DNA of 64,000 bases. It comes from an uncultured Bacillota bacterium. Lineage in GTDB: Bacteria; Bacillota_I; Bacilli_A; RF39; UBA660. A model generated the notes under the pieces. It saw only the letters and a program-made list of their open reading frames with translations, was not told the DNA's origin and did no database searches. The stretch lies in the NCBI GenBank assembly GCA_947650795.1, contig CANSWR010000001.1, positions 272 to 64,271 on the forward strand, read 5' to 3'. Both the position numbers and the translations under genes were made by a program. This document shows, in pieces, positions 1-64,000 of the stretch (position 1 is the first letter of the stretch; each line of letters begins with the position of its first letter).

Positions 1-741
1 ATAAGTCACAGTACCTTTATTATCATCTATACCATTATTTAACACATGTTTAACTTTTTTAATATGTTCACATTTAGAACATTCCCAATATTCATAATTA
101 GAATCATACCTTAATAATACATAATTACAATCCTCTAAAACACTAGCAATTTTAGTATCATCCCCATAAACACAAGATTTACTAACAATTCTCTCATGTG
201 TTCCATTTAATAAACTTCTATAACTTTCAACTGGAACATTATAAACATGACTATGTTTATTTATTTCAGAAGGTTTCTCAGTGTCTGCAGGTTTTCCATT
301 ATTATCATTAGATCCTTGATTCTTATCTACAGGTTTAGATTCTGTACCCTGTGACGAAGTTGTACCTTTATTTTGATCCTTTTTAGTTAAATCTTCCTCT
401 GCTTCAACTTTAATGACAACTTCTTCCTCTTCTTCAACAGTTTCCTTATCAAACTCTAACCCTGGAATTATAGAATTATTTCCCATAGGTGGTCTTAAAT
501 TTGGATCAACAACATCCTTCTCAAACTGATCCTCAACTGGAGGTCTAACATTATCCAAATCTTTATCCAAATCTTCCTGATTAAATAACCAATTTTTTAA
601 TTGGCAACCAGCTAAAGTAGCTACCAAAGCTACAGCTGCTAGAAAAGCTGGCTTCTTCCAGCTACGTTTTTTTATCTGATTAATCTTATCATCATTCATT
701 GATTTTGTATCATTTTGATCATAATTATTAAAATCTTTCAT
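1..741 (-). CDS. Lipoprotein, partial (C-terminus beyond the window start); acidic/Pro-rich linker followed by a Cys-containing C-terminal region
   Basis: Manual minus-strand translation from ATG (complement of 739-741) gives MKDFNNYDQNDTKSMNDDKINQIKKRSWKKPAFLAAVALVATLAGCQ..., a lipobox L-A-G-C. The open frame continues to position 1. It is absent from the supplied ORF track, probably because it is truncated at the edge. Confidence 0.45.
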   Translation of the reverse strand, partial: MKDFNNYDQNDTKSMNDDKINQIKKRSWKKPAFLAAVALVATLAGCQLKNWLFNQEDLDKDLDNVRPPVEDQFEKDVVDPNLRPPMGNNSIIPGLEFDKETVEEEEEVVIKVEAEEDLTKKDQNKGTTSSQGTESKPVDKNQGSNDNNGKPADTEKPSEINKHSHVYNVPVESYRSLLNGTHERIVSKSCVYGDDTKIASVLEDCNYVLLRYDSNYEYWECSKCEHIKKVKHVLNNGIDDNKGTVTY

Positions 742-1204
742 ATTTCTCACTCCCCCATTAAATAATTACTAATAGCAATTATACATATTAATATATTCTT
801 TGTCAACTAAGAAATAACTAATTTCAGCATTTGTCAAGACTTTTTGAACAAATTTTAATATTTTTCTAGAAATTCAAACTATTTTTTTATTAAAATCTAA
901 AGAATGTGTAATTAAAATAACTATTAAGATAAATAATATTCTAAATTACTTTAAGTATTTTAATTTCATTACAAAATAAAATATATTTTCACAAATTAAT
1001 CATTCACATTTAATAACACTTTAAACATTAAAAAAAACTATAATCATTAAGTTTTTTATCAAATAAGTCCTATCAAATGACAATATTATGAAAACAATTA
1101 ATAAAATTTTTAAATAATTAACAAAAAAAACTCACAATTAATAAAAAAATTATGTATAATGATATTAAGGAGGAAATCAATTAACAATTGATTGCAGTAT
1201 TAAA

Positions 1205-1804
1205 ATGAAAGAAGTAAAACAAAACAAAATAACAAAAATAACCTTAGGTTTTGTATCACTAATCCTAATTATAGTCGCGCCTATAATAATATTTGAAAAA
1301 TTTAATCATGAAGAAAAAACTTTAACAGACGCCAAAAAATTTGCAAAAGAATACAAAATATTAGATGAAGAAAACATATTTAAGTACTCTAACTCAAACG
1401 AAATAATAAAAATACTAGAAAGTAAAACAGGTATCATATTTTTAGGATATCCAGAATGTGAATGGTGTCAAGCATATGCTTCCATACTAAATGAAGCAGC
1501 TAAAGAAGAAAACATTAACCAAATATATTATTTCAATATCAAAGAAGATAGAAATAAAAACACAAAAAATTATGAAAAAATTATCTCACTATTAAAAGAC
1601 TATTTACTTTATGATGATGAAGAAAAAATAAGACTTTACGTGCCTGATGTAACAATTGTTAAAAATGGCAACATAATAGGACACAATAATGAAGGGGCAC
1701 TTATAACAAAACAAGATGGTACTCCTAATGAATATTGGACACAAGAAAGAAAAGAAAATCTAAAAACAACATTAAAACTTTATTTCAAGCAACTAAATTC
1801 ATAA
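1205..1804 (+). CDS. Membrane-anchored thioredoxin-fold protein (CxxC thiol-disulfide oxidoreductase-like)
   Basis: N-terminal TM helix. CEWC redox motif in FLGYPECEWCQAYASILNEA. Size and layout match TlpA/bacteriocin-accessory-like thioredoxins. The RBS is distant, so the exact start is uncertain. Confidence 0.55.
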   Translation: MKEVKQNKITKITLGFVSLILIIVAPIIIFEKFNHEEKTLTDAKKFAKEYKILDEENIFKYSNSNEIIKILESKTGIIFLGYPECEWCQAYASILNEAAKEENINQIYYFNIKEDRNKNTKNYEKIISLLKDYLLYDDEEKIRLYVPDVTIVKNGNIIGHNNEGALITKQDGTPNEYWTQERKENLKTTLKLYFKQLNS

Positions 1805-1907
1805 AATACGACTAAATTTAAGTTGTATTTTTTTGTAAATAGATACATATTTTAATAATATTTTTAAAATTAAATGATATAATAATATTATTAAAGAAGG
1901 TGAAAAA

Positions 1908-2312
1908 ATGAAAAAAGAAAAATTAAAAATAGGAGCTGCACTTGGAACTGGTGCAATAATTGGAGGATTACTTGGTGTATTATTCGCGCCTAAAAAAGGT
2001 AGTGAAACTAGAGAGCAAATAAAAATGAGTTTTATTAATCTAAAAGACAAATTAATGAATGTTGATGAAGAAAGTATAAAAAGACACATCGAAAAAAAAT
2101 TAGACTGTATTGATGTAGAACTTGCAAAGCTTGAAATAATAGACTCTTACAAAAAAGCTACTAAACAAGCTAAAAAAGTAGTAAAACAAATCAATAAATT
2201 AATAGATTATACTAAGAAAAAAGGTATGAGTGAATTTGAAGATTTAATTCTTGATTTAAAAGATAAAGCAGCTGAAATTTCAGAAGAAATACTAACTAAC
2301 CTTGACAATTAA
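1908..2312 (+). CDS. YtxH-domain (DUF948) protein
   Basis: N-terminal Gly-rich amphipathic/TM segment GAALGTGAIIGGLLGVLFAPKKGSETREQ, then a coiled-coil K/E-rich tail, typical of YtxH. RBS aaggtga lies 7 nt upstream. Confidence 0.55.
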   Translation: MKKEKLKIGAALGTGAIIGGLLGVLFAPKKGSETREQIKMSFINLKDKLMNVDEESIKRHIEKKLDCIDVELAKLEIIDSYKKATKQAKKVVKQINKLIDYTKKKGMSEFEDLILDLKDKAAEISEEILTNLDN

Positions 2313-2324
2313 TTCTAAAACTAT

Positions 2325-2358
2325 AAGATATTGAGCTTAATTAATATCTTATTTTTTT
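2325..2358 (+). terminator. Rho-independent terminator after the YtxH gene
   Basis: Stem AAGATATT / AATATCTT with a 10-nt loop, followed by ATTTTTTTAT. Confidence 0.5.
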
Positions 2359-2411
2359 ATACAATTATTCCTAAAATTTCAAATTAAACTAATCATATTT
2401 TAAAATACAAA

Positions 2412-2447
2412 AAAACTTTCATGATTTTACGAAAGTTTTTTATTTTA
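2412..2447 (-). terminator. Rho-independent terminator for the minus-strand DUF4097 gene
   Basis: Stem AAAACTTTC / GAAAGTTTT with a 10-nt loop. On the minus strand it is followed by a T-run. Confidence 0.45.
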
Positions 2448-2470
2448 CATCAAATTATAATTAAAAATGT

Positions 2471-3409
2471 TTAATTTACCTCTATATCTCCACTTGTTGT
2501 TGATATTTTCAAAGTAATATCACTATTTCTATCAAAATTATAAATTTCTTTTTCTCCACTTATAGTAGAAACATCTACATTAATTGCCTTAACTAATCTA
2601 ACTTCAACCTCTCCACTAACAGTAGAAATAAATGAATTTTTATTTAATAAAACATATTCCATTTCTATGTCTCCACTAGTTGTTTTTATATCTACACTAT
2701 CATTAAGTTTCTTTATATCAATCTCGCCACTTATTGTTCTGCCAGTAACATTATTAACATTACTTATTTCTATATCTCCACTCGTACTTTCAAATTTTAA
2801 ATTAGAAACATTTTTTAAAATCATATCTCCACTAGAAGTAGAAGCATCTGTATCAATAGAATTCATAACAACAATATCTCCACTTGTAGATTTAACATCA
2901 AGTTCCTTCATTCTAATAATTTCTATATCTCCACTTGTTGTTTTAATGTAACCACTTAAATTAAGAAAATCATCCACAAATATATCTCCACTCGCGCTTA
3001 CAGCATTAATATTTGCCACTAACTCTTCAGGCAAATATAATTTAGCTTTTCTGTTCGTATTACAAATACCAAAACATAAACCTCTAAATTTATCAAACTT
3101 AACTTCCAGACCTTCATTACTATTAGTAACATTAACTTTATTTTCTTCACTATCATAAATTTCTAATCTTATTTTCTCATCACTCGAATACATAACATCT
3201 AAATCAGCACTAATCAAATCAAAAGAAAATTTATTAATTTCATCAATACTAAATTCTTCCAAATAAACTAATTTATAATCAGCATTTCTTACGAAAAAGA
3301 AATTTCTTTTAAAATTGCCACTTAGAAGTACTACTAATATTAAAAGTAACAAAAAAGTCATAACTCCTAAAATAGATATTTTAACCACTACATAATTCTT
3401 CTTATTCAT
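2471..3409 (-). CDS. DUF4097 (LiaG/YvlB-like) beta-repeat 'putative adhesin' domain protein, membrane anchored
   Basis: N-terminal TM. Many tandem ~20-aa repeats of the form TSGDIE/TSGDIV/ISGEID, characteristic of DUF4097. Stop overlaps the upstream HTH gene, as in a LiaG-like pair. Confidence 0.55.
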   Translation of the reverse strand: MNKKNYVVVKISILGVMTFLLLLILVVLLSGNFKRNFFFVRNADYKLVYLEEFSIDEINKFSFDLISADLDVMYSSDEKIRLEIYDSEENKVNVTNSNEGLEVKFDKFRGLCFGICNTNRKAKLYLPEELVANINAVSASGDIFVDDFLNLSGYIKTTSGDIEIIRMKELDVKSTSGDIVVMNSIDTDASTSSGDMILKNVSNLKFESTSGDIEISNVNNVTGRTISGEIDIKKLNDSVDIKTTSGDIEMEYVLLNKNSFISTVSGEVEVRLVKAINVDVSTISGEKEIYNFDRNSDITLKISTTSGDIEVN

Positions 3410-3411
3410 AA

Positions 3412-4071
3412 CTACTCTCCTAACTCAAAAACTGATTTTACTATTTCAGTTATACAAGCATATATTATCCACAATATCCAAGTAATATTCCAAGCACCTG
3501 TAATAAAACTAACTATCATATATATAATAAATACCAACAAAGCTAAAATATCATTAATCATTTTTACTTTTTTATTAGATTTTTTCTCCAACTTTTGTTG
3601 TTTTACTTTTTTATCATTAACCATACTATTATAAATAATTATAGTTGTTGCAATAGCAATAATTCCTAAAAATATAGAAACATTAATATTTTCATTTACT
3701 CCAATTTCTTCTCCAAATATTATCCATATAACTGCAACAAAATATAAAAATACCGAAACACAGGTAAAAAAAGCATATTTTTTATTACTAATATTTTCAT
3801 CACTTTCTTTTACCTCTAAATCATTATTTTCATTATTTGATTTTATTTCTGAATCACTTAAATCTAAAAGTTCGTCTGCTGTTATTCCAAATAATTTACA
3901 AAGAGGAATTATTTTATTAAAATCTGGAGAACTTTGATTAGTCTCCCATTTAGAAACAGTCTGCCTTGAAACATTTAAACTGTTTGCAATATCTTCTTGT
4001 GAATAACCTTTAAGTTTCCTATACTTAAGTATTTTATCACCAATATTCATTATTTCCACCTCACAAAACAT
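3412..4071 (-). CDS. XRE-family HTH transcriptional regulator with C-terminal multi-TM domain
   Basis: HTH_3 signature GYSQEDIANSLNVSRQTVSKWETNQSSPD. Three or four hydrophobic helices follow. Confidence 0.6.
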   Translation of the reverse strand: MFCEVEIMNIGDKILKYRKLKGYSQEDIANSLNVSRQTVSKWETNQSSPDFNKIIPLCKLFGITADELLDLSDSEIKSNNENNDLEVKESDENISNKKYAFFTCVSVFLYFVAVIWIIFGEEIGVNENINVSIFLGIIAIATTIIIYNSMVNDKKVKQQKLEKKSNKKVKMINDILALLVFIIYMIVSFITGAWNITWILWIIYACITEIVKSVFELGE

Positions 4072-4157
4072 TATACTAGTTACTAATAATAATTTCTATC
4101 AACTAAACTTTGAATTTTGTTATTTTCACTTTGAAATTTTGTCAACTAACATTAACA

Positions 4158-4688
4158 TTATCTAATTTTATTCACTTTCAAGCTTTCTAAAAAAGTTGAA
4201 ACATCCATTTCAAAATCACTATCCCATATACAAACAGTAACTTCTAAATTATTATTAATATCAGTTGAAAGAAGTTTTCTACATGATTCTTTTTGCTCTT
4301 CTGTAAGTATAGTTTCATAATCTTGAGGAATTACTAAATTAACATTATTATTATCTATACTTTTACCCAATCCAAAATAAAGAACATGATTTAAACTAAT
4401 TAATAAACCATAAATAGTAAAATAATCCAATACATCCATATCTTCACTATCATTCTTTAAATAATCTCTAACTATTCTATCTCTAGATTTTCCTAAAAAA
4501 GCATTCAAATATTTTTCAAAAATTATAAAATGCTTTTCATCTCTTTTTACAGTAATAAATTCCCCATCTTGATTTATAGCATACCCGCCTTCAAAAAGAC
4601 TAACAAAATCTTTAGGTGTTACTCTAAAATTAATAAAACTATTATCATAAGATCTAATATGTTTTTCTAATTTCATATGTTTCCTCAA
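4158..4688 (-). CDS. Hypothetical protein
   Basis: Clean 176-aa ORF; no motif recognised. Confidence 0.35.
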   Translation of the reverse strand: MRKHMKLEKHIRSYDNSFINFRVTPKDFVSLFEGGYAINQDGEFITVKRDEKHFIIFEKYLNAFLGKSRDRIVRDYLKNDSEDMDVLDYFTIYGLLISLNHVLYFGLGKSIDNNNVNLVIPQDYETILTEEQKESCRKLLSTDINNNLEVTVCIWDSDFEMDVSTFLESLKVNKIR

Positions 4689-4780
4689 TTAAACTATATA
4701 TATAATAATATAACACAAAAATTAATAAGCACCTCAAATAAAATTCTTAACTTTACATAAAAATAAAAAGATGCAACATA

Positions 4781-5629
4781 TTATTGCACCTTAAGCTTAT
4801 TTTGTTTTCTAGCATATATACCTGCTAGTAATATAGCAACAACTATTAGACTTCCAAGAGTAATCCATAAATATTTAACGATTTTTTGATTATGAGTTTC
4901 TGCATCTTCTAAAGGTTTAGCATTTTTATCTTTATCAGAAATATCCTTATCTTTATCAGATGTAGGTTTATTATTCTCTATAGAATTATCTATGCTGTCA
5001 TTATCTTCATCCAAATCATTATTAGTTATGTCTTCTCCTTCATCTTCATCATCTAAATCATTACTATTATTTGGTCTATTAGAATTACTTTCAAAGTCAT
5101 CATCTTTATCATCTGGAACAACTGGATTTATAGGTGTTACTGGATTATTATCAACCTTAATTATGTATTCACTCACACTACCATCTCTGACAGTTAAGTT
5201 ATCATTAGCTTTATATGAAGCATCAACCATTGAAGCTTCCATTATTGAAAAACTATAATTTTGACTGATACCTGTATTATTAGATATCTTTAATTCTCCT
5301 ATATTCAAACATCCATATTTATCTAATAAATTCCTAGTGGAGTCTCCAGTTGAAATAATAATTCTTATAATTTTATTATTTGCATCATATGAGTATCTCT
5401 TAATATATGCACCTAATGAATTATTCCAAATTAAATTATCAACTTTAACATCACCATTAACTTTAATATAAGCATCCAATGCTCCAACATATCCATGATC
5501 AAACTTTAAATTAATTTTAATACTACCTACTGCAGTTTCTTCCGTTTCCAATATTGTATCAGCAAACATTATATTAGAGCTAAATAAGAAAGTAAACAAC
5601 ATCAAAATTACAAACATAAACTTTTTCAT
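4781..5629 (-). CDS. Cohesin-like domain surface protein with D/N-rich linker and C-terminal TM anchor
   Basis: Signal peptide. Beta-rich ~140-aa domain resembling type-I cohesin (GSIKINLKFDHGYVGALDAYIKVNGD...). Acidic low-complexity linker, C-terminal TM helix plus a basic tail. Lies immediately downstream of the dockerin-bearing peptidase. Confidence 0.4.
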   Translation of the reverse strand: MKKFMFVILMLFTFLFSSNIMFADTILETEETAVGSIKINLKFDHGYVGALDAYIKVNGDVKVDNLIWNNSLGAYIKRYSYDANNKIIRIIISTGDSTRNLLDKYGCLNIGELKISNNTGISQNYSFSIMEASMVDASYKANDNLTVRDGSVSEYIIKVDNNPVTPINPVVPDDKDDDFESNSNRPNNSNDLDDEDEGEDITNNDLDEDNDSIDNSIENNKPTSDKDKDISDKDKNAKPLEDAETHNQKIVKYLWITLGSLIVVAILLAGIYARKQNKLKVQ

Positions 5630-5643
5630 ATATTTACCTCCCT

Positions 5644-8600
5644 TTAATTATCTAATACCATTTGTTTTAAATCTTCCATTTTTGGAAGTAAAATACTTAA
5701 TGATGTACTAGTTACTCTCTGACCTTCTAAAGAAAGTGCATCATCCACTCTATAAAGAACTGCTCTAACTTCAGTATCAGCCATTTTTGAATATTCTTCA
5801 CTATCTAAAGCATATATCCAAGTACCATTAGCAACTTCATAAACATCACCATCACTATTTAACTTAGCAAAAAATAATTGCTCACCATTATATATAATAT
5901 TTGAATCATTTTTTGAGACTATAAGACCTACATTAAATGCTGGATTTCCTGTATAATCTCCTTTAATAATAATACTTCCACTCTTAATACAAGCTTTAGT
6001 AGTATTTCCTGTAAAGTTACCATTCTCATCAGTCTCATTAACATCATAACAATAATCTTCAGTTAAAATACCTACATTATTTGAATCAATATCAATATTG
6101 TCATTAGGTGGTCCTATTAAATCTATTTCAGCTCCACTAATTCCTAACTTATTATTAACAGATACTATTTTTACATAAGAAACATCATTATAAGTCCAAA
6201 TTTGATTTCCACCAGTAGTTCCTTCTTTATCAAAATAAACTATAATATGGTCGTTTTCATTTGATAAATTAAATTCACCACTTTTAGCTAAAATCCAATT
6301 ATCTTTGTCACTACTAACGTATATTTCATATTTATTAATAGTATTATCATTAAGATTTCCATCATTATCTTTCATTGCTTTATATTTCAAGCCAGAAATA
6401 GCCATTTTACTATTAAGTTCAATAACTAAATAAGCATCATCAGTTGTTTTATTATTAATTCTAGAATTCCCATTAAAATATGTATTTTGATCTTCATCAA
6501 TTAAATTATTAACTGATAATTTAGAATAATCCATATCAGGATCTTCATAATCTATTACATCCTCAGTATTAGCAAAATTACTTTGAATACTAAATCCAGA
6601 CTTAACAATACTTCCATCATGATTAAGCTTAATTTCATCTAAAATTACACTATTAGTTTTATTAAGTAAATAATCATATGCAGTTATTTCATAATTAACA
6701 GCCACATTATTTAAAGCTCCTATAATATCCGTATAAGTATTACCCTGAACAAAAGCAATAACTTCTCCATTACGTTTTATCTCATATCCGAGAATTTTAT
6801 CATTTTCATTATTAACACCAAAGTTAATAACTATTCTTTTATTTTGAGTATCTACTTGACCATAAGAAGCATTTAAAACACTATTAGTAATAGGTTTGCC
6901 ACCATTAATTCTGTATCTTCTTGCTTCATCATTCAAATACCATACAGATTTAGAAGAATTAGCATATCTACTATTAACATACTCTCTCGCTTCATCACTG
7001 ATGACTAATCCCCATTTTTCAAAAAATTCTATCAAATTTTCATTTGCTGCTTCACTAGCATACATAACAATTAAATCATCTTTACTTCCAGTCAATTTAG
7101 AAGTTCTTGCTATTTTATTAATTCTTGAATAAATAGAATTAGTATCACTAAATGTTAAATTATCATCATATGCAAGATGTAACTGCCAATACATTCCTAA
7201 ACTTACAAATACATTACTAGCTTTACCAGTAGTACCACTAGTAACTTTTTCATAAATTTTAGGATAAATATTGCTTAACTCTAATCGAGATTTGTCATCA
7301 TCATTTGCAGTTTGAGCAAGAAGTGAAAAAACATTGTTTGTAACTTCAGCAATTGCAAGTTTTCCTTGATTTATTTGATGACCTATCTCATGACTAATAC
7401 CCCAACCAAAATAACCATTAAAAGTTGGATTTTCAAAAGTTTTACCTACAAGTAGACCACCAGTACTATCAAACCCTATACCAATATGTAATCCACCAGC
7501 ATACATAAATGCTCCATCAAACATACGCATATAACGAATATTTACTCTACTAGTTGGAACTCTATTAATTTTTTTATTAATATCCTTAGCTTCCTCATCA
7601 GTAACTTCCATTAATCCCTTGTGACGATAAAACATATTCATCATTTCATCAAAAGCATTAGTACTTTCGAACACACGCTCAACTTTATCACTATCTTCAG
7701 TTAATCCCGAATTAATAGCTTTATAAGTACTAGTAGCAGGAATACTTAAAAGTCCTTCATTAGTAACTATTTCAGTAGAATTGTATATACTTGTTCTTTC
7801 ATTATACTTAATATCATTATCTTTATATAAATTAGGTAAATTATTAACATATTCACTTAATTCATTAATATAATTACTGATTAGCTCTTTCTTCAAAGTT
7901 TCATCATTTAAATTATGTAAATTTAAAACAGGTATTTTTTGTCCACCACTTACACGAACTTTAATAGTAGTATTACCTATTGCATTTGGAAATCTCATAT
8001 ATATAGATCCACCACGTTCAGTAGCATCAGATCCTATTTTAGGAACAGTAATTATATTTTGACCTTTAACTAACTTCTGACTAGTTACTTTCCATGAATT
8101 AGCTTCAGCATAATACTGAGTGAAAACTAATTCTGGCATTTGATTAGTATTACTACCTACATAAACAGCTATAGTTTCTCCAGCTTTAACAACAACACCT
8201 AAAGGTTGTAAATCACTTATACTCATAGCAAACCCTAAATGTGAATCATTAGCAGTACTTATTCTTGTATCTAAAGTAATTGTATCTTGAATTTCTTCAT
8301 CATTTAAAATCTTTTTAGCATAATCTAAATCAGCTAAAATAATATCTTTATCTAAATGATATTCTCCACTTATTTCATCCTTAGTCTGAGCTCGTTTTTC
8401 CAAATCATTTATAATTTTTTCTGTAACATCACTTCTTAATTCAACTCTTAAATCGTCCACGAATAAAGAAGCAACATCATTAGCTAAAGAATCATAATTA
8501 TAGAATTTTATCTCAGAAATTTGCATATCTCTAACACTACCACTTACGGATAAAGCAACTCTTACTTTATTTGTAGTTATAGGTTCATCAGTCTTAACAA

Positions 8601-10716
8601 TATAAAACACACGATTATTTTTATCTCTTCTACTACTTATACTAGCATTTACTCTAACCATAGAACCAAGTTCATTCCAATAATACACCACTGATTTATA
8701 AAATGAACGATTATAATTATCTGGAACTGTTAAAATAAAAGTATTCATAGTATATTTATCATCTAAAGTAACTGTAGGGGCAGTACTAATATTATATTCT
8801 GCTCCACTATCCCAATCATTGAGCTTCCAATATGACAAATCATCATTATCTACTAAAGCAAATTTATCTCCATTAGACATACTACCGCTTCCCAAATCTA
8901 CATCTACAATATGATTAGTTAATTCACCTATTTGATTAGAAGTATTAATTAATTTATATTTTGGTGTAATTGTAGGTATTGAGTCTTTAGTAATAACTTT
9001 ATGAATACTAGATCTACTTCCTTCTCCAAGCTCATTATTTCCAGTTAAATAAAGTTCATACGTAACTCCTACTTTCAAATTACGAACTTGATAAGAAGTG
9101 CCTTCAATCTCTTTTACTATTTTATAAGTATCCTCGCCTAATTCACGGTAATAAAGATTATATGTTTTAGTATCTTTCATTTTTTTCCAAGATACATCAA
9201 ACCCCGCATAAACTGGTGTAGCAACTACCATATCTGGAGCTGGCGGTTTACGAGTTGGAAGTGGAGTGACCACTACACTATTACCATATCCGCTTTTCCA
9301 TTCTTGATTAACAGATTGAACTCTTACACTATAATCAGTATAATTAGTTAACCCTTGAATGTGAAATTCATTATAAGTAGTCTGATATATAGTTTGCTTA
9401 ACAGCACTTCCATTAACCATCTCTTCTACTAATATTTCATACCCTGTAACATTTCTCATATTATCAAAAGTCACAACCATAGATTCACTACCAACATTGA
9501 CATTCAAATTAGTAGGCCTCTCAATATCAGGAACTGGCACTGTTTCATAAACATTATTAAGAAAATCAACTTTAGCAATATCTGCTAAATTATTACTTGA
9601 TGTTTCAGTAATTTTAATAATAACTCTTTTAACAGCTATTTGACCATCTAACTTAATAACTATTGTATTAGGGTTAGCTTTATCAGTAAAAGTATGAATA
9701 TCATTAGCAAGTTCAAAAGACTTATAAACGTTAGTTTCTTTTCCATCATCATCTATTACAATTATTTCCATTTCAGTAGGAATATTTTCATAACCTGTTT
9801 CTATCCTTATTTCACTCATTTCAGTTAGATTTTTCATTTCTACTGAAAGAATAGCAGGATTATCAGCAGAAATATTTTCACTATCATTTTCGGGTTTAAC
9901 ACTTACTGTCCCATTTCCACTTAAAATATTTTCAAAGTTATCTACTCCAGTTACTTTAATGTTTTCAGAATCCATAATTAACGAAGTATCTATTATACTT
10001 ATAGATTTCACACTTGAATTCATAGAAGCAGTAATATAATTTAAGTCTGCTAAACCTACAATTCCATCGCGATTCAAATCATAATCAATATCAGTTTTAC
10101 CAAAATGATTTATCATTAAATCAACATCTGTATCATTAATAATTCCATCAGCATTAACATCTCCTGGTTCAAAACCACCTTTTTCATTAGTAAGAGTAAC
10201 TCTTTTAGAATACTTATCTAATGTTACCGAAGTGTTAACAGTTCTATATCCATTTCCATATAACTGAATTTCATATTGAGCACGCTTTAAGCCATATATA
10301 GTAACACCAATATAAACAATAGAATTATCTTCATTTATACCTATTAAATCATTTCCCTCTTTATCAAGTTTTCTAATACTTACTTGTATATCTTTTCCAT
10401 CAAAATTATATGTTTTTAAAGATGGATCTATAATATCATCAAAAGATATATTAAGTTTATTTCCACTTTGATTAGAAAGATTTAGTCCCATATTGGTTTT
10501 AAGCGTATTAGATATAGGTAAAACAAACTTAATGTCCACTTCTAAATTTCCAGTTGATTCAAAGTATGTTTTCACTTGCTCTTCTTCTAAATTTTCACTT
10601 GTTGTAATTTCTTGATTTTCTTGGTCTAATATATCAGCAACTAAAATATATGAACTTGCCATCCAATTAAAAACTAATGAAAAACAAAGAAAATACCCAA
10701 GCAATTTCTTTACCAT
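5644..10716 (-). CDS. Secreted multidomain M60-like (enhancin-type) zinc metallopeptidase with type-I dockerin, FN3 and F5/8 type C (discoidin) domains
   Basis: Signal peptide. Dockerin Ca-binding repeats GDVNADGIINDTDVD...NRDGIVGLADLNY. HEXXH zincin motif in WGISHEIGHQINQG, flanked by M60-like regions. FN3-like and galactose-binding-like modules. 1690 aa. Confidence 0.65.
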   Translation of the reverse strand: MVKKLLGYFLCFSLVFNWMASSYILVADILDQENQEITTSENLEEEQVKTYFESTGNLEVDIKFVLPISNTLKTNMGLNLSNQSGNKLNISFDDIIDPSLKTYNFDGKDIQVSIRKLDKEGNDLIGINEDNSIVYIGVTIYGLKRAQYEIQLYGNGYRTVNTSVTLDKYSKRVTLTNEKGGFEPGDVNADGIINDTDVDLMINHFGKTDIDYDLNRDGIVGLADLNYITASMNSSVKSISIIDTSLIMDSENIKVTGVDNFENILSGNGTVSVKPENDSENISADNPAILSVEMKNLTEMSEIRIETGYENIPTEMEIIVIDDDGKETNVYKSFELANDIHTFTDKANPNTIVIKLDGQIAVKRVIIKITETSSNNLADIAKVDFLNNVYETVPVPDIERPTNLNVNVGSESMVVTFDNMRNVTGYEILVEEMVNGSAVKQTIYQTTYNEFHIQGLTNYTDYSVRVQSVNQEWKSGYGNSVVVTPLPTRKPPAPDMVVATPVYAGFDVSWKKMKDTKTYNLYYRELGEDTYKIVKEIEGTSYQVRNLKVGVTYELYLTGNNELGEGSRSSIHKVITKDSIPTITPKYKLINTSNQIGELTNHIVDVDLGSGSMSNGDKFALVDNDDLSYWKLNDWDSGAEYNISTAPTVTLDDKYTMNTFILTVPDNYNRSFYKSVVYYWNELGSMVRVNASISSRRDKNNRVFYIVKTDEPITTNKVRVALSVSGSVRDMQISEIKFYNYDSLANDVASLFVDDLRVELRSDVTEKIINDLEKRAQTKDEISGEYHLDKDIILADLDYAKKILNDEEIQDTITLDTRISTANDSHLGFAMSISDLQPLGVVVKAGETIAVYVGSNTNQMPELVFTQYYAEANSWKVTSQKLVKGQNIITVPKIGSDATERGGSIYMRFPNAIGNTTIKVRVSGGQKIPVLNLHNLNDETLKKELISNYINELSEYVNNLPNLYKDNDIKYNERTSIYNSTEIVTNEGLLSIPATSTYKAINSGLTEDSDKVERVFESTNAFDEMMNMFYRHKGLMEVTDEEAKDINKKINRVPTSRVNIRYMRMFDGAFMYAGGLHIGIGFDSTGGLLVGKTFENPTFNGYFGWGISHEIGHQINQGKLAIAEVTNNVFSLLAQTANDDDKSRLELSNIYPKIYEKVTSGTTGKASNVFVSLGMYWQLHLAYDDNLTFSDTNSIYSRINKIARTSKLTGSKDDLIVMYASEAANENLIEFFEKWGLVISDEAREYVNSRYANSSKSVWYLNDEARRYRINGGKPITNSVLNASYGQVDTQNKRIVINFGVNNENDKILGYEIKRNGEVIAFVQGNTYTDIIGALNNVAVNYEITAYDYLLNKTNSVILDEIKLNHDGSIVKSGFSIQSNFANTEDVIDYEDPDMDYSKLSVNNLIDEDQNTYFNGNSRINNKTTDDAYLVIELNSKMAISGLKYKAMKDNDGNLNDNTINKYEIYVSSDKDNWILAKSGEFNLSNENDHIIVYFDKEGTTGGNQIWTYNDVSYVKIVSVNNKLGISGAEIDLIGPPNDNIDIDSNNVGILTEDYCYDVNETDENGNFTGNTTKACIKSGSIIIKGDYTGNPAFNVGLIVSKNDSNIIYNGEQLFFAKLNSDGDVYEVANGTWIYALDSEEYSKMADTEVRAVLYRVDDALSLEGQRVTSTSLSILLPKMEDLKQMVLDN

Positions 10717-10940
10717 TTCTCTACCTCCTTTCTAATTATAAGTTTAGCATAATTGAATTATTCTTACAATTAATTTGTCGATTTTTGTATATGTTAATTA
10801 ATAAACCTAAATAGTACGTTTACATTACAAAAAAATACTTCATTGCCATTTATGTTTTTTTATCATATAATAAATTTATAGAGGAAAAAGATTAAAACAC
10901 TTAATGTGATTTAATAAATATTTTTGAGGAGGTATATTTT

Positions 10941-11468
10941 ATGAAAAAGATTGGCATTTTAATTGTATCATTATTATTAGTTTTTAATTTAACAGGATGT
11001 GGAGAAAAAACAGTAACTAAAGATGAAGAAGGAAATAAAAAAACAACTTTTAACATTAACGAAACTGCAACAGTAAATAAAACTAAAATAAAAATTAATT
11101 CAGTTAAAAAGATAATGAGTGAATGTTCTTGGGAATTTGAAGGAACATGTTATTCAGAATCTAAACCAGATGGCGATTTTTATTTATTAGTTGATTTAAC
11201 TATTGAAAATACTGGTGAAGATAGCTTAAACATATCATCTATAATGAGTTTTGAACTAAAAGATTCAAATGGCGAAAAAGGACAATATGCTTTATTAACT
11301 AAAAACATTACTAGCCAACTTGATGGATCAGTAATGTCTAATGATATGCTAAAAGGACAAATTGCTTTCGATGTAAAAGAAGCAGAAAGTTATAATTTCT
11401 ACTATCAAGATAGTTTACTAGATGACAAAATTAAATTCACTATAAACAAATCTGACATTACTGAATAA
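10941..11468 (+). CDS. DUF4352-family lipoprotein
   Basis: Lipobox LTGCGEK. DUF4352-like beta-sandwich segment (DLTIENTGEDSLNISS...KGQIAFDV). RBS GGAGG. Confidence 0.5.
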   Translation: MKKIGILIVSLLLVFNLTGCGEKTVTKDEEGNKKTTFNINETATVNKTKIKINSVKKIMSECSWEFEGTCYSESKPDGDFYLLVDLTIENTGEDSLNISSIMSFELKDSNGEKGQYALLTKNITSQLDGSVMSNDMLKGQIAFDVKEAESYNFYYQDSLLDDKIKFTINKSDITE

Positions 11469-11474
11469 TAAAGA

Positions 11475-11506
11475 AGCAGTAAAATTTCAAACTGCTCCTT
11501 TTTATA
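11475..11506 (+). terminator. Bidirectional stem-loop terminator between convergent genes
   Basis: Stem AGCAGT / ACTGCT with a 10-nt loop; T-rich on both sides. Confidence 0.4.
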
Positions 11507-13055
11507 TGTCTCCATATTCTGCATTTTTATGTAAATTATTTAGCTGCTCATTTATAATTAAACTATTTGTAGTAATCAGCATTGAAACAATTGAACACGC
11601 ATTAATAATAGAATTCATAACAACCTTAAAAGAATCAATCACAATAGTTTTATCAATTTCTTCAAATGCCTCATCATAAATATTAAATAATAAATTATAT
11701 TTAGACAATAATATTTTTTCTTTCATTTTTAAACAATCTAAACCAGAATTAATCATTAGCTGATTAAAAGGCGCTAGTAAAGCGTTTTTCCAAATATTTT
11801 CTATTAAATCATTATCATTTAAACTATCAGAAATTTTAAGCAGAGTATAACCACCTCCTAGTAATATTCCCTCATTTGAAGAATATACAGAACACAAGGC
11901 ATCCTCTAAACGCATTCTTTTTTCTCTTAACTCAATTTTTGTAGGAGCTCCTAAATTAATCTCAACTGTACCTTCATTAAACATGGCCAATCTTTTTAAA
12001 TAAAATTCTCTAATATATTCTTCTTTTATCTCTAATAATTCACTTTCAATATTTTGAGAATATTTCTCTATAATCTCATTAATTTCAAAGTTTATTCTTG
12101 TGTTCTCTCTTGTCAAGAAAACACTTTTAATAAAACCTATATTAGAAACAGTAATATCTTCTTCAGATTTCACTATTTTTGACCCACTTAAAATCTCTAA
12201 ATCATTTTTGACCAATCTTTCCATAATTCCACATTCATCAATTTTAATAAGCAAACATTTTAAATTATCATTTAAGACATACGTAACAATTTCATTTACA
12301 AAATAATCCGAAAAATCATTAGCTATTATAATTATAGATTTAGAATTATTCATAACATCATTTAATATAGACGCCATAAATTTAGTACATGTGACTAAAT
12401 CATCTATTATTAAAATTTCACAATTATTATACATAATAGAATTTTGACTTTTTAATAAAAAAGATGATGCTAAAATACTATTAAACTTGTAACCCTTATA
12501 ATATTTTATAAATAACTTATTTTCATCAATTTCTTTAATAGAAATAGCTTCTCTAATTGAAACCTTAGAAAACACTTCACTTACTACTTTTGAAATTTGA
12601 ATATCATTTGAAGCTATCCTTGCTAAGTTTTCTATCATATTATCTTTAAGAATTATCTTTTCTTTTTCTAAAGACTTTAAAATAATATCTAAACTTTTAT
12701 TTAGTTTTTGTTTTAAAACTATAGGATTTTCTCCATCTTTTATTACCTTTATACACGAATTAAAAAGACTTTGAAGAATCACTAAAGTTGTAGTTGTTCC
12801 ATCTCCTACCATAATATTTGTCTTTATAGAAGCTTCTTTAGCTATTTCCAAAATAACATTAATAACCTCATCATCACTTTGTATATTTTCTGCTATAGTA
12901 ACTCCATCATTAGTAATAAATGGCGTAAAACTAGAATGATCAATTATTACATTATTACCTTTAGGACCTAATGTACATTTAACTGTATCACATAATAAAT
13001 TTATAGCTTCATGCATTTTTAATTGTAATTCATTACCACTTATTATTTTTCTCAT
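11502..13055 (-). CDS. Cpn60/TCP-1 family chaperonin-like protein (GroEL paralog), last gene of the rSAM operon
   Basis: N-terminal chaperonin signature TLGPKGNNVII. Nucleotide-binding GDGTTT motif (MVGDGTTTTLVILQ). 517 aa. Start overlaps the stop of the upstream gene (ATGA). Confidence 0.55.
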   Translation of the reverse strand: MRKIISGNELQLKMHEAINLLCDTVKCTLGPKGNNVIIDHSSFTPFITNDGVTIAENIQSDDEVINVILEIAKEASIKTNIMVGDGTTTTLVILQSLFNSCIKVIKDGENPIVLKQKLNKSLDIILKSLEKEKIILKDNMIENLARIASNDIQISKVVSEVFSKVSIREAISIKEIDENKLFIKYYKGYKFNSILASSFLLKSQNSIMYNNCEILIIDDLVTCTKFMASILNDVMNNSKSIIIIANDFSDYFVNEIVTYVLNDNLKCLLIKIDECGIMERLVKNDLEILSGSKIVKSEEDITVSNIGFIKSVFLTRENTRINFEINEIIEKYSQNIESELLEIKEEYIREFYLKRLAMFNEGTVEINLGAPTKIELREKRMRLEDALCSVYSSNEGILLGGGYTLLKISDSLNDNDLIENIWKNALLAPFNQLMINSGLDCLKMKEKILLSKYNLLFNIYDEAFEEIDKTIVIDSFKVVMNSIINACSIVSMLITTNSLIINEQLNNLHKNAEYGDI

Positions 13056-13798
13056 CGTTCATCACTCACTTCCAAAATATATTTCCAATATCTCTTAGGC
13101 ATAAAATTAATTCTACACCTATCATTTTTTCTAGCACTTATACCGATTATTTTATAAAATAGTTTCCACAATTCTTGAATTTGTTCTTCCTCATTACTTA
13201 ATTTATCTGTAGAAATTAAAAAATCATCTTCATTTATTATTATAAATTTTTTCTTATTATAAATACTTAAAATTCCTCTTTTAACATCCTTTATAATCCA
13301 ATATTCATTTTTTAACCTTTTGCTAAAATGACTAGACAAAAAGAATAATACATCATTAATTGGTTCAATCTCAGCATATAATACTTTATTTTCTAATTCT
13401 TTAAATCTTAAAAAACCTTTGAACTTATGAATTTCGTGCTTAACATATTCTGAAATTTTTAACGTTTCACAAACACACTTTAAATCTCTTCTATAAATAA
13501 CACTTTTTCTATATTTAAAACCATTCAAAATAAAATAAAAAATTATAATTTCTTTTTTCTCATCAGCAGACAAAAATACATAATATAATGTTTTAAATAT
13601 TTCTCTACCAATAATACTAATTATTTTTTTTATAACTTCCTCATTATTATCTAAATTTACAAGTATAATTTCTTCTAGCAAATTAGGAAAATATTCATTG
13701 TTTTGTATATTATAGGGTCTAATATTATTACTTATCAGATAATGTATTAAACTTAAAAGACTAACAAAATCTCCATTATATATATAAATCTTATTCAC
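13052..13798 (-). CDS. Hypothetical protein, possibly the DUF4130-type 'probable DNA metabolism protein' that partners with TIGR03916 radical-SAM enzymes
   Basis: Sits in the operon between the rSAM and chaperonin-like genes, with start/stop overlaps. The 248-aa size fits. The family assignment is inferred from context only. Confidence 0.3.
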   Translation of the reverse strand: MNKIYIYNGDFVSLLSLIHYLISNNIRPYNIQNNEYFPNLLEEIILVNLDNNEEVIKKIISIIGREIFKTLYYVFLSADEKKEIIIFYFILNGFKYRKSVIYRRDLKCVCETLKISEYVKHEIHKFKGFLRFKELENKVLYAEIEPINDVLFFLSSHFSKRLKNEYWIIKDVKRGILSIYNKKKFIIINEDDFLISTDKLSNEEEQIQELWKLFYKIIGISARKNDRCRINFMPKRYWKYILEVSDER

Positions 13799-15008
13799 TA
13801 AACAAACTGAGTTGCTCTACATTTTTAGTTTCATATAATTTATCTTCTAAAACTAAATTAGAGACTATAAAATCCTTTTTAAAAAATTCATTACCAATAA
13901 AATATTTCCCATCACAAGTTATAAAATATTTAGCTCTTTTAATTACTACTCCCATTCTTTTTAAATCATCAAATTTAATATTAAAATTTCGCCTAGAACT
14001 TATTATTCTTTTAGCAGTAACTACTCCTATTCCAGGCACTTTGAGTAAATCATAATAAGAACACTTATTAATTTCTTTAGGAAACTCATCTAAATGTCTC
14101 AAAGCATAGTCTGCCTTTGGATCAATTAGTATATTAAAGAAAGGATTATCTTCGCTTAATAAATCATTTACCTTAAAATTATAATATCTAATCAGCCAAT
14201 CTGCTTGATATAATCTATTTTCTCTAACTAGTGGCGGTTTTTCTAAACTAGGAAGTAAACTATCTTTATTAACAGGAATATAAGCAGAATAAAAAACTCG
14301 TTTTAATTTATAATTAGAATACATATTCTCACTTTTTTGCATAATATCTAAATCACTTTCCTTTGAAGCTCCAATTATCATCTGAGTACTTTGGCCTGCT
14401 GGAACATATTTTCTACTTTGATTATCTTTCACATAATGCATTATTTCACTTACTTCACTTTGATTTTTATTAGGTGCAAGTAATTTAAGAGAATTTTCTG
14501 TTGGTAGTTCTATATTCGCACTTAATCTATCCACTAAATTTCCTAAATCTTTTAAAAGCTTCTTGCTAGCTCCTGGAATTGCTTTAGCATGAATATATCC
14601 TCCAAAATGATATTTGTTTCTTAACATTGAAATCGTTCTAATCATAAGCTCCATTGTATAATCTGGACTTCTTACAATGCCTGAACTTAAAAATAATCCT
14701 TCTATATAATTTCGACGATAAAAATTAATAGTAACTTCACATATTTCTTCTGGAGTAAAAATAGCTCTTTTTATATTATTACTTTTTCTATTTAAACAAT
14801 ACTTACAATCATATATACAAGAATTAGTCATCAAAATTTTTAATAAGGAAATACATCTTCCATCTGATGAAAAAGAATGACAAATTCCAAAAGAACAAGC
14901 ATTACCAATACCATAACTATTCGAATTTCTATTACTACCACTTGAAGAGCAAGATGCATCATATTTAGCTGCATCTGCTAAAATACTTAATTTCTCTTTG
15001 ACGTTCAT
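13791..15008 (-). CDS. Radical SAM protein of the putative DNA modification/repair type, with C-terminal helix-hairpin-helix
   Basis: CxxxCxxC cluster motif in NSCIYDCKYCLNR. C-terminal HhH LLKVPGIGVVTAKRI. Likely start at MNVKEKL, with GGTGGTGA RBS upstream. The ORF track begins 13 codons earlier, at 15047. Confidence 0.6.
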   Translation of the reverse strand: MNVKEKLSILADAAKYDASCSSSGSNRNSNSYGIGNACSFGICHSFSSDGRCISLLKILMTNSCIYDCKYCLNRKSNNIKRAIFTPEEICEVTINFYRRNYIEGLFLSSGIVRSPDYTMELMIRTISMLRNKYHFGGYIHAKAIPGASKKLLKDLGNLVDRLSANIELPTENSLKLLAPNKNQSEVSEIMHYVKDNQSRKYVPAGQSTQMIIGASKESDLDIMQKSENMYSNYKLKRVFYSAYIPVNKDSLLPSLEKPPLVRENRLYQADWLIRYYNFKVNDLLSEDNPFFNILIDPKADYALRHLDEFPKEINKCSYYDLLKVPGIGVVTAKRIISSRRNFNIKFDDLKRMGVVIKRAKYFITCDGKYFIGNEFFKKDFIVSNLVLEDKLYETKNVEQLSLFSE

Positions 15009-15084
15009 TTGTTCACCACCTAAATTAATTATACTATAAAACAGCAAAAAAGCAAACTATTATTTCGGTATGGCAAAAATTAAC

Positions 15085-15116
15085 ATAAAAAAATCATAAC
15101 TAGGAAATTATGATTG
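15085..15116 (-). terminator. Rho-independent terminator downstream of the HNH gene
   Basis: Stem AATCATAA / TTATGATT. The minus-strand reading is followed by TTTTTTTA. Confidence 0.45.
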
Positions 15117-15121
15117 AATTT

Positions 15122-15472
15122 CTAATATACTATTTTTTGAGTATACTTTTTTAAAATTTTAGCTTCACTAATATATTCATCACACGGCTTTGTCTTTGCT
15201 TTATTTATCAAAATAAATAAATTATTCCATTCATTATACAAAGCAATATCTAAACTTTCTACCATATTCAAAATTCTATGTGCGCGTTTAGTAAGTAATG
15301 CACCATTTTCTATACAACAATTGCCATTTTCACTAACTTTCTTAATATGATGAAAAGTTAAAATATTACTTTTAGTAATTTGATATTGCATCCAATCTGC
15401 AACTTCTGGATGATATATCTCTATCATTTGCAATATAATAATATGATTACTATTCTTATACACTTTTCCCAT
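15122..15472 (-). CDS. HNH endonuclease-domain protein
   Basis: H-N-H pattern in HHIKKVSENGNCCIENGALLTKRAHRILN. Confidence 0.5.
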   Translation of the reverse strand: MGKVYKNSNHIIILQMIEIYHPEVADWMQYQITKSNILTFHHIKKVSENGNCCIENGALLTKRAHRILNMVESLDIALYNEWNNLFILINKAKTKPCDEYISEAKILKKYTQKIVY

Positions 15473-15771
15473 ATACTACTCCTAAACTAAATTTATTAAT
15501 ACTTTTATTACTATAAAATAAAGAATATTTATTATTCACTTAATACTAGTAAAGATGAAATCAAAGTTTTTTCAGTTATTACTTTCTAAACATTTATAAT
15601 TTAATTTACACCTTTTTATTTTATCATGAAACTTGTATTCTTACAACAAAAGCAAATTCCTTCTTAAAACACTATATTATTTTCCAGCATTTTAAAAACC
15701 GTAGAATGTAGTTCTTATTCTAACGGTTTCTTTAATTTTTAACGAAAGTAATTTACAATTACTAAATAAAT

Positions 15772-16110
15772 CTACTTAATGACTTTTTCTAATAATAATC
15801 TTTTTTCAAACCCACCATTTTTCTGTTTCTTTCTATCTGCTTCATTTATAATTTCTTCTAAACTAAAACCACAAAACATAGACATTGCTCTTATAAGCTC
15901 AAACTTATCAGCTAACTCTTTTTTTTATTTCTTCCAAAGATTTAGCTATTCTAACCTCTTCTAACTTCTCAGCATCTTTCTTTAACAAATATTCTCAATA
16001 TTCTTCGTCATTTAAAACTCTTGTAATAGGGGTATCACCATTAGTTCTACAAATATTAAGAATATTATCGCGAACCAATTTATTATATACCTTTTCTCCT
16101 TTATCTAAAC
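15772..16110 (-). pseudogene. MazG-like nucleoside triphosphate pyrophosphohydrolase pseudogene (in-frame TGA plus a frameshift in an A8 run; no canonical start)
   Basis: Minus-strand translation gives KVYNKLVRDNILNICRTNGDTPITRVLNDEEY*EYLLKKDAEKLEEVRIAKSLEEIKK. After removing one A from the A8 homopolymer it continues ELADKFELIRAMSMFCGFSLEEIINEADRKKQKNGGFEKRLLLEKVIK*. This is the classic small MazG/HisE-like fold. Confidence 0.5.
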
Positions 16111-16185
16111 AAACCCTAAAGTTTGATTAATTCACATGGCACGATTATAAAAGGGGTTCAAAACTTTTATTTTTACGAGCCTTTC

Positions 16186-16425
16186 CTACTTAAATTTTTT
16201 TACATCAGCATCTATTATATATTTTGTTTCTATTTCGCGAGATGCACTTGCATGCATATTAATCAACTCTTGTGCAGATTTACTAAGCATATCCATAGTT
16301 ACTCGTTGCAAATCTAGATGTGGATTTTCTAAAAGCAACATTCTAATAATATCACTCATTAAATACTGCATCAAATTATCTTTTTCTTCTCTCAAATGCG
16401 TTAGATTATCTTTAACATCAGCCAT
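16186..16425 (-). CDS. Small hypothetical protein (79 aa), possibly a Spo0E-like helical regulator
   Basis: Helical, charged 79-aa ORF located between tRNA-Trp and the MazG remnant. Family uncertain. Confidence 0.25.
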   Translation of the reverse strand: MADVKDNLTHLREEKDNLMQYLMSDIIRMLLLENPHLDLQRVTMDMLSKSAQELINMHASASREIETKYIIDADVKKFK

Positions 16426-16475
16426 AACTACCTCCTTAAATATAACTAACTTGTTAATTCAAGTAAAATTCTAAA

Positions 16476-16549
16476 TGGCAGGGGTATCAGGATTCGAACC
16501 CGAACGGAGCGTTTTGGAGACGCTAATACTACCATTATATTATACCCCT
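16476..16549 (-). tRNA. tRNA-Trp (anticodon CCA)
   Basis: Reverse complement folds as a cloverleaf. Acceptor AGGGGTA/TACCCCT. D arm ATAT-AATGGTA-GTAT. Anticodon stem AGCGT/ACGCT with loop CTCCAAA. T arm TCGGG-TTCGAAT-CCTGA. Discriminator G, encoded CCA. Confidence 0.8.
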
Positions 16550-16611
16550 ATATCAAAACCTGTTAACAAATCTAATTCTAACATAAATAGCAAAAAAAAG
16601 AAACTATTTTT

Positions 16612-17169
16612 TTATTTATTTAAGTATTCCAAAATAATTTTGTACTCTAAAATCAAATCATTCAGACTTTTGTTCGCATTAGCAGGAGAAGTAGAAGAAA
16701 GTAATATAGCATTCATATTCAAATTAGACAAAACATATTTATTATAGAGACTCATAGCTTTTTTACCCAAAACAAAAATGTTAACAACTTTAGATTTATC
16801 AACAATCATTTTTATATCATTTACTTTTATATTTTTTATAGAACTATCACTAGATCCTTCTATATCACATGACTCAATAACATCCCATAAAGCTATATTA
16901 TGTTTTAAAAGAAACTCCTTTTTATCTAAAATTATTTCGTCAAACAGATTACTCATAACTTTCCAAAACCTATTTTGCGGATGTGAATAATACATCATTT
17001 TTTCTCTAGATTTAACACTTGGAAAAGAACCTAATATTAATATCTTAGAATTTTCATCATATATAGGTTCTAAAATATGATATTGCCTCATTAATATCAC
17101 TTCTTTCTTACTATATTTTAAACTCAAAAACATTTTAATTTCAAGATTTTTTAGTACCAAACAATACAA
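16612..17169 (-). CDS. Uracil-DNA glycosylase superfamily protein (Mug/TDG- or hypoxanthine-DNA-glycosylase-like)
   Basis: UDG-fold motif ILILGSFPS near the N-terminus. The true start is probably an internal Met (MRQYHILEPIY), so the gene is shorter than the track ORF. Confidence 0.5.
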   Translation of the reverse strand: MYCLVLKNLEIKMFLSLKYSKKEVILMRQYHILEPIYDENSKILILGSFPSVKSREKMMYYSHPQNRFWKVMSNLFDEIILDKKEFLLKHNIALWDVIESCDIEGSSDSSIKNIKVNDIKMIVDKSKVVNIFVLGKKAMSLYNKYVLSNLNMNAILLSSTSPANANKSLNDLILEYKIILEYLNK

Positions 17170-17201
17170 CTTCTACATATAATATTTTAGGTGAATATAA
17201 T

Positions 17202-17624
17202 ATGTTAATAAATTACACAAGTAAAGAACTAGACTTATGTGCCAGAATAATGCGTGCAGAAGCTTTAGCAGAAGGAGATTTAGGAATGCTTATGGTAGGG
17301 AATGTAGTAGTAAACAGAGCACTCGCTGATTGTTTAACCTTTAAAAATATAAGAACTATTACTGATGCAATATACCAAAAAAATCAATTTTCTGGTACTA
17401 CTAGTCCTCTATTCTTTACAAACGCTACTTCTAAAGAAAAAGAACTCGCACAAAGAGTGTTAAAAGGAGAATATTATCATCCTGCAACAAATTCTCTTTG
17501 GTTTTATGCACCTAAAAAAGGAGAAAATTGCAAAAGTACTTGGTATGATCAAAGCTTTTCAGGAAGATATAAAAACCACTGCTTTTATAAACCAGACCCA
17601 GGGGTATGTAAAGAATTACACTAA
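17202..17624 (+). CDS. SleB-like cell wall hydrolase domain protein
   Basis: Hydrolase_2/SleB signature LCARIMRAEALAEGDLGMLMVGNVVVNRA...AIYQKNQFSG. A terminator hairpin follows at 17623-17648 (AAAACTC/GAGTTTT plus T-run). Confidence 0.6.
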   Translation: MLINYTSKELDLCARIMRAEALAEGDLGMLMVGNVVVNRALADCLTFKNIRTITDAIYQKNQFSGTTSPLFFTNATSKEKELAQRVLKGEYYHPATNSLWFYAPKKGENCKSTWYDQSFSGRYKNHCFYKPDPGVCKELH

Positions 17625-17667
17625 AACTCAAAACGAGTTTTTTTTTATTAAAAGAATAACATTACCG

Positions 17668-18558
17668 TTATTCTAACTTCTCTAAATAGAAAATTAAACC
17701 TGGAGTAGCATGAATTAAAAAATTAATATTATTTATCATTACAAGCATTTTATTAGATAATTCAAAATCACTTTCAGCAAATTGATATTTACCACTAAAA
17801 AACTTATTTACAAAAGGGATAAAATCAGATGAAGTATTTGTTATCTTATCAAAATATTCTAAAAATTTTTCTTTATCATCCAGTTTATAATATAAAACTA
17901 ATAAAGGTATTAAAGCTTCTAATCTATTACCATCACATTCTTTCTTTAATCTTAATAAATTATCTTCATCTTCTTTATAAGCATATATACTAAGTAATAA
18001 ATACTTTATCTCCAAATCATCATTATTATTTAATTCTAATATTTTTAAGCATAATTGAAATGCTAAGTTTATCCTTCCTAAAAATAGTAATATATTAACT
18101 TTTTCTTTTAAAGCTCTAATATAATTTCTAGTTTCCACCTCTTCATAAAATTTACCAATATAATCTTTTTCAAAAAAACCTAAACGTTCTAATTTATTCT
18201 TTTCATAAAATATACATTCTTCAATTATATCTAATTTCAATTCATAATTTTCTTCTAAATTAATCCATAATAATAAAGCCTCAAAACATTCTTTAGAAAT
18301 ACTATAAGCCAATTGTGCCATTCTTTTCTGTTCATCTTTATTATCTGTTTGATTTACCTCATATAATTTTTTTCTTGCCTCCATTAACATAGGATTAACT
18401 ATTTCTTTTCTTTTTTTCAATAAAAATTCATCTGAATAACTTATATATTTTAATTCACTAAATATATTATTATAGTCTTCATAAGTAAGTTCATTTATAT
18501 TCTTTTTATTTTTTAATGCGTATTCATATACTTTCTTTTTAATCTTTTCATCAAACAT
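17668..18558 (-). CDS. Hypothetical helical-repeat protein
   Basis: 296-aa ORF, all-helical, K/E-rich with TPR-like periodicity. No catalytic motif. Confidence 0.3.
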   Translation of the reverse strand: MFDEKIKKKVYEYALKNKKNINELTYEDYNNIFSELKYISYSDEFLLKKRKEIVNPMLMEARKKLYEVNQTDNKDEQKRMAQLAYSISKECFEALLLWINLEENYELKLDIIEECIFYEKNKLERLGFFEKDYIGKFYEEVETRNYIRALKEKVNILLFLGRINLAFQLCLKILELNNNDDLEIKYLLLSIYAYKEDEDNLLRLKKECDGNRLEALIPLLVLYYKLDDKEKFLEYFDKITNTSSDFIPFVNKFFSGKYQFAESDFELSNKMLVMINNINFLIHATPGLIFYLEKLE

Positions 18559-18702
18559 TTAATATCTCCTCATGTTATTTTATTTTTCTTATTTAAGTTA
18601 CTTTTATACATAAAATAATATGAAATACTAAATAAATTTTGCTTGTTTATAAACTATTTTAACATAAAAAGAAAAAAGAAGTAACATTTTTTTGCTACTT
18701 CA

Positions 18703-19847
18703 CTACTTAGTAGGAATTAATAATTTTTGACCCACACTAAGAAGACTTCCTTCCAAATTATTAATATTTTTAAGCTCATTCACAGTTACACCATACGTGT
18801 TTGCTATTTTCCATAAAGAATCTCCACTTTTTACTGTATAAGTTACAAATTGATCTGTACCAGGAATTTTTAATACTTGCCCTATTTTAAGAATATTACT
18901 ACTTAGATTATTTTCTTTTTTAATATCATCTACACTAACTCCATACTTATTAGCAATAGAATATAAATTATCTCCACTAACAACAATATAATTAACTCCA
19001 CTAGTAGGCTCTTTTGGAACTTCTTCAACATTTATGTCACTCACTGGAATTAATAATTTTTGACCCACACTAAGAACATCGCTTTTTAAATTATTGGCAC
19101 TCTTTAATTTATCAACGCTTATTCCATAACTATTAGCTATCTTCCATAAAGAGTCTCCACTTTTTACTGTATAAGTTATACCATTATCATCTTTATCAAT
19201 ACTTATATCTATATCTTCATTTTTTGGAACTAACAATTGCTGATTGATAGTTAAATTATCACTTTTTAAATTATTTATACTCTTTAACGTCGCAACTGTA
19301 GTATCATATTTAGAAGCTATTTTCCATAAAGAATCTCCACTTTTTACTGTATAAACTAGATAATCTTCTACTGGCTTTTCACTTTCAGCTTTAACTTTTA
19401 AGTTTTGACCCACATGAATAGTATTATTAGTTATATTATTTAATGCTTTTAATTCATCTACAGTAATCCCATATTTTGTAGCAATACTCCATAAAGAATC
19501 TCCTTTTTGAACAGTATAATAATTGCTTTCAACTGGTGCATTATATGGAATATTTTTATACTTTGCTATTGCTCTTACTACCGCCTCTGCGTAATCCTTC
19601 CAATCATTTTTTAATTGATTAACATCATCTTTAGTACTATCAAGAAAACCATATTCAACTATAACTGCCTCAGTATCTGGAGTGTTTCTATGAATAAAAT
19701 AGTAATCTTTTACTGGATTAGAAGGTAATCTTTGCTGAAAATTTTTCCTAATATTTTGACCTTCACTGCTTAGCTCATCTAAAATCAAATCAGAAAAGCG
19801 AGAATTATTACGTAATGCATAAATTACTTCAGCACCATCGCCACCTC
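18703..19847 (-). pseudogene. 3' portion of a split N-acetylmuramoyl-L-alanine amidase gene (end of Amidase_3 domain plus 5 LysM repeats), interrupted by the ICE
   Basis: The frame reads *GGDGAEVIYALRNNSRFSDLILDEL..., then five LysM repeats (YTVKSGDSLWKIA...). It stops (TGA at 19846-19848) exactly at the element boundary. The missing N-terminal half is at 60751-61117. Confidence 0.65.
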
Positions 19848-19870
19848 AGGAGTGCCCTTATGTATAGTAA
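19848..19870. promoter_or_regulatory. Left attachment site arm (attL-type) with terminal inverted repeat CCTTATGTATAGT
   Basis: Reverse complement of the right-end arm at 60730-60742. Lies 2-25 bp beyond the recombinase stop codon. Confidence 0.6.
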
Positions 19871-19871
19871 T

Positions 19872-21554
19872 TTATCCTTTCTTCTTTTTTCGTGGTTTTA
19901 CTTCTTTTCTACGAGAAAACGGTGGTTTCTCATATACAAATTCTGTCTTAGGAATAACATTAAACTTATATGTTATTTCTATTTTTCTATCATTATCTAT
20001 GATTATTTTTTCTATTAACATATCATATATTTCTTTATTTGATTTTTTTAAATCTAATAGTTCCTTTATCTTTTTTGTGTAATCTGGAATAACATTTGGT
20101 TTATTTTTAATTTGATATTTTTCTATCTGCTTTTGTTGAATAAATTCATTAATTTTTTTTAGCTTTTCATCACATTCTTTTGAAAGCTCTTTATACATTT
20201 CAGCAGATATAATATCGTTGCATCTATCTTCATAGAGAATGGATAATTTTTTTGTTATCTTGTTTTTTTCTGTTTCATATTGAGTTATTACTTTATCAAT
20301 TTCATTAGTATTTTTATTGATTCTTTTAGCTACTTCATCATTTAACTTCTTAATATTTAATTTTTTTATATAAATATTAATATCATTATTTATTTTTTCA
20401 ATCAGTTGTTTTTCTAAATGCTCATAAGGGAAATAATGAGTTCCGCATCTTTGTCTGACAGGATCTCTAGAATATCTATTACAATTAACACTCCAAACAT
20501 CCGTTTTTTTATGATATTGAACAGATAATCTATTCCCACATTCTTTACAAAAAAGCATTCCTTCAAACATTCTTATTTCTCTATCTAATTTAGCTTTGCA
20601 TATTCTTGTATGACTTTTTTTAATATTTATACAATATTCAAAAGTTTCTTTATCTACTAATGCCTCATGTGTGTCCTCAACAACTAACCAAAGTCTTTTA
20701 TCTAGTGTTACTTTTTTCTTTGACTTATAATTAACCTTTGCTTGGGTATGCTGTATCATATCTCCTGTATAAATCCTATTATCTAATATTTTCCTTACAG
20801 TAGATATATTCCACTTAGTTGCATCAATTAATCTTGATGAATATGCTGTTCCTTTATATGCACTAGGTGTTGGCACTCCTTCATCATTTAATCTAGTTGC
20901 TATTTCAGAAGGACCTATTCCGTCAACTCTCCACTTAAATATTTTTTTTACTATTGGAGCTGTTTCAGGATTAGGAATGAGATGTCCTTTATCATCAGGA
21001 TCTCTCATATATCCATAACTTGGTAAACTACCAACAAATTTTCCCTTTTGCCTTTTTTCATTTAAAACATTTCTTATTTTTATTGAATTTTGTTTACTAT
21101 AATAATCATTACATGCAATTATGAAAGTTGATGAATCATTACTTGCCTGATTTTTAAAACTGTCATAAGATTCTAATATTGAAATAAATCTAATTTGATT
21201 TTCAGGAAAAAATGTTTCAATATAATATCCTGTCATAACATGATCTCTACCTAGTCTAGATAAATCTTTTACAACAACACAATTTATTTTCTTATTTTTT
21301 ATATCTTCCATCATTTTTTGGAAACCAGGTCTGTCAAAATCAGTTCCAGAAAAACCATCATCAACATATTCATTTACCAAATTAAAATTATGATTTTTAA
21401 CATAATCTCTTAATAATTCTTTTTGATTAGCAACACTTTCACTATCAGATTCATATTTTTTGTCTTTGTCTCTATCTTCCTGAGATAATCTTATATATAT
21501 CCCTACATTAAATTCAACATCAGTTAAGTAATTATTATTCATCTTTACCTCCAT
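19872..21554 (-). CDS. Large serine recombinase (resolvase/invertase N-terminal catalytic domain + recombinase domain + zinc ribbon + coiled coil)
   Basis: Catalytic Ser motif GIYIRLSQEDRD. DDGFSGTDFDRPGFQKMM and LSRLGRD motifs. Zn-ribbon CKECGN...CNRYSRDPVRQRCGTHY. 560 aa. Confidence 0.85.
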   Translation of the reverse strand: MEVKMNNNYLTDVEFNVGIYIRLSQEDRDKDKKYESDSESVANQKELLRDYVKNHNFNLVNEYVDDGFSGTDFDRPGFQKMMEDIKNKKINCVVVKDLSRLGRDHVMTGYYIETFFPENQIRFISILESYDSFKNQASNDSSTFIIACNDYYSKQNSIKIRNVLNEKRQKGKFVGSLPSYGYMRDPDDKGHLIPNPETAPIVKKIFKWRVDGIGPSEIATRLNDEGVPTPSAYKGTAYSSRLIDATKWNISTVRKILDNRIYTGDMIQHTQAKVNYKSKKKVTLDKRLWLVVEDTHEALVDKETFEYCINIKKSHTRICKAKLDREIRMFEGMLFCKECGNRLSVQYHKKTDVWSVNCNRYSRDPVRQRCGTHYFPYEHLEKQLIEKINNDINIYIKKLNIKKLNDEVAKRINKNTNEIDKVITQYETEKNKITKKLSILYEDRCNDIISAEMYKELSKECDEKLKKINEFIQQKQIEKYQIKNKPNVIPDYTKKIKELLDLKKSNKEIYDMLIEKIIIDNDRKIEITYKFNVIPKTEFVYEKPPFSRRKEVKPRKKKKG

Positions 21555-21798
21555 TCCTAATTACTTGACCAATAATTAAGACAAGTGAATAATAACACTA
21601 TATTAGAATTTAAACAAAACTGCGACATAACTTTAACTGGTATTTTTATCACCTAAAATTTTTTCTATAAGATATCTCAAAATTAAATCTTCAAAAGATA
21701 TTTTTTTATCATCATTCATATCTTTCACCATTATAAGATTATGCTACAAATACAATATTATTTATAGAATATCTATCCTTTCGTTAAGTGTTTCTAAT

Positions 21799-21912
21799 CT
21801 ATTTTTCTAAAATTGAATCATTCATTTCATCAGAACACGATGCAACTTTGCAACAACAAAAAAGAAATAACATTACAAATGCTATTCCCAAAATTATTAA
21901 TACAGATAACAT
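21799..21912 (-). CDS. Small hydrophobic peptide (37 aa) with CCC motif, translationally coupled (TAATG) to the upstream 75-aa gene
   Basis: Manual translation: MLSVLIILGIAFVMLFLFCCCKVASCSDEMNDSILEK. One TM helix. Its ATG overlaps the stop of ORF 21912-22139. Confidence 0.25.
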   Translation of the reverse strand: MLSVLIILGIAFVMLFLFCCCKVASCSDEMNDSILEK

Positions 21913-22139
21913 TAATTCACCTTCTCTTCTTTTTTAGATTCGTAATCCATTATTTCTAATTTAATATCAAAATCTCCATCTTTAAATAGGGATGATAAAC
22001 CAGTATGTTTCTCCAATTCAATCATTAATGCATCTTTAATAATAGTCCTAACTCTTTTGTCTACATCAAATTTATTAGTACCAGATTGTAACCCTGTACC
22101 TTCCAATATTAATTTATATTTTATTTTATATTCTCTCAT
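21912..22139 (-). CDS. Small hypothetical protein next to the recombinase (possible recombination directionality factor or small regulator)
   Basis: 75-aa charged ORF; role inferred from position only. Confidence 0.25.
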   Translation of the reverse strand: MREYKIKYKLILEGTGLQSGTNKFDVDKRVRTIIKDALMIELEKHTGLSSLFKDGDFDIKLEIMDYESKKEEKVN

Positions 22140-22219
22140 AATTTAACCACAAAAAAAACACATGTATCCTATGTGTTTGATTTCCTTTCATAATTTAAAT
22201 TTGACTTTTTCCAATTTTA

Positions 22220-22678
22220 TCATATATCTTTGTTAAGGATGGCCATGTTAAGTGCTAAAGCAAATTTAATAATACAACTTTTCTTAATGTGCTTTAAAGT
22301 CTTATCTGCACATTGAAGTTGTTCTTCCATTACAAGTTCTGTATTTCCCATAAAGAAGATTCCCTTAAAAAAGTGTTGTTCTTCCATTGTTAGATTATCC
22401 AGAACACTTAATATTATATTTAAATATTCTAGAAAATCCTCTTCTTTTTCTATTTTCTTTAAAACATATCTCTCTACTGGTGAAGAGGTAAATCCAGATG
22501 ACTGCACTTTAATCTCACTAAGATGAGATGTAATACTAGGTGGAAGTACACTAATGTATCTGAAATAATTTTCTTCAAATACTTCCATAAATTCATTTAC
22601 CTTCGATCTTGTTTTTTGATAATCATATTTTTTAATTACTTCATTGCTCAATAATTTCATAATGCCCTCCATAATCAA
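22220..22678 (-). CDS. ArpU/sigma-like phage-type transcriptional regulator
   Basis: Size, helical content and the C-terminal HTH-like segment (EEQLQCADKTLKHIKKSCIIKFALAL) resemble the ArpU family found in Tn916-type elements. Weak. Confidence 0.4.
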   Translation of the reverse strand: MIMEGIMKLLSNEVIKKYDYQKTRSKVNEFMEVFEENYFRYISVLPPSITSHLSEIKVQSSGFTSSPVERYVLKKIEKEEDFLEYLNIILSVLDNLTMEEQHFFKGIFFMGNTELVMEEQLQCADKTLKHIKKSCIIKFALALNMAILNKDI

Positions 22679-22696
22679 AAAAGAAGAGAATAAAAG

Positions 22697-22912
22697 CTAT
22701 TTACTGCGATTACTTCTCTTCTTATAGTTATTTAGATTTAGGGGTGCTTTATCCTTATGAACATATTCATCCAAAAACATAATGATATGTTTGTTGAAAA
22801 CAATTTGCACCATAAGAATCATCCCCAAATCTCTAAACAAAACCATTAAATTGTTATTTATTATATATTTTTTTGGGAAAAAGTCAATAACATTTAATGC
22901 AAAATAAAACAA
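22697..22912 (-). CDS. Hypothetical small protein
   Basis: ORF only. Confidence 0.2.
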   Translation of the reverse strand: MFYFALNVIDFFPKKYIINNNLMVLFRDLGMILMVQIVFNKHIIMFLDEYVHKDKAPLNLNNYKKRSNRSK

Positions 22913-23012
22913 TCAGCAGCTCTCTTTTGCTAATTGTTTCATTTTACTATATTTTATCATCTTGACTTTATTATTCAAGGGTATTTTTGGGGGTAAATTT
23001 GGGGGTACTTTT

Positions 23013-23327
23013 TTAAATTGTACTTTTACATCTATTTACTATATTTTCAGGAGTATTATTTTTAATAAAATCTACTAACTCTTCATAGTAATTAGTAGCA
23101 TCTATAACATTTTTATATTTTTCTAATAGTAGTGGACTTGCAATCAAATCTTTATCTTTTATATATAAATAAACTTCATAATTATTTGAATCAGTACACT
23201 CATTAAGCATTACACCAATGAAACCCTCCATGAAAGTATTTTGTGATGTCTTAAATATCGTTTTATCTTCTTTGATATTACTAATACAATATTTTTGTAA
23301 GTCTCGGATTATTTCTGATATATTCAT
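23013..23327 (-). CDS. Hypothetical protein
   Basis: 104-aa ORF; no motif. Confidence 0.3.
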   Translation of the reverse strand: MNISEIIRDLQKYCISNIKEDKTIFKTSQNTFMEGFIGVMLNECTDSNNYEVYLYIKDKDLIASPLLLEKYKNVIDATNYYEELVDFIKNNTPENIVNRCKSTI

Positions 23328-23445
23328 TTGAACCTCCCATTAACTAAGTAAATAGTATTATAACAAAATAACAATTTTAATCAATCCCAAATACCTAATT
23401 ATTTCTTCATAATTATATTATAGCTTTTTTTCAAAATTATGTATA

Positions 23446-24153
23446 TTATTTTACATATTTTAATATACCTTTATTTTTATAATATGAATCTATTAACATT
23501 TCATAATGTATTTTCATTTCATTTATTACATGATAATACACTTCTAAAGGATTTTTATCTTTATTTTTTCTTTGAAATTTTTTAAGATTTAAATGAAAAT
23601 TTTGAAATAAATATAAAGTAGAAAAATTATTAATGTTAGTCCATAAAAGACTTTTTAAAAATTTCATTATAGATTCTAAATCATCATTATTATCAAGATC
23701 TATACTTTGTAAATTTTTTATAAATGGTTTAAATAAGACCCTATCATCTATAAAAAGAATTGTTTCATAAAAATTATTAACTATTGCTTTGTCCATACTA
23801 TTAATAAAATATTGCATATTGTTATTATCTCCCCAATATTTCTTACATAATAGAAATTCTGGAACTTGATTCTCAAGAATAAATTCCAACATTAAATCTT
23901 TATGACATATTGTAGGAAATTTTGAATCAAAATAATAAATAAAATTATTTAGCATATCAATGAATTGTTCATTTCCTGTTAGGTAACCTTTTTTGACTAA
24001 AGAAGTTATAATGGTAGGTGTTTTTTCATCCGTAATTAGTTCTATTGCTTTATCTAATATATTTTTATTAATTAATTGATATATTCTTCCACCATTATCC
24101 GATTTTTTTAATGCTAATTTCTTTAATTGTTCCTTTCTTACATTATTCTTCAT
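23446..24153 (-). CDS. Hypothetical protein
   Basis: 235-aa ORF, divergent from the XRE regulator. Confidence 0.35.
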   Translation of the reverse strand: MKNNVRKEQLKKLALKKSDNGGRIYQLINKNILDKAIELITDEKTPTIITSLVKKGYLTGNEQFIDMLNNFIYYFDSKFPTICHKDLMLEFILENQVPEFLLCKKYWGDNNNMQYFINSMDKAIVNNFYETILFIDDRVLFKPFIKNLQSIDLDNNDDLESIMKFLKSLLWTNINNFSTLYLFQNFHLNLKKFQRKNKDKNPLEVYYHVINEMKIHYEMLIDSYYKNKGILKYVK

Positions 24154-24243
24154 TTAAATCACCTGTTGAATATCATTATAACACAGTTTTACCAAATGAC
24201 CCATAGTTTTGCGAATATTATTCGTTTTAATGGGAAAATTATA

Positions 24244-24678
24244 ATGGTGAAAGATATGAATGACAACAATTTAAAATTTTGTAGAGAAGAACTGGAAATG
24301 ACACAATCAGAACTTGGTCTTGTCTTTGGAGTTACTGGATCAACTGTTGCCGGTTGGGAAAATTCACATGATACTATGCCTCTTTCTAAATTAATAAAGT
24401 TCTCTAATTTATACCATTATTCACTTGATTATGTAACAGGATTATCTAGGGAAAATAATTACTACAAGATTGATAAATTAGATAAAAAGAAAATAGGTTG
24501 TAAATTAAAAGAAATAAGAAATAATTTAGGATTAACACAACAAGAGATTGCTGATGAGTGCATGATATCTCAAACAACATATAGTAATTATGAAACAGGA
24601 CAATATCTAGTTAGTTCGTTAGTTTTATATACAATATGTGTTAAACATAATTTATCATTTTATGACATATTAAAATAA
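24244..24678 (+). CDS. Tandem XRE-family HTH regulator (two HTH_3 domains)
   Basis: Two HTH signatures: MTQSELGLVFGVTGSTVAGWENS and LTQQEIADECMISQTTYSNYETGQ. Likely start at MVKDMNDNN or MNDNN (GGTGAAAG RBS); the track ORF starts earlier, at 24127. It is the only plus-strand gene in the ICE, divergent from 23446-24153 and convergent on the defence operon. Confidence 0.6.
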   Translation: MVKDMNDNNLKFCREELEMTQSELGLVFGVTGSTVAGWENSHDTMPLSKLIKFSNLYHYSLDYVTGLSRENNYYKIDKLDKKKIGCKLKEIRNNLGLTQQEIADECMISQTTYSNYETGQYLVSSLVLYTICVKHNLSFYDILK

Positions 24679-24696
24679 AGGCTCACCCTTTATTTT

Positions 24697-25242
24697 TTAA
24701 TTGTTCATACAAAGATTTAATATATCTTCTTCTGAGATTTCTTTATTGTATCTATCATTATATTCTGATATAAAATTGTAAATATTATTAATATAATCAT
24801 CTATTGTAGTAGCATCCTTTAATAATTTTTCTTCTAATATTTCAATACCACCTAAAACATATTGTTCAAATATTTTATTGCATTCCTCTTTTTCTTCGGT
24901 TCCAGCATTATATCTAAATGCATTATCTAATCTATCCTCAATAGATAATTTATCCTTATTGTGAAGTAACATAATTAATTCATAATTAAAATTAAGTGTT
25001 TTAGATTCGCGGTTCATTTGATCAAAATTAATCTTTTTAACATTATCAGTTGCAGGTCCTTCATCATCTCTCTTGGACATTCTTCCATATAAATAACCGA
25101 CAATAGGAGCAATTATAAGAACATCAATATTTCTTTCAAATAATTTAAATTTTGTATCACTATCTATTTCAGTAGTTAACTGTGTAACAATATTAGCGTG
25201 TTTACCTTTAAAATTATAGTCACGTTCAAACATATTACTCAC
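24697..25242 (-). CDS. Hypothetical 181-aa protein, translationally coupled partner of the SMC-like ATPase (last gene of the cargo operon)
   Basis: Start overlaps the stop of 25235-27256 by 8 nt. No recognised motif. Confidence 0.4.
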   Translation of the reverse strand: MSNMFERDYNFKGKHANIVTQLTTEIDSDTKFKLFERNIDVLIIAPIVGYLYGRMSKRDDEGPATDNVKKINFDQMNRESKTLNFNYELIMLLHNKDKLSIEDRLDNAFRYNAGTEEKEECNKIFEQYVLGGIEILEEKLLKDATTIDDYINNIYNFISEYNDRYNKEISEEDILNLCMNN

Positions 25243-27256
25243 CTACCTTTGTAATTTTACTATCAACAGGATATTCCTTATCTCTTAATGATACTTCATA
25301 TTCTATACCAATCTTAGATTGCATTTCTTTCTTTGCAATATTACCATCAGAATCTTTTATAAAGATTATTACTTGCCTGGCAATATTTGGAATAACCTCA
25401 CATATATTTTTTATTCTTCTTTGGTCGAAAGATGAAAGTGGAGCATCCATAACTAATGGATATTCATCTGTAACAATACTAGATTCTTCTGTCTTATCAT
25501 TTACTTTTTGTTTAGCTAAATTAATAACTCCAACAATGAATGCAAATATAATTGAATAACTCTTTGCAGTATTTGCATCAATATTTGCACTATTATCTTG
25601 AAGTTCATTTACATATGAAGTTATTTTATACTTTTCATCAATATTAATCGTCATACCACCAGCATATATTTGTTTAAATAAATCGTTAATTTGATCTTCA
25701 AGTTTTTCTCTTGTTTTAGCCTCTTCAAAATCATATGTTTGTTTAAACTTATTATAAGCTGCTCTTGCATATAAGATTTGTTCTTCAATTGATTTATTCT
25801 TTTCAATCTTCATTTGCAATCTACTTATTTCAGCTTCGGCATCTTGTTTTTCTTTTTCTAACACACCATTTTGAATTTCTAATCTCTTAAGTTGATCTCT
25901 TAAATCTTTAACTGTATTTTCCATATCATTTTGTCTACTCTTAAGATCTTTAACTTTAGTATTAGATGATTTTAGAATTGATTTATCTATCTCACCTATT
26001 TGATGCTCGATTTCTTCAATTTTATTACTACATCCTCTAATTGTACTTAAAAGAGATTCGATATTAGAAAAATAATTATCACTACTTTTAACTAGCATTC
26101 CAGCCCTATCTTGGAATTGACTTATTGCACTACCTAATGATTGAGGAGGAATATATTTTAATAATTGCATTAATTCTTGAACAGCATCAGATGTAGGATC
26201 AGACAAATCGCATCCACAAATACATTTTTTTCTATTCATTAAGTATTTAATAGTTTCATCTCTAACAGATGGTATACCTTTATCTACATTATCAGTATTT
26301 TTTAATTCTATTAATGCATCATTAATTAACTTTCTAGACATAAAACTAAATGTCTGTTTAGTGAAATTACTCATTAATGTTGTAATTGTGTTATTTTTAT
26401 GATTAATCTCCATTTGAAGATTTGCATTTAATTGATTTAATTCTTGTTGTAGCTTTTCCGCTTCAGCAAATGATAAAATCTCTGCTTTAGCTTTTTCTAT
26501 TTCTTTATCATAATATGATAATTCATCTTCCATTTTATCAATTTGTTCAGAATTCTTATCAATTTTATCGGAATTTGTATATATTATTTCTCTTAATCTT
26601 CTAGTTTCACTATCTCCAGCTGCATCTAATTGTGCATTATATTTACCTATAACACTATTTTTTACATTAGGATTTAAATGTTCAATAGCTTTAGTTAAAG
26701 CAGTTAAACCAAGTATATTTTGAACAGCTGTTTTAAACTCTTCACTTTTACCGCTATTAACTTCTCCAGCCATTTTTTCAATTCTTTCACCATCAAAGAA
26801 GAAATATTTTGATAATGATTCTGGTAAAATATTAGCTATTGTAGACAAGTTCTTGATTGGATTAACTATTACTGTTTGTCCATCTGGTTGTTTTTGATAT
26901 ATTTCTAAAACTGGATTTTCAGGTTTAACATTTCCACTTGTATCTTTTTTATATGTTTGTTTACGTATTATAGTATAATCAACTTCATTGTGTTCTAATT
27001 CTAATTTTGCGAATACATTTTGTTCAGTTCCACCCATCATCTCTTTTTCAACAACACTATTTAACACAGATTTATTTTTAAATCCATCTGTTTTAGAATA
27101 TAAAACCCATTGAAAAGCTTGAGCTAATGTAGTTTTTCCTGCTCCATTTTCGGCCATAACAAGTGTTATATTTTTTTCCTTATCAGTAGAGAATTCAATA
27201 ACATGTTCACCTTTAAATGGTCTAAAATTAGTTAAAGTTAATTTTTTTAGCAACAT
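25235..27256 (-). CDS. DndD-like SMC/RecF-type ABC ATPase with long coiled coil
   Basis: N-terminal Walker A LVMAENGAGKTTLAQAF. A ~300-aa coiled-coil middle. C-terminal Walker B/D-loop YPLVMDAPLSSFDQRR, matching the DndD/PtuA-like pattern (hhhhD-x-P-L-x-x-x-D). Confidence 0.7.
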   Translation of the reverse strand: MLLKKLTLTNFRPFKGEHVIEFSTDKEKNITLVMAENGAGKTTLAQAFQWVLYSKTDGFKNKSVLNSVVEKEMMGGTEQNVFAKLELEHNEVDYTIIRKQTYKKDTSGNVKPENPVLEIYQKQPDGQTVIVNPIKNLSTIANILPESLSKYFFFDGERIEKMAGEVNSGKSEEFKTAVQNILGLTALTKAIEHLNPNVKNSVIGKYNAQLDAAGDSETRRLREIIYTNSDKIDKNSEQIDKMEDELSYYDKEIEKAKAEILSFAEAEKLQQELNQLNANLQMEINHKNNTITTLMSNFTKQTFSFMSRKLINDALIELKNTDNVDKGIPSVRDETIKYLMNRKKCICGCDLSDPTSDAVQELMQLLKYIPPQSLGSAISQFQDRAGMLVKSSDNYFSNIESLLSTIRGCSNKIEEIEHQIGEIDKSILKSSNTKVKDLKSRQNDMENTVKDLRDQLKRLEIQNGVLEKEKQDAEAEISRLQMKIEKNKSIEEQILYARAAYNKFKQTYDFEEAKTREKLEDQINDLFKQIYAGGMTINIDEKYKITSYVNELQDNSANIDANTAKSYSIIFAFIVGVINLAKQKVNDKTEESSIVTDEYPLVMDAPLSSFDQRRIKNICEVIPNIARQVIIFIKDSDGNIAKKEMQSKIGIEYEVSLRDKEYPVDSKITKVGE

Positions 27257-27453
27257 TTTATTTCCTCCTCTATGATTTTTTCAATTTTCTTCTTCATATC
27301 TTCATCATTTAATTCTCTAGTTTTAACATTATTGTTTTCTAAAGTTATAATGGTTCTTACAATTCTAGTTAACTTTTGGTTATCAATCATACTTTGTTGT
27401 TCAAAATTTTGATTTGATGATTGAGTTTCAGTTTTAACTTCTTCATTATTCAT
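27247..27453 (-). CDS. Small 68-aa protein overlapping both neighbours (operon linker protein)
   Basis: Overlaps the upstream stop by 8 nt and the downstream start by 10 nt. Acidic, ends in CC. Confidence 0.3.
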   Translation of the reverse strand: MNNEEVKTETQSSNQNFEQQSMIDNQKLTRIVRTIITLENNNVKTRELNDEDMKKKIEKIIEEEIKCC

Positions 27454-29641
27454 AATAGTTTACCTCCATATCCATTTCTTCTTCATCGTTATCATCCTCA
27501 TTTAATCTATAAGTATCAGTTAGCTCATATATTAACTTATCAGATTCCATTTTACTCATAGCTAATCTATTAAATTCAATCATACGATTAACTTCATTTC
27601 TTACCATTGACTTTTCACATTTTATTTCGTCATATGTTAAATTAATAGCTTCATCTAAAGGTCTTGGTAAAGTTATGAAATCATATATTATTGCAAATTC
27701 TTTTCCTGGATATTTTCTTAATACTCTACCTCGCCTTTGAATATATTCTTTTGGATTAGTTGTACTTGCTAAAATAAATGCCGTTTTTATAGCAGGAATA
27801 TTAACACCTTCATCTAAACATTTTATTGCAATTAACGCTTGTAAATAATCTCCATCAAAGAATTTTCTTCTTAATAAATCTCTAGTATAACTATCTTCTT
27901 TTGATGTAAATTGTGCAACATTCATTTTTAATTCTTTTCCAAGTAATTCTGTTATAGCATCTATTTGTCTCATATCTTCGCCATTTTCATCTTGCTCTGC
28001 AATTTTAGTAGCACCACAATAAACCAAGATATGATTATCATCTTTATAAGGTTTAATTTCTCTAGCAAGTGCTGATACTTTATTAAATGCGCCTGCAACT
28101 AATCTTGATCTCTTTTGAGCAATTATTTTACCTTTATCGGATAATTTAGTTTTGCCATTCTTTTTTAATATACATTTTGCAATTTCTTTTGATAAACTGT
28201 GATATTCATCTAATTCTTCATCGGTTAAATATACTACAATTGGGTGATATTGATATGGGGTTAAGAATTTTTCTCCATTTTTTCCTTTAATAGCATCTTC
28301 TAACGTAAACTCAATACATTTTTCACCAAAATAATCTAAAAGTGCTTGTGTTCCTTCTTCATCTCCATGACGTTCTAATGTTGCTGAAAGAGCTAATCTA
28401 TAATTAAATTTATCAGTTAGAGTCTTTTTTAAGTTTTCGGCACCAAAATTATGTGCTTCATCAACTACTAATAAAACATTTCCTCTTATATTATTAATCT
28501 GTGATTGAATATAATCTGTAGCAAAAGTACCGTTAGTACAAACAAAACAAAAGAAATTTCTTACACCTAGATTATAATCCATTATTGCCATTTTAATTCT
28601 TTGTTTAAAATCTTTTTGTTCAGAAGAACTGTGTCCAATAATTGGGTGGATATTAAAATTAATAATATCTTCTACCCATTGATTTACTAAATGCTGATAT
28701 GGGCAAACAATTACAACTGCCAATTTACCTTTTAAATCTTTATATAATCTCGTTATTGCTCCTAACCCAGTAAAAGTTTTACCTGTTCCTGTTGCCATAT
28801 CAAATATACCACTATAATTATTATGACTCCAATTTTCTATAGCTTCTTTTTGATAATCATGTAATGTAACTCCAGCAGGTATTTCTGGTGAATTAGTAAC
28901 AGTTTTTAATTTTTCTATTGTTAAATCTATATGTTTAGTACTAAATTCTTTTTGATCTATTTCCCAATCTATACTATCCTTTCTATAAGATAATAATTTA
29001 TTTTTTACAACTGTAGGAAAATCAAAAATCATAGCACTAGCATCATCATTTTTCCATAATTTGTTAAATGCATTCTCTTTCATTGAAACTCTTTCAGGAT
29101 CGCTCCATGAAGTAAAAACATCAACGATTTCATAATTATTAATAAATGCATTTTCAGATTCGTTCATAGAACCAGAGAAAGCAACTACATTTCCTTCAGT
29201 ATCATACATTAAACCAAGTTTCTCATGATACAAACCTAATTTCTCATTTTTTAATGAAAAAGCAATTTTTATATCCAATTTCTCTTGTGCTATTAAATTA
29301 GCTAATAAATTCAATCTCTCTTCTTCAAAATAATTTTGTGGTTCTGTTATATATTGCATTAGAGCTCGTTCTACAATATCTTCTCTTGCTTCATATCCTT
29401 TATTAATTGCTTCAATATCTTCTTCCGATAAATGTGGTGAGGCAATCAATTGGATTTTTCCATTGTTGTTAATTAAGTGTGTTATTCCATATGATATTTC
29501 TAATAAAGATGATGATGAGAAAAATCCAACACTTCTTTTATATAAATTTGATTCTTTTAATAAAGGAATATAGAAATCATTTACTATATTATCTCTAGGA
29601 GATCTATATTCTTGTTTTAAATTAACATCTAATAAACTCAT
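27446..29641 (-). CDS. PLD-family (HKD) nuclease domain fused to an SF2 DEAH-type helicase
   Basis: N-terminal HKD motif LGLYHEKLGLMYDTEGNVVAFSGSMNESENAF (H-x-K-x4-D...GSxN). Helicase motif I FDMATGTGKTFTG, motif II LLVVDEAHNFG, and C-terminal motif VI-like QRRGRVLRK. Confidence 0.7.
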   Translation of the reverse strand: MSLLDVNLKQEYRSPRDNIVNDFYIPLLKESNLYKRSVGFFSSSSLLEISYGITHLINNNGKIQLIASPHLSEEDIEAINKGYEAREDIVERALMQYITEPQNYFEEERLNLLANLIAQEKLDIKIAFSLKNEKLGLYHEKLGLMYDTEGNVVAFSGSMNESENAFINNYEIVDVFTSWSDPERVSMKENAFNKLWKNDDASAMIFDFPTVVKNKLLSYRKDSIDWEIDQKEFSTKHIDLTIEKLKTVTNSPEIPAGVTLHDYQKEAIENWSHNNYSGIFDMATGTGKTFTGLGAITRLYKDLKGKLAVVIVCPYQHLVNQWVEDIINFNIHPIIGHSSSEQKDFKQRIKMAIMDYNLGVRNFFCFVCTNGTFATDYIQSQINNIRGNVLLVVDEAHNFGAENLKKTLTDKFNYRLALSATLERHGDEEGTQALLDYFGEKCIEFTLEDAIKGKNGEKFLTPYQYHPIVVYLTDEELDEYHSLSKEIAKCILKKNGKTKLSDKGKIIAQKRSRLVAGAFNKVSALAREIKPYKDDNHILVYCGATKIAEQDENGEDMRQIDAITELLGKELKMNVAQFTSKEDSYTRDLLRRKFFDGDYLQALIAIKCLDEGVNIPAIKTAFILASTTNPKEYIQRRGRVLRKYPGKEFAIIYDFITLPRPLDEAINLTYDEIKCEKSMVRNEVNRMIEFNRLAMSKMESDKLIYELTDTYRLNEDDNDEEEMDMEVNYYE

Positions 29642-29653
29642 TTGTTCACCACC

Positions 29654-30781
29654 TTATAAAGATTCTAATGCATTAATTAATAAATCAATATCATTTTTTG
29701 TATTAAAGTAATTTAAACTAATTCTTACAGTACCATTATACTCCATAGAGCCAATAAAGTCATGTATTAACGGTGCACAATGATACCCAGTCCTTACGTA
29801 TATACTATATTCATCATCTAAAATAGATCCAACATCATCTGATGAATAATTATTTATTCCTATAGATACCATGCCAAATATACTCTCATATTTATCTGGT
29901 AAAAATAATTTAACTTTTTTTAATGTTTTTAATTTTTCAATTAAATAATCAGTCAACTCTTTTTCATGATTATAAATATCAACATTATTAAGCCAATCAA
30001 TACTTGCATCTAATCCACAAATAGCTACAATATTTGGGCTTCCAGCTTCATATCCATCAGGTATTGTATCTGGCATATTTGGGTTCATTGTGTCAGAACC
30101 AGTTCCACCAAAAAGACTTTGTTTCAATTTATCGCTTTTTAATTTAATATAACCAGCTATACCAAATGATGCATATAAAGATTTATGTCCAGCAAAAACT
30201 ATATAATTAATATCTTCACTATTCTTAATAGGAACAATTCCGTATCCCTGTGAAGCATCAAGTATATTTATAGAATTATATTTTTTTGTTAATTGAAATA
30301 TTTTATCATAAGGTAACACATATCCTGTAACATTACTTACTTGTGAAAGAAAAATAGCTGCCGGATTATGTATTGCAAACATATCACTAATTTTATCATA
30401 ATTAGGTTTCCAAGTTTGTTTATCAAAAGGAAGTGTTTCAATATTAATATGTATTCTTTTCTTTAATTCTTCCAATGGTCTAACTATTGAATTATGCTCA
30501 AAAGGTGAAATATAAACATAATCATTTTCTTTTAACTCTATTCCAAATATTAAATCATTCAATGCTACAGTTGCAGAATTTGTATAGATAACTTTTGCAT
30601 TTTTAATATTATTTAACTTTAGTATTTTATTTCTAACAGTCTCTTTTGCTTCAGATGCCTCTCTAGCACATTTATAGCTTCCTCTACCTGTATTAAATGC
30701 ATTTCTATTTGCTTTATCGAGTGCTATGTACACATTTTCAGGTTTGGGATATGTTGTTGCCGCATTATCTAAATATATCAT
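29654..30781 (-). CDS. Group II cysteine desulfurase (DndA/SspA-like sulfur donor for DNA phosphorothioation)
   Basis: Class-V aminotransferase fold. PLP-lysine motif FAGHKSL. Active-site Cys in RTGYHCAP (SufS/CsdA-type). Confidence 0.8.
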   Translation of the reverse strand: MIYLDNAATTYPKPENVYIALDKANRNAFNTGRGSYKCAREASEAKETVRNKILKLNNIKNAKVIYTNSATVALNDLIFGIELKENDYVYISPFEHNSIVRPLEELKKRIHINIETLPFDKQTWKPNYDKISDMFAIHNPAAIFLSQVSNVTGYVLPYDKIFQLTKKYNSINILDASQGYGIVPIKNSEDINYIVFAGHKSLYASFGIAGYIKLKSDKLKQSLFGGTGSDTMNPNMPDTIPDGYEAGSPNIVAICGLDASIDWLNNVDIYNHEKELTDYLIEKLKTLKKVKLFLPDKYESIFGMVSIGINNYSSDDVGSILDDEYSIYVRTGYHCAPLIHDFIGSMEYNGTVRISLNYFNTKNDIDLLINALESL

Positions 30782-30789
30782 ATCTCACC

Positions 30790-33700
30790 TCACATATATT
30801 TTTTCATAATATCAATTAATACACTTATTTTTTCTTGTTCTGTTAATGAATCACCATATTCATTTATTATTTCTTCAATATTATTTTTCATTGTATTTCC
30901 TAATGCTGATAATTCATCACTGTTTGATAAATATTTTTCTATTTTTTCATCGCCACTTATTAAAGTAATTTTATTTGAACTATCAACACTGTTTTGATCT
31001 AATTCATTAATATTATTAATTATTTTTTCTAATTCTTCTTTAAAATTATTTATCTCATTAGGTTGCCAGTCTTCAATATAGAAACCTGTTACTATTTTTG
31101 ATATTTTTTCAATTATGTCATTTTCATCATGAGTAGTTAGTTCTTTAACATATTCAATTAGTTCTCTAGTCTTAATATCAAAAATCATATTAGATGATTC
31201 TAATTCATTATCAATTAACCAATCCTTTAATAGCGAATTTAAACTTCCCTTGTGATTTTTGTTAAATATTTCCTTAGTTTCCTTTATTACATACTCACAA
31301 TAAGAATTCATAAAACTATCAAAAGTTTGCTTCATATCCTTTATTAATTCTTTTATTTCTTCATAATTATTTGTACCAAATATTTCAATCAATTTTTGAT
31401 ATATAAATTCATTATTATTGATATCTGGTCTTAATAATTCATTTTTAATGATAATATATTTATCATTTATATTTAAATAATTGTAATCATTTGAATATTC
31501 TCTCAAAATTCTTGGTAAAGACAAAATCCATCTTCTCATTCCATCAACCAATTTTTTTAGATTAATTCTTTGATTATCAAGATTAGGAATATCATATATA
31601 TACATCAAATTTGATAAATATTTAATTTTGTCTGTTGTACCTTTTTCAGTTAAAATGTAATATTTTTCTGGATTATCATTTATTTTTATTAAATTATTGG
31701 CATCTAGATCTATTTCTTTATTCATAAAATAAATAATAATAATATCTGAATAATTGTAAAGAGCTATTGATAATAATATAGGAATAATTCCCTTTCTAAT
31801 ACTATAAGGTTTTGATTCTAATTTTTTATATAATTCACTAAAGCTCAATTTTTGGTTTTCACTATTTTCAACAAACGAATTTATTATCTTTAAAACTTCT
31901 TTAATTGATGATGTATTCTTTTTATCTACGATTGCTTTATAAATAGTAGCTTCAGCACTTGTCTTACTTTTTATTAAGGATAAGTCATTATTTAATACAG
32001 TATCAATTACAATATCTCTTGCTTTTTTTATTGGAGCGGATAGTTCTCTTTTATTTATCATTTCATTGTTGACTATAGGTGTTTTTGAATATATATCAAA
32101 GCATATATTAGATAAATATGAACTCAAATTTGTAACATTTTTATTTTTATTATTCATATATAAATATTCTTGTATGTTATCTGATGAAAAATATATTGAT
32201 AATTGTTCTATGAGTACTTCCATAGTTTCTTTCTTTATTAAAGAAAGTTCGTTATTAGTTTCGTCATTTTCTTTATTATTAATTAAATATTCTATCGATT
32301 TATACTCTCTTAATAATGAAACAATATTTTTAGGAAATATAGTTTTAGGTATTCTTAATACTACTCTATCATTTTTTAATTCAATAAAATGATCAATTAT
32401 ACTTTGTACATTTCTTGAATTCCTTATTAGATTAATAATAACACCATCGCAATAATTATTTTCAAATAAAATATCTAGATTTTTAATAGATAATAGTTCT
32501 TCTTCTGTCATATAAACATTATCAAAAAATCTTGTAATTTTAAATTCTTCATTATATCTACGTGGAAGAGAATATTTTTTTGTTTCTACCTCATTAATTA
32601 AATCTTTAATATTAATATCATAAAATTGATTTTCACTTAGTCTTTTAATTTCTTTAGATAATTCTCTATTGTATATATTAGTAAAATCAAGTTCATTTGT
32701 AATTTTTCTTCGTTTTATTATGCTTTTATCTATTAGTTTATTAATTATTTCTTCATATTTTGAAGAAGCCATATCAACTGATAATCTCAAAGTATTATCA
32801 TCAGGAACAAGTATTTCAGTCTCATTAATCATATAAATAATAGATAATGATTTAATTAAATCTTTTTCTTCTAACTCGTTGCATTTTGCTAAAGCATTTT
32901 CTGTCTTTAACCAAATATTCCTAATAACATCTGTTGTTTCTTTTTTGAAAAGAGGTCTAAAATAATCATATATCTTGCTAACATTAAATAATCCTTTACT
33001 GTTATTTGAAATAAAATACTTTAGTCCATTTTGATCATCATCAGTTAAAAACGTAAATAATGTTCTTTCATTTTGAGCTATTTTTTCAGATAATTGTATA
33101 AGACAGTATACTGTTAATGGATTTAATGGATAACATCCTCTATATAGAATATCTTCAATCTTATCTACATTTTTAAATATTGTTAATGATTTTATTTCAT
33201 CATATGTGTTTAAATATTTATTATAAAATGTATCAAATATTTCATCATATCCATCTTTTTTATTTAGAGCATATGAAACTATTTCATAGTTTTGCTCAAT
33301 ACTTCTATTAAAATATAATTCTTTAAATCTTCCTTCAACTGTTTTAAAAGCATTTAATTTGTCTTCTGTTAAATTTTTTGCATATTGATTGATTGTTTTA
33401 TGTGTTATACAACTTAAATGTATTTGTTCTGTTTCTCCAGTTCTATTTGCTAATTCAGCAAAATCTTGTAGTAATTTTAAGTCTTTCATCATATGTGAAT
33501 TTTCAACATATTCTAAAAATTTACTGAATTCATCAAATACAATGAACATTCCAGAATATCCATATTCAGTTATTTCGTGAGCCATATCTTTATATATTTT
33601 AACAATATCTGAATTAACTAATGGATTAAATTCTTGTCCATGTAATATACAACTATATACATTTTTAAATATTGCATAGTATTCTTCAGAATAATTTTTT

Positions 33701-34299
33701 AATCCCTGCTTTAAGTCTTTAAATGAACAATTATATTCAGATAAACATTTTTTAATTTCACTTATTACATCTTTATATTCATCTTCCCATTTTAAGATAA
33801 CTTTTAATGCAATATCAAAATAGGTATTTACTACTATAGATGAAAGTTTTTCTCTTTCTAATGACTCTGATAAAGCTAATAAGAATGCCTGATTTAAATC
33901 ACCATAATTACTATTAATGATAATTGGCATTAACTTAGTTTTTGTATCTCGTATATTTTTAATTAATTCATATGTATCGGAATCTACTTTTTTTATTTTA
34001 TTTAAAAAGATATCAATATCCTTTTTGTCTTCAGTATTATAGTTATTTAATAATGTGATAAGAACAAGTAATAAATGAGATTTACCTTTTCCATATGGGC
34101 CAATTAATGTAGTTGCTCTATTCTTAGAATTTAATACACTATTAAAATACTGGCCTAATAATTCACAACCATCTTTTGTGGGAATATACTCATTAATTTT
34201 TGATATGTTATTAATATCAAATTGCAAATTAACAGAGTATTGAAAATTCTCATTAACACTTATATAGTCTTTGTATTTCATACTATACACCTCATTCAA
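30790..34299 (-). CDS. Large P-loop ATPase of the DUF499-like class (SspC/BrxC-like)
   Basis: Walker A near the N-terminus: LIGPYGKGKSHLLLVL. 1169 aa, helical. Lies in the operon between the 281-aa gene and the desulfurase, as sspC does in sspABCD loci. No methyltransferase, PglZ or Lon nearby, so a BREX assignment is disfavoured. Confidence 0.5.
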   Translation of the reverse strand: MNEVYSMKYKDYISVNENFQYSVNLQFDINNISKINEYIPTKDGCELLGQYFNSVLNSKNRATTLIGPYGKGKSHLLLVLITLLNNYNTEDKKDIDIFLNKIKKVDSDTYELIKNIRDTKTKLMPIIINSNYGDLNQAFLLALSESLEREKLSSIVVNTYFDIALKVILKWEDEYKDVISEIKKCLSEYNCSFKDLKQGLKNYSEEYYAIFKNVYSCILHGQEFNPLVNSDIVKIYKDMAHEITEYGYSGMFIVFDEFSKFLEYVENSHMMKDLKLLQDFAELANRTGETEQIHLSCITHKTINQYAKNLTEDKLNAFKTVEGRFKELYFNRSIEQNYEIVSYALNKKDGYDEIFDTFYNKYLNTYDEIKSLTIFKNVDKIEDILYRGCYPLNPLTVYCLIQLSEKIAQNERTLFTFLTDDDQNGLKYFISNNSKGLFNVSKIYDYFRPLFKKETTDVIRNIWLKTENALAKCNELEEKDLIKSLSIIYMINETEILVPDDNTLRLSVDMASSKYEEIINKLIDKSIIKRRKITNELDFTNIYNRELSKEIKRLSENQFYDINIKDLINEVETKKYSLPRRYNEEFKITRFFDNVYMTEEELLSIKNLDILFENNYCDGVIINLIRNSRNVQSIIDHFIELKNDRVVLRIPKTIFPKNIVSLLREYKSIEYLINNKENDETNNELSLIKKETMEVLIEQLSIYFSSDNIQEYLYMNNKNKNVTNLSSYLSNICFDIYSKTPIVNNEMINKRELSAPIKKARDIVIDTVLNNDLSLIKSKTSAEATIYKAIVDKKNTSSIKEVLKIINSFVENSENQKLSFSELYKKLESKPYSIRKGIIPILLSIALYNYSDIIIIYFMNKEIDLDANNLIKINDNPEKYYILTEKGTTDKIKYLSNLMYIYDIPNLDNQRINLKKLVDGMRRWILSLPRILREYSNDYNYLNINDKYIIIKNELLRPDINNNEFIYQKLIEIFGTNNYEEIKELIKDMKQTFDSFMNSYCEYVIKETKEIFNKNHKGSLNSLLKDWLIDNELESSNMIFDIKTRELIEYVKELTTHDENDIIEKISKIVTGFYIEDWQPNEINNFKEELEKIINNINELDQNSVDSSNKITLISGDEKIEKYLSNSDELSALGNTMKNNIEEIINEYGDSLTEQEKISVLIDIMKKYM

Positions 34300-35137
34300 A
34301 ATGTTCTTTCATAATCTCATCAATTGACATTTTTGTCGTAAAATAAATCATATTCAATCCAGCAGTTCTATTAATAACGATTAAATCTTGTTTTTTCATT
34401 TCATCTAAATATTCATTTATTAGATTTTTATCTAAATTTAATAGTTTAGCTGGGCTATTATCTAATTTTATTAAGTCATCAATACTTAAATAATCTTTAT
34501 CCTCAGATAAAATAACCATCAAATAATAAACAATCAAATAATTTAAATTTCTAAAATCCGGTTTTACTCTTTCATAGGCATTTATATCCACTTTTTTAAT
34601 TAGATTTAATTCAGATAAAGGACAAATAAAATTATTTTCTGGATTATCGATTTTTTCATCAATAGAATATGTTTTTATAATCATATTAACTTCATCTTGT
34701 AAAATATTCTCACTATATTCTAATTTATTATTATTTAAAATTTGTGATATTTGTTCAAAAATATCTCTTTTTGAAAACACTTTCATTGTACATTTATTAA
34801 AAAACAAGTTATAAATATATGAATCTTCAATATTTAAAATCATTTTAATATGTATTAACCACCATGAAAAATTATCTTCTAAATATGGATCATATTTATC
34901 AATTAATTCACCAAACTTAGATAATGTGATAGAACGATTATTTTCTTCAATAAGACAAGTTGCAGACATCCAATATTTTAAGGATTTAACCATATTTGTA
35001 CCAATGCCTAATATATCTGTTGCATCAGCAGAAGAAAATGCTTTAGAATCTTCTTTTATTGTTCTAATCCCTTTTGCTAACCATCCCTCTCTAATTGAAA
35101 AACTTTCATGTCTTTTCATTTTTACTTTATTAATCAT
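34292..35137 (-). CDS. 281-aa protein in the position and size of SspB (DUF4007-like candidate DNA nicking/targeting subunit)
   Basis: Overlaps the downstream ATPase gene by 8 nt and follows the PAPS-reductase gene by 4 nt. Assigned from context and size only. Confidence 0.3.
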   Translation of the reverse strand: MINKVKMKRHESFSIREGWLAKGIRTIKEDSKAFSSADATDILGIGTNMVKSLKYWMSATCLIEENNRSITLSKFGELIDKYDPYLEDNFSWWLIHIKMILNIEDSYIYNLFFNKCTMKVFSKRDIFEQISQILNNNKLEYSENILQDEVNMIIKTYSIDEKIDNPENNFICPLSELNLIKKVDINAYERVKPDFRNLNYLIVYYLMVILSEDKDYLSIDDLIKLDNSPAKLLNLDKNLINEYLDEMKKQDLIVINRTAGLNMIYFTTKMSIDEIMKEHFE

Positions 35138-35141
35138 AGTT

Positions 35142-36893
35142 TTACTCCTTATCTTGTTTAGTTCTTAATACCTTTTTCATATAGCATCCACCACTAAAAT
35201 GTTTAACACATTCTAAACATCCTATACACTTCTTTTCATTTATCGTATATGATATATCAAATTTTTCTCCATCTTGTTTATTATTATGTTTAATTGTAAT
35301 TGCATCATATTTGCAAACACTTTCACAAGCCATACATCCAATACATGTTTGAAATTTTGTAATTTGGTTTTTTATAAGCATTTCACGAATTTTAGGATTG
35401 CTAAATACTTTAGTTTCCTTTAAAACAGAAACCTTTAAAAGTTTTTGTCCTACTTTACCAGTTAATTTTAATATTGGCTCTTTCGTTCTTTTATCTAAGA
35501 TATATACTTCTCCTAATCTCTTATTTCCAATATTAAAATCAAGTAATCCAAATGGCTTGAACAATTCGTACAATGTGTCATTAATTGGTTTATTTAAATC
35601 AAAATTAAATGCATTTTCTTCTAATACACAAGGTTTAAAAGATAGTATTGCATTTTCACTATAATTTAATCCATTCCCACCTTGTCTGGCTTTCCATCCA
35701 CCAGAAGAAATATATTCTTTTGGATCTGGTTTGCCGATTTGTGCAGCAAAATCTAATAATATATCATGAAATTTAATATATTCATCTTCCATATATATAC
35801 TGGATAAATATTCAGACCAATAGGAATTATTTGGGCAACACCAGCATCCAACCCTTGAAAATCCTTTTCTATAGGCACTATTAAATGGTATTTTTCTTGT
35901 TAATATATATAGCCACACATCAAAATCCATCCAGTCAATAATTGGTGCTACTGTTTCTTGCTTAGTTATTTTTGCACCTTTACTCTCCCTATCATATTTA
36001 CTACGAGCAATTGATTCGTTTCTCCTTAATCCTTGAAAAGTTAAAATTTTAGTTTTATTTTTAAAAGTTGCATCTATTTTTCTAGTAATGGAGCCTGTTT
36101 TGAAAATAGTACAACACCATCTCATCATTCTACTTGGAGGGCCTATAACTTTGCATAATTCATTAAAATTCTGTTCTTTATTTTTCGCTACAAGTAAAGG
36201 TGTTGTAGGGTGTATTTTTTTGAATTCTTGTAAATAATCTCCTGTCTCAGGATATTCAAGAGTTGTATCTCCATAGATGTGTATTATCTTATCTGTTCCC
36301 AATGAATTCATTACCAAATCACTTGTTACCGTAGAATCTTTACCACCTGAAAAAGAAACAAACATTGAATCTACATTGTATTTTTTTGAAATGTTTTTTA
36401 TGTAATCATGTGCTTCAGTAACAATTGAGCTATATCTGACACTATTTGCTTCAATGAATTTTCTTATATATGATTCTTCATAAAATGACTCAACATATTT
36501 TTGATTTTCTTTTTCGTTTTCTTGAATTATTTTTTTAACATCTTTATAATTAATATTATTAACAATATTTTTTACAGAAAATTTTATTTTTTCACCATTT
36601 ACAAAATAATAATTACCAGAAGTATTCCATACTGACTTTCCCACATATTTAAAAGGTTCTTTTTCAATAGCCTCTAATAATAATCTTTCTTGAGGAAATA
36701 CAGGCCTTATATCTGTTCCTATATACTCGGATTTCTTTCCACATATAGAGCAAACATTGTCAAATAAAGGTATATTACAATGTTTGCAATAATATATTTC
36801 AGATTTATCAATATAAGTTCTATTATTGCATACAGGACAGGTACTTGATTCACATATTAAATTGTCACAGTTACTACATACATATTTAATCAC
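35142..36893 (-). CDS. PAPS-reductase/ATP-pyrophosphatase family protein (DndC/SspD-like) with N-terminal 4xCxxC zinc ribbons and C-terminal double [4Fe-4S] ferredoxin motif
   Basis: PP-loop FVSFSGGKDSTVTSDL. N-terminal CSNC...CPVC...CKHC...CSIC. C-terminal CIGCMACESVC and CIGCLECVKHFSGGC. Confidence 0.75.
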   Translation of the reverse strand: MIKYVCSNCDNLICESSTCPVCNNRTYIDKSEIYYCKHCNIPLFDNVCSICGKKSEYIGTDIRPVFPQERLLLEAIEKEPFKYVGKSVWNTSGNYYFVNGEKIKFSVKNIVNNINYKDVKKIIQENEKENQKYVESFYEESYIRKFIEANSVRYSSIVTEAHDYIKNISKKYNVDSMFVSFSGGKDSTVTSDLVMNSLGTDKIIHIYGDTTLEYPETGDYLQEFKKIHPTTPLLVAKNKEQNFNELCKVIGPPSRMMRWCCTIFKTGSITRKIDATFKNKTKILTFQGLRRNESIARSKYDRESKGAKITKQETVAPIIDWMDFDVWLYILTRKIPFNSAYRKGFSRVGCWCCPNNSYWSEYLSSIYMEDEYIKFHDILLDFAAQIGKPDPKEYISSGGWKARQGGNGLNYSENAILSFKPCVLEENAFNFDLNKPINDTLYELFKPFGLLDFNIGNKRLGEVYILDKRTKEPILKLTGKVGQKLLKVSVLKETKVFSNPKIREMLIKNQITKFQTCIGCMACESVCKYDAITIKHNNKQDGEKFDISYTINEKKCIGCLECVKHFSGGCYMKKVLRTKQDKE

Positions 36894-37017
36894 ACAATAT
36901 CCCTCCTATACATTTGCATCCTCTTAAATATTATATCATATTTTTTACTGGAGAAAAATATTTTTATTAAATGTTTCTCCAGTTTTTATTTTGCAAAAAA
37001 ATTAGTAGCAAAAGCTA

Positions 37018-39420
37018 CTAATCAATATATTGTAATATATCAAAATCATTAATATCCTCATCATAATAGTCTTTACTCCTGTAAACACAGTCGATAGAAT
37101 TATCAAAATAATATTTTTTCTTATCTATAAATTCTTTTATATAGTATTCATATAAATCAATGTTATATTTTTCAAGAATATCTTTTTTTATTTCGCTAAC
37201 AAATATTTTGTTTTTCGTTACAAAACTATTTATGAATTTCTCTCTTGTTGCTTGTTCATCTGTTTTAATAAATACTACATTATTTTTTACAGTGAAAGTT
37301 TTAATATTAGGTATTGTAGATATAATAGTTTCATAAAAACAATCAGGAAAATTATGATTTTTTAAATTAGTTAAAAAATTATCTTTGTCTAAAGTGTATA
37401 GATTAAAATACTCATTTTCAGAAATAACTTTTTCTATTTCATTGATAAATTCTTTTATATTATCTTTACTTATTCCTAGCTCATTTAATCTTTTTATTGT
37501 AATATATTTTTCATTTTCAATTTCAAACAAATCAAGATTATATATAAATTTGTATAAATAACTAGAAAAAGTTGAACCTATTTTTTTCATTTCAGGTTTT
37601 ATTTCATAATAATCATTATTTAAAATTATATTACGTAAATATCCTTCTAAATTAGTAATAGAACTTTTCATTATATAGTTTCCTCTTAGCTTATATCCTA
37701 ATTTAGACATATTTAGATTATTAATCAGTTTAAAATCATTTACATCAAATAAATCTGTCAACAATTCTTTTATAGTTAAAATAGAATATATATCTTCTGT
37801 CAATCTTTCTTTTAATATATCCATTTGCTCTTGAGTAAATTCAGGACATTCACTTATAATTTGACCATTAGTAATATATTTACTAAAATTGTTTACTAAC
37901 AAAGCTCTAAAGGTATTATTTTTATGTCCATAATTTTGATATGCATAATCAACGAATTCATCTAAACTAATAGGAGACAATTCATGAATAAGATTATCAA
38001 TAAAGGCATTTTTATCATCACAATCAATAAATATATCAGGCATTCTTGAATAAATAATTTTACCATTATAATTTCCAATAAATTTTCTTAATAAATTATG
38101 TAATTCATATTCATTCTTTATATTTATATTTTTCATTAATAATTCATTGTTATTAAAGAAAAACTCAGCTGAATAATCACCAGATTCTACTTCTAACATT
38201 TTCTGAAGAGCTTTAACATCATCCTCATCAAGAGCATCGATATCATAATATCTATAATATCTACCTGCATCGCATAAAACATAATTAGATCTATTTAGTA
38301 TTGAATCAATATTTCTAAAATCCGCCTCACTTATAAGTTCAACATCTAAATTATTAGACTTTATTATCTCATTATATTCATTCATAATTTCAGAGTATTC
38401 CATTACTTTATCTGAACGTTTTAATATAGCATTTAATATATTAATCTTTTTAACAACTATGTTTTCACCTTTATATGAAATTAAATTATATTTCTTTTTT
38501 AATATAGCTAATTGTCTTTTATCCAAATTCCAACTATCTATTAATTCAGAAGGTTCAGTATCTCCCATTTTATATTTTTCACGTAAATAATAATATATAT
38601 ATTCATTTACATTAAAAAATTCACAAAATAGTTCACAATCGAAATTATAGGTTTCAAATATTTCTCTGTATTTTTCTTCTTCTCTAGTTGTAACAAATTT
38701 TTTAATTTCTTTCTGAATTATTTGTCTGATTCTTTCTCTTGTAATATTATATTCACTACCTATAGATTCCAAAGTTCTTCCAGTTAATTTTTTCAAAACC
38801 ATATCTTTATGATTTGAATCTTTTATTTTTTGTAATTCTTCTTTTAGTCTAGGTTTAACTAATGAATAATTAAGGTCCTCTTTTTTTAAAACTTTTTTAT
38901 TCAAAAAATCATTTAATAAAAATGATAAATCAGATGTATCATAATTACATTTTAAAACTTCTTCTTCAAGTTGTTCATAATAAAAAATATCATAACCATA
39001 TATATTTTTTATTAATGTTAATAATAAGTTCGATGTTAATTTTAATTTAATATGATTATTCATAATAAATTCATTATAACTCTTCATTATTTTTCTAAAT
39101 GTTGAATCGCTAATATAATCCTTGTGAGCAAGATTATCATTAATATCATCTATTGAAATATTATTTTTCACCAATAATCCAGTTATAGTTTTAGACAACC
39201 CAAAATACATCAAATCATAAATGGAAAATGTCTGTTCGTTATTAACCAATTCGTAAATTATATTCTTAATTTCTTCGGCTCTTTCACTTTTTGTACCAAG
39301 AACCTCATTTAAGCAATTTGGATTATTAATAATGCTATCACAAGTGATATTATTTTCTTTTAATCTTAATGCTGTATTATAAGGTATTCCAAAATCACAT
39401 AGTCTAAATATTGAATGCAT
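37018..39420 (-). CDS. 800-aa protein with sigma-70 region-4-type HTH and two RNAP alpha-CTD-like helix-hairpin-helix modules
   Basis: Sigma r4-like segment LTGRTLESIGSEYNITRERIRQIIQKEIKKF. N-terminal HhH-like repeats (LCDFGIPYNTALRLKENNITCDSI; IYDLMYFGLSKTITGLLVKNNISIDDI). Separated from the defence operon by 124 bp. Confidence 0.4.
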   Translation of the reverse strand: MHSIFRLCDFGIPYNTALRLKENNITCDSIINNPNCLNEVLGTKSERAEEIKNIIYELVNNEQTFSIYDLMYFGLSKTITGLLVKNNISIDDINDNLAHKDYISDSTFRKIMKSYNEFIMNNHIKLKLTSNLLLTLIKNIYGYDIFYYEQLEEEVLKCNYDTSDLSFLLNDFLNKKVLKKEDLNYSLVKPRLKEELQKIKDSNHKDMVLKKLTGRTLESIGSEYNITRERIRQIIQKEIKKFVTTREEEKYREIFETYNFDCELFCEFFNVNEYIYYYLREKYKMGDTEPSELIDSWNLDKRQLAILKKKYNLISYKGENIVVKKINILNAILKRSDKVMEYSEIMNEYNEIIKSNNLDVELISEADFRNIDSILNRSNYVLCDAGRYYRYYDIDALDEDDVKALQKMLEVESGDYSAEFFFNNNELLMKNINIKNEYELHNLLRKFIGNYNGKIIYSRMPDIFIDCDDKNAFIDNLIHELSPISLDEFVDYAYQNYGHKNNTFRALLVNNFSKYITNGQIISECPEFTQEQMDILKERLTEDIYSILTIKELLTDLFDVNDFKLINNLNMSKLGYKLRGNYIMKSSITNLEGYLRNIILNNDYYEIKPEMKKIGSTFSSYLYKFIYNLDLFEIENEKYITIKRLNELGISKDNIKEFINEIEKVISENEYFNLYTLDKDNFLTNLKNHNFPDCFYETIISTIPNIKTFTVKNNVVFIKTDEQATREKFINSFVTKNKIFVSEIKKDILEKYNIDLYEYYIKEFIDKKKYYFDNSIDCVYRSKDYYDEDINDFDILQYID

Positions 39421-39491
39421 AAATTCACCTCCTAGTTCTAAATAGTTATATAATATCTACACATTTTTCTTTGTTATACAAAATATCAATG

Positions 39492-39725
39492 CTAATCATC
39501 TTCGTAATAATAATCGTCTTCCTCTAAATTCTCTTCTTCAAAATTCCAAGGTTCATATTCTCCTTTTTTTACTAATTCTTTTTGCCAATCTTCTAATCCA
39601 TATGCATCTAACTCTTTATCCGTGTAGTTGCTATTATTTTGTTGTTCCTCTATGAAAGAAAACAATCCAAATGCTTGTTGACTTTTCTTTTTGTTATTTC
39701 CAAATAAATCATCAAATAATCCCAT
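39492..39725 (-). CDS. Small highly acidic protein (77 aa)
   Basis: C-terminal EEENLEEDDYYYEDD tail. Lies between the 800-aa gene and the T4CP. Confidence 0.3.
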   Translation of the reverse strand: MGLFDDLFGNNKKKSQQAFGLFSFIEEQQNNSNYTDKELDAYGLEDWQKELVKKGEYEPWNFEEENLEEDDYYYEDD

Positions 39726-39839
39726 ATTATCACCATCTTAAAAATATCATTTTTTTATTTTCTTTTTCTACTAATGCCAAACAAAAACTGAATACTACTG
39801 CAATTATACCACAAAAAAAGGAGCTAGTCATCAGACTAG

Positions 39840-41951
39840 CTATTTCATACCTAAACTTAAGTTAGGATTTTCATTAAATATATTTATTATTGTTTTTTTA
39901 TTTTCTTCTTTTACTTCTGTATGGTAAAATTCAGATTTAATTTTTGTATTTAAAAATGATTTTTCTTTTTGAATCATATTTCTATTAACTGTTACTTTCA
40001 TATAAGCCCTATGATTTGTTGTAACATTATATTTAATATCAAAATCAGTTTTAAATATCTTCTCAATTATGATTTCAACTGGTTTTAAATTCTCTTTATC
40101 AGCAAGTTCTAAAGCATCATAATATTCTTTAGAAACCTTGTTATCCCTTGATCTCTTATTTTTAACTTCATGCTTAATATCTTCAACAGTAAAATATGTA
40201 CTAGATAGGTTTTTCAATGGATTTAGTATTCTTCCAACTGTACCTGATTCATAGCAACTAAACTTACTATATAAAACAGTATCTCTAAATATAGGAAATC
40301 CTATGATTGGAAAAATAATTGTTTTGTAGTGTAACTGTTTTACTTCCTCTGGTGTCATTAAATCTCTACCAATTAAATTAGTAGATTTATCACCATTATA
40401 ATTCATTAAAGACATAGATTGCCTTACACTATTAGATTCAATAGTTTTTTTACCTAACCGTTTTGAAATTGCTTCTGCTGTTTCTTGGGTATTAGTTTTA
40501 AGATATACCAATCCACAGTTATCAAGAATAATCTGTGCAACATCTTTACCATATACATTATCTAATTGAGAAAAAGATTGAATAAAAAAATGAAAATGCA
40601 TTCCCCTCGATCTTGCAACAGATACTATTGCTTCTATATCAGCAAGTGGAGGACAGTTAGCAAATTCATCAAGAATAAAGTCTATTTCTAAAGGCAATTT
40701 CTTTTTCTCATTACTATTAGCAAGTTTTACTAAATTCCTATACAATAATCCGACTATAATAGTTACAAGAGTAAAATATGTTTTATCTTCATCTGGAACT
40801 ATAACATATAAAGCAACTGGTTCTTTGCCTAAAACATTAAATTCAAAATCACTTGTACTGGTAACATTTGCAACATTAATGTCATCAAATATATTCATTT
40901 TTTGACCAAACACTGCTGTAATAGATTTATATGTATTATCACTAGCACTTAATATACTCACTAATGCATCTTTAGATTTACTACCATATTCTTTAGTATT
41001 GATATAATCTTTAAACTTTTTAAAGTTATTTTCTTCCATAGAACTATTTTGAAATTTTCTAATACTAGTCATAGTAATCTTATCTCTGGTAATATTACCT
41101 TCTTTATACTCTTCTAAAAAAAGTCCAATTAGTCCTTCTAATAAATTTTTTGCAGAATTATTCCAAAAAGGATCTTTTTGCTCTACTTTTTCTTGCATCA
41201 CCATCGTTGATAAAGAAGATATAAGTCTATTTGTTTCAGCATAATGTGACATAGATTCATTATTCATTGATATTTTCCTATTTTTCAACTTATCTATTAT
41301 CTCTTTGTTGCTTTTAATTTTATTATTAATCCTGGAAATATTGATAACACTTAATTTAAGTTTTTTTAACTTATCATTTAACATATCATTTTGTTCAATA
41401 TATGGATTTATAGTATTTTGAATTTCAATAGATTTATTTTCAAATTTAATACATTCTTCATATTCTTTGATAATCGGATCTAATATATTTATCTTATTTG
41501 ATAATTCTGGATTTCTAAAATCTATAGTTAATATTTTATAACCTTGATTTTGAAACATCTTTGATGTAGTTTGATAAATCTCTCCTTTTGGATCAGTGAT
41601 AAAAACACTTCGTTTCTTTTTTGCTTTTGAAATAAAAGTACAAGTAGGAATTACTGCTGTTACACTTTTACCACTTCCAGTTGAACCTAAATAGACATAA
41701 TGGGGTGTTTCTCTGTCAAAATAAACATATTTTAAGTCTTTGCTAAAAGAAACAGGGAATCCTGCTTCAATAATATGATTAACCTTTTCTTTTTTAAAGT
41801 TACTTCTTATTTCAGATTCTGTACTAAATCTTGCTGATCCATATTCATTATCATTTTTTACTTTATGCTTCATTAGTAATGGTTCAAGATAAATAAATCC
41901 TAACAAAAAAGCTATTAAAATTACAAGTAAGACAATTAGAATGGTATTCAT
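39840..41951 (-). CDS. Type IV secretion coupling protein (VirD4/TraG/TcpA-like T4CP)
   Basis: N-terminal TM helix. Walker A YLGSTGSGKSVTAVIPT. 703 aa, typical of conjugative coupling ATPases. Confidence 0.75.
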   Translation of the reverse strand: MNTILIVLLVILIAFLLGFIYLEPLLMKHKVKNDNEYGSARFSTESEIRSNFKKEKVNHIIEAGFPVSFSKDLKYVYFDRETPHYVYLGSTGSGKSVTAVIPTCTFISKAKKKRSVFITDPKGEIYQTTSKMFQNQGYKILTIDFRNPELSNKINILDPIIKEYEECIKFENKSIEIQNTINPYIEQNDMLNDKLKKLKLSVINISRINNKIKSNKEIIDKLKNRKISMNNESMSHYAETNRLISSLSTMVMQEKVEQKDPFWNNSAKNLLEGLIGLFLEEYKEGNITRDKITMTSIRKFQNSSMEENNFKKFKDYINTKEYGSKSKDALVSILSASDNTYKSITAVFGQKMNIFDDINVANVTSTSDFEFNVLGKEPVALYVIVPDEDKTYFTLVTIIVGLLYRNLVKLANSNEKKKLPLEIDFILDEFANCPPLADIEAIVSVARSRGMHFHFFIQSFSQLDNVYGKDVAQIILDNCGLVYLKTNTQETAEAISKRLGKKTIESNSVRQSMSLMNYNGDKSTNLIGRDLMTPEEVKQLHYKTIIFPIIGFPIFRDTVLYSKFSCYESGTVGRILNPLKNLSSTYFTVEDIKHEVKNKRSRDNKVSKEYYDALELADKENLKPVEIIIEKIFKTDFDIKYNVTTNHRAYMKVTVNRNMIQKEKSFLNTKIKSEFYHTEVKEENKKTIINIFNENPNLSLGMK

Positions 41952-42397
41952 GCTATATCGTACCCTTCATCTAATTCTCTACAGTAATCTATAATGCTAT
42001 CTAATGTATCGTTTGAATCTAAAGAGCAAAGATAACTTTCTAAATCATCTTCTTGATCTTCAGTAATTTTAATATCATTATCATTTAAATAGGAATATGC
42101 AAAGTACTTCATAACATCATCTTTATATTCATATAGTTCTTGCTCAAAAGCATAATACTGTCCCTGTTGAATCTGTTTTATTATGTCATTAGGATTGCCA
42201 AATTCTTTAGTTGCTTCATCAATATACCATAAATTATTCTTTCCCCATTCAAATAAATCTGATGTATATAGATCCACATTGCTATTAGCAATTTCAGAAA
42301 ACACATCACCAATATAACCAGAATCATAATTTGTAATATCTGAACCATAACAAAATTTTAGTTCTAATTCTAAATCGTTTATTATATCATCATACAT
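41948..42397 (-). CDS. Acidic hypothetical protein (149 aa)
   Basis: Start/stop overlap with the T4CP gene. D/E/Y-rich. No ArdA signature. Confidence 0.3.
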   Translation of the reverse strand: MYDDIINDLELELKFCYGSDITNYDSGYIGDVFSEIANSNVDLYTSDLFEWGKNNLWYIDEATKEFGNPNDIIKQIQQGQYYAFEQELYEYKDDVMKYFAYSYLNDNDIKITEDQEDDLESYLCSLDSNDTLDSIIDYCRELDEGYDIA

Positions 42398-42421
42398 ATT
42401 CTTCCTCCCATAATAAAAGAA

Positions 42422-43012
42422 CTATTCAAGTTCTATGTTTTCTTTTCTCTTTTGTTCTAAATAATCACTATATTCCAAATCTTGACTTAACCATTTATCT
42501 GCATATTCAAAGTCTTCTATTGGAAACTCTTCAACCCAATAATTGTCTGGTGGACAGGCTGTAGCATCTATACAGACAATCTGATTGTGTTCATCAAAAT
42601 AATAAAATGAAACTTCATTACTCTTGATTATATAATCATTGTATAAGTCTTCCATATCTTCATATCTATTAAGTGTACTTTTATATATTTTGTTATTCTT
42701 TTCAGCTAAATATTTATCAGCTTTAAATCTTAATAAATCTATTTTATCTATATCAAAATATTTTCTAAGTTGCTTTTCTTCTTCAAGGCTAACATCTTCT
42801 GGATCAATTGATGATCCATATATATGATTTGTTCCATCAGTAAAACATATTTGATTATCATTCAAATGTTCTTTCACTTCAAAATAAATGTTGGTATATC
42901 TGTCTCTTTCTGAGCCTTCAGAACTATAAATACAGTCTTCAAAAAAATCTATTACTTCACCTTTTGATTCAAATTTCATTAAATCTCCACCACAATTAAC
43001 ATATATATTCAT
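42422..43012 (-). CDS. Hypothetical conjugation-module protein
   Basis: 196-aa ORF in an operon with its neighbours. Confidence 0.3.
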   Translation of the reverse strand: MNIYVNCGGDLMKFESKGEVIDFFEDCIYSSEGSERDRYTNIYFEVKEHLNDNQICFTDGTNHIYGSSIDPEDVSLEEEKQLRKYFDIDKIDLLRFKADKYLAEKNNKIYKSTLNRYEDMEDLYNDYIIKSNEVSFYYFDEHNQIVCIDATACPPDNYWVEEFPIEDFEYADKWLSQDLEYSDYLEQKRKENIELE

Positions 43013-43437
43013 ATATCAAAGTCCTCCTTATCATATTGGTGCATATTATCTTTAACCCAATCATCATCAAATTCTCTTATCATGCTAGGATATTCTAAAT
43101 CCTGTTCTTTCTCATTCTGACTTTCATAAGAAAATTCATCATAATCATCATAAGATTCACCTATTCTTGCATATCTATAAGACATATCTTTTTCTTTTAA
43201 ATGTTTTAATCCTTCCATAATTGCTGATATATCTTCATATCCTTCACAATCCTCATACCATTTAATTGAATTCCATCCAAAATATTTAGACCACTTATTT
43301 TCACTTATTATCCTGCATTCATCTAAAAGGTTGCCATAAGTATAGTTTTTTTTATTTAAATAATTATCAGTAAATTTTTTAAGCTCATCAAAACCTTTTT
43401 TTGATGTAATTATTCTTACATCTGATCTATATCCCAT
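43009..43437 (-). CDS. Acidic hypothetical protein (142 aa)
   Basis: Overlaps the downstream gene by 4 nt. Acidic C-terminus. Confidence 0.3.
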   Translation of the reverse strand: MGYRSDVRIITSKKGFDELKKFTDNYLNKKNYTYGNLLDECRIISENKWSKYFGWNSIKWYEDCEGYEDISAIMEGLKHLKEKDMSYRYARIGESYDDYDEFSYESQNEKEQDLEYPSMIREFDDDWVKDNMHQYDKEDFDI

Positions 43438-43481
43438 AAATCATTCCTCCTTCCACAAAAAATTGTTTAGAATTATAAATT

Positions 43482-44771
43482 TTAATAACTTCTAGAATAA
43501 TTATTACACTCCTGAAATAACTTATCAAAATCTCTTTCTGCCTCTTCCAATTCATCATTTATACTTTTTACTGCTTGTCTAATTTGATATTTATTTTTAA
43601 ATTTATTACTACTTACATTAGATGATAAATAATTTAACAAAATAGTATATTTTGACTGTTTATTATTCCTCTTATATTGCTTATAAACAATTTCTTGAAT
43701 TAAATCGTTTTCCGTAATTTTTGCTTTATTATGTTGATAATAAGCATGATTGACTATAGCATTCAAAACATAATTATCTAAATACTTTTGTTTTTCTTTT
43801 ATTAATGAATTATCTACTATATTTGAATTATTACTTTTAGCAATCTTAATAAAATAATCATTAATATTCACTAAAGCTTCTTTAAATTGCATATATTCAT
43901 CTTTAAGATTAGAATCTTTTGAAAAAATATATTTTTTTATTTCTTTTGTTAGAGCCTTTATCTCTTTATCCTTAATAGAATTAAATTTTATTCTTGTATT
44001 TGAAAATTCTCTTTTTTCAGATATTAAATTACCTAACTTAACAATTTTATCTTCTAATAAAATATCTTCTTTGTCACGGAGTAAAAAATTTCTTTCTTTT
44101 GGATTAAAATATCTTTTTAAGGATTCAATCTCTTGATTAGTTTCTTTTAGTAAAGGTGTAAATACTTTTTCTTTTTCAATATAATGTTCTATCTCATTTT
44201 TTAAGAATCCTAACTCTTTTTGTGATAACTTACCAGCATGTCTATATTTTAATTTCTTTCCATAAGATTTATAATTGGGTTTCTTTTCAGCAAATGATAA
44301 ATGAAAATGAAGATTATCTTGATCAGTATGTAGTGAAAACTGATAACTTATGTTTTTGATATCAGCATACCCACACTTTTTTAGAAACATTGGAATAATA
44401 TGCTTGGCCATTGCCTTTTCAAATTGAGGAATATCTACACTTTCTTCCAAATAACCTTCAGGAAAAGATATAACTAATTTATTAATATTAGAATTTTCAA
44501 TATATCTTGCATACTGCTTTTTCCTTTTTTCTATTTCATCTTTTGTAGCATATTCACCATTTTCAAACATAATATTCATTTCTTCATTTTTACCTAATTT
44601 ACCACTAAAATAATCTAGCATAAAAAATGCTTTTTTCTTATTATCAGAATAGTAGTCAAACATATTCATAGTAGAATCATATACTGCTTGTTGAGTTTTA
44701 TATTTATTATTAAGACTTCTGTAACTAGGAGTAAACATATTCATAACTACTACTTTAGGAGTGTTAGTCAT
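43482..44771 (-). CDS. Relaxase/mobilisation nuclease (MOBP/Q-type, three-His motif)
   Basis: HTDQDNLHFHLSF matches the H-x-D-x-D-x-x-H-x-H metal-binding motif of MobA/TraI-type relaxases. Start taken at MTNTPKVVV (44771), which overlaps the upstream RHH gene stop by 8 nt. The track ORF starts 30 codons earlier. Confidence 0.65.
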   Translation of the reverse strand: MTNTPKVVVMNMFTPSYRSLNNKYKTQQAVYDSTMNMFDYYSDNKKKAFFMLDYFSGKLGKNEEMNIMFENGEYATKDEIEKRKKQYARYIENSNINKLVISFPEGYLEESVDIPQFEKAMAKHIIPMFLKKCGYADIKNISYQFSLHTDQDNLHFHLSFAEKKPNYKSYGKKLKYRHAGKLSQKELGFLKNEIEHYIEKEKVFTPLLKETNQEIESLKRYFNPKERNFLLRDKEDILLEDKIVKLGNLISEKREFSNTRIKFNSIKDKEIKALTKEIKKYIFSKDSNLKDEYMQFKEALVNINDYFIKIAKSNNSNIVDNSLIKEKQKYLDNYVLNAIVNHAYYQHNKAKITENDLIQEIVYKQYKRNNKQSKYTILLNYLSSNVSSNKFKNKYQIRQAVKSINDELEEAERDFDKLFQECNNYSRSY

Positions 44772-45078
44772 TATATTTATCCTTATATCGTTCAGACTTG
44801 AATTTTTGTAAAGCTTTATTATTATTTGGATTAAAAACTTTTTCAATTTCCATATCTGCATAAAATTGTTCTAATAAATCTCTTATATAAATCTGTCTAG
44901 AGTATATCTTTTCCATCAAAGAATTATTTAAATCCAACTTTTTATTGGTATCAATATTATTTAAACCTTGTTCAATTAATTTTCTAACAGCTTGAGAATA
45001 TTTCAAATCATTAGCAATGCAATAATCTCTTATTCTTTTATCTAATTCATTGGTTAATGAAATATGAGGACTTATCAT
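44764..45078 (-). CDS. Ribbon-helix-helix relaxosome accessory protein (MobC/CopG-like)
   Basis: RHH-like KYSQAVRKLIEQGL. Immediately upstream of, and coupled to, the relaxase. Confidence 0.5.
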   Translation of the reverse strand: MISPHISLTNELDKRIRDYCIANDLKYSQAVRKLIEQGLNNIDTNKKLDLNNSLMEKIYSRQIYIRDLLEQFYADMEIEKVFNPNNNKALQKFKSERYKDKYND

Positions 45079-45087
45079 AAGATTCTC

Positions 45088-45528
45088 CTATATGTCTCTT
45101 CCCATGTATTTTGCTTTTTCTTTTAAATGATTTTGAATCAGATTTTCATATTCATCTGAATTTTCAATATCATAAGAAATTTGCCAAACTTCTTCTATTT
45201 CATAATCCACACCATTAGATTGACCAAGTTCATAAATCTTTTTCTCAAGTTTAGACATTAATCCATCAAAATAAAATACCATATCAAATTCTTGTCTTTC
45301 TTCATCATAATCTAATTGAGCAACATTCTCATTTGAATGAACATCATCTATAATTTCTTTAATATGTGATTTGATATAATTTCTAGTATCATCATCATAA
45401 TCATCTAAAAAGTCATTTAAACTAACAATATAATTAAAACTAGATGTTTTATCCATCCCATAGTTTACTATATCATTTGCTATCAATTTACTTATACTTA
45501 ATTTTTCCATACTTTTCCTCCTTCTCAT
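45088..45528 (-). CDS. Acidic hypothetical protein (146 aa), first gene downstream of the candidate oriT
   Basis: D/E/Y-rich (DDYDDDTRNY..., DYDEERQEFD). Confidence 0.35.
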   Translation of the reverse strand: MRRRKSMEKLSISKLIANDIVNYGMDKTSSFNYIVSLNDFLDDYDDDTRNYIKSHIKEIIDDVHSNENVAQLDYDEERQEFDMVFYFDGLMSKLEKKIYELGQSNGVDYEIEEVWQISYDIENSDEYENLIQNHLKEKAKYMGRDI

Positions 45529-45689
45529 AAATAGTTAATAATCCTACTTCGATTATTTCAACTAACATATCATTAATACTTATTCCCCTAGAATCAGCTT
45601 CTATTTTAACCCTTTTAAATAATACATCTTTTATTCTTAATAAAAATCTGTGCATTTTATCACCTTTCTTTTTGGTTTTAATTGGTTTA

Positions 45690-45900
45690 GTTTAGACCAT
45701 AGTTTTTTAAATTATTATTACTAATAATTCAAGAGCATAAGAAGTTGATATCAACACTTTAAATAAAGCCTTATAAAATAAGACTTTGGTGTGATATCAA
45801 ACATATTTTGCACTTGCAAAATGAATCCATTAATATGGTCTAAATTAATAAATAATCCCTTATATAATAAGGATTTTCTATGGTCTAAACTATGGTTTAT
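45690..45900. promoter_or_regulatory. Candidate oriT/regulatory region with nested inverted repeats
   Basis: 15-bp perfect IR TAGTTTAGACCATAG (45698-45712) paired with CTATGGTCTAAACTA (45879-45893). A third ATGGTCTAAA copy at ~45836. A 12-bp palindrome GTTGATATCAAC (45753-45764). An IR TTTTGCA-ct-TGCAAAA (~45806-45823). Largest non-coding gap in the ICE (~360 bp), adjacent to the relaxosome genes. Confidence 0.45.
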
Positions 45901-46828
45901 TTTTATTGTTTATATTCAAATCTAAATATTGATTATGGTCTAATCCGTTATTAAAATCAGGTTTATACAATGGTGTTTTTTCTGAAAAATCTATCAAACT
46001 CATACCATCTACATTACTTTCATCAAATTGTACTTGATAATGTAAATGAGGTCCTGTCGAATAACCTGTAGTCCCAACTCCTGCAAGTTCATCACCTGCT
46101 TTCACCTGATCTCCTTCTTTTACTTTTGATGAACCTGGATACAAATGTGCATACCATACTGTATAAGTTACTTCATCATCTATTTCACATTTAATTTTAA
46201 TTTGATTACCTCCACCTGCTGATGTGTTTGTAACATTTTCATTTTGTGTAAAACTTACTTGAGTTACTGTTCCATCACATGTAGCATAAACTGGTGTCTG
46301 ATTACCTGCTGCTAAGTCCCATGCTGTATGTACATCTGATTCTCCAAAGACAATTCTTTCTTCCATAAAAAAAGATGTAATTGTTGCTTTAGAAAAATCA
46401 ATTGGTGAATTAAAAGGTTTGTTTTGTTCTTCATCAATCTGATTACTAGAATCTAAATCCCTACATACATCATAATTCTTATATTTTTGTAATTCACATA
46501 CTTCACTTATGGTCATCATTTTATTAGTATCTGTATCTATATTATCTATATAAATATCATAAAATGGTAGCTGGTCATTCTCTAAATAAAAGTATAGAAT
46601 TCTGTTTAATGGAACATATCCATATCCATTTTTTAAAGCCTTATTTAAAGTGGATTTATATTGATCTGCATAATCCATATTATTCTCAACATAATCATCA
46701 GTAATATTTGCTCCAAAAAAATCCAATATCATTAAGCAAGGAATAATTATTACAAGTGCCATAGTTACCATTCCTATACTACTTCCCATAACTAATTTCA
46801 TTATTTTACTTTTTTTGTTTTTCTTCAC
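45890..46828 (-). CDS. Membrane-anchored M23 family peptidoglycan endopeptidase (T4SS cell-wall hydrolase)
   Basis: N-terminal TM. M23 motifs HTAWDLAAGNQTPVYA and GYSTGPHLHYQVQ. Confidence 0.75.
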   Translation of the reverse strand: MKKNKKSKIMKLVMGSSIGMVTMALVIIIPCLMILDFFGANITDDYVENNMDYADQYKSTLNKALKNGYGYVPLNRILYFYLENDQLPFYDIYIDNIDTDTNKMMTISEVCELQKYKNYDVCRDLDSSNQIDEEQNKPFNSPIDFSKATITSFFMEERIVFGESDVHTAWDLAAGNQTPVYATCDGTVTQVSFTQNENVTNTSAGGGNQIKIKCEIDDEVTYTVWYAHLYPGSSKVKEGDQVKAGDELAGVGTTGYSTGPHLHYQVQFDESNVDGMSLIDFSEKTPLYKPDFNNGLDHNQYLDLNINNKNKP

Positions 46829-46864
46829 TTATCTACCTCCATAAAAAAAGATAGATTCCTCTAT

Positions 46865-47647
46865 CTATTTACTTGATATATCATTTGATATAATTTTCTC
46901 AACAATCTTATTATTGTCAATATCTACAATAATAAGATCAATTATCTGAATTAGATATTTTTGTACAGTATTAAAATCTTTTACAATTCTGTATACAGAA
47001 TCAGGCATTACTCGTAAAAAAGTGTTTTCTGATAAAGATGTTATTGCAATAGAGTATCGATGTGTCATTTGATTTCTTAATTCACAAATATAATCATGAA
47101 CACCTTTATTTATGTCTGAATCTGTAATATCAAACTTTTCACTGATATAAGATAATATTTCTTGAAAGTTCATTTCATTGCAACCTTTATTTGATAGCTC
47201 TGTAATAATATTTTTATAACTAACCTTTTTAACATCCTTGCCTAAATTATAATATAAATTTAATAATTGAGCCAAAGAATCCCATAATATGATTTCCCTA
47301 AATAGAGCATTTTCAAAATAATAACAAGCATTATTCTCATTTTCACTTAGGATGTTATTCATTGGATTAAATGTATTATAATTAACTTTTTGATATTCAT
47401 CTATACATTTTTCAATAGAGATTCTTGTTTTATTAGACAGATCATTTATTGATTCTATAAAATGATTGTATTTAAAAAAATTCTTAATATCACTATCCAC
47501 TGTATTTCCAATTATTCCTGCAATATATTTACCATTTTCAAAGTTTATATGCAAATTTTTCAAATTAATTTTATATTCGTTTAATAAAACTAAAAATTCT
47601 TTTTTATCTTTTTCATTTATCAACGGTTTAAAATCTTTCTTCATCAT
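46865..47647 (-). CDS. HEPN-domain protein (Abi/Cthe_2314-like candidate RNase)
   Basis: R-x4-H HEPN motif in ICELRNQMTHRYS near the C-terminal third of a helical 260-aa protein. Embedded between the M23 and VirB4 genes. Confidence 0.45.
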   Translation of the reverse strand: MMKKDFKPLINEKDKKEFLVLLNEYKINLKNLHINFENGKYIAGIIGNTVDSDIKNFFKYNHFIESINDLSNKTRISIEKCIDEYQKVNYNTFNPMNNILSENENNACYYFENALFREIILWDSLAQLLNLYYNLGKDVKKVSYKNIITELSNKGCNEMNFQEILSYISEKFDITDSDINKGVHDYICELRNQMTHRYSIAITSLSENTFLRVMPDSVYRIVKDFNTVQKYLIQIIDLIIVDIDNNKIVEKIISNDISSK

Positions 47648-47706
47648 TTCAATCCTTTCTATTTTAATGGAATTTACTTACTGATTATGATTATACCACA
47701 AATCTA

Positions 47707-50169
47707 TTATTTCGTATCCCCTTCACCCATCATTTCTCTTTCAAGTTCAGTTGCTCTAATCCAAATTCTAAGTCTATTTTTAGAGTCTATATTAAGTAAG
47801 AATTCTCCTCTTCTTGCTGACATTAAAAAGTTCTTTTGAGTATCTGTAAGAGGATTTTGCTTAAATAATTCTAGATATGCAAGTAAATCATCTTCTTTAA
47901 GCATACCTATCATCTGATATTGACAGTTATTAAATATAGCTGTTGCATGTCTTAATATTGATTGACTTCCCACAAAATCTTTTACTGATTGAGTTGCAAC
48001 TACAAGTGATCCAGAATATTTTCTAATTCTTCTTGCTAGTTGACCGAAGTTTCTTAAAACCTCAAAATTGTTTTCATCTATAAATAAATGAAATTCATCA
48101 GCAATTATCATCACATGTTTTCTATCTTCCACTTTCATTTTATCATTAAGAATCTTATTTGAAACAATACTATTATTTAAGTATGTAAGAAGATTTAATG
48201 TTTGTGTATTAATAAGTCTTTGATTACCACTATACAAAAGTTCTTGTAGATTAAATGCAATTAAATCATTTTCTAAGTTAATTGTTGTATGTCCATCAAA
48301 AAGATATGAATCTGTTCCAGTTAAGAATCTAGAAAGTAATATATCCAATTGTTCAATTATCTTTTCTTTTTCTTTACTCTTAATATCTTTCTTGTACTCT
48401 GGTAAGAATTCATATAACTCACTAAATATAGGATAATCTTCAGGTTTCATATTTTGCAGTGTATTAATAGATGTATTCTTAAAAATACCTTTTTTATTAT
48501 ATAGACTTTCAACTATTGCAAGTAACATAACTAATTCTTTTTCATTTATACTTTCAAATGCTGTCTTAAAGAATGCTTCTAGGAATCCTAAATGTTTTGC
48601 AAGTGGACAATCAGTTTCTTTAGTATCATGATTTTCATCATCTGATGGAATAAATCTTATTTGTAATGGATTAATAATTCCTCCAGTTTTAGAATAAAGA
48701 TCTATATATTCTCCATGATTTGCTTCTACAATTCTCTTATACTCATTCTCAGCATCAAAAATAAATATTTTAGTACCTCTTCCATATTCATTTACAATCA
48801 TCTTTTTCATGGTATAAGACTTTCCTCCACCTGTAGAAGAAATAATTGCCATATTGTGTGAAGTACGAGAGTTAGTTAAGATAAATGGATCGTAAAATAT
48901 AGGTAAAGATGTATGAATATCTACACCAAACATGTATCCATTTGAATCATTAAAATATGTTTTAGTAAATGGAAAACCAGCACTTAATGTAAGTGTAGGA
49001 AGATAAAAACTATAGTCTTCAAAAGTCTTAGTTGATATATCATAACTTTGCCATGCTTCCATTTGTCTTAATCTTGGAACATCGAGTTTAATTTGATATG
49101 AATCAGCTATTCTTTTTAAATCTCTTACTACTTCTTCTCTGTGTTTTCTATCTCCTTCAACAATTAATATTAAAGAGATTTCTTTAATCTTCTCATCACC
49201 ATTTTTAATATCTTGCATTAAAGCTTGAAAGTTTTCTTTTTGAGTATCAAGTTCTGTAGCATCACTTAATTTCTTTGTAGTATTTCTATCAGTTAATAAA
49301 AATTGATACTGTGAATTTACCCATCTTATCAACTCTTCCTGTGTTATACATTCTTGAATACTAATAGATGCTCTAACATCTGGATAATTAAATATATCTT
49401 CAAAAAACAATTCTGATACAAATGGTGGAACATTTTTAACGGTTAATAACTGTAACTCCTTTTCATCGAATTTTAATTTATCCACCTTTTCAGATATATT
49501 CATGGGACATACTAAGCTAGGTAAATCACTCCATACTAATTCATCCAAGGAATTAGATGTTAGATAAAGGTTTGATAAAAATTTGTAAATTTCTAATTTA
49601 TTGGTAATACCTTCAATATATATTCTAGGAACAATATTTAAAGTAATATCCTCAAGTTCATCTAATTGTTTATTAAGTAATGCCATATCTTTAGCAATTA
49701 TTACCCAATAATAAATGCTTGAAACAGTAAAATTTTTTTCTTCCAAATCATCAATCAATTTTCTTGATTCTTCCAATAAGATTCTTTTATTTTCATCATT
49801 TGAATATTTTTCAATCTTTTTCTCTAAATTAACTTTATTTGCATTTAAGTTTAATTTTTCATTTAATTTATAACACTTCATATTCAAATTGGGTATTTGA
49901 TATAAAGATTTTAACATTGAAAAAAATAAATTCTTTTCATGATTACTAGTTAATGATAAGTCTATTGCTTTAACTTCGATTAAAGTAGCAACTTCACCAG
50001 ATTTCAAATAAATTAATCCATCTTCTCCTATTTCTTTAATATTTGTTATAACTTTAGAATTTTTAATTCTCTTTTTCATTTGACCTTTGGATGAAAACTT
50101 TCTATTATTTTTAGTATCTAGTTTTTTAATTTTCTTTAGAACCTTTTCATCTTTAGTTTGTCTTTCCAA
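47707..50169 (-). CDS. VirB4/TcpF-like T4SS ATPase
   Basis: Walker A ISSTGGGKSYTMKKM. Walker B VMIIADEFHLF. 820 aa. Confidence 0.8.
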   Translation of the reverse strand: MERQTKDEKVLKKIKKLDTKNNRKFSSKGQMKKRIKNSKVITNIKEIGEDGLIYLKSGEVATLIEVKAIDLSLTSNHEKNLFFSMLKSLYQIPNLNMKCYKLNEKLNLNANKVNLEKKIEKYSNDENKRILLEESRKLIDDLEEKNFTVSSIYYWVIIAKDMALLNKQLDELEDITLNIVPRIYIEGITNKLEIYKFLSNLYLTSNSLDELVWSDLPSLVCPMNISEKVDKLKFDEKELQLLTVKNVPPFVSELFFEDIFNYPDVRASISIQECITQEELIRWVNSQYQFLLTDRNTTKKLSDATELDTQKENFQALMQDIKNGDEKIKEISLILIVEGDRKHREEVVRDLKRIADSYQIKLDVPRLRQMEAWQSYDISTKTFEDYSFYLPTLTLSAGFPFTKTYFNDSNGYMFGVDIHTSLPIFYDPFILTNSRTSHNMAIISSTGGGKSYTMKKMIVNEYGRGTKIFIFDAENEYKRIVEANHGEYIDLYSKTGGIINPLQIRFIPSDDENHDTKETDCPLAKHLGFLEAFFKTAFESINEKELVMLLAIVESLYNKKGIFKNTSINTLQNMKPEDYPIFSELYEFLPEYKKDIKSKEKEKIIEQLDILLSRFLTGTDSYLFDGHTTINLENDLIAFNLQELLYSGNQRLINTQTLNLLTYLNNSIVSNKILNDKMKVEDRKHVMIIADEFHLFIDENNFEVLRNFGQLARRIRKYSGSLVVATQSVKDFVGSQSILRHATAIFNNCQYQMIGMLKEDDLLAYLELFKQNPLTDTQKNFLMSARRGEFLLNIDSKNRLRIWIRATELEREMMGEGDTK

Positions 50170-50447
50170 TCAACATCATCTCCAATCTTTGAGTAGGAAT
50201 ATTCCCTACATCTAAATAAATATCGAAACAATAAAGCTACTACTTTATACATTCGATTCTTTTTTGAAACCTTAACTGGTAACATTAAAAAGACACATAT
50301 TGTCAGATATACTAACGATTGTAGCTTTAAGTTAGTAAATGAAAATATAAGTAGAAAAGAAAACAACATAGGTAATCCTATGTATAAATCATTCATTTCA
50401 ACATATTTTCCTAATGTTTTTTTTATACTTGAAACCGTAATATACAT
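50136..50447 (-). CDS. Small integral membrane protein (TcpE/Orf17-like)
   Basis: 103 aa with two TM helices. Overlaps both neighbours. Confidence 0.4.
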   Translation of the reverse strand: MYITVSSIKKTLGKYVEMNDLYIGLPMLFSFLLIFSFTNLKLQSLVYLTICVFLMLPVKVSKKNRMYKVVALLFRYLFRCREYSYSKIGDDVDWKDKLKMKRF

Positions 50448-51853
50448 TATTCATCTCTCCCTCTATATCTTCTTCTATACATACTTCTTGTCGGTATTAC
50501 ACTGTTAACTGCATGAGCCATTGAGTTAGCACCTGCATTCATCATTCCAGATCCAAATCTAGAAAGTTTACTAGAAGTTGGTTTCCCATCTTTACCGATT
50601 GGATGATTTCTGACACAAGATGATGCTTGAAGATAATCTCCAACCATTTTAAGATTACTTCCTATTCCTCCACTTTCATAATTACCACCCATTTTAGATC
50701 CAAAAGATGATACAGCTTGTCCTACTTTTCCTAATGCTGAATTCCCAACACTACCAGCTTTTGATGTTCCTTTGGCAATTGCTCCAGCTCCCATTAATCC
50801 TGCTCCTACAGTTGCAAGACCACCTGTTGTTGCTACAGCACCCATACTATGTCCAAATCCCATCATAGCTATAAGCTGTTCTCTTCCAGAATTTGCTGAT
50901 ACATTTCCACCTATGAATCTATTTACAACTTGTGATCCAGTAAGTAGGAATGAGCCACATCCAATATACATAATAGATTTAATAATTATATCCTTAAATG
51001 AATTAGTAAAGAATGTTGTTTCATTTATTTGACCCATTACTATTGCTGTAAGAGAAATAATAAGCATTATTACTGCCCCTTGTAGCATCAGTGATACTAA
51101 TTGTTGTACTACTGCACTTCTTCTTTCTTTATTTCCTACTGATGTAGCAAAAATAATAGGACTAATCACAAATAAGAATAAAAACTCAATTTGCCTTCTA
51201 GCCAACATCATTCCACAAAAGAATAATGAATATAAGAAGAAGCCACCGACAATGACTGCTAAAATCCAATCAATTTCATATTTATAGTCTTTTTCATCTG
51301 GTAAGATCCATCTAGAAGAGGTTACATATTTATCGTTGTACATTTTCTTCCCGTTAAAATTACCATTAGATATATTTTTAGGAATATCTTCCTTTTTAAA
51401 TTCATCAGAATCTTTATAACCATCTGAATAATCAATAAACATAGTAAGCATAGAGTCAGATAATGTTACATTATTGCTTGTAAAAATATTAGAAGTAAAT
51501 CCTGCAAGTTTTATAGAAAAGGTCGATGCTTGAACAAATAAAAATGTACTCATAATAATAAGTACACCACACTTTGCTATTTCTTTTACTATACCTTCAG
51601 TGCTTAACCCTTCATCTGGATCAATAATCTTTTTTACAAATCGAGTTATTGCAAATAAGCCTAATAAAGTAACAGCTATGGCAATTACTCCAGTTTGAAA
51701 TTTACTAAAATTGTTATCTCCAGATACTGAATTAATAATATCAAAAGCATTTAATCCTTTTAAAATATCAAACAAAGAATCAATCAGTGAAAATATAAAG
51801 TGAACTAAACTCCAACCTAATGTTCTTAACAAATCTAATGCTTTTAATAACAT
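50447..51853 (-). CDS. VirB6/TcpH-like polytopic membrane protein with Gly/Ala-rich C-terminal tail
   Basis: At least six predicted TM helices. C-terminal GAVATTGGLATVGAGLMGAGAIAKG repeat region. Sits next to VirB4. Confidence 0.55.
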   Translation of the reverse strand: MLLKALDLLRTLGWSLVHFIFSLIDSLFDILKGLNAFDIINSVSGDNNFSKFQTGVIAIAVTLLGLFAITRFVKKIIDPDEGLSTEGIVKEIAKCGVLIIMSTFLFVQASTFSIKLAGFTSNIFTSNNVTLSDSMLTMFIDYSDGYKDSDEFKKEDIPKNISNGNFNGKKMYNDKYVTSSRWILPDEKDYKYEIDWILAVIVGGFFLYSLFFCGMMLARRQIEFLFLFVISPIIFATSVGNKERRSAVVQQLVSLMLQGAVIMLIISLTAIVMGQINETTFFTNSFKDIIIKSIMYIGCGSFLLTGSQVVNRFIGGNVSANSGREQLIAMMGFGHSMGAVATTGGLATVGAGLMGAGAIAKGTSKAGSVGNSALGKVGQAVSSFGSKMGGNYESGGIGSNLKMVGDYLQASSCVRNHPIGKDGKPTSSKLSRFGSGMMNAGANSMAHAVNSVIPTRSMYRRRYRGRDE

Positions 51854-51864
51854 TTAACCACCTC

Positions 51865-52143
51865 CTAGAACAAATCTATGATTAGATTGACTATTGAAAT
51901 TGCAAGAATAATACCAACAATACCAAACATAGTTTGAATTATTCTTTGTTTTACTCTAGGTTTTTGATCCACATCTACTACTGCATATAAAATAAAACCA
52001 ATAATTAATGATACACCTGCTGCTGCAATCCCAATTCTTAAAGCCCATGTAGAAAATGTTTGTATAGCCTTGATAATTGAATCAACATTATATCCGCCAC
52101 CTTCAAGATGTTCTATTTTTAATAAATTAACCAATTTATTCAT
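51865..52143 (-). CDS. Small two-TM membrane protein (pilin/VirB2- or TcpD-like)
   Basis: 92 aa with two hydrophobic helices. Confidence 0.35.
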   Translation of the reverse strand: MNKLVNLLKIEHLEGGGYNVDSIIKAIQTFSTWALRIGIAAAGVSLIIGFILYAVVDVDQKPRVKQRIIQTMFGIVGIILAISIVNLIIDLF

Positions 52144-52257
52144 TCTATCTCCTCCTTAAAAAAATAAATGAAAAAGAACAAAGAAGGTGTGTTAAAATAA
52201 CTATATGAGTTATTTGCTGACAGGCATTAACTCTTTTTCTTTGTTCTTTTCTCATAA

Positions 52258-52626
52258 TTACATATCTAAATCATCATCTGATTTTTCATTATCAGAATCT
52301 TTTTCTTTAGTTGTTGATAAAAAAGTTACTTTTTCAGCTACAATTTGAGTTGATTTTTTCTTTTCACCATCAGCATTTTCATAAATATTAGTTTCAACTT
52401 TGCCTTTTACTCCAACTAAATCACCTTTTTTACAGTATTCTGCTGTATTAGAAGCAACTCCACCCCAAAGGACACAATCTACAAAATCTGTTTCATATTC
52501 TCCTTCAGCATTCTTGTAGCTTCTTGGAACTGCTAAAGTAACAAAAGCTCTTTCTTTACCTGATTCTGTTTTTTCAACAGTAGGTTCTTGAACTAATCTT
52601 CCGACAATAACAACTTGATTCAACAT
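52258..52626 (-). CDS. ssb: Single-stranded DNA-binding protein
   Basis: OB-fold N-terminus MLNQVVIVGRLVQEPTV...AFVTLAV and an acidic C-terminal tail DDDLDM. Confidence 0.8.
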   Translation of the reverse strand: MLNQVVIVGRLVQEPTVEKTESGKERAFVTLAVPRSYKNAEGEYETDFVDCVLWGGVASNTAEYCKKGDLVGVKGKVETNIYENADGEKKKSTQIVAEKVTFLSTTKEKDSDNEKSDDDLDM

Positions 52627-52712
52627 TATTTCACCTCCTTGTCTTTTTGAATTTTAATATTTTATCTTTGTATATCTATAAAACCACCACCTTTCATGTG
52701 AAAAAATAAGGC

Positions 52713-52934
52713 TCATTTGCCTCTTTCATCTGCATCACATAGTCGCACAATTGAATCCTCTATTTTTTCCCATAAAGTATCTAGATAGTCATAACACTTT
52801 TGAAAATTTTTAAATTCTTTAGAATCTAAATATTCCTTGAATGAATCCATATCAGATAAAACTAATCCAATATGTTCTTGAAATTCACTCATTGCCTCGA
52901 CTTCTAACATTTTTAATTCTTCAAGTTTCTTCAC
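52713..52934 (-). CDS. Hypothetical small protein
   Basis: 73 aa, coupled to the upstream gene. Confidence 0.25.
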   Translation of the reverse strand: MKKLEELKMLEVEAMSEFQEHIGLVLSDMDSFKEYLDSKEFKNFQKCYDYLDTLWEKIEDSIVRLCDADERGK

Positions 52935-53707
52935 AAATCAATCTCCTCCATTTCATAATCATCTAACCAATCAAATTCATCATCAGAGTAAAGATCTTCT
53001 GAATAATTTTTAAATTTATTAATATTAGAAATTATTGAACTTTTAAAATAACCATATTTATTTTGAATTTCATTATCATTCTCATCAATAAAATTTCTTT
53101 CCTTTACTCTTTTGATAATATAATGTGTTATAGTTAATAAATCTTTATAAGTATTACCTTCATCAATAAGTTTTTCAAACAAATCATCAAATAAAAAAGA
53201 ACTAGAATCATCTTCATTAATATAATTAAGATTTATTAGCTCTTTAGTTAAAATATTGTGTTCAATTTTTGTTTTATCTATTTTATCTTTTTTATTATTG
53301 ATATTTATTTGTGTGCAGTTACCGGTGTTCCGATTATCGGTATGCCGATTATTGATATCTGGATAATTTCTTGTTTTTAGCCATTCTGGATAGGGTAAAT
53401 AATAAACCATATATTTATATTTAAAATATCCTTTTTCATCTCTATACTGCTTTATTTGAACATATTCTGCCTTTTTTAATTCATCTAAAGTTGTTCTAAT
53501 AGCATATTTACCTTCTTGTGATATTTTCTCAAGTCCACTTATGGAATAATCCCAATCTTTAGACATAGATAACATCATAGAAAGCAAACCTTTAGCTTTA
53601 AGTGATAGATTAGAATCTCTTAAATGATAGTTTGACATAACAGTATATCCAGTAATACCAAAAACCTCAAAATCTCTTGTACTATCATTCATATTACATT
53701 CCTCCAA
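52931..53707 (-). CDS. RepA_N-like/replisome-organiser-type winged-helix protein
   Basis: The N-terminal third (FGITGYTVMSNYHLRDSNLSLKAKGLLSMMLSM...ISGLEKISQEGKYAIRTTLDELKKAEYV) resembles Firmicute RepA_N / DnaD-like initiators. Confidence 0.4.
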   Translation of the reverse strand: MEECNMNDSTRDFEVFGITGYTVMSNYHLRDSNLSLKAKGLLSMMLSMSKDWDYSISGLEKISQEGKYAIRTTLDELKKAEYVQIKQYRDEKGYFKYKYMVYYLPYPEWLKTRNYPDINNRHTDNRNTGNCTQININNKKDKIDKTKIEHNILTKELINLNYINEDDSSSFLFDDLFEKLIDEGNTYKDLLTITHYIIKRVKERNFIDENDNEIQNKYGYFKSSIISNINKFKNYSEDLYSDDEFDWLDDYEMEEIDL

Positions 53708-53718
53708 AATAAAAAGAG

Positions 53719-54204
53719 CTATTGCTCTTCATAATCAACTTCTACATAATACTTTATATCTTCATAATCACGATGGCTACCATCAGATGGATGGATTATT
53801 TTATCTAATCTAAAATATATCTCTTGAATAATATCAGTGAGAACATCTTTATTAGACCAATAATTATATTCGTGCAATAACATAGCATACGAATATAAAT
53901 GCATATCATTATTCCAAACTTGTTTAATTAGTCTATTCTCATCAATGTATTCTAATGGTTTTAAATTATAATCATTTTTGGATACATCTAAAGTAGGCTC
54001 ATGATATGGTACTCCTTCTGAAAGACAAAATAACCAATCAATAAGCTCATTTACTTCTTTACTTGTACTATCAAATTCTTGCATAAGATAAGACATTCTA
54101 TTAATAAATATAATTCTTTTTTTATTTGTTTTATCTACTTTTCCTTTAGAATAATCAAAATACCTTTCCATAATCCACCTCTTACATTTAATTATATCAG
54201 TCAT
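53719..54204 (-). CDS. Hypothetical protein
   Basis: 161-aa ORF. Confidence 0.3.
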   Translation of the reverse strand: MTDIIKCKRWIMERYFDYSKGKVDKTNKKRIIFINRMSYLMQEFDSTSKEVNELIDWLFCLSEGVPYHEPTLDVSKNDYNLKPLEYIDENRLIKQVWNNDMHLYSYAMLLHEYNYWSNKDVLTDIIQEIYFRLDKIIHPSDGSHRDYEDIKYYVEVDYEEQ

Positions 54205-54233
54205 ATTGTATAAAGTTAACTTTGTGAAAAATA

Positions 54234-54554
54234 TTACCGTTTTATAATATCTTCAATTTTTAGTGGTGATTCACTCGTTATCTTCAACTCGTATGTTTCT
54301 TCTAATATTTTCTTTACTAATTCAAAATCACAGTCAGCATTTGTAAATTGTGATAAATCATCTATAGCTGTACTTACTTGATTAGAAAATGATTGTTGCC
54401 ACATTGCATTGCCTCTAAAATATACTGCTATATGAAAAGCAATATATTGATTAAAAAAATTATCTTTAACATAATTAGTTACCATTTCTTCACAAGGAGC
54501 AACAGCTCTGAAAAACTCCTCATCTGATACTTCATCCATATCCGTTCTAATCAT
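54234..54554 (-). CDS. Hypothetical protein
   Basis: 106-aa ORF. Confidence 0.3.
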   Translation of the reverse strand: MIRTDMDEVSDEEFFRAVAPCEEMVTNYVKDNFFNQYIAFHIAVYFRGNAMWQQSFSNQVSTAIDDLSQFTNADCDFELVKKILEETYELKITSESPLKIEDIIKR

Positions 54555-54617
54555 ATTGCACCTCCATGATTTTAATTATAAATAATATTATTTTAAAAGG
54601 AAAAGGTGCTACAAACT

Positions 54618-55238
54618 TTAAGACTCTAATTCACAAATTATCACTATTTGCTTTTTAGTATTGTGCCTGCAAGTAATTAATGTAAGTGTGCTTTTGTTTT
54701 TATCTCTAATTATTTCTGCTTTACCAGTTTTCTCTATATCATAGATATCAGTTACTTTATATGAATATACTTTATTATTATAATTAATATAAACCATATC
54801 TTCTAAAGTTAACTTATCTAGGTTTCTAAAATAAGATATTCTTGCACTACCAGAATGTCCAGCCAAAATGACATTTCCATTTTTTTGATCAGGCATCGAA
54901 GATCCTTTTACGATTTCTACATTGTAATTAACATTGTTTAAATAACTATTTGGATTTACTAGACCTCTTTCTAAATTAATTTTAGGGATTTTAAGTACAG
55001 CAATATATTCTATTTTTGTTTGCTCTTTCACTTCTTCTTTTTCTTGAGTATCTTCAGTAAATTCCTCAATATTTATCACTGTTTCATTTTTGTAAAAATC
55101 ATTTAAAGCATTATCCTCTATATCTTTAATGTTTTTATTAGATAAATAATCGTAACTAATTAAAGAAACTCCTATTAAAAATAGGAAAGAGCCGATTACT
55201 ATAAACCAGCTCTTATTTTTTGTTTTTCTTTTTTCCAT
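54618..55238 (-). CDS. Sortase (class B/C-like transpeptidase)
   Basis: N-terminal TM. Catalytic His in ILAGHSG and TLXTC motif LTLITCRHN. Confidence 0.75.
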   Translation of the reverse strand: MEKRKTKNKSWFIVIGSFLFLIGVSLISYDYLSNKNIKDIEDNALNDFYKNETVINIEEFTEDTQEKEEVKEQTKIEYIAVLKIPKINLERGLVNPNSYLNNVNYNVEIVKGSSMPDQKNGNVILAGHSGSARISYFRNLDKLTLEDMVYINYNNKVYSYKVTDIYDIEKTGKAEIIRDKNKSTLTLITCRHNTKKQIVIICELES

Positions 55239-57927
55239 ATACGATAATACCTGTTCCTAAAACAATCAAACCAATTCCACTAATTAAAAGTTTTTTATAA
55301 TCAGATGCATCAGTATTTGGTACTTCTACAATTTGATGGTCTTTCATAACAGATTTAACTATTTCTCCATCTTCTTTAATTTCAAAATACATTTTTTCTG
55401 GATTTATTTCATATCCCTTTGGTGCTTCCTTTTCTAAAATATAATATTTACCATACTTTAGTTCTTTAATAATAATCTTTCCGTTTTCATCAGTTCTTCC
55501 ACTAAATACAAGTTCATCATTTTCATTATAGATTTCTATTAGTGTATTTGGTAAAGGATTATCATTTGAAAAATCTAATTTTGAAAATTCTAATGTTCCA
55601 GTAATGTCCTCATCTTTCATAGTTGATTTAACTATTTCACCATTTTCTTTAATTTCAAAGTACATTTTTTCTTCATTAATTTTATATCCCTCTGGTGCTT
55701 CCTTTTCTAAAATATAATATTTTCCTACAGGTAATTCATCAATAACTATTTTTCCTTCTTTATCTGTTCTACCAAAGAATATTAGCTCATCAGCTTCAGT
55801 ATAAATCTCAATTAGAGTGTTAGGTAAAGCCTTTGATTCTGATAAATCAATTTTAGTAAATTCTAATTTACCTTTCTTTAAATAATTAATTTTACTTAAT
55901 GTTTCATATACTATTGGAGTTCTATTATCTTTTTCAGTTAATTTAAACTCATGTCTAGTTGTATCTAATACATAATTATCTTTAGTTTTAACTTCAATCA
56001 TATAGTAAGATCCTAAAGGTAATTTTTTACTTATAGCATAACCATCTTTATTTGTAGTAATAGTATCTACTAATTGATCTTTTTTATAATATAAGGTATT
56101 GCCATCAGATGATAATATATCTTCTTTAGCATAGATATTAAATGTTACTTTATCTAAAGGAATAAATTCATATTCAATTGTATTATCTACAATAACTACC
56201 TTCTCACCTTTTTTATTAACTTCAATTTGTCCTTTTATTGGAGTATCTTTAAATGTTACCTCAACAATTGCTCCATAAGTAGTATAAGTATAATGAGTAT
56301 CATTGCCTAAAGTAAATTCTACTCCATCAGCATTTATTAGATATCCTTTTGGTGATGTAATTTCTACAATTTTATAATGTCCTGCTTCTAATTTTAAGAA
56401 AGTCATAGATTTACCTGTTTCATCAGTTACAAATTTATCATATACTTTTCCACCTACATATTGAGATACATATTGATTAGTATCTGTATTTAATATTCTA
56501 AATGTGGTATTAGGTAATGCAATAGATTTACCTGTCTCAGCATCTATCTTTTTTATTTGAACATAAGCAGATAATTTATTATTAAGAATATTATAATAAT
56601 GCTCTTTTGGACTATCATAATTTACTGTTATATAGAAATCGTGAATTTTTTCAAATCCAGCAGTTGTATTTACTTGATGAAATTTCCAAGTACCATACAC
56701 TAAATCAAAAGAAGCATAGCCACTTTTATCAGTAGTAACAGTTTTTAATACTCTCCCATCTGGATAAGATATTTCAAATTTGATTCCTTGTTCAGCATTT
56801 AAGAAAGTAGTATTTCCATCTACATACTCATATTGTTTTAAGATGCTTATATGATTTTCAACTACATCTTCAGTAACATTCTTTGAAACTTCTGCTCTAC
56901 CTTTAATATCAAAATTATATTTAGTTGTATCTAAATAATAACCTTCTGATGGACTTATCTCTTGTAAGTAATAAGATCCATAACTCAATACATTGTCACT
57001 TTTAGCATAGCCATTTTCATCAGTAGTAATTCTAGTTACTTCAGTACCATCAGTTCTATATACACCATATACAGCTCCCTTTAAAGTTGCTTGTCCTTGT
57101 GCTTTTTCAGTAATACTATCTGCTTTTACCATATCTACACTTCCTAAATAAGCCTTTACTTTAAAACTTGCTACAACTGGATCCACAGTACCTGGTACAA
57201 TCATATTTTGAATTTCATTTCCAGAATAAATTTTATATTCACTATCGTATGGCATTATTTTAGTAAGTCTAACATTTATATCACCATTTACTGTTGGAGT
57301 AATATTTAATTTATTACCTTCTACAGAATAATTTGCTCCTGTAACTGAAACATTATAATTACTTAATACATTATTTGTATCAGTAAGAGTAAATGTTTCT
57401 CCAACTTGATATGTATAATTTCCACCATTAAATGATGGCTTAACATAATGATTAGCAATTAATCTTTCTATCTCACTTTCTTCATTAGAAACATCAAATC
57501 TAGTTCCAGCTCCCCATCTTTCTGTAGAAAAATCTGTATGACCATTATGTCCTACAATTGTACTCCATAAAAGGCCTTGTGTAGCTGCTCTATATTTTAA
57601 TGTATTATGTCCTGGATATGTATAACCATAATATGCTAGTAAAAGAACCCTTTCTTTAATATCATTAGGTAGCCCTGTAGCTTCATAACTTGTTTGAGGA
57701 TAAGTTGTACCTTCAGGAACATTTGGCTCAATACAGTATGCTACTTTTCCATCCATAGTATACAATTGCCAGTACCATGAAGCATTATTACCAACATCAT
57801 TAAATCTATTATAATAATATCCAGATTTTTCTTTTACTAAAGTTGCAGCATGTACATTAGTTGTAGTAAATCCACAAGCTAACAATAATGCCACAGCAAA
57901 TAAAATTCTCTTAATGTTTTTTTGCAT
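55213..57927 (-). CDS. Cell-wall-anchored surface adhesin with tandem CnaB/SpaA-type isopeptide domains
   Basis: Signal peptide. Two ~95-aa near-identical repeats (GKLEFTKIDLSESKALPNTLIEIY... / GTLEFSKLDFSNDNPLPNTLIEIY...). C-terminal sorting signal EVPNTD followed by a hydrophobic stretch and KKKNKK. Confidence 0.7.
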   Translation of the reverse strand: MQKNIKRILFAVALLLACGFTTTNVHAATLVKEKSGYYYNRFNDVGNNASWYWQLYTMDGKVAYCIEPNVPEGTTYPQTSYEATGLPNDIKERVLLLAYYGYTYPGHNTLKYRAATQGLLWSTIVGHNGHTDFSTERWGAGTRFDVSNEESEIERLIANHYVKPSFNGGNYTYQVGETFTLTDTNNVLSNYNVSVTGANYSVEGNKLNITPTVNGDINVRLTKIMPYDSEYKIYSGNEIQNMIVPGTVDPVVASFKVKAYLGSVDMVKADSITEKAQGQATLKGAVYGVYRTDGTEVTRITTDENGYAKSDNVLSYGSYYLQEISPSEGYYLDTTKYNFDIKGRAEVSKNVTEDVVENHISILKQYEYVDGNTTFLNAEQGIKFEISYPDGRVLKTVTTDKSGYASFDLVYGTWKFHQVNTTAGFEKIHDFYITVNYDSPKEHYYNILNNKLSAYVQIKKIDAETGKSIALPNTTFRILNTDTNQYVSQYVGGKVYDKFVTDETGKSMTFLKLEAGHYKIVEITSPKGYLINADGVEFTLGNDTHYTYTTYGAIVEVTFKDTPIKGQIEVNKKGEKVVIVDNTIEYEFIPLDKVTFNIYAKEDILSSDGNTLYYKKDQLVDTITTNKDGYAISKKLPLGSYYMIEVKTKDNYVLDTTRHEFKLTEKDNRTPIVYETLSKINYLKKGKLEFTKIDLSESKALPNTLIEIYTEADELIFFGRTDKEGKIVIDELPVGKYYILEKEAPEGYKINEEKMYFEIKENGEIVKSTMKDEDITGTLEFSKLDFSNDNPLPNTLIEIYNENDELVFSGRTDENGKIIIKELKYGKYYILEKEAPKGYEINPEKMYFEIKEDGEIVKSVMKDHQIVEVPNTDASDYKKLLISGIGLIVLGTGIIVYGKKKNKK
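55330..55880. repeat. Tandem ~270-bp intragenic repeat (two copies) encoding the CnaB-type domains of the adhesin
   Basis: DNA segments beginning TTCAAAATACATTTTTTCTGGATTTATTTCATATCCCTTTGGTGCTTCCTTTTCTAAAATATAATATTT and TTCAAAGTACATTTTTTCTTCATTAATTTTATATCCCTCTGGTGCTTCCTTTTCTAAAATATAATATTTT are ~90% identical. Confidence 0.5.
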
Positions 57928-57980
57928 TTTTTCCTCCTATATTAATTCATAAAAAAAACACCATTTAAGGTGCTAAAAAA

Positions 57981-58634
57981 CTATTTATATTTTTTTAAAT
58001 CAATTTGTGTTTTATATCTATTGCAATTATCTGAATTACAAAAAATATTTAAATAATACCCTAGAACCTTTCCAGTTGTTGAAGTTACTTCATAGCATCT
58101 ATAGTAATTGATATCTACTGTATTTAAAAATGCTATTTCTTCTCCAGCTGATAAGCACTTATCTTGGGATGATGTATCTATATTCCCATTATGAATTGAA
58201 TAAAAGAAACTATTAGTATCTACTATATCATCTCTTACTTCTTCAACCACAATTTTAGGTTGTTCTGTTATTTTAATTTCCTGGTTACTTGTTTTCTTAT
58301 CTTCAACTACTTTGGGAACTTCTATGACATTAGTGTTACTAACATTATCATTCTCCATATTGTTTTTATTAGGAACATTATCATTAGAATCATTATTCTG
58401 AATAATGACATGATCACCCTTAGTATCTTCAATAATATTTTCTTTATTAAGCTCATTTGATTCAACTTCTTTCTTTTCTTCTTTTTCTTTACCAATATCT
58501 ACGATCTCAATATTATCCTTCTCTGATTCTATTGAACCTGATTTAAAATAATGGGTTGTAAATAGAAAAGATATTATAAAGAATATTCCGAAAGTAAAAA
58601 ACAGTTTTTTCATACATTTCACCTCATAAAACAT
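57981..58634 (-). CDS. Membrane-anchored N/D-rich hypothetical protein
   Basis: N-terminal TM, then a low-complexity N/D/E-rich region. Confidence 0.35.
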   Translation of the reverse strand: MFYEVKCMKKLFFTFGIFFIISFLFTTHYFKSGSIESEKDNIEIVDIGKEKEEKKEVESNELNKENIIEDTKGDHVIIQNNDSNDNVPNKNNMENDNVSNTNVIEVPKVVEDKKTSNQEIKITEQPKIVVEEVRDDIVDTNSFFYSIHNGNIDTSSQDKCLSAGEEIAFLNTVDINYYRCYEVTSTTGKVLGYYLNIFCNSDNCNRYKTQIDLKKYK

Positions 58635-58666
58635 TATATATTGAAGTTATAAGTAATTCTAAGGTG

Positions 58667-59599
58667 CTACATATCTAAATCATAGGCATCACCCCTTTCA
58701 AGTTTTTTATCTTTAGAATAATTAATTAAAGCATTTATAATGTACTGTTCTATATACCTTTTATCCTTTTTTAACAATTCAGAAGGAAGTACATCTTCTA
58801 TTCTTTTCTTATTAAATGAAATTTGTTCTTTTTGATTTCCTTTTTCTTCACTTAATATTTCATCTAAAACTTCTTCACTTAATTTATTTTGTTCTTCTAA
58901 CTTTCTAATTTCAATAGCTTGGGCATGAGAAGGAGTTGCTTGATTGTAATCAATAGCATCTGCTACTAACTGTTGATTAGTTGTTGATAAAAAAGATAAT
59001 TCTACAGCTGGTTTTATTCCTATTGTTAATGGTTCATTTCTATTAAGAACAGTTTTATCTACATACTCTAATAACTCTGGAATCAAATAAGTAAGTCTAA
59101 TATATCTTTTTATATTCGTAGCACTTTCTCCAAATTCTAAGCCTATTTTTCCCACAGTATTTAACTTTAGCTCCTGAGGGTCCAAAGTATCAATTTTTTT
59201 ACCTTGATGTTTCATTGCCTCTAATTTCATCTTGTAAGCAAATGCTTTTTCACTTGGTAAAACTAATTCTCTTTGCAAATTAGAATCTACCATTTCAATA
59301 ATAGCTTGATCATTAGTCAACTCCTTAACTACAGCAGGTATTGTTTTCTCATTATTTTGCTTCATAGCTAACAATCGTCTATGCCCAGAAATCATTTCAT
59401 ATCTACCATCTTCTTTTTTTCTTAAAACTACTGGATTTAATAATCCATTATTTTTAATACTTTGCCTTAATTCAAAAAAACTTAAATCCTCATTTACTTT
59501 AAATGGATGATTTTTAAAACTATCTATTAAAGATATATCTATATCTTTTATTTGATTTTGACCCTTTTCCATAAGTTTCTCCTTCCTATTTTTGTCCAC
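58667..59599 (-). CDS. ParB/Srx-like nuclease-domain protein
   Basis: ParB N-terminal domain motif MISGHRRLLAMKQ. Confidence 0.65.
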   Translation of the reverse strand: MDKNRKEKLMEKGQNQIKDIDISLIDSFKNHPFKVNEDLSFFELRQSIKNNGLLNPVVLRKKEDGRYEMISGHRRLLAMKQNNEKTIPAVVKELTNDQAIIEMVDSNLQRELVLPSEKAFAYKMKLEAMKHQGKKIDTLDPQELKLNTVGKIGLEFGESATNIKRYIRLTYLIPELLEYVDKTVLNRNEPLTIGIKPAVELSFLSTTNQQLVADAIDYNQATPSHAQAIEIRKLEEQNKLSEEVLDEILSEEKGNQKEQISFNKKRIEDVLPSELLKKDKRYIEQYIINALINYSKDKKLERGDAYDLDM

Positions 59600-59630
59600 A
59601 AAAAAACACCAATTAAGGTGCTAACATTTT

Positions 59631-60182
59631 TTATTTTGTTCCAATTTGTCTTTTTATAGCATTATATCTATTGTGCCACCATGTTGCATTATCATTTGCC
59701 TCATCTATTTCTGCTTGTAAATTTAAAATATAATCTAAAAATTCATAGCATTCACTATGCTCTAAATAAAAATCACAATCTTCCTTAACACTTCTTTTTA
59801 ATTCTTCTAAAATCTCTAATTGCCTCTTTGCATATAAGTCAATTTCATCAATATCAGATTCTGTTGTTCTTTCATTCTCATACAATTCATAATAATTAAA
59901 TTTACATTTTTTCCAAATACTTTCAATTTCATATTCTATTTCATCTAAATCCATACATTCTATTGCATATATTTTAGTTTTAACCCAAAATTTATCTTTT
60001 TGTGTTACTAAAATAAATTCATAATTATAACTATCATTTAATTCATATTCATATACATCAATATAATATTTGACTCCATTATTATCTTTGATTTTCTTTT
60101 GAAAAAATCTATTTGCATATTGTTCTGTTTTTGGAACATCTGATTCCTTATATCCCGCATTTATCAATACTTTATCTGTCAT
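59631..60182 (-). CDS. Hypothetical protein
   Basis: 183-aa ORF. Confidence 0.3.
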   Translation of the reverse strand: MTDKVLINAGYKESDVPKTEQYANRFFQKKIKDNNGVKYYIDVYEYELNDSYNYEFILVTQKDKFWVKTKIYAIECMDLDEIEYEIESIWKKCKFNYYELYENERTTESDIDEIDLYAKRQLEILEELKRSVKEDCDFYLEHSECYEFLDYILNLQAEIDEANDNATWWHNRYNAIKRQIGTK

Positions 60183-60200
60183 AAAGATCTTCCTCCTAAA

Positions 60201-60677
60201 TTATTTATTGTTTTCATAAACAATGTCTGAAAATTCAAAAATTCTTTTACAACTATGACAAGCTATTGCAGTTATATCACATCCAATTATTGATTCTCCA
60301 TTTCCTTTTACTAGGGATATACTAAGTGACTTACAAATTGGACATTTTATACTATTTTGAGATAGCACATCACTTTGCTTTAAATTACTTTTTATGATTT
60401 CAAAGTCTTCCATTGTAATTTTAGCTAATTTTCTTATATAAGATAATTCAATATAATCATTAGGATTTCCAGTTCTTTTCATATATTCAGTTCCACCATC
60501 TACAGCTACCGATTTACAACTACAATATTTTAAATCATTAACATCAGTGGATTCTATAATATCCCCACATTTTTTACATTTAATTTTATTAGGTTTAATT
60601 TTATATACCATTTCCTGCATAATTTCTCTCCCCACATTCATTATACATAATTTATAAATTACTTTAAAAAGGTGCAA
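60201..60677 (-). CDS. Cys-rich zinc-ribbon protein (first gene inside the ICE right end)
   Basis: CKKCGD...CSC, CPICK...CHSC pairs. The likely start is an internal Met (MQEMVYKIKPN). Confidence 0.35.
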   Translation of the reverse strand: MHLFKVIYKLCIMNVGREIMQEMVYKIKPNKIKCKKCGDIIESTDVNDLKYCSCKSVAVDGGTEYMKRTGNPNDYIELSYIRKLAKITMEDFEIIKSNLKQSDVLSQNSIKCPICKSLSISLVKGNGESIIGCDITAIACHSCKRIFEFSDIVYENNK

Positions 60678-60729
60678 AATAAAAACTAGCTACATTAAAT
60701 ATAACTAGTATATCCTAATATTGGTCAAA

Positions 60730-60756
60730 ACTATACATAAGGAAACCTTTCACCTC
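60730..60756. promoter_or_regulatory. Right attachment site arm (attR-type): ACTATACATAAGG inverted repeat plus CACCTC core
   Basis: Reverse complement of the left arm at 19856-19868. CACCTC is shared with the left junction. Confidence 0.6.
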
Positions 60757-61117
60757 CTGCATTTATATGATTACTTATAACAATAACATCTTTTCCAGTT
60801 CCATATGCGTCTGTAATTCTTTTAGATCTAACTGTACTATCTAAAGTTTCATCCCCAGTTCTAGTCATTTTAACAGGAACTCCAAGTTCTCTCAACCTAT
60901 CATACATATATTTACTGATTAATAAAGTCAAATCTTTTTCTATAATTCCATTTCCACTTGCACCAGGATCACTTCCACCATGCCCAGCATCTATAACAAC
61001 TCCTGTTAAAGCTCTAAAATCATCATACATAGTATCATCACCTATGATAATGTATGATTTATAGAAAAATAAGTTACTAAAAAACAATACGCAAAATCTC
61101 CAAAAACGAAAATTCAT
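60751..61117 (-). pseudogene. 5' portion of the split N-acetylmuramoyl-L-alanine amidase gene (signal peptide + N-terminal half of Amidase_3)
   Basis: VVIDAGHGGSDPGASGNGIIEKDL...VISNHINAGG is the amidase_3 N-terminal consensus. It then runs 6 element-derived codons (ERFPYV) to a stop. Joining to 18703-19847 across the CACCTC core gives the in-frame ...SNHINAGGGDGAEVIYALRNN... Confidence 0.65.
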
Positions 61118-61135
61118 ACATATTGCAAAAAATCC

Positions 61136-62350
61136 TTAATACTTTATATTTTCCTGCTCCAACTTCACACCCTTTTTTAGCATGTAATCAAAAACTTCCT
61201 TATACTCACACAAATTTCCGATATTTCTTAATTTACTTATTCTCTCCTTTTCCTTGTCTGTCAAAGTCACAGTAAAATCACTATATTCCTCCAAAGTTAA
61301 AACATCCATATTCCTTCCCTTAAAAGGAATATCTGTATCTTCGATTAAATGATTTAAAATATAAAAACCACCTGCATCTATATCCCCTGAATGATAAAAA
61401 GAAATATTTTTATCAAATTCATACATCTTACACAACAATTTTTTTCTTATTCTATTATGAAATCCTCCCAAATAAATCACACATCTATCAGTTTCTGGAT
61501 AATCATAAAAAGAAGTTAAATTCTCTACAGTTATTACTTCTTTACAATCAAGTCCATTTACTTCAACCATCTCAATTTGATTTCCAGATAATAATAATTC
61601 ACTACCAAGTAACTTTAAATCTATAAATTGATTATTAATTTTAAACTTACCTACACCTTTTAAAATCACAAAAGAAGGATTCTTATAAATATTAAAATTC
61701 TCTAATATATTTTCTTCACTATCTAATTCAAAACCACCAAATAATTTTATAATACTAATTATTTTACTTTCCATTTTCTCTAATCTTTTAGAATCATTCA
61801 AATACATAGCACTAAACCTACGTAGACTTATATCTTCTTTCTGATTCACTATTTTATATAAAATAAATAAAAGTTCTTCTAGCTCACTAAAAGTTTTAAA
61901 ATATTTATCTGTTGACTTACTATTTGATATTCTTTCCTCAATAAATATTACAAAATTTTTTACAATATTACCTTTATCCTTATACCTTTTCAACAAATCC
62001 ATTATTTCTTTTTTTCTATCAGACAAAGTTCTTTTCCCTAAATAAAGATAAGCATTATCAACAGCACTTAAATTCAAATAAACTTTTCTTATTCTTTCAT
62101 CCAAATTATAGTCTACTGTTATTAACCCTAAATCTTTCAATTTATTAACTGAACTTTCTATATCTGCCTCATATAAATAACTAGAATCACTCACATAATC
62201 AGGCATATTTTTTTCATCAAAAACCATTCCAATTTTAATATTATTAGTAGAACAATCTTTAGATAATTTACTATTTTGGTATTTTTTTATCAATTTTTCA
62301 ATTATTTTTTCTTCATATGATTTAGACATCTTTAATTTCCTCATCTTCAT
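61136..62350 (-). CDS. JetD-like protein (Wadjet Toprim/DUF2220-type nuclease subunit)
   Basis: C-terminal Toprim-like pattern: acidic residue in VITVENLTSFYDY and DxD in YHSGDIDAGGFYIL. ~400 aa, immediately downstream of the SMC-like gene. Confidence 0.45.
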   Translation of the reverse strand: MKMRKLKMSKSYEEKIIEKLIKKYQNSKLSKDCSTNNIKIGMVFDEKNMPDYVSDSSYLYEADIESSVNKLKDLGLITVDYNLDERIRKVYLNLSAVDNAYLYLGKRTLSDRKKEIMDLLKRYKDKGNIVKNFVIFIEERISNSKSTDKYFKTFSELEELLFILYKIVNQKEDISLRRFSAMYLNDSKRLEKMESKIISIIKLFGGFELDSEENILENFNIYKNPSFVILKGVGKFKINNQFIDLKLLGSELLLSGNQIEMVEVNGLDCKEVITVENLTSFYDYPETDRCVIYLGGFHNRIRKKLLCKMYEFDKNISFYHSGDIDAGGFYILNHLIEDTDIPFKGRNMDVLTLEEYSDFTVTLTDKEKERISKLRNIGNLCEYKEVFDYMLKKGVKLEQENIKY

Positions 62351-64000
62351 ATCTTATATTTTTTACATATGCACTTTCCTCAGTATTAATTACTACCAAA
62401 GTAGTATCCACATATGGAGCAATAATATGTACTTTCTCAGACGGAACTGCAATCAAAAACTGAATATTTAAACTCTTATAAAAATCCATCATTGCCTCTA
62501 TTCTAAACTCATCCATATTATTGAATGCTTCATCAAACATAACAATACAACCAGTTGAACTTTTTCGCCTTGTATTTACCAACAACTGTTCAAATGCAGA
62601 ACTAATAATTACATAAAATGGGGTTTGAATTTCTCCTCCACTTTTTTCTTTTGAAACACTAGAAAAATAATAAACATAACCTTCATCATTAGTTATTTTT
62701 ATATCATAAGACATATAATTTCTATAATCAGTATACATATCCAAAAGTTTCTTCGTTTTATCCTCTGTATTATTAATAGTTAATTTATTAAATAATTCAT
62801 TTAAAATATTTTTATCTTCAATACTTAAATCCTCATCAAACAAAGTCTCTTTTTCATAATTAGCTCCACTTGTTATAATTCTATAATAATCTGCCATTTC
62901 AATATTTTTACATTTATCAAAAACAAATTCATAACTTTCTTTACCAAATTTTTTAGGTTTTAACACTTTATTTAACTCTTTTATTTCCCTCTGAGCAGAT
63001 TCTATTTGTTCTCTCAATTTACAAATAAAGTCTTCTTTAAAAGATAATTGACAAGATTCTTTAAACTCTGCACTTAGATCTTTCTTATCTACTATACCTC
63101 TTTCTCTTTTAAAATATAATTCTTTCATATATAATGAAACATTGTTAAATACAGGTATTTGATCAAAATGATAACTCTCATTATATGAATTTAATTGCAT
63201 TTCTATAGTAGCCTCTAACTTTTGTAACTCTTTACTAATTTCATTTTCTTCATCCAATAATTTTTTTTCATACTTTTGAAGATTAATAGTTTTAGATTTA
63301 TTTTGAAATTCTCTTTCCCAATCAGAATTAATATCAATTACCTTTAAAGAATTAAGTTTACCTTCTTTCTCGATTATTTGAAAGTCGTATATTTTATTAG
63401 AATTCTTTAACTCTGCAACTTCATCTATTAAATCTCTAACTTCATTTAATAAACTATTATTTTTTCTATTAAATTCCTCTATTCTCTCTGGAAAATTATT
63501 TAAAATTCCTTCAATTTTTAACGAACCTTTTTCATTTTCTGTAAGAACATATTTTTCCTTTAAATTCTTAAATTCTCTTAAACTATCTAACCCAAACCTT
63601 AATTCTTCTAACTTAGAATTACGTAGTAAATCTGATTTAATATCTAATTCATTATAGTCTTTTACTAATATAGTATATTCATTATTTATTTTATTATATT
63701 CCTCTTTAGTATTCTTTAACTGTCTTTCTAATGCAATTTGTCCTATATAATAATCACTATATACTTTCGGATTAATTTGCCTTGCTACATGATTACGATA
63801 AGTCATACAAGTCTTTGTAATGGAATTATTATAATTCTTCAAATCTTCTAATTCTTCACAACAAACTACTTTATTTAAAAGTGAAAGAGCATACCTTTTA
63901 GCATAAATATTATTTGATTTTACTTTACTAGCTAATGTATTTTCTTTAGGATCTATTTCAACTAGCTTGTTTGTATTAACCAAACCTACTCCATGAATAT
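62322..64000 (-). CDS. SMC-like ATPase, C-terminal part (JetC-like), N-terminus beyond the window end
   Basis: Long coiled coil. ABC signature EKSGGEIQTPFYVI. Walker B/D-loop CIVMFDEAFNNMDE. The ORF is still open at position 64000. Confidence 0.45.
   Translation of the reverse strand, partial: IHGVGLVNTNKLVEIDPKENTLASKVKSNNIYAKRYALSLLNKVVCCEELEDLKNYNNSITKTCMTYRNHVARQINPKVYSDYYIGQIALERQLKNTKEEYNKINNEYTILVKDYNELDIKSDLLRNSKLEELRFGLDSLREFKNLKEKYVLTENEKGSLKIEGILNNFPERIEEFNRKNNSLLNEVRDLIDEVAELKNSNKIYDFQIIEKEGKLNSLKVIDINSDWEREFQNKSKTINLQKYEKKLLDEENEISKELQKLEATIEMQLNSYNESYHFDQIPVFNNVSLYMKELYFKRERGIVDKKDLSAEFKESCQLSFKEDFICKLREQIESAQREIKELNKVLKPKKFGKESYEFVFDKCKNIEMADYYRIITSGANYEKETLFDEDLSIEDKNILNELFNKLTINNTEDKTKKLLDMYTDYRNYMSYDIKITNDEGYVYYFSSVSKEKSGGEIQTPFYVIISSAFEQLLVNTRRKSSTGCIVMFDEAFNNMDEFRIEAMMDFYKSLNIQFLIAVPSEKVHIIAPYVDTTLVVINTEESAYVKNIRYEDEEIKDV

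What the first reader, a model, noticed from the sequence alone, without database searches (positions are those of the whole stretch)
37018..39420. 800-aa protein assembled from RNA-polymerase-like DNA-binding modules next to the defence operon
This protein has a sigma-70 region-4-type HTH (LESIGSEYNITRERIRQII) in its middle and two alpha-CTD-like helix-hairpin-helix repeats at its N-terminus. The rest is ~500 aa of helical sequence with no enzymatic motif.

It is transcribed in the same direction as the defence operon, 124 bp upstream. It could be a dedicated regulator (a counterpart to BrxR/DndB-type control). It could also be a transcription-interfering or RNAP-decoy factor, or an Abi-like sensor. 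I do not recognise the architecture.
Basis: partly seen in the sequence, partly recalled or inferred. Interest (0 to 1): 0.55.

Follow-up and report, generated by a model that had tools for sequence, protein, structure and literature searches.

The report
Sigma-like DNA binder beside defence operon
This 800-residue protein has no enzyme domain and is built almost entirely of DNA-binding modules, including a close copy of sigma-factor region 4; it belongs to a large unstudied family that sits at the head of many DNA-targeting defence operons and here accompanies a phosphorothioate restriction-modification cassette on a conjugative element.

Summary
The ORF is real: 37018-39420, minus strand, 800 aa. 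The sigma-70 region-4 HTH is confirmed by Pfam (above the gathering score) and by Foldseek (probability 1.0, rmsd 1.3 A). The two N-terminal repeats are helix-hairpin-helix-like. Their link to alpha-CTD is only indirect: distant relatives carry true alpha-CTD repeats at the same position.

The C-terminal ~550 aa is not plain helix. It is a chain of winged-helix modules with no enzymatic motif.

The protein ("FAM" below) belongs to a large uncharacterised family, with at least 1,203 clusters at 50% identity. NCBI names it only "sigma factor-like helix-turn-helix DNA-binding protein".

- Relatives at 48% identity or more precede the same BrxP/SspD-SspB-SspC-SspA-PbeABCD operon in 16 of 17 loci.
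- Sister operons 68-71% and 41% identical lack the gene, so it is an accessory.
- They keep the same promoter and inverted repeat, which argues against FAM acting through that operator.
- Distant relatives are translationally coupled to an unknown 400-aa protein and a SNF2 or PLD-SNF2 helicase. Some are fused to MutH, and one heads a BREX type 4 operon.

My best reading is a non-catalytic DNA-reading adaptor or sensor for the helicase-nuclease arm (confidence 0.4). A dedicated transcriptional regulator is the main rival (0.25).

The parts
37018..39420 (-). FAM gene: 800-aa multi-module DNA-binding protein (family named by NCBI 'sigma factor-like helix-turn-helix DNA-binding protein')
   Evidence: ORF found. 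Homologues found. AF2 model has pLDDT 87.6.
39235..39420 (-). aa 1-62: helix-hairpin-helix-like repeat 1. It has five helices and keeps an LGTKS hairpin.
   Evidence: Modelled. It aligns with true alpha-CTD repeats of distant relatives. hhalign gives P 8e-6. There is no direct Pfam or PDB match.
39046..39234 (-). aa 63-125: helix-hairpin-helix-like repeat 2 (degenerate)
38851..39045 (-). aa 126-190: winged-helix module. This is the most variable part of the protein, at 37% mean identity within the close clade.
   Evidence: Secondary structure H-H-H-E-E. Variability measured.
38686..38850 (-). aa 191-245: sigma-70 region 4 (4.1 + 4.2) domain. Its recognition helix TRERIRQI is the same as in primary sigma factors.
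   Evidence: PF04545 E 8.9e-6. PDB SigA hits. Foldseek probability 1.0, rmsd 1.3 A. T216, E229, R230, R232 and Q233 are invariant in the family.
37042..38685 (-). aa 246-793: family-defining C-terminal array of winged-helix-like modules, with no enzymatic motif
   Evidence: The best Foldseek matches are tandem-winged-helix proteins such as UFL1, SelB WH1-4, cullin and TFIIIC. The region is conserved down to 23% identity.
38017..38244 (-). aa 393-468: the most conserved winged helix of the family. Recognition helix NEYELHNLLRK plus wing SRMPD; L440, H441 and P461 are invariant.
37000..37023 (-). Intrinsic terminator of the FAM gene. The hairpin includes the stop codon and is followed by a T-run.
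   Evidence: Predicted energy -11.8 kcal/mol, z -5.4. Hairpins of different sequence sit at the same place in homologous loci.
36947..36983 (.). Inverted repeat ACTGGAGAAA-N17-TTTCTCCAGT that overlaps the -35 position of the operon promoter. It is a feature of the operon, not specific to FAM.
   Evidence: Unique in the window, with 0 expected by chance. Present in all 16 FAM-linked loci that hold this region, and also in the FAM-less loci L182 and L183.
36930..36938 (-). Extended -10 element TGATATAAT of the Ssp-Pbe operon promoter
   Evidence: Read directly from the sequence. Conserved in homologous loci with and without FAM.
35142..36893 (-). First operon gene: BrxP/SspD-like PAPS reductase with a 4Fe-4S domain
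   Evidence: Pfam PAPS_reduct E 4.6e-33 plus Fer4. PADLOC BrxP E 2.3e-84.
29654..35137 (-). sspB (DUF4007, 34292-35137), sspC (30790-34299) and sspA cysteine desulfurase (29654-30781)
24697..29641 (-). pbeA (PLD + SF2 helicase, 27446-29641), pbeB (68 aa, 27247-27453), pbeC (DndD/SMC-like, 25235-27256) and pbeD-like (181 aa, 24697-25242)
   Evidence: PADLOC PbeA E 3.8e-249 and PbeC E 1.5e-108. TIGR04095 and TIGR04062. Small ORF found. Sizes match PbeB and PbeD as described in PMC6459918.

Best explanation
FAM is a non-catalytic, multi-module DNA-binding protein. It carries two HhH-like repeats, one variable winged helix, a faithful sigma region-4 domain, and an array of about seven winged helices that defines the family.

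I propose that it is an accessory DNA-reading adaptor or sensor for the adjacent phosphorothioate restriction-modification cassette. It would bind DNA and couple to the helicase-nuclease (PbeA-type) restriction arm. It is neither a sigma factor nor a core enzyme of the system.

Shown:
- The domain composition.
- Membership of a large family.
- Strict synteny with the operon within one clade.
- Dispensability in sister operons.
- Separate transcription: the gene has its own terminator, and the operon then has its own promoter.
- It is the fastest-evolving gene of the cassette.

Inferred from relatives:
- In most family members the gene is translationally coupled to a conserved 400-580-aa partner (c1), and often to a SNF2 helicase or a PLD-SNF2 helicase whose PLD domain is homologous to that of PbeA.
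- In several lineages the protein is fused to, or encoded beside, a MutH-type endonuclease.
- The family therefore appears to work physically with nuclease/helicase effectors on DNA.

Inferred from established knowledge of sigma-70 region 4.2:
- The residues that read the -35 hexamer (R584, E585, R588 and Q589 in E. coli numbering) are invariant across the family. This domain is therefore expected to bind -35-like DNA or another ligand of sigma region 4.

Not shown:
- Any DNA target, any protein partner in this locus, or any phenotype.
For: Domain composition:
- Sigma region 4 is supported.
- The winged-helix array is supported.
- No catalytic domain was found.

Link to the operon:
- The same 8-gene operon follows FAM in 16 of 17 evaluable loci with FAM at 48% identity or more, while the upstream genes differ.
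- FAM has diverged to 48-57% identity where the operon proteins remain 68-84% identical.

Family context:
- 65 of 69 evaluable distant loci have FAM adjacent to c1. 32 have a SNF2 or PLD-SNF2 helicase within three genes, and 11 have a HIRAN protein.
- FAM, c1 and c2 overlap or abut, which points to coupled translation.
- The PLD domain of c2 is homologous to that of PbeA: PADLOC PbeA E 2e-61 and BLASTP 31% identity over 258 aa, E 2e-26.
- N-terminal MutH fusions occur, or a separate MutH gene plus a C5 methyltransferase lies nearby.
- A 1449-aa family member lies 5 nt upstream of a bona fide BREX type 4 brxP-brxC-pglZ operon.

Conservation pattern:
- The most conserved motif family-wide is the recognition helix and wing of one winged helix. 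The sigma-4 contact residues are invariant. Both fit a common ligand rather than locus-specific operators.

Missing partner:
- No c1 homologue exists anywhere in the window, so this clade must use another partner.
Against: - In this clade FAM is not translationally coupled to the operon. A terminator and a separate promoter lie between them. That layout is more typical of a regulator than of a stoichiometric subunit.
- Sister operons with all eight genes lack FAM, so the Ssp-Pbe machinery presumably works without it.
- FAM heads several unrelated systems: the c1-helicase trio, BREX type 4, Ssp-Pbe and dcm-vsr. That pattern is also what promiscuous defence regulators such as BrxR show.
- No interaction, DNA target or phenotype has been tested.
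- Many of the loci counted are near-identical, so the counts are loci, not independent lineages.
Confidence: 0.4

Rival explanations
1. FAM is a dedicated transcriptional regulator, or sensor-regulator, of the Ssp-Pbe operon. It would be a functional counterpart of DndB, BrxR or R-M controller proteins, binding near the operon promoter and setting or timing expression, for example after the conjugative element enters a new host.
For: - It lies upstream in the same orientation and is separately transcribed, with its own conserved terminator followed by an operon promoter.
- It has a sigma region-4 HTH.
- It is an accessory rather than a core gene.
- An inverted repeat overlaps the -35 position of an extended -10 promoter.
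- Family members head several different defence systems, including BREX type 4, as BrxR-type regulators do.
- The position is analogous to that of dndB (PMC6459918).
Against: - The inverted repeat and promoter are the same in operons that lack FAM (L182, L183). The only candidate operator is therefore not FAM-specific, and the promoter does not depend on FAM.
- No conserved motif lies upstream of FAM itself.
- The size (800-1580 aa), roughly ten DNA-binding modules, MutH nuclease fusions and translational coupling to c1 and a helicase in relatives are atypical for a regulator.
- The most conserved DNA-reading elements are invariant across unrelated operon contexts.
Confidence: 0.25
2. FAM is an RNA-polymerase mimic. 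The sigma region-4 copy and the alpha-CTD-derived repeats would act either as a decoy that senses phage proteins targeting these RNAP modules, or as a reader of promoter upstream DNA (UP element plus -35). On detection it would trigger or guide the neighbouring effectors.
For: - Region 4.2 is nearly the same as in housekeeping SigA, including every -35-contact residue and the basic patch. These residues stay invariant down to 23% overall identity.
- True alpha-CTD repeats, up to four copies, occur in relatives.
- The variable N-terminus and fast evolution fit a host-parasite interface.
- The context is consistently defence-type.
Against: - There is no direct evidence.
- In the window protein the alpha-CTD-like repeats are degenerate. 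By the alignment, the residues at the positions of alpha R265 and N268 are replaced.
- Simple DNA binding explains the same conservation.
- The protein has no region 2, so core RNAP binding like a sigma factor is not expected.
Confidence: 0.12
3. FAM has no functional link to the operon. It would be a remnant of a FAM-c1-helicase system that lost its partners, or an independent cargo gene that travels with the cassette only because the two are tightly linked on mobile elements.
For: - The operon is complete without it.
- FAM has its own terminator.
- c1, its usual partner in 65 of 69 distant loci, is absent from the window.
- Defence genes cluster in islands regardless of function.
Against: - The gene is intact, keeps its full length and all its domains, and stays adjacent through divergence to 48% identity and several different upstream contexts. 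A decaying remnant would not behave this way.
- An independent family lineage also attaches to a BrxP-type PT system.
Confidence: 0.15

Closest known systems
Sigma-70 family sigma factors (region 4 only)
   Same: aa 191-245 fold as region 4.1 + 4.2. The recognition helix TRERIRQI is the same as in primary sigma factors, and identity to SigA r4 is 34-38%.
   Different: There is no region 2 or 3. All NCBIfam sigma models match only through their region-4 end and score far below their cut-offs. The protein also carries about 550 aa of winged helices that no sigma factor has.
RNA polymerase alpha subunit C-terminal domain (PF03118)
   Same: Distant family members carry 2-4 bona fide alpha-CTD repeats at the N-terminus. 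The window's two repeats occupy the same position, and repeat 1 keeps the G-x-K-S hairpin.
   Different: The window's own repeats match alpha-CTD in no direct sequence or fold search.
DndB / BrxR / R-M controller proteins (regulators of modification-based defence)
   Same: An accessory gene at the head of a PT or BREX-type operon in the same orientation, with DNA-binding domains (PMC6459918).
   Different: There is no ParB/DGQHR, WYL or HTH_3 domain. FAM is 5-10 times larger. The operator-like repeat persists without it.
MzaA (sigma-70-like protein of the Mza anti-phage system)
   Same: A large defence-associated protein with a sigma region-4 HTH.
   Different: The match covers about 32 residues of region 4 only: 24 bits against a cut-off of 800 and PADLOC E 0.0018. 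In MzaA the HTH is C-terminal. The other Mza genes are absent.
Multi-winged-helix DNA-scanning subunits of PT/BREX systems (SspB/DUF4007, BrxA, DndG)
   Same: Non-catalytic proteins made of tandem HTH or winged-helix modules, proposed to scan or recognise DNA for an ATPase/nuclease partner (PMC10853773 and PMC12839542).
   Different: There is no detectable homology: hhalign probability is 0.1% against the SspB alignment. FAM has 7-8 winged helices plus sigma-4 and HhH modules instead of three. SspB is itself present in the operon.
PglW (BREX type 2 / Pgl kinase), HhH region
   Same: The alpha-CTD-type repeats of distant family members match PglW residues ~800-915 in PADLOC (E 6e-8 to 2e-7). 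Such repeats therefore recur in defence proteins.
   Different: There is no kinase domain, and the window protein itself gives no PglW hit.

Membership tests
Sigma-70 family RNA polymerase sigma factor | Region 4 (-35-binding HTH) | tested here: met
   PF04545 E 8.9e-6, above the gathering score. PDB SigA r4 hits. Foldseek probability 1.0.
Sigma-70 family RNA polymerase sigma factor | Region 2 (core binding and -10 recognition), and a whole-protein score above the family cut-off | tested here: not met
   No Sigma70_r2 or r3 hit. TIGR02937 scores 19.6 bits against a cut-off of 42.9, and the RpoD models score 26-29 bits against cut-offs of 555-779. All alignments are confined to the region-4 end of the models.
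RNA polymerase alpha C-terminal domain (PF03118) | Significant match to the alpha-CTD profile or fold | tested here: inconclusive
   The window protein has no Pfam hit, no hit to an HMM of the family's true repeats, a PDB profile hit to 1doq at E 0.94, and no alpha-CTD chain in the Foldseek top 50. Against this, hhalign to the true repeats gives P 8e-6, and 8 of 35 aligned relatives carry PF03118 at the aligned position.
MzaA (Mza anti-phage system) | Full-length match to NF041931 / PDLC02203 | tested here: not met
   24.4 bits against a cut-off of 800, covering residues 213-244 only. PADLOC E 0.0018 over 33 residues.
DndB-type regulator | ParB-like DGQHR domain | tested here: not met
   No DndB, ParB or DUF262 hit in Pfam, NCBIfam or PADLOC.
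BrxR-type regulator | wHTH plus WYL domain, about 300 aa | tested here: not met
   No WYL or BrxR hit. Length is 800 aa.
SspB / BrxA / DndG tripartite wHTH | Homology to DUF4007 | tested here: not met
   hhalign of the FAM C-terminal profile against an SspB alignment gives probability 0.1%. SspB is a separate gene at 34292-35137.
FAM family (NCBI name 'sigma factor-like helix-turn-helix DNA-binding protein'; uncharacterised) | Sigma-4 HTH followed by the conserved ~550-aa C-terminal winged-helix array with YELHN, RMP and NYGH motifs | tested here: met
   Full-length alignment down to 23% identity, with invariant columns. 1,203 representatives at E <= 1e-30. The name is taken from plasmid records.
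FAM family (uncharacterised) | Adjacent c1 partner gene (400-580 aa, DGNRR motif), the usual context of the family | tested here: not met
   c1 is adjacent in 65 of 69 distant loci. It is absent next to FAM in the Ssp-linked clade and absent from the whole window.

The most novel reading that the evidence does not exclude
FAM and its family are RNA-polymerase mimics used in immunity. A near-exact copy of housekeeping sigma region 4 plus alpha-CTD-derived repeats would either bait phage proteins that hijack these RNAP modules, or read strong promoter upstream DNA (UP element plus -35) on invading DNA. The winged-helix array would then pass the signal to helicase/nuclease effectors: PbeA here, SNF2, PLD-SNF2, MutH or HIRAN elsewhere.
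Probability: 0.12. Interest if true: 0.85.

Novelty: new variant of a known kind. Interest (0 to 1): 0.6.

Why it matters
Phosphorothioate and BREX-type systems are thought to rely on non-catalytic DNA-scanning subunits, but how they find and judge DNA is unresolved. This gene exposes a large family that no paper in the searched library describes, with at least 1,200 clusters at 50% identity. It occurs on 48 Enterococcus plasmid records in PLSDB, among others. The family joins RNAP-derived promoter-reading modules to a long winged-helix array, and it is wired in operons to helicases, PLD and MutH nucleases, HIRAN proteins, BREX type 4 and Ssp-Pbe. If it is a DNA reader or sensor for these effectors, it gives an experimentally tractable handle on target selection in modification-based immunity. 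The FAM-c1-helicase trio would also be a candidate new defence system on clinically relevant plasmids.

Tried and rejected
- The genome-contig scan with the full-length alignment returned only true sigma-factor genes, because the pattern came from region 4. It gave no family loci and no host taxonomy.
- Direct tests of alpha-CTD similarity for the window's repeats failed: HMM, PDB profile and Foldseek on a dedicated N-terminal model.
- The FAM C-terminal profile is unrelated to SspB/DUF4007 and to c1.
- c1 has no Pfam, NCBIfam, PADLOC or PDB-sequence match. The ParB-like reading rests only on the DGNRR motif and a PF18763 hit at E 0.004, and is unverified.
- There is no match in the phage collection, and nothing specific in the viral fold library.
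- Literature searches found no description of the family. The PT and BREX comparative papers do not mention it.
- I considered the inverted repeat at 36947-36983 as FAM's operator. I largely rejected this because FAM-less operons keep it.
- By eye, the 156-aa gene that replaces FAM in L182 and L184 looked like a small sigma-4 protein. Pfam and BLASTP gave no support.
- The C-terminal extension of the 1449-aa relative is not a fused c1.
Full report
**Observation**

The window has about 25% G+C, and nearly all genes lie on the minus strand. The ORF at 37018-39420 (minus strand) encodes 800 aa.

Sigma region 4:
- Pfam gives one hit, Sigma70_r4, at aa 212-237 (E 8.9e-6, 25.6 bits against a gathering score of 24.1).
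- NCBIfam sigma models match only through their region-4 end and lie far below their cut-offs.
- phmmer against PDB sequences returns SigA region 4 (7l7b_F, E 2.6e-5). The alignment runs through 4.1 and 4.2.

Two AlphaFold2 models were made:
- The full-length model has pLDDT 87.6 and pTM 0.41.
- The model of aa 1-250 has pLDDT 92.

Together they show the following layout:
- Two five-helix repeats (aa 1-62 and 63-125).
- A winged helix (aa 126-190).
- The sigma-4 domain (aa 191-245).
- A chain of helix-helix-helix-strand-strand modules that runs to residue ~793.

Foldseek against the PDB supports this layout:
- SigA-r4 chimeras match with probability 1.0, rmsd 1.3-2.3 A and 34-38% identity.
- For the rest of the protein, the best matches are proteins built of tandem winged helices, such as UFL1, SelB WH1-4, cullin and TFIIIC.

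The HTH, the orientation and the 124-bp spacing are therefore confirmed. The "helical rest" is really a winged-helix array.

**The alpha-CTD claim**

The window's own repeats give no significant direct match:
- Pfam finds nothing.
- An HMM trained on the true alpha-CTD repeats of distant relatives finds nothing.
- A PDB profile search gives only weak HhH hits: Dmc1 N-terminus at E 0.05 and RpoA CTD 1doq at E 0.94.
- No alpha-CTD chain appears in the Foldseek top 50.

The link is indirect:
- 8 of 35 aligned family members carry PF03118 repeats (E down to 1.9e-47) at the same N-terminal position.
- Further members carry up to four copies.
- A profile-profile comparison of the degenerate repeats with the true ones gives P 8e-6.
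- Repeat 1 keeps an LGTKS hairpin, but the positions aligned with alpha R265 and N268 are replaced.

**Surroundings**

The downstream genes on the same strand are:

| Gene | Coordinates | Evidence |
|---|---|---|
| BrxP/SspD-like PAPS reductase with a 4Fe-4S domain | 35142-36893 | PADLOC BrxP 2.3e-84 |
| SspB/DUF4007 | 34292-35137 | Pfam DUF4007 3.3e-74; PADLOC SspB 1.9e-52 |
| SspC | 30790-34299 | PADLOC SspC 2.5e-104 |
| SspA cysteine desulfurase | 29654-30781 | Pfam Aminotran_5 2.6e-63; PADLOC SspA 8.8e-28 |
| PbeA | 27446-29641 | PADLOC 3.8e-249 |
| PbeB-sized ORF (68 aa) | 27247-27453 | ORF only; size as PbeB |
| PbeC | 25235-27256 | PADLOC PbeC 1.5e-108 |
| PbeD-like (181 aa) | 24697-25242 | NCBIfam TIGR04062 (dnd_assoc_4), E 7.9e-5, below its cut-off |

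The cassette is cargo of a conjugative element. The element carries a coupling protein (39840-41951), a relaxase (43482-44861), a VirB4-like ATPase (47707-50169) and a serine recombinase (19872-21554).

**Transcription signals**

- Directly after the FAM stop codon lies an intrinsic terminator (37000-37023; -11.8 kcal/mol, z -5.4). Homologous loci have hairpins of different sequence followed by a T-run at the same place.
- Next comes an inverted repeat, ACTGGAGAAA-N17-TTTCTCCAGT (36947-36983). It is unique in the window, with 0 expected by chance.
- The repeat overlaps the -35 position of an extended -10 promoter, TGATATAAT.

FAM and the operon are therefore separate transcription units.

**The family**

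- The word-indexed search found 173 relatives. All are metagenomic or MAG proteins without a functional name.
- The exhaustive profile search found 1,203 representatives of 50%-identity clusters at E <= 1e-30. Their lengths are ~690-1580 aa. The core is conserved and the N-terminal extensions vary.
- A metagenome scan with the C-terminal profile found 335 encoding loci, of which 80 were fetched. The viral collection gave 3.
- The phage collection gave no match.
- 52 plasmid records carry a member, 48 of them from Enterococcus. They are annotated only as "sigma factor-like helix-turn-helix DNA-binding protein".
- I found no paper that describes the family.
- Family-wide invariant residues are T216, E229, R230, R232 and Q233. 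By alignment with SigA, and from textbook knowledge of region 4.2, these include the -35-contacting residues. Also invariant are L440, H441 and P461 in the recognition helix and wing of one winged helix.
- The N-terminal repeats and the first winged helix are the most variable parts.

**Gene neighbourhoods**

I called ORFs myself and clustered them by BLASTP.

For members at 48% identity or more to the window protein:
- 16 of 17 evaluable loci have the same operon immediately downstream: PAPS reductase, SspB, SspC, SspA, PbeA and PbeC.
- The upstream genes differ. Examples are a radical SAM/HIRAN/ankyrin cluster, T4SS genes and others.
- FAM is the fastest-evolving gene of the cassette. It is 48-57% identical where the operon proteins are 68-84% identical.

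For members at 25-35% identity:
- 65 of 69 loci have FAM adjacent to c1, a 400-580-aa protein without any database annotation. c1 has invariant DGNRRxTC and QHGE motifs, and the word-indexed profile search returned 4,210 relatives.
- 32 loci also have a SNF2 helicase within three genes. In its ~865-aa form this helicase carries an N-terminal PLD domain homologous to that of PbeA.
- 11 loci have a HIRAN protein.
- 12 loci have a C5 methyltransferase and/or a MutH-like gene nearby.
- In these loci the genes overlap or abut.
- Several FAM proteins are fused to an N-terminal MutH domain (E 7e-29).
- One 1449-aa member lies 5 nt upstream of a bona fide BREX type 4 brxP-brxC-pglZ operon.
- The window contains no c1 homologue and only one FAM copy.

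Many loci are near-identical, so these are counts of loci, not of independent events.

**The test from the operon side**

The PAPS-reductase family is far larger than FAM, with 7,549 hits at E <= 1e-30. Several related operons have no FAM gene:
- Three loci whose reductase is 68-71% identical carry the same operon (L182, L183, L184). Two have an unrelated 156-aa gene in that position, and one has nothing.
- A 41%-identical operon on Treponema saccharophilum pTS1 also lacks it.

The FAM-less loci L182 and L183 retain the same inverted repeat and extended -10 promoter.

FAM is therefore an accessory acquired by one clade of the operon. The operator-like repeat belongs to the operon, not to FAM. 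No conserved motif lies upstream of FAM itself.

**Interpretation**

FAM is not a sigma factor, because it has no region 2. It is also not MzaA, DndB, BrxR or an SspB-type protein (see the membership tests).

Its relatives are coupled to, or fused with, helicases and nucleases. This argues that the family acts on DNA together with such effectors. In the window clade the c1 partner is missing and the only conserved neighbours are the Ssp-Pbe genes. One of these is PbeA, whose PLD domain recurs next to distant FAM genes.

My preferred explanation is that FAM is a non-catalytic DNA-reading adaptor or sensor serving the restriction arm of this cassette (confidence 0.4).

The rivals are:
- **A dedicated transcriptional regulator (0.25).** This is favoured by the separate transcription unit and by dispensability. 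It is weakened by the operator test, the protein's size and the nuclease fusions.
- **An RNAP mimic, acting as a decoy or promoter reader (0.12).**
- **A linked but functionally independent gene (0.15).**

All mechanistic steps are inferred. No binding target, partner or phenotype has been tested.

**Novelty**

The gene is a member of a large but uncharacterised family. Its association with a hybrid Ssp-PbeABCD cassette, and in another lineage with BREX type 4, is not described in the literature I could search. I rate it a new variant of a known kind, namely non-catalytic DNA-binding accessory subunits of modification-based defence, with an interest score of 0.6.

Noticed in passing
window 36930-36983; also L182 7458-7493 and L183 ~7897-7932: An inverted repeat (half-site consensus ACTGGA[GAT][AG]AA) plus an extended -10 promoter is conserved in front of the brxP-like operon across loci 68-100% identical, with or without the FAM gene. 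The protein that binds it is unknown.
   Followed up: partly
L178 7194-12869 (E. faecalis plasmid pBE5_2); also L155, L013, L010 and many others: FAM, a 400-580-aa unannotated protein (c1; invariant DGNRRxTC and QHGE motifs; 4,210 relatives in the word-indexed search, none of the listed ones with a Pfam domain) and a SNF2 or PLD-SNF2 helicase form a widespread, tightly coupled trio. It is a candidate uncharacterised defence system and occurs on 48 Enterococcus plasmid records.
   Followed up: partly
L177 8903-21643 (IMGVR_UViG_3300012156_000101): A 1449-aa family member lies 5 nt upstream of a bona fide BREX type 4 operon: BrxP E 5e-237, BrxC E 3e-300, and PglZ. This is a second, independent attachment of the family to a PAPS-reductase-based system.
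   Followed up: partly
window 24697-36893: The defence operon is a hybrid. BREX-4/Ssp-type modification genes (BrxP-like reductase with Fer4, SspB, SspC, SspA) are joined to a complete PbeABCD restriction module. PbeABCD was first described next to dndCDEA in archaea.
   Followed up: partly
window 19872-21554, 39840-51853, 55213-57927, 61136-63983: The window is an integrative conjugative element. It carries a serine recombinase, relaxase, coupling protein, VirB4-like ATPase and a thioester/SpaA adhesin. Wadjet JetD and a JetC-like gene lie at its far end.
   Followed up: partly
window 39492-39725 (minus strand): A 77-aa strongly acidic ORF lies just upstream of FAM. Its C-terminal motif (DDWQK..GEY.PW.F.E....D.YYYEDD) recurs in the gene upstream of FAM in L106. 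It may be a DNA mimic; this is untested.
   Followed up: no
window 11502-15047 (minus strand): A group-II-chaperonin-like protein (Cpn60_TCP1, E 3.8e-38) lies close to a radical SAM protein that has a helix-hairpin-helix tail. This is an unusual pairing for a bacterial element.
   Followed up: no
L182 and L184, 7538-8008: In FAM-less sister operons a 156-aa gene of unknown function overlaps the start of the brxP-like gene. By eye it looks like a sigma-4/LuxR-type HTH, but Pfam and BLASTP give no support.
   Followed up: partly
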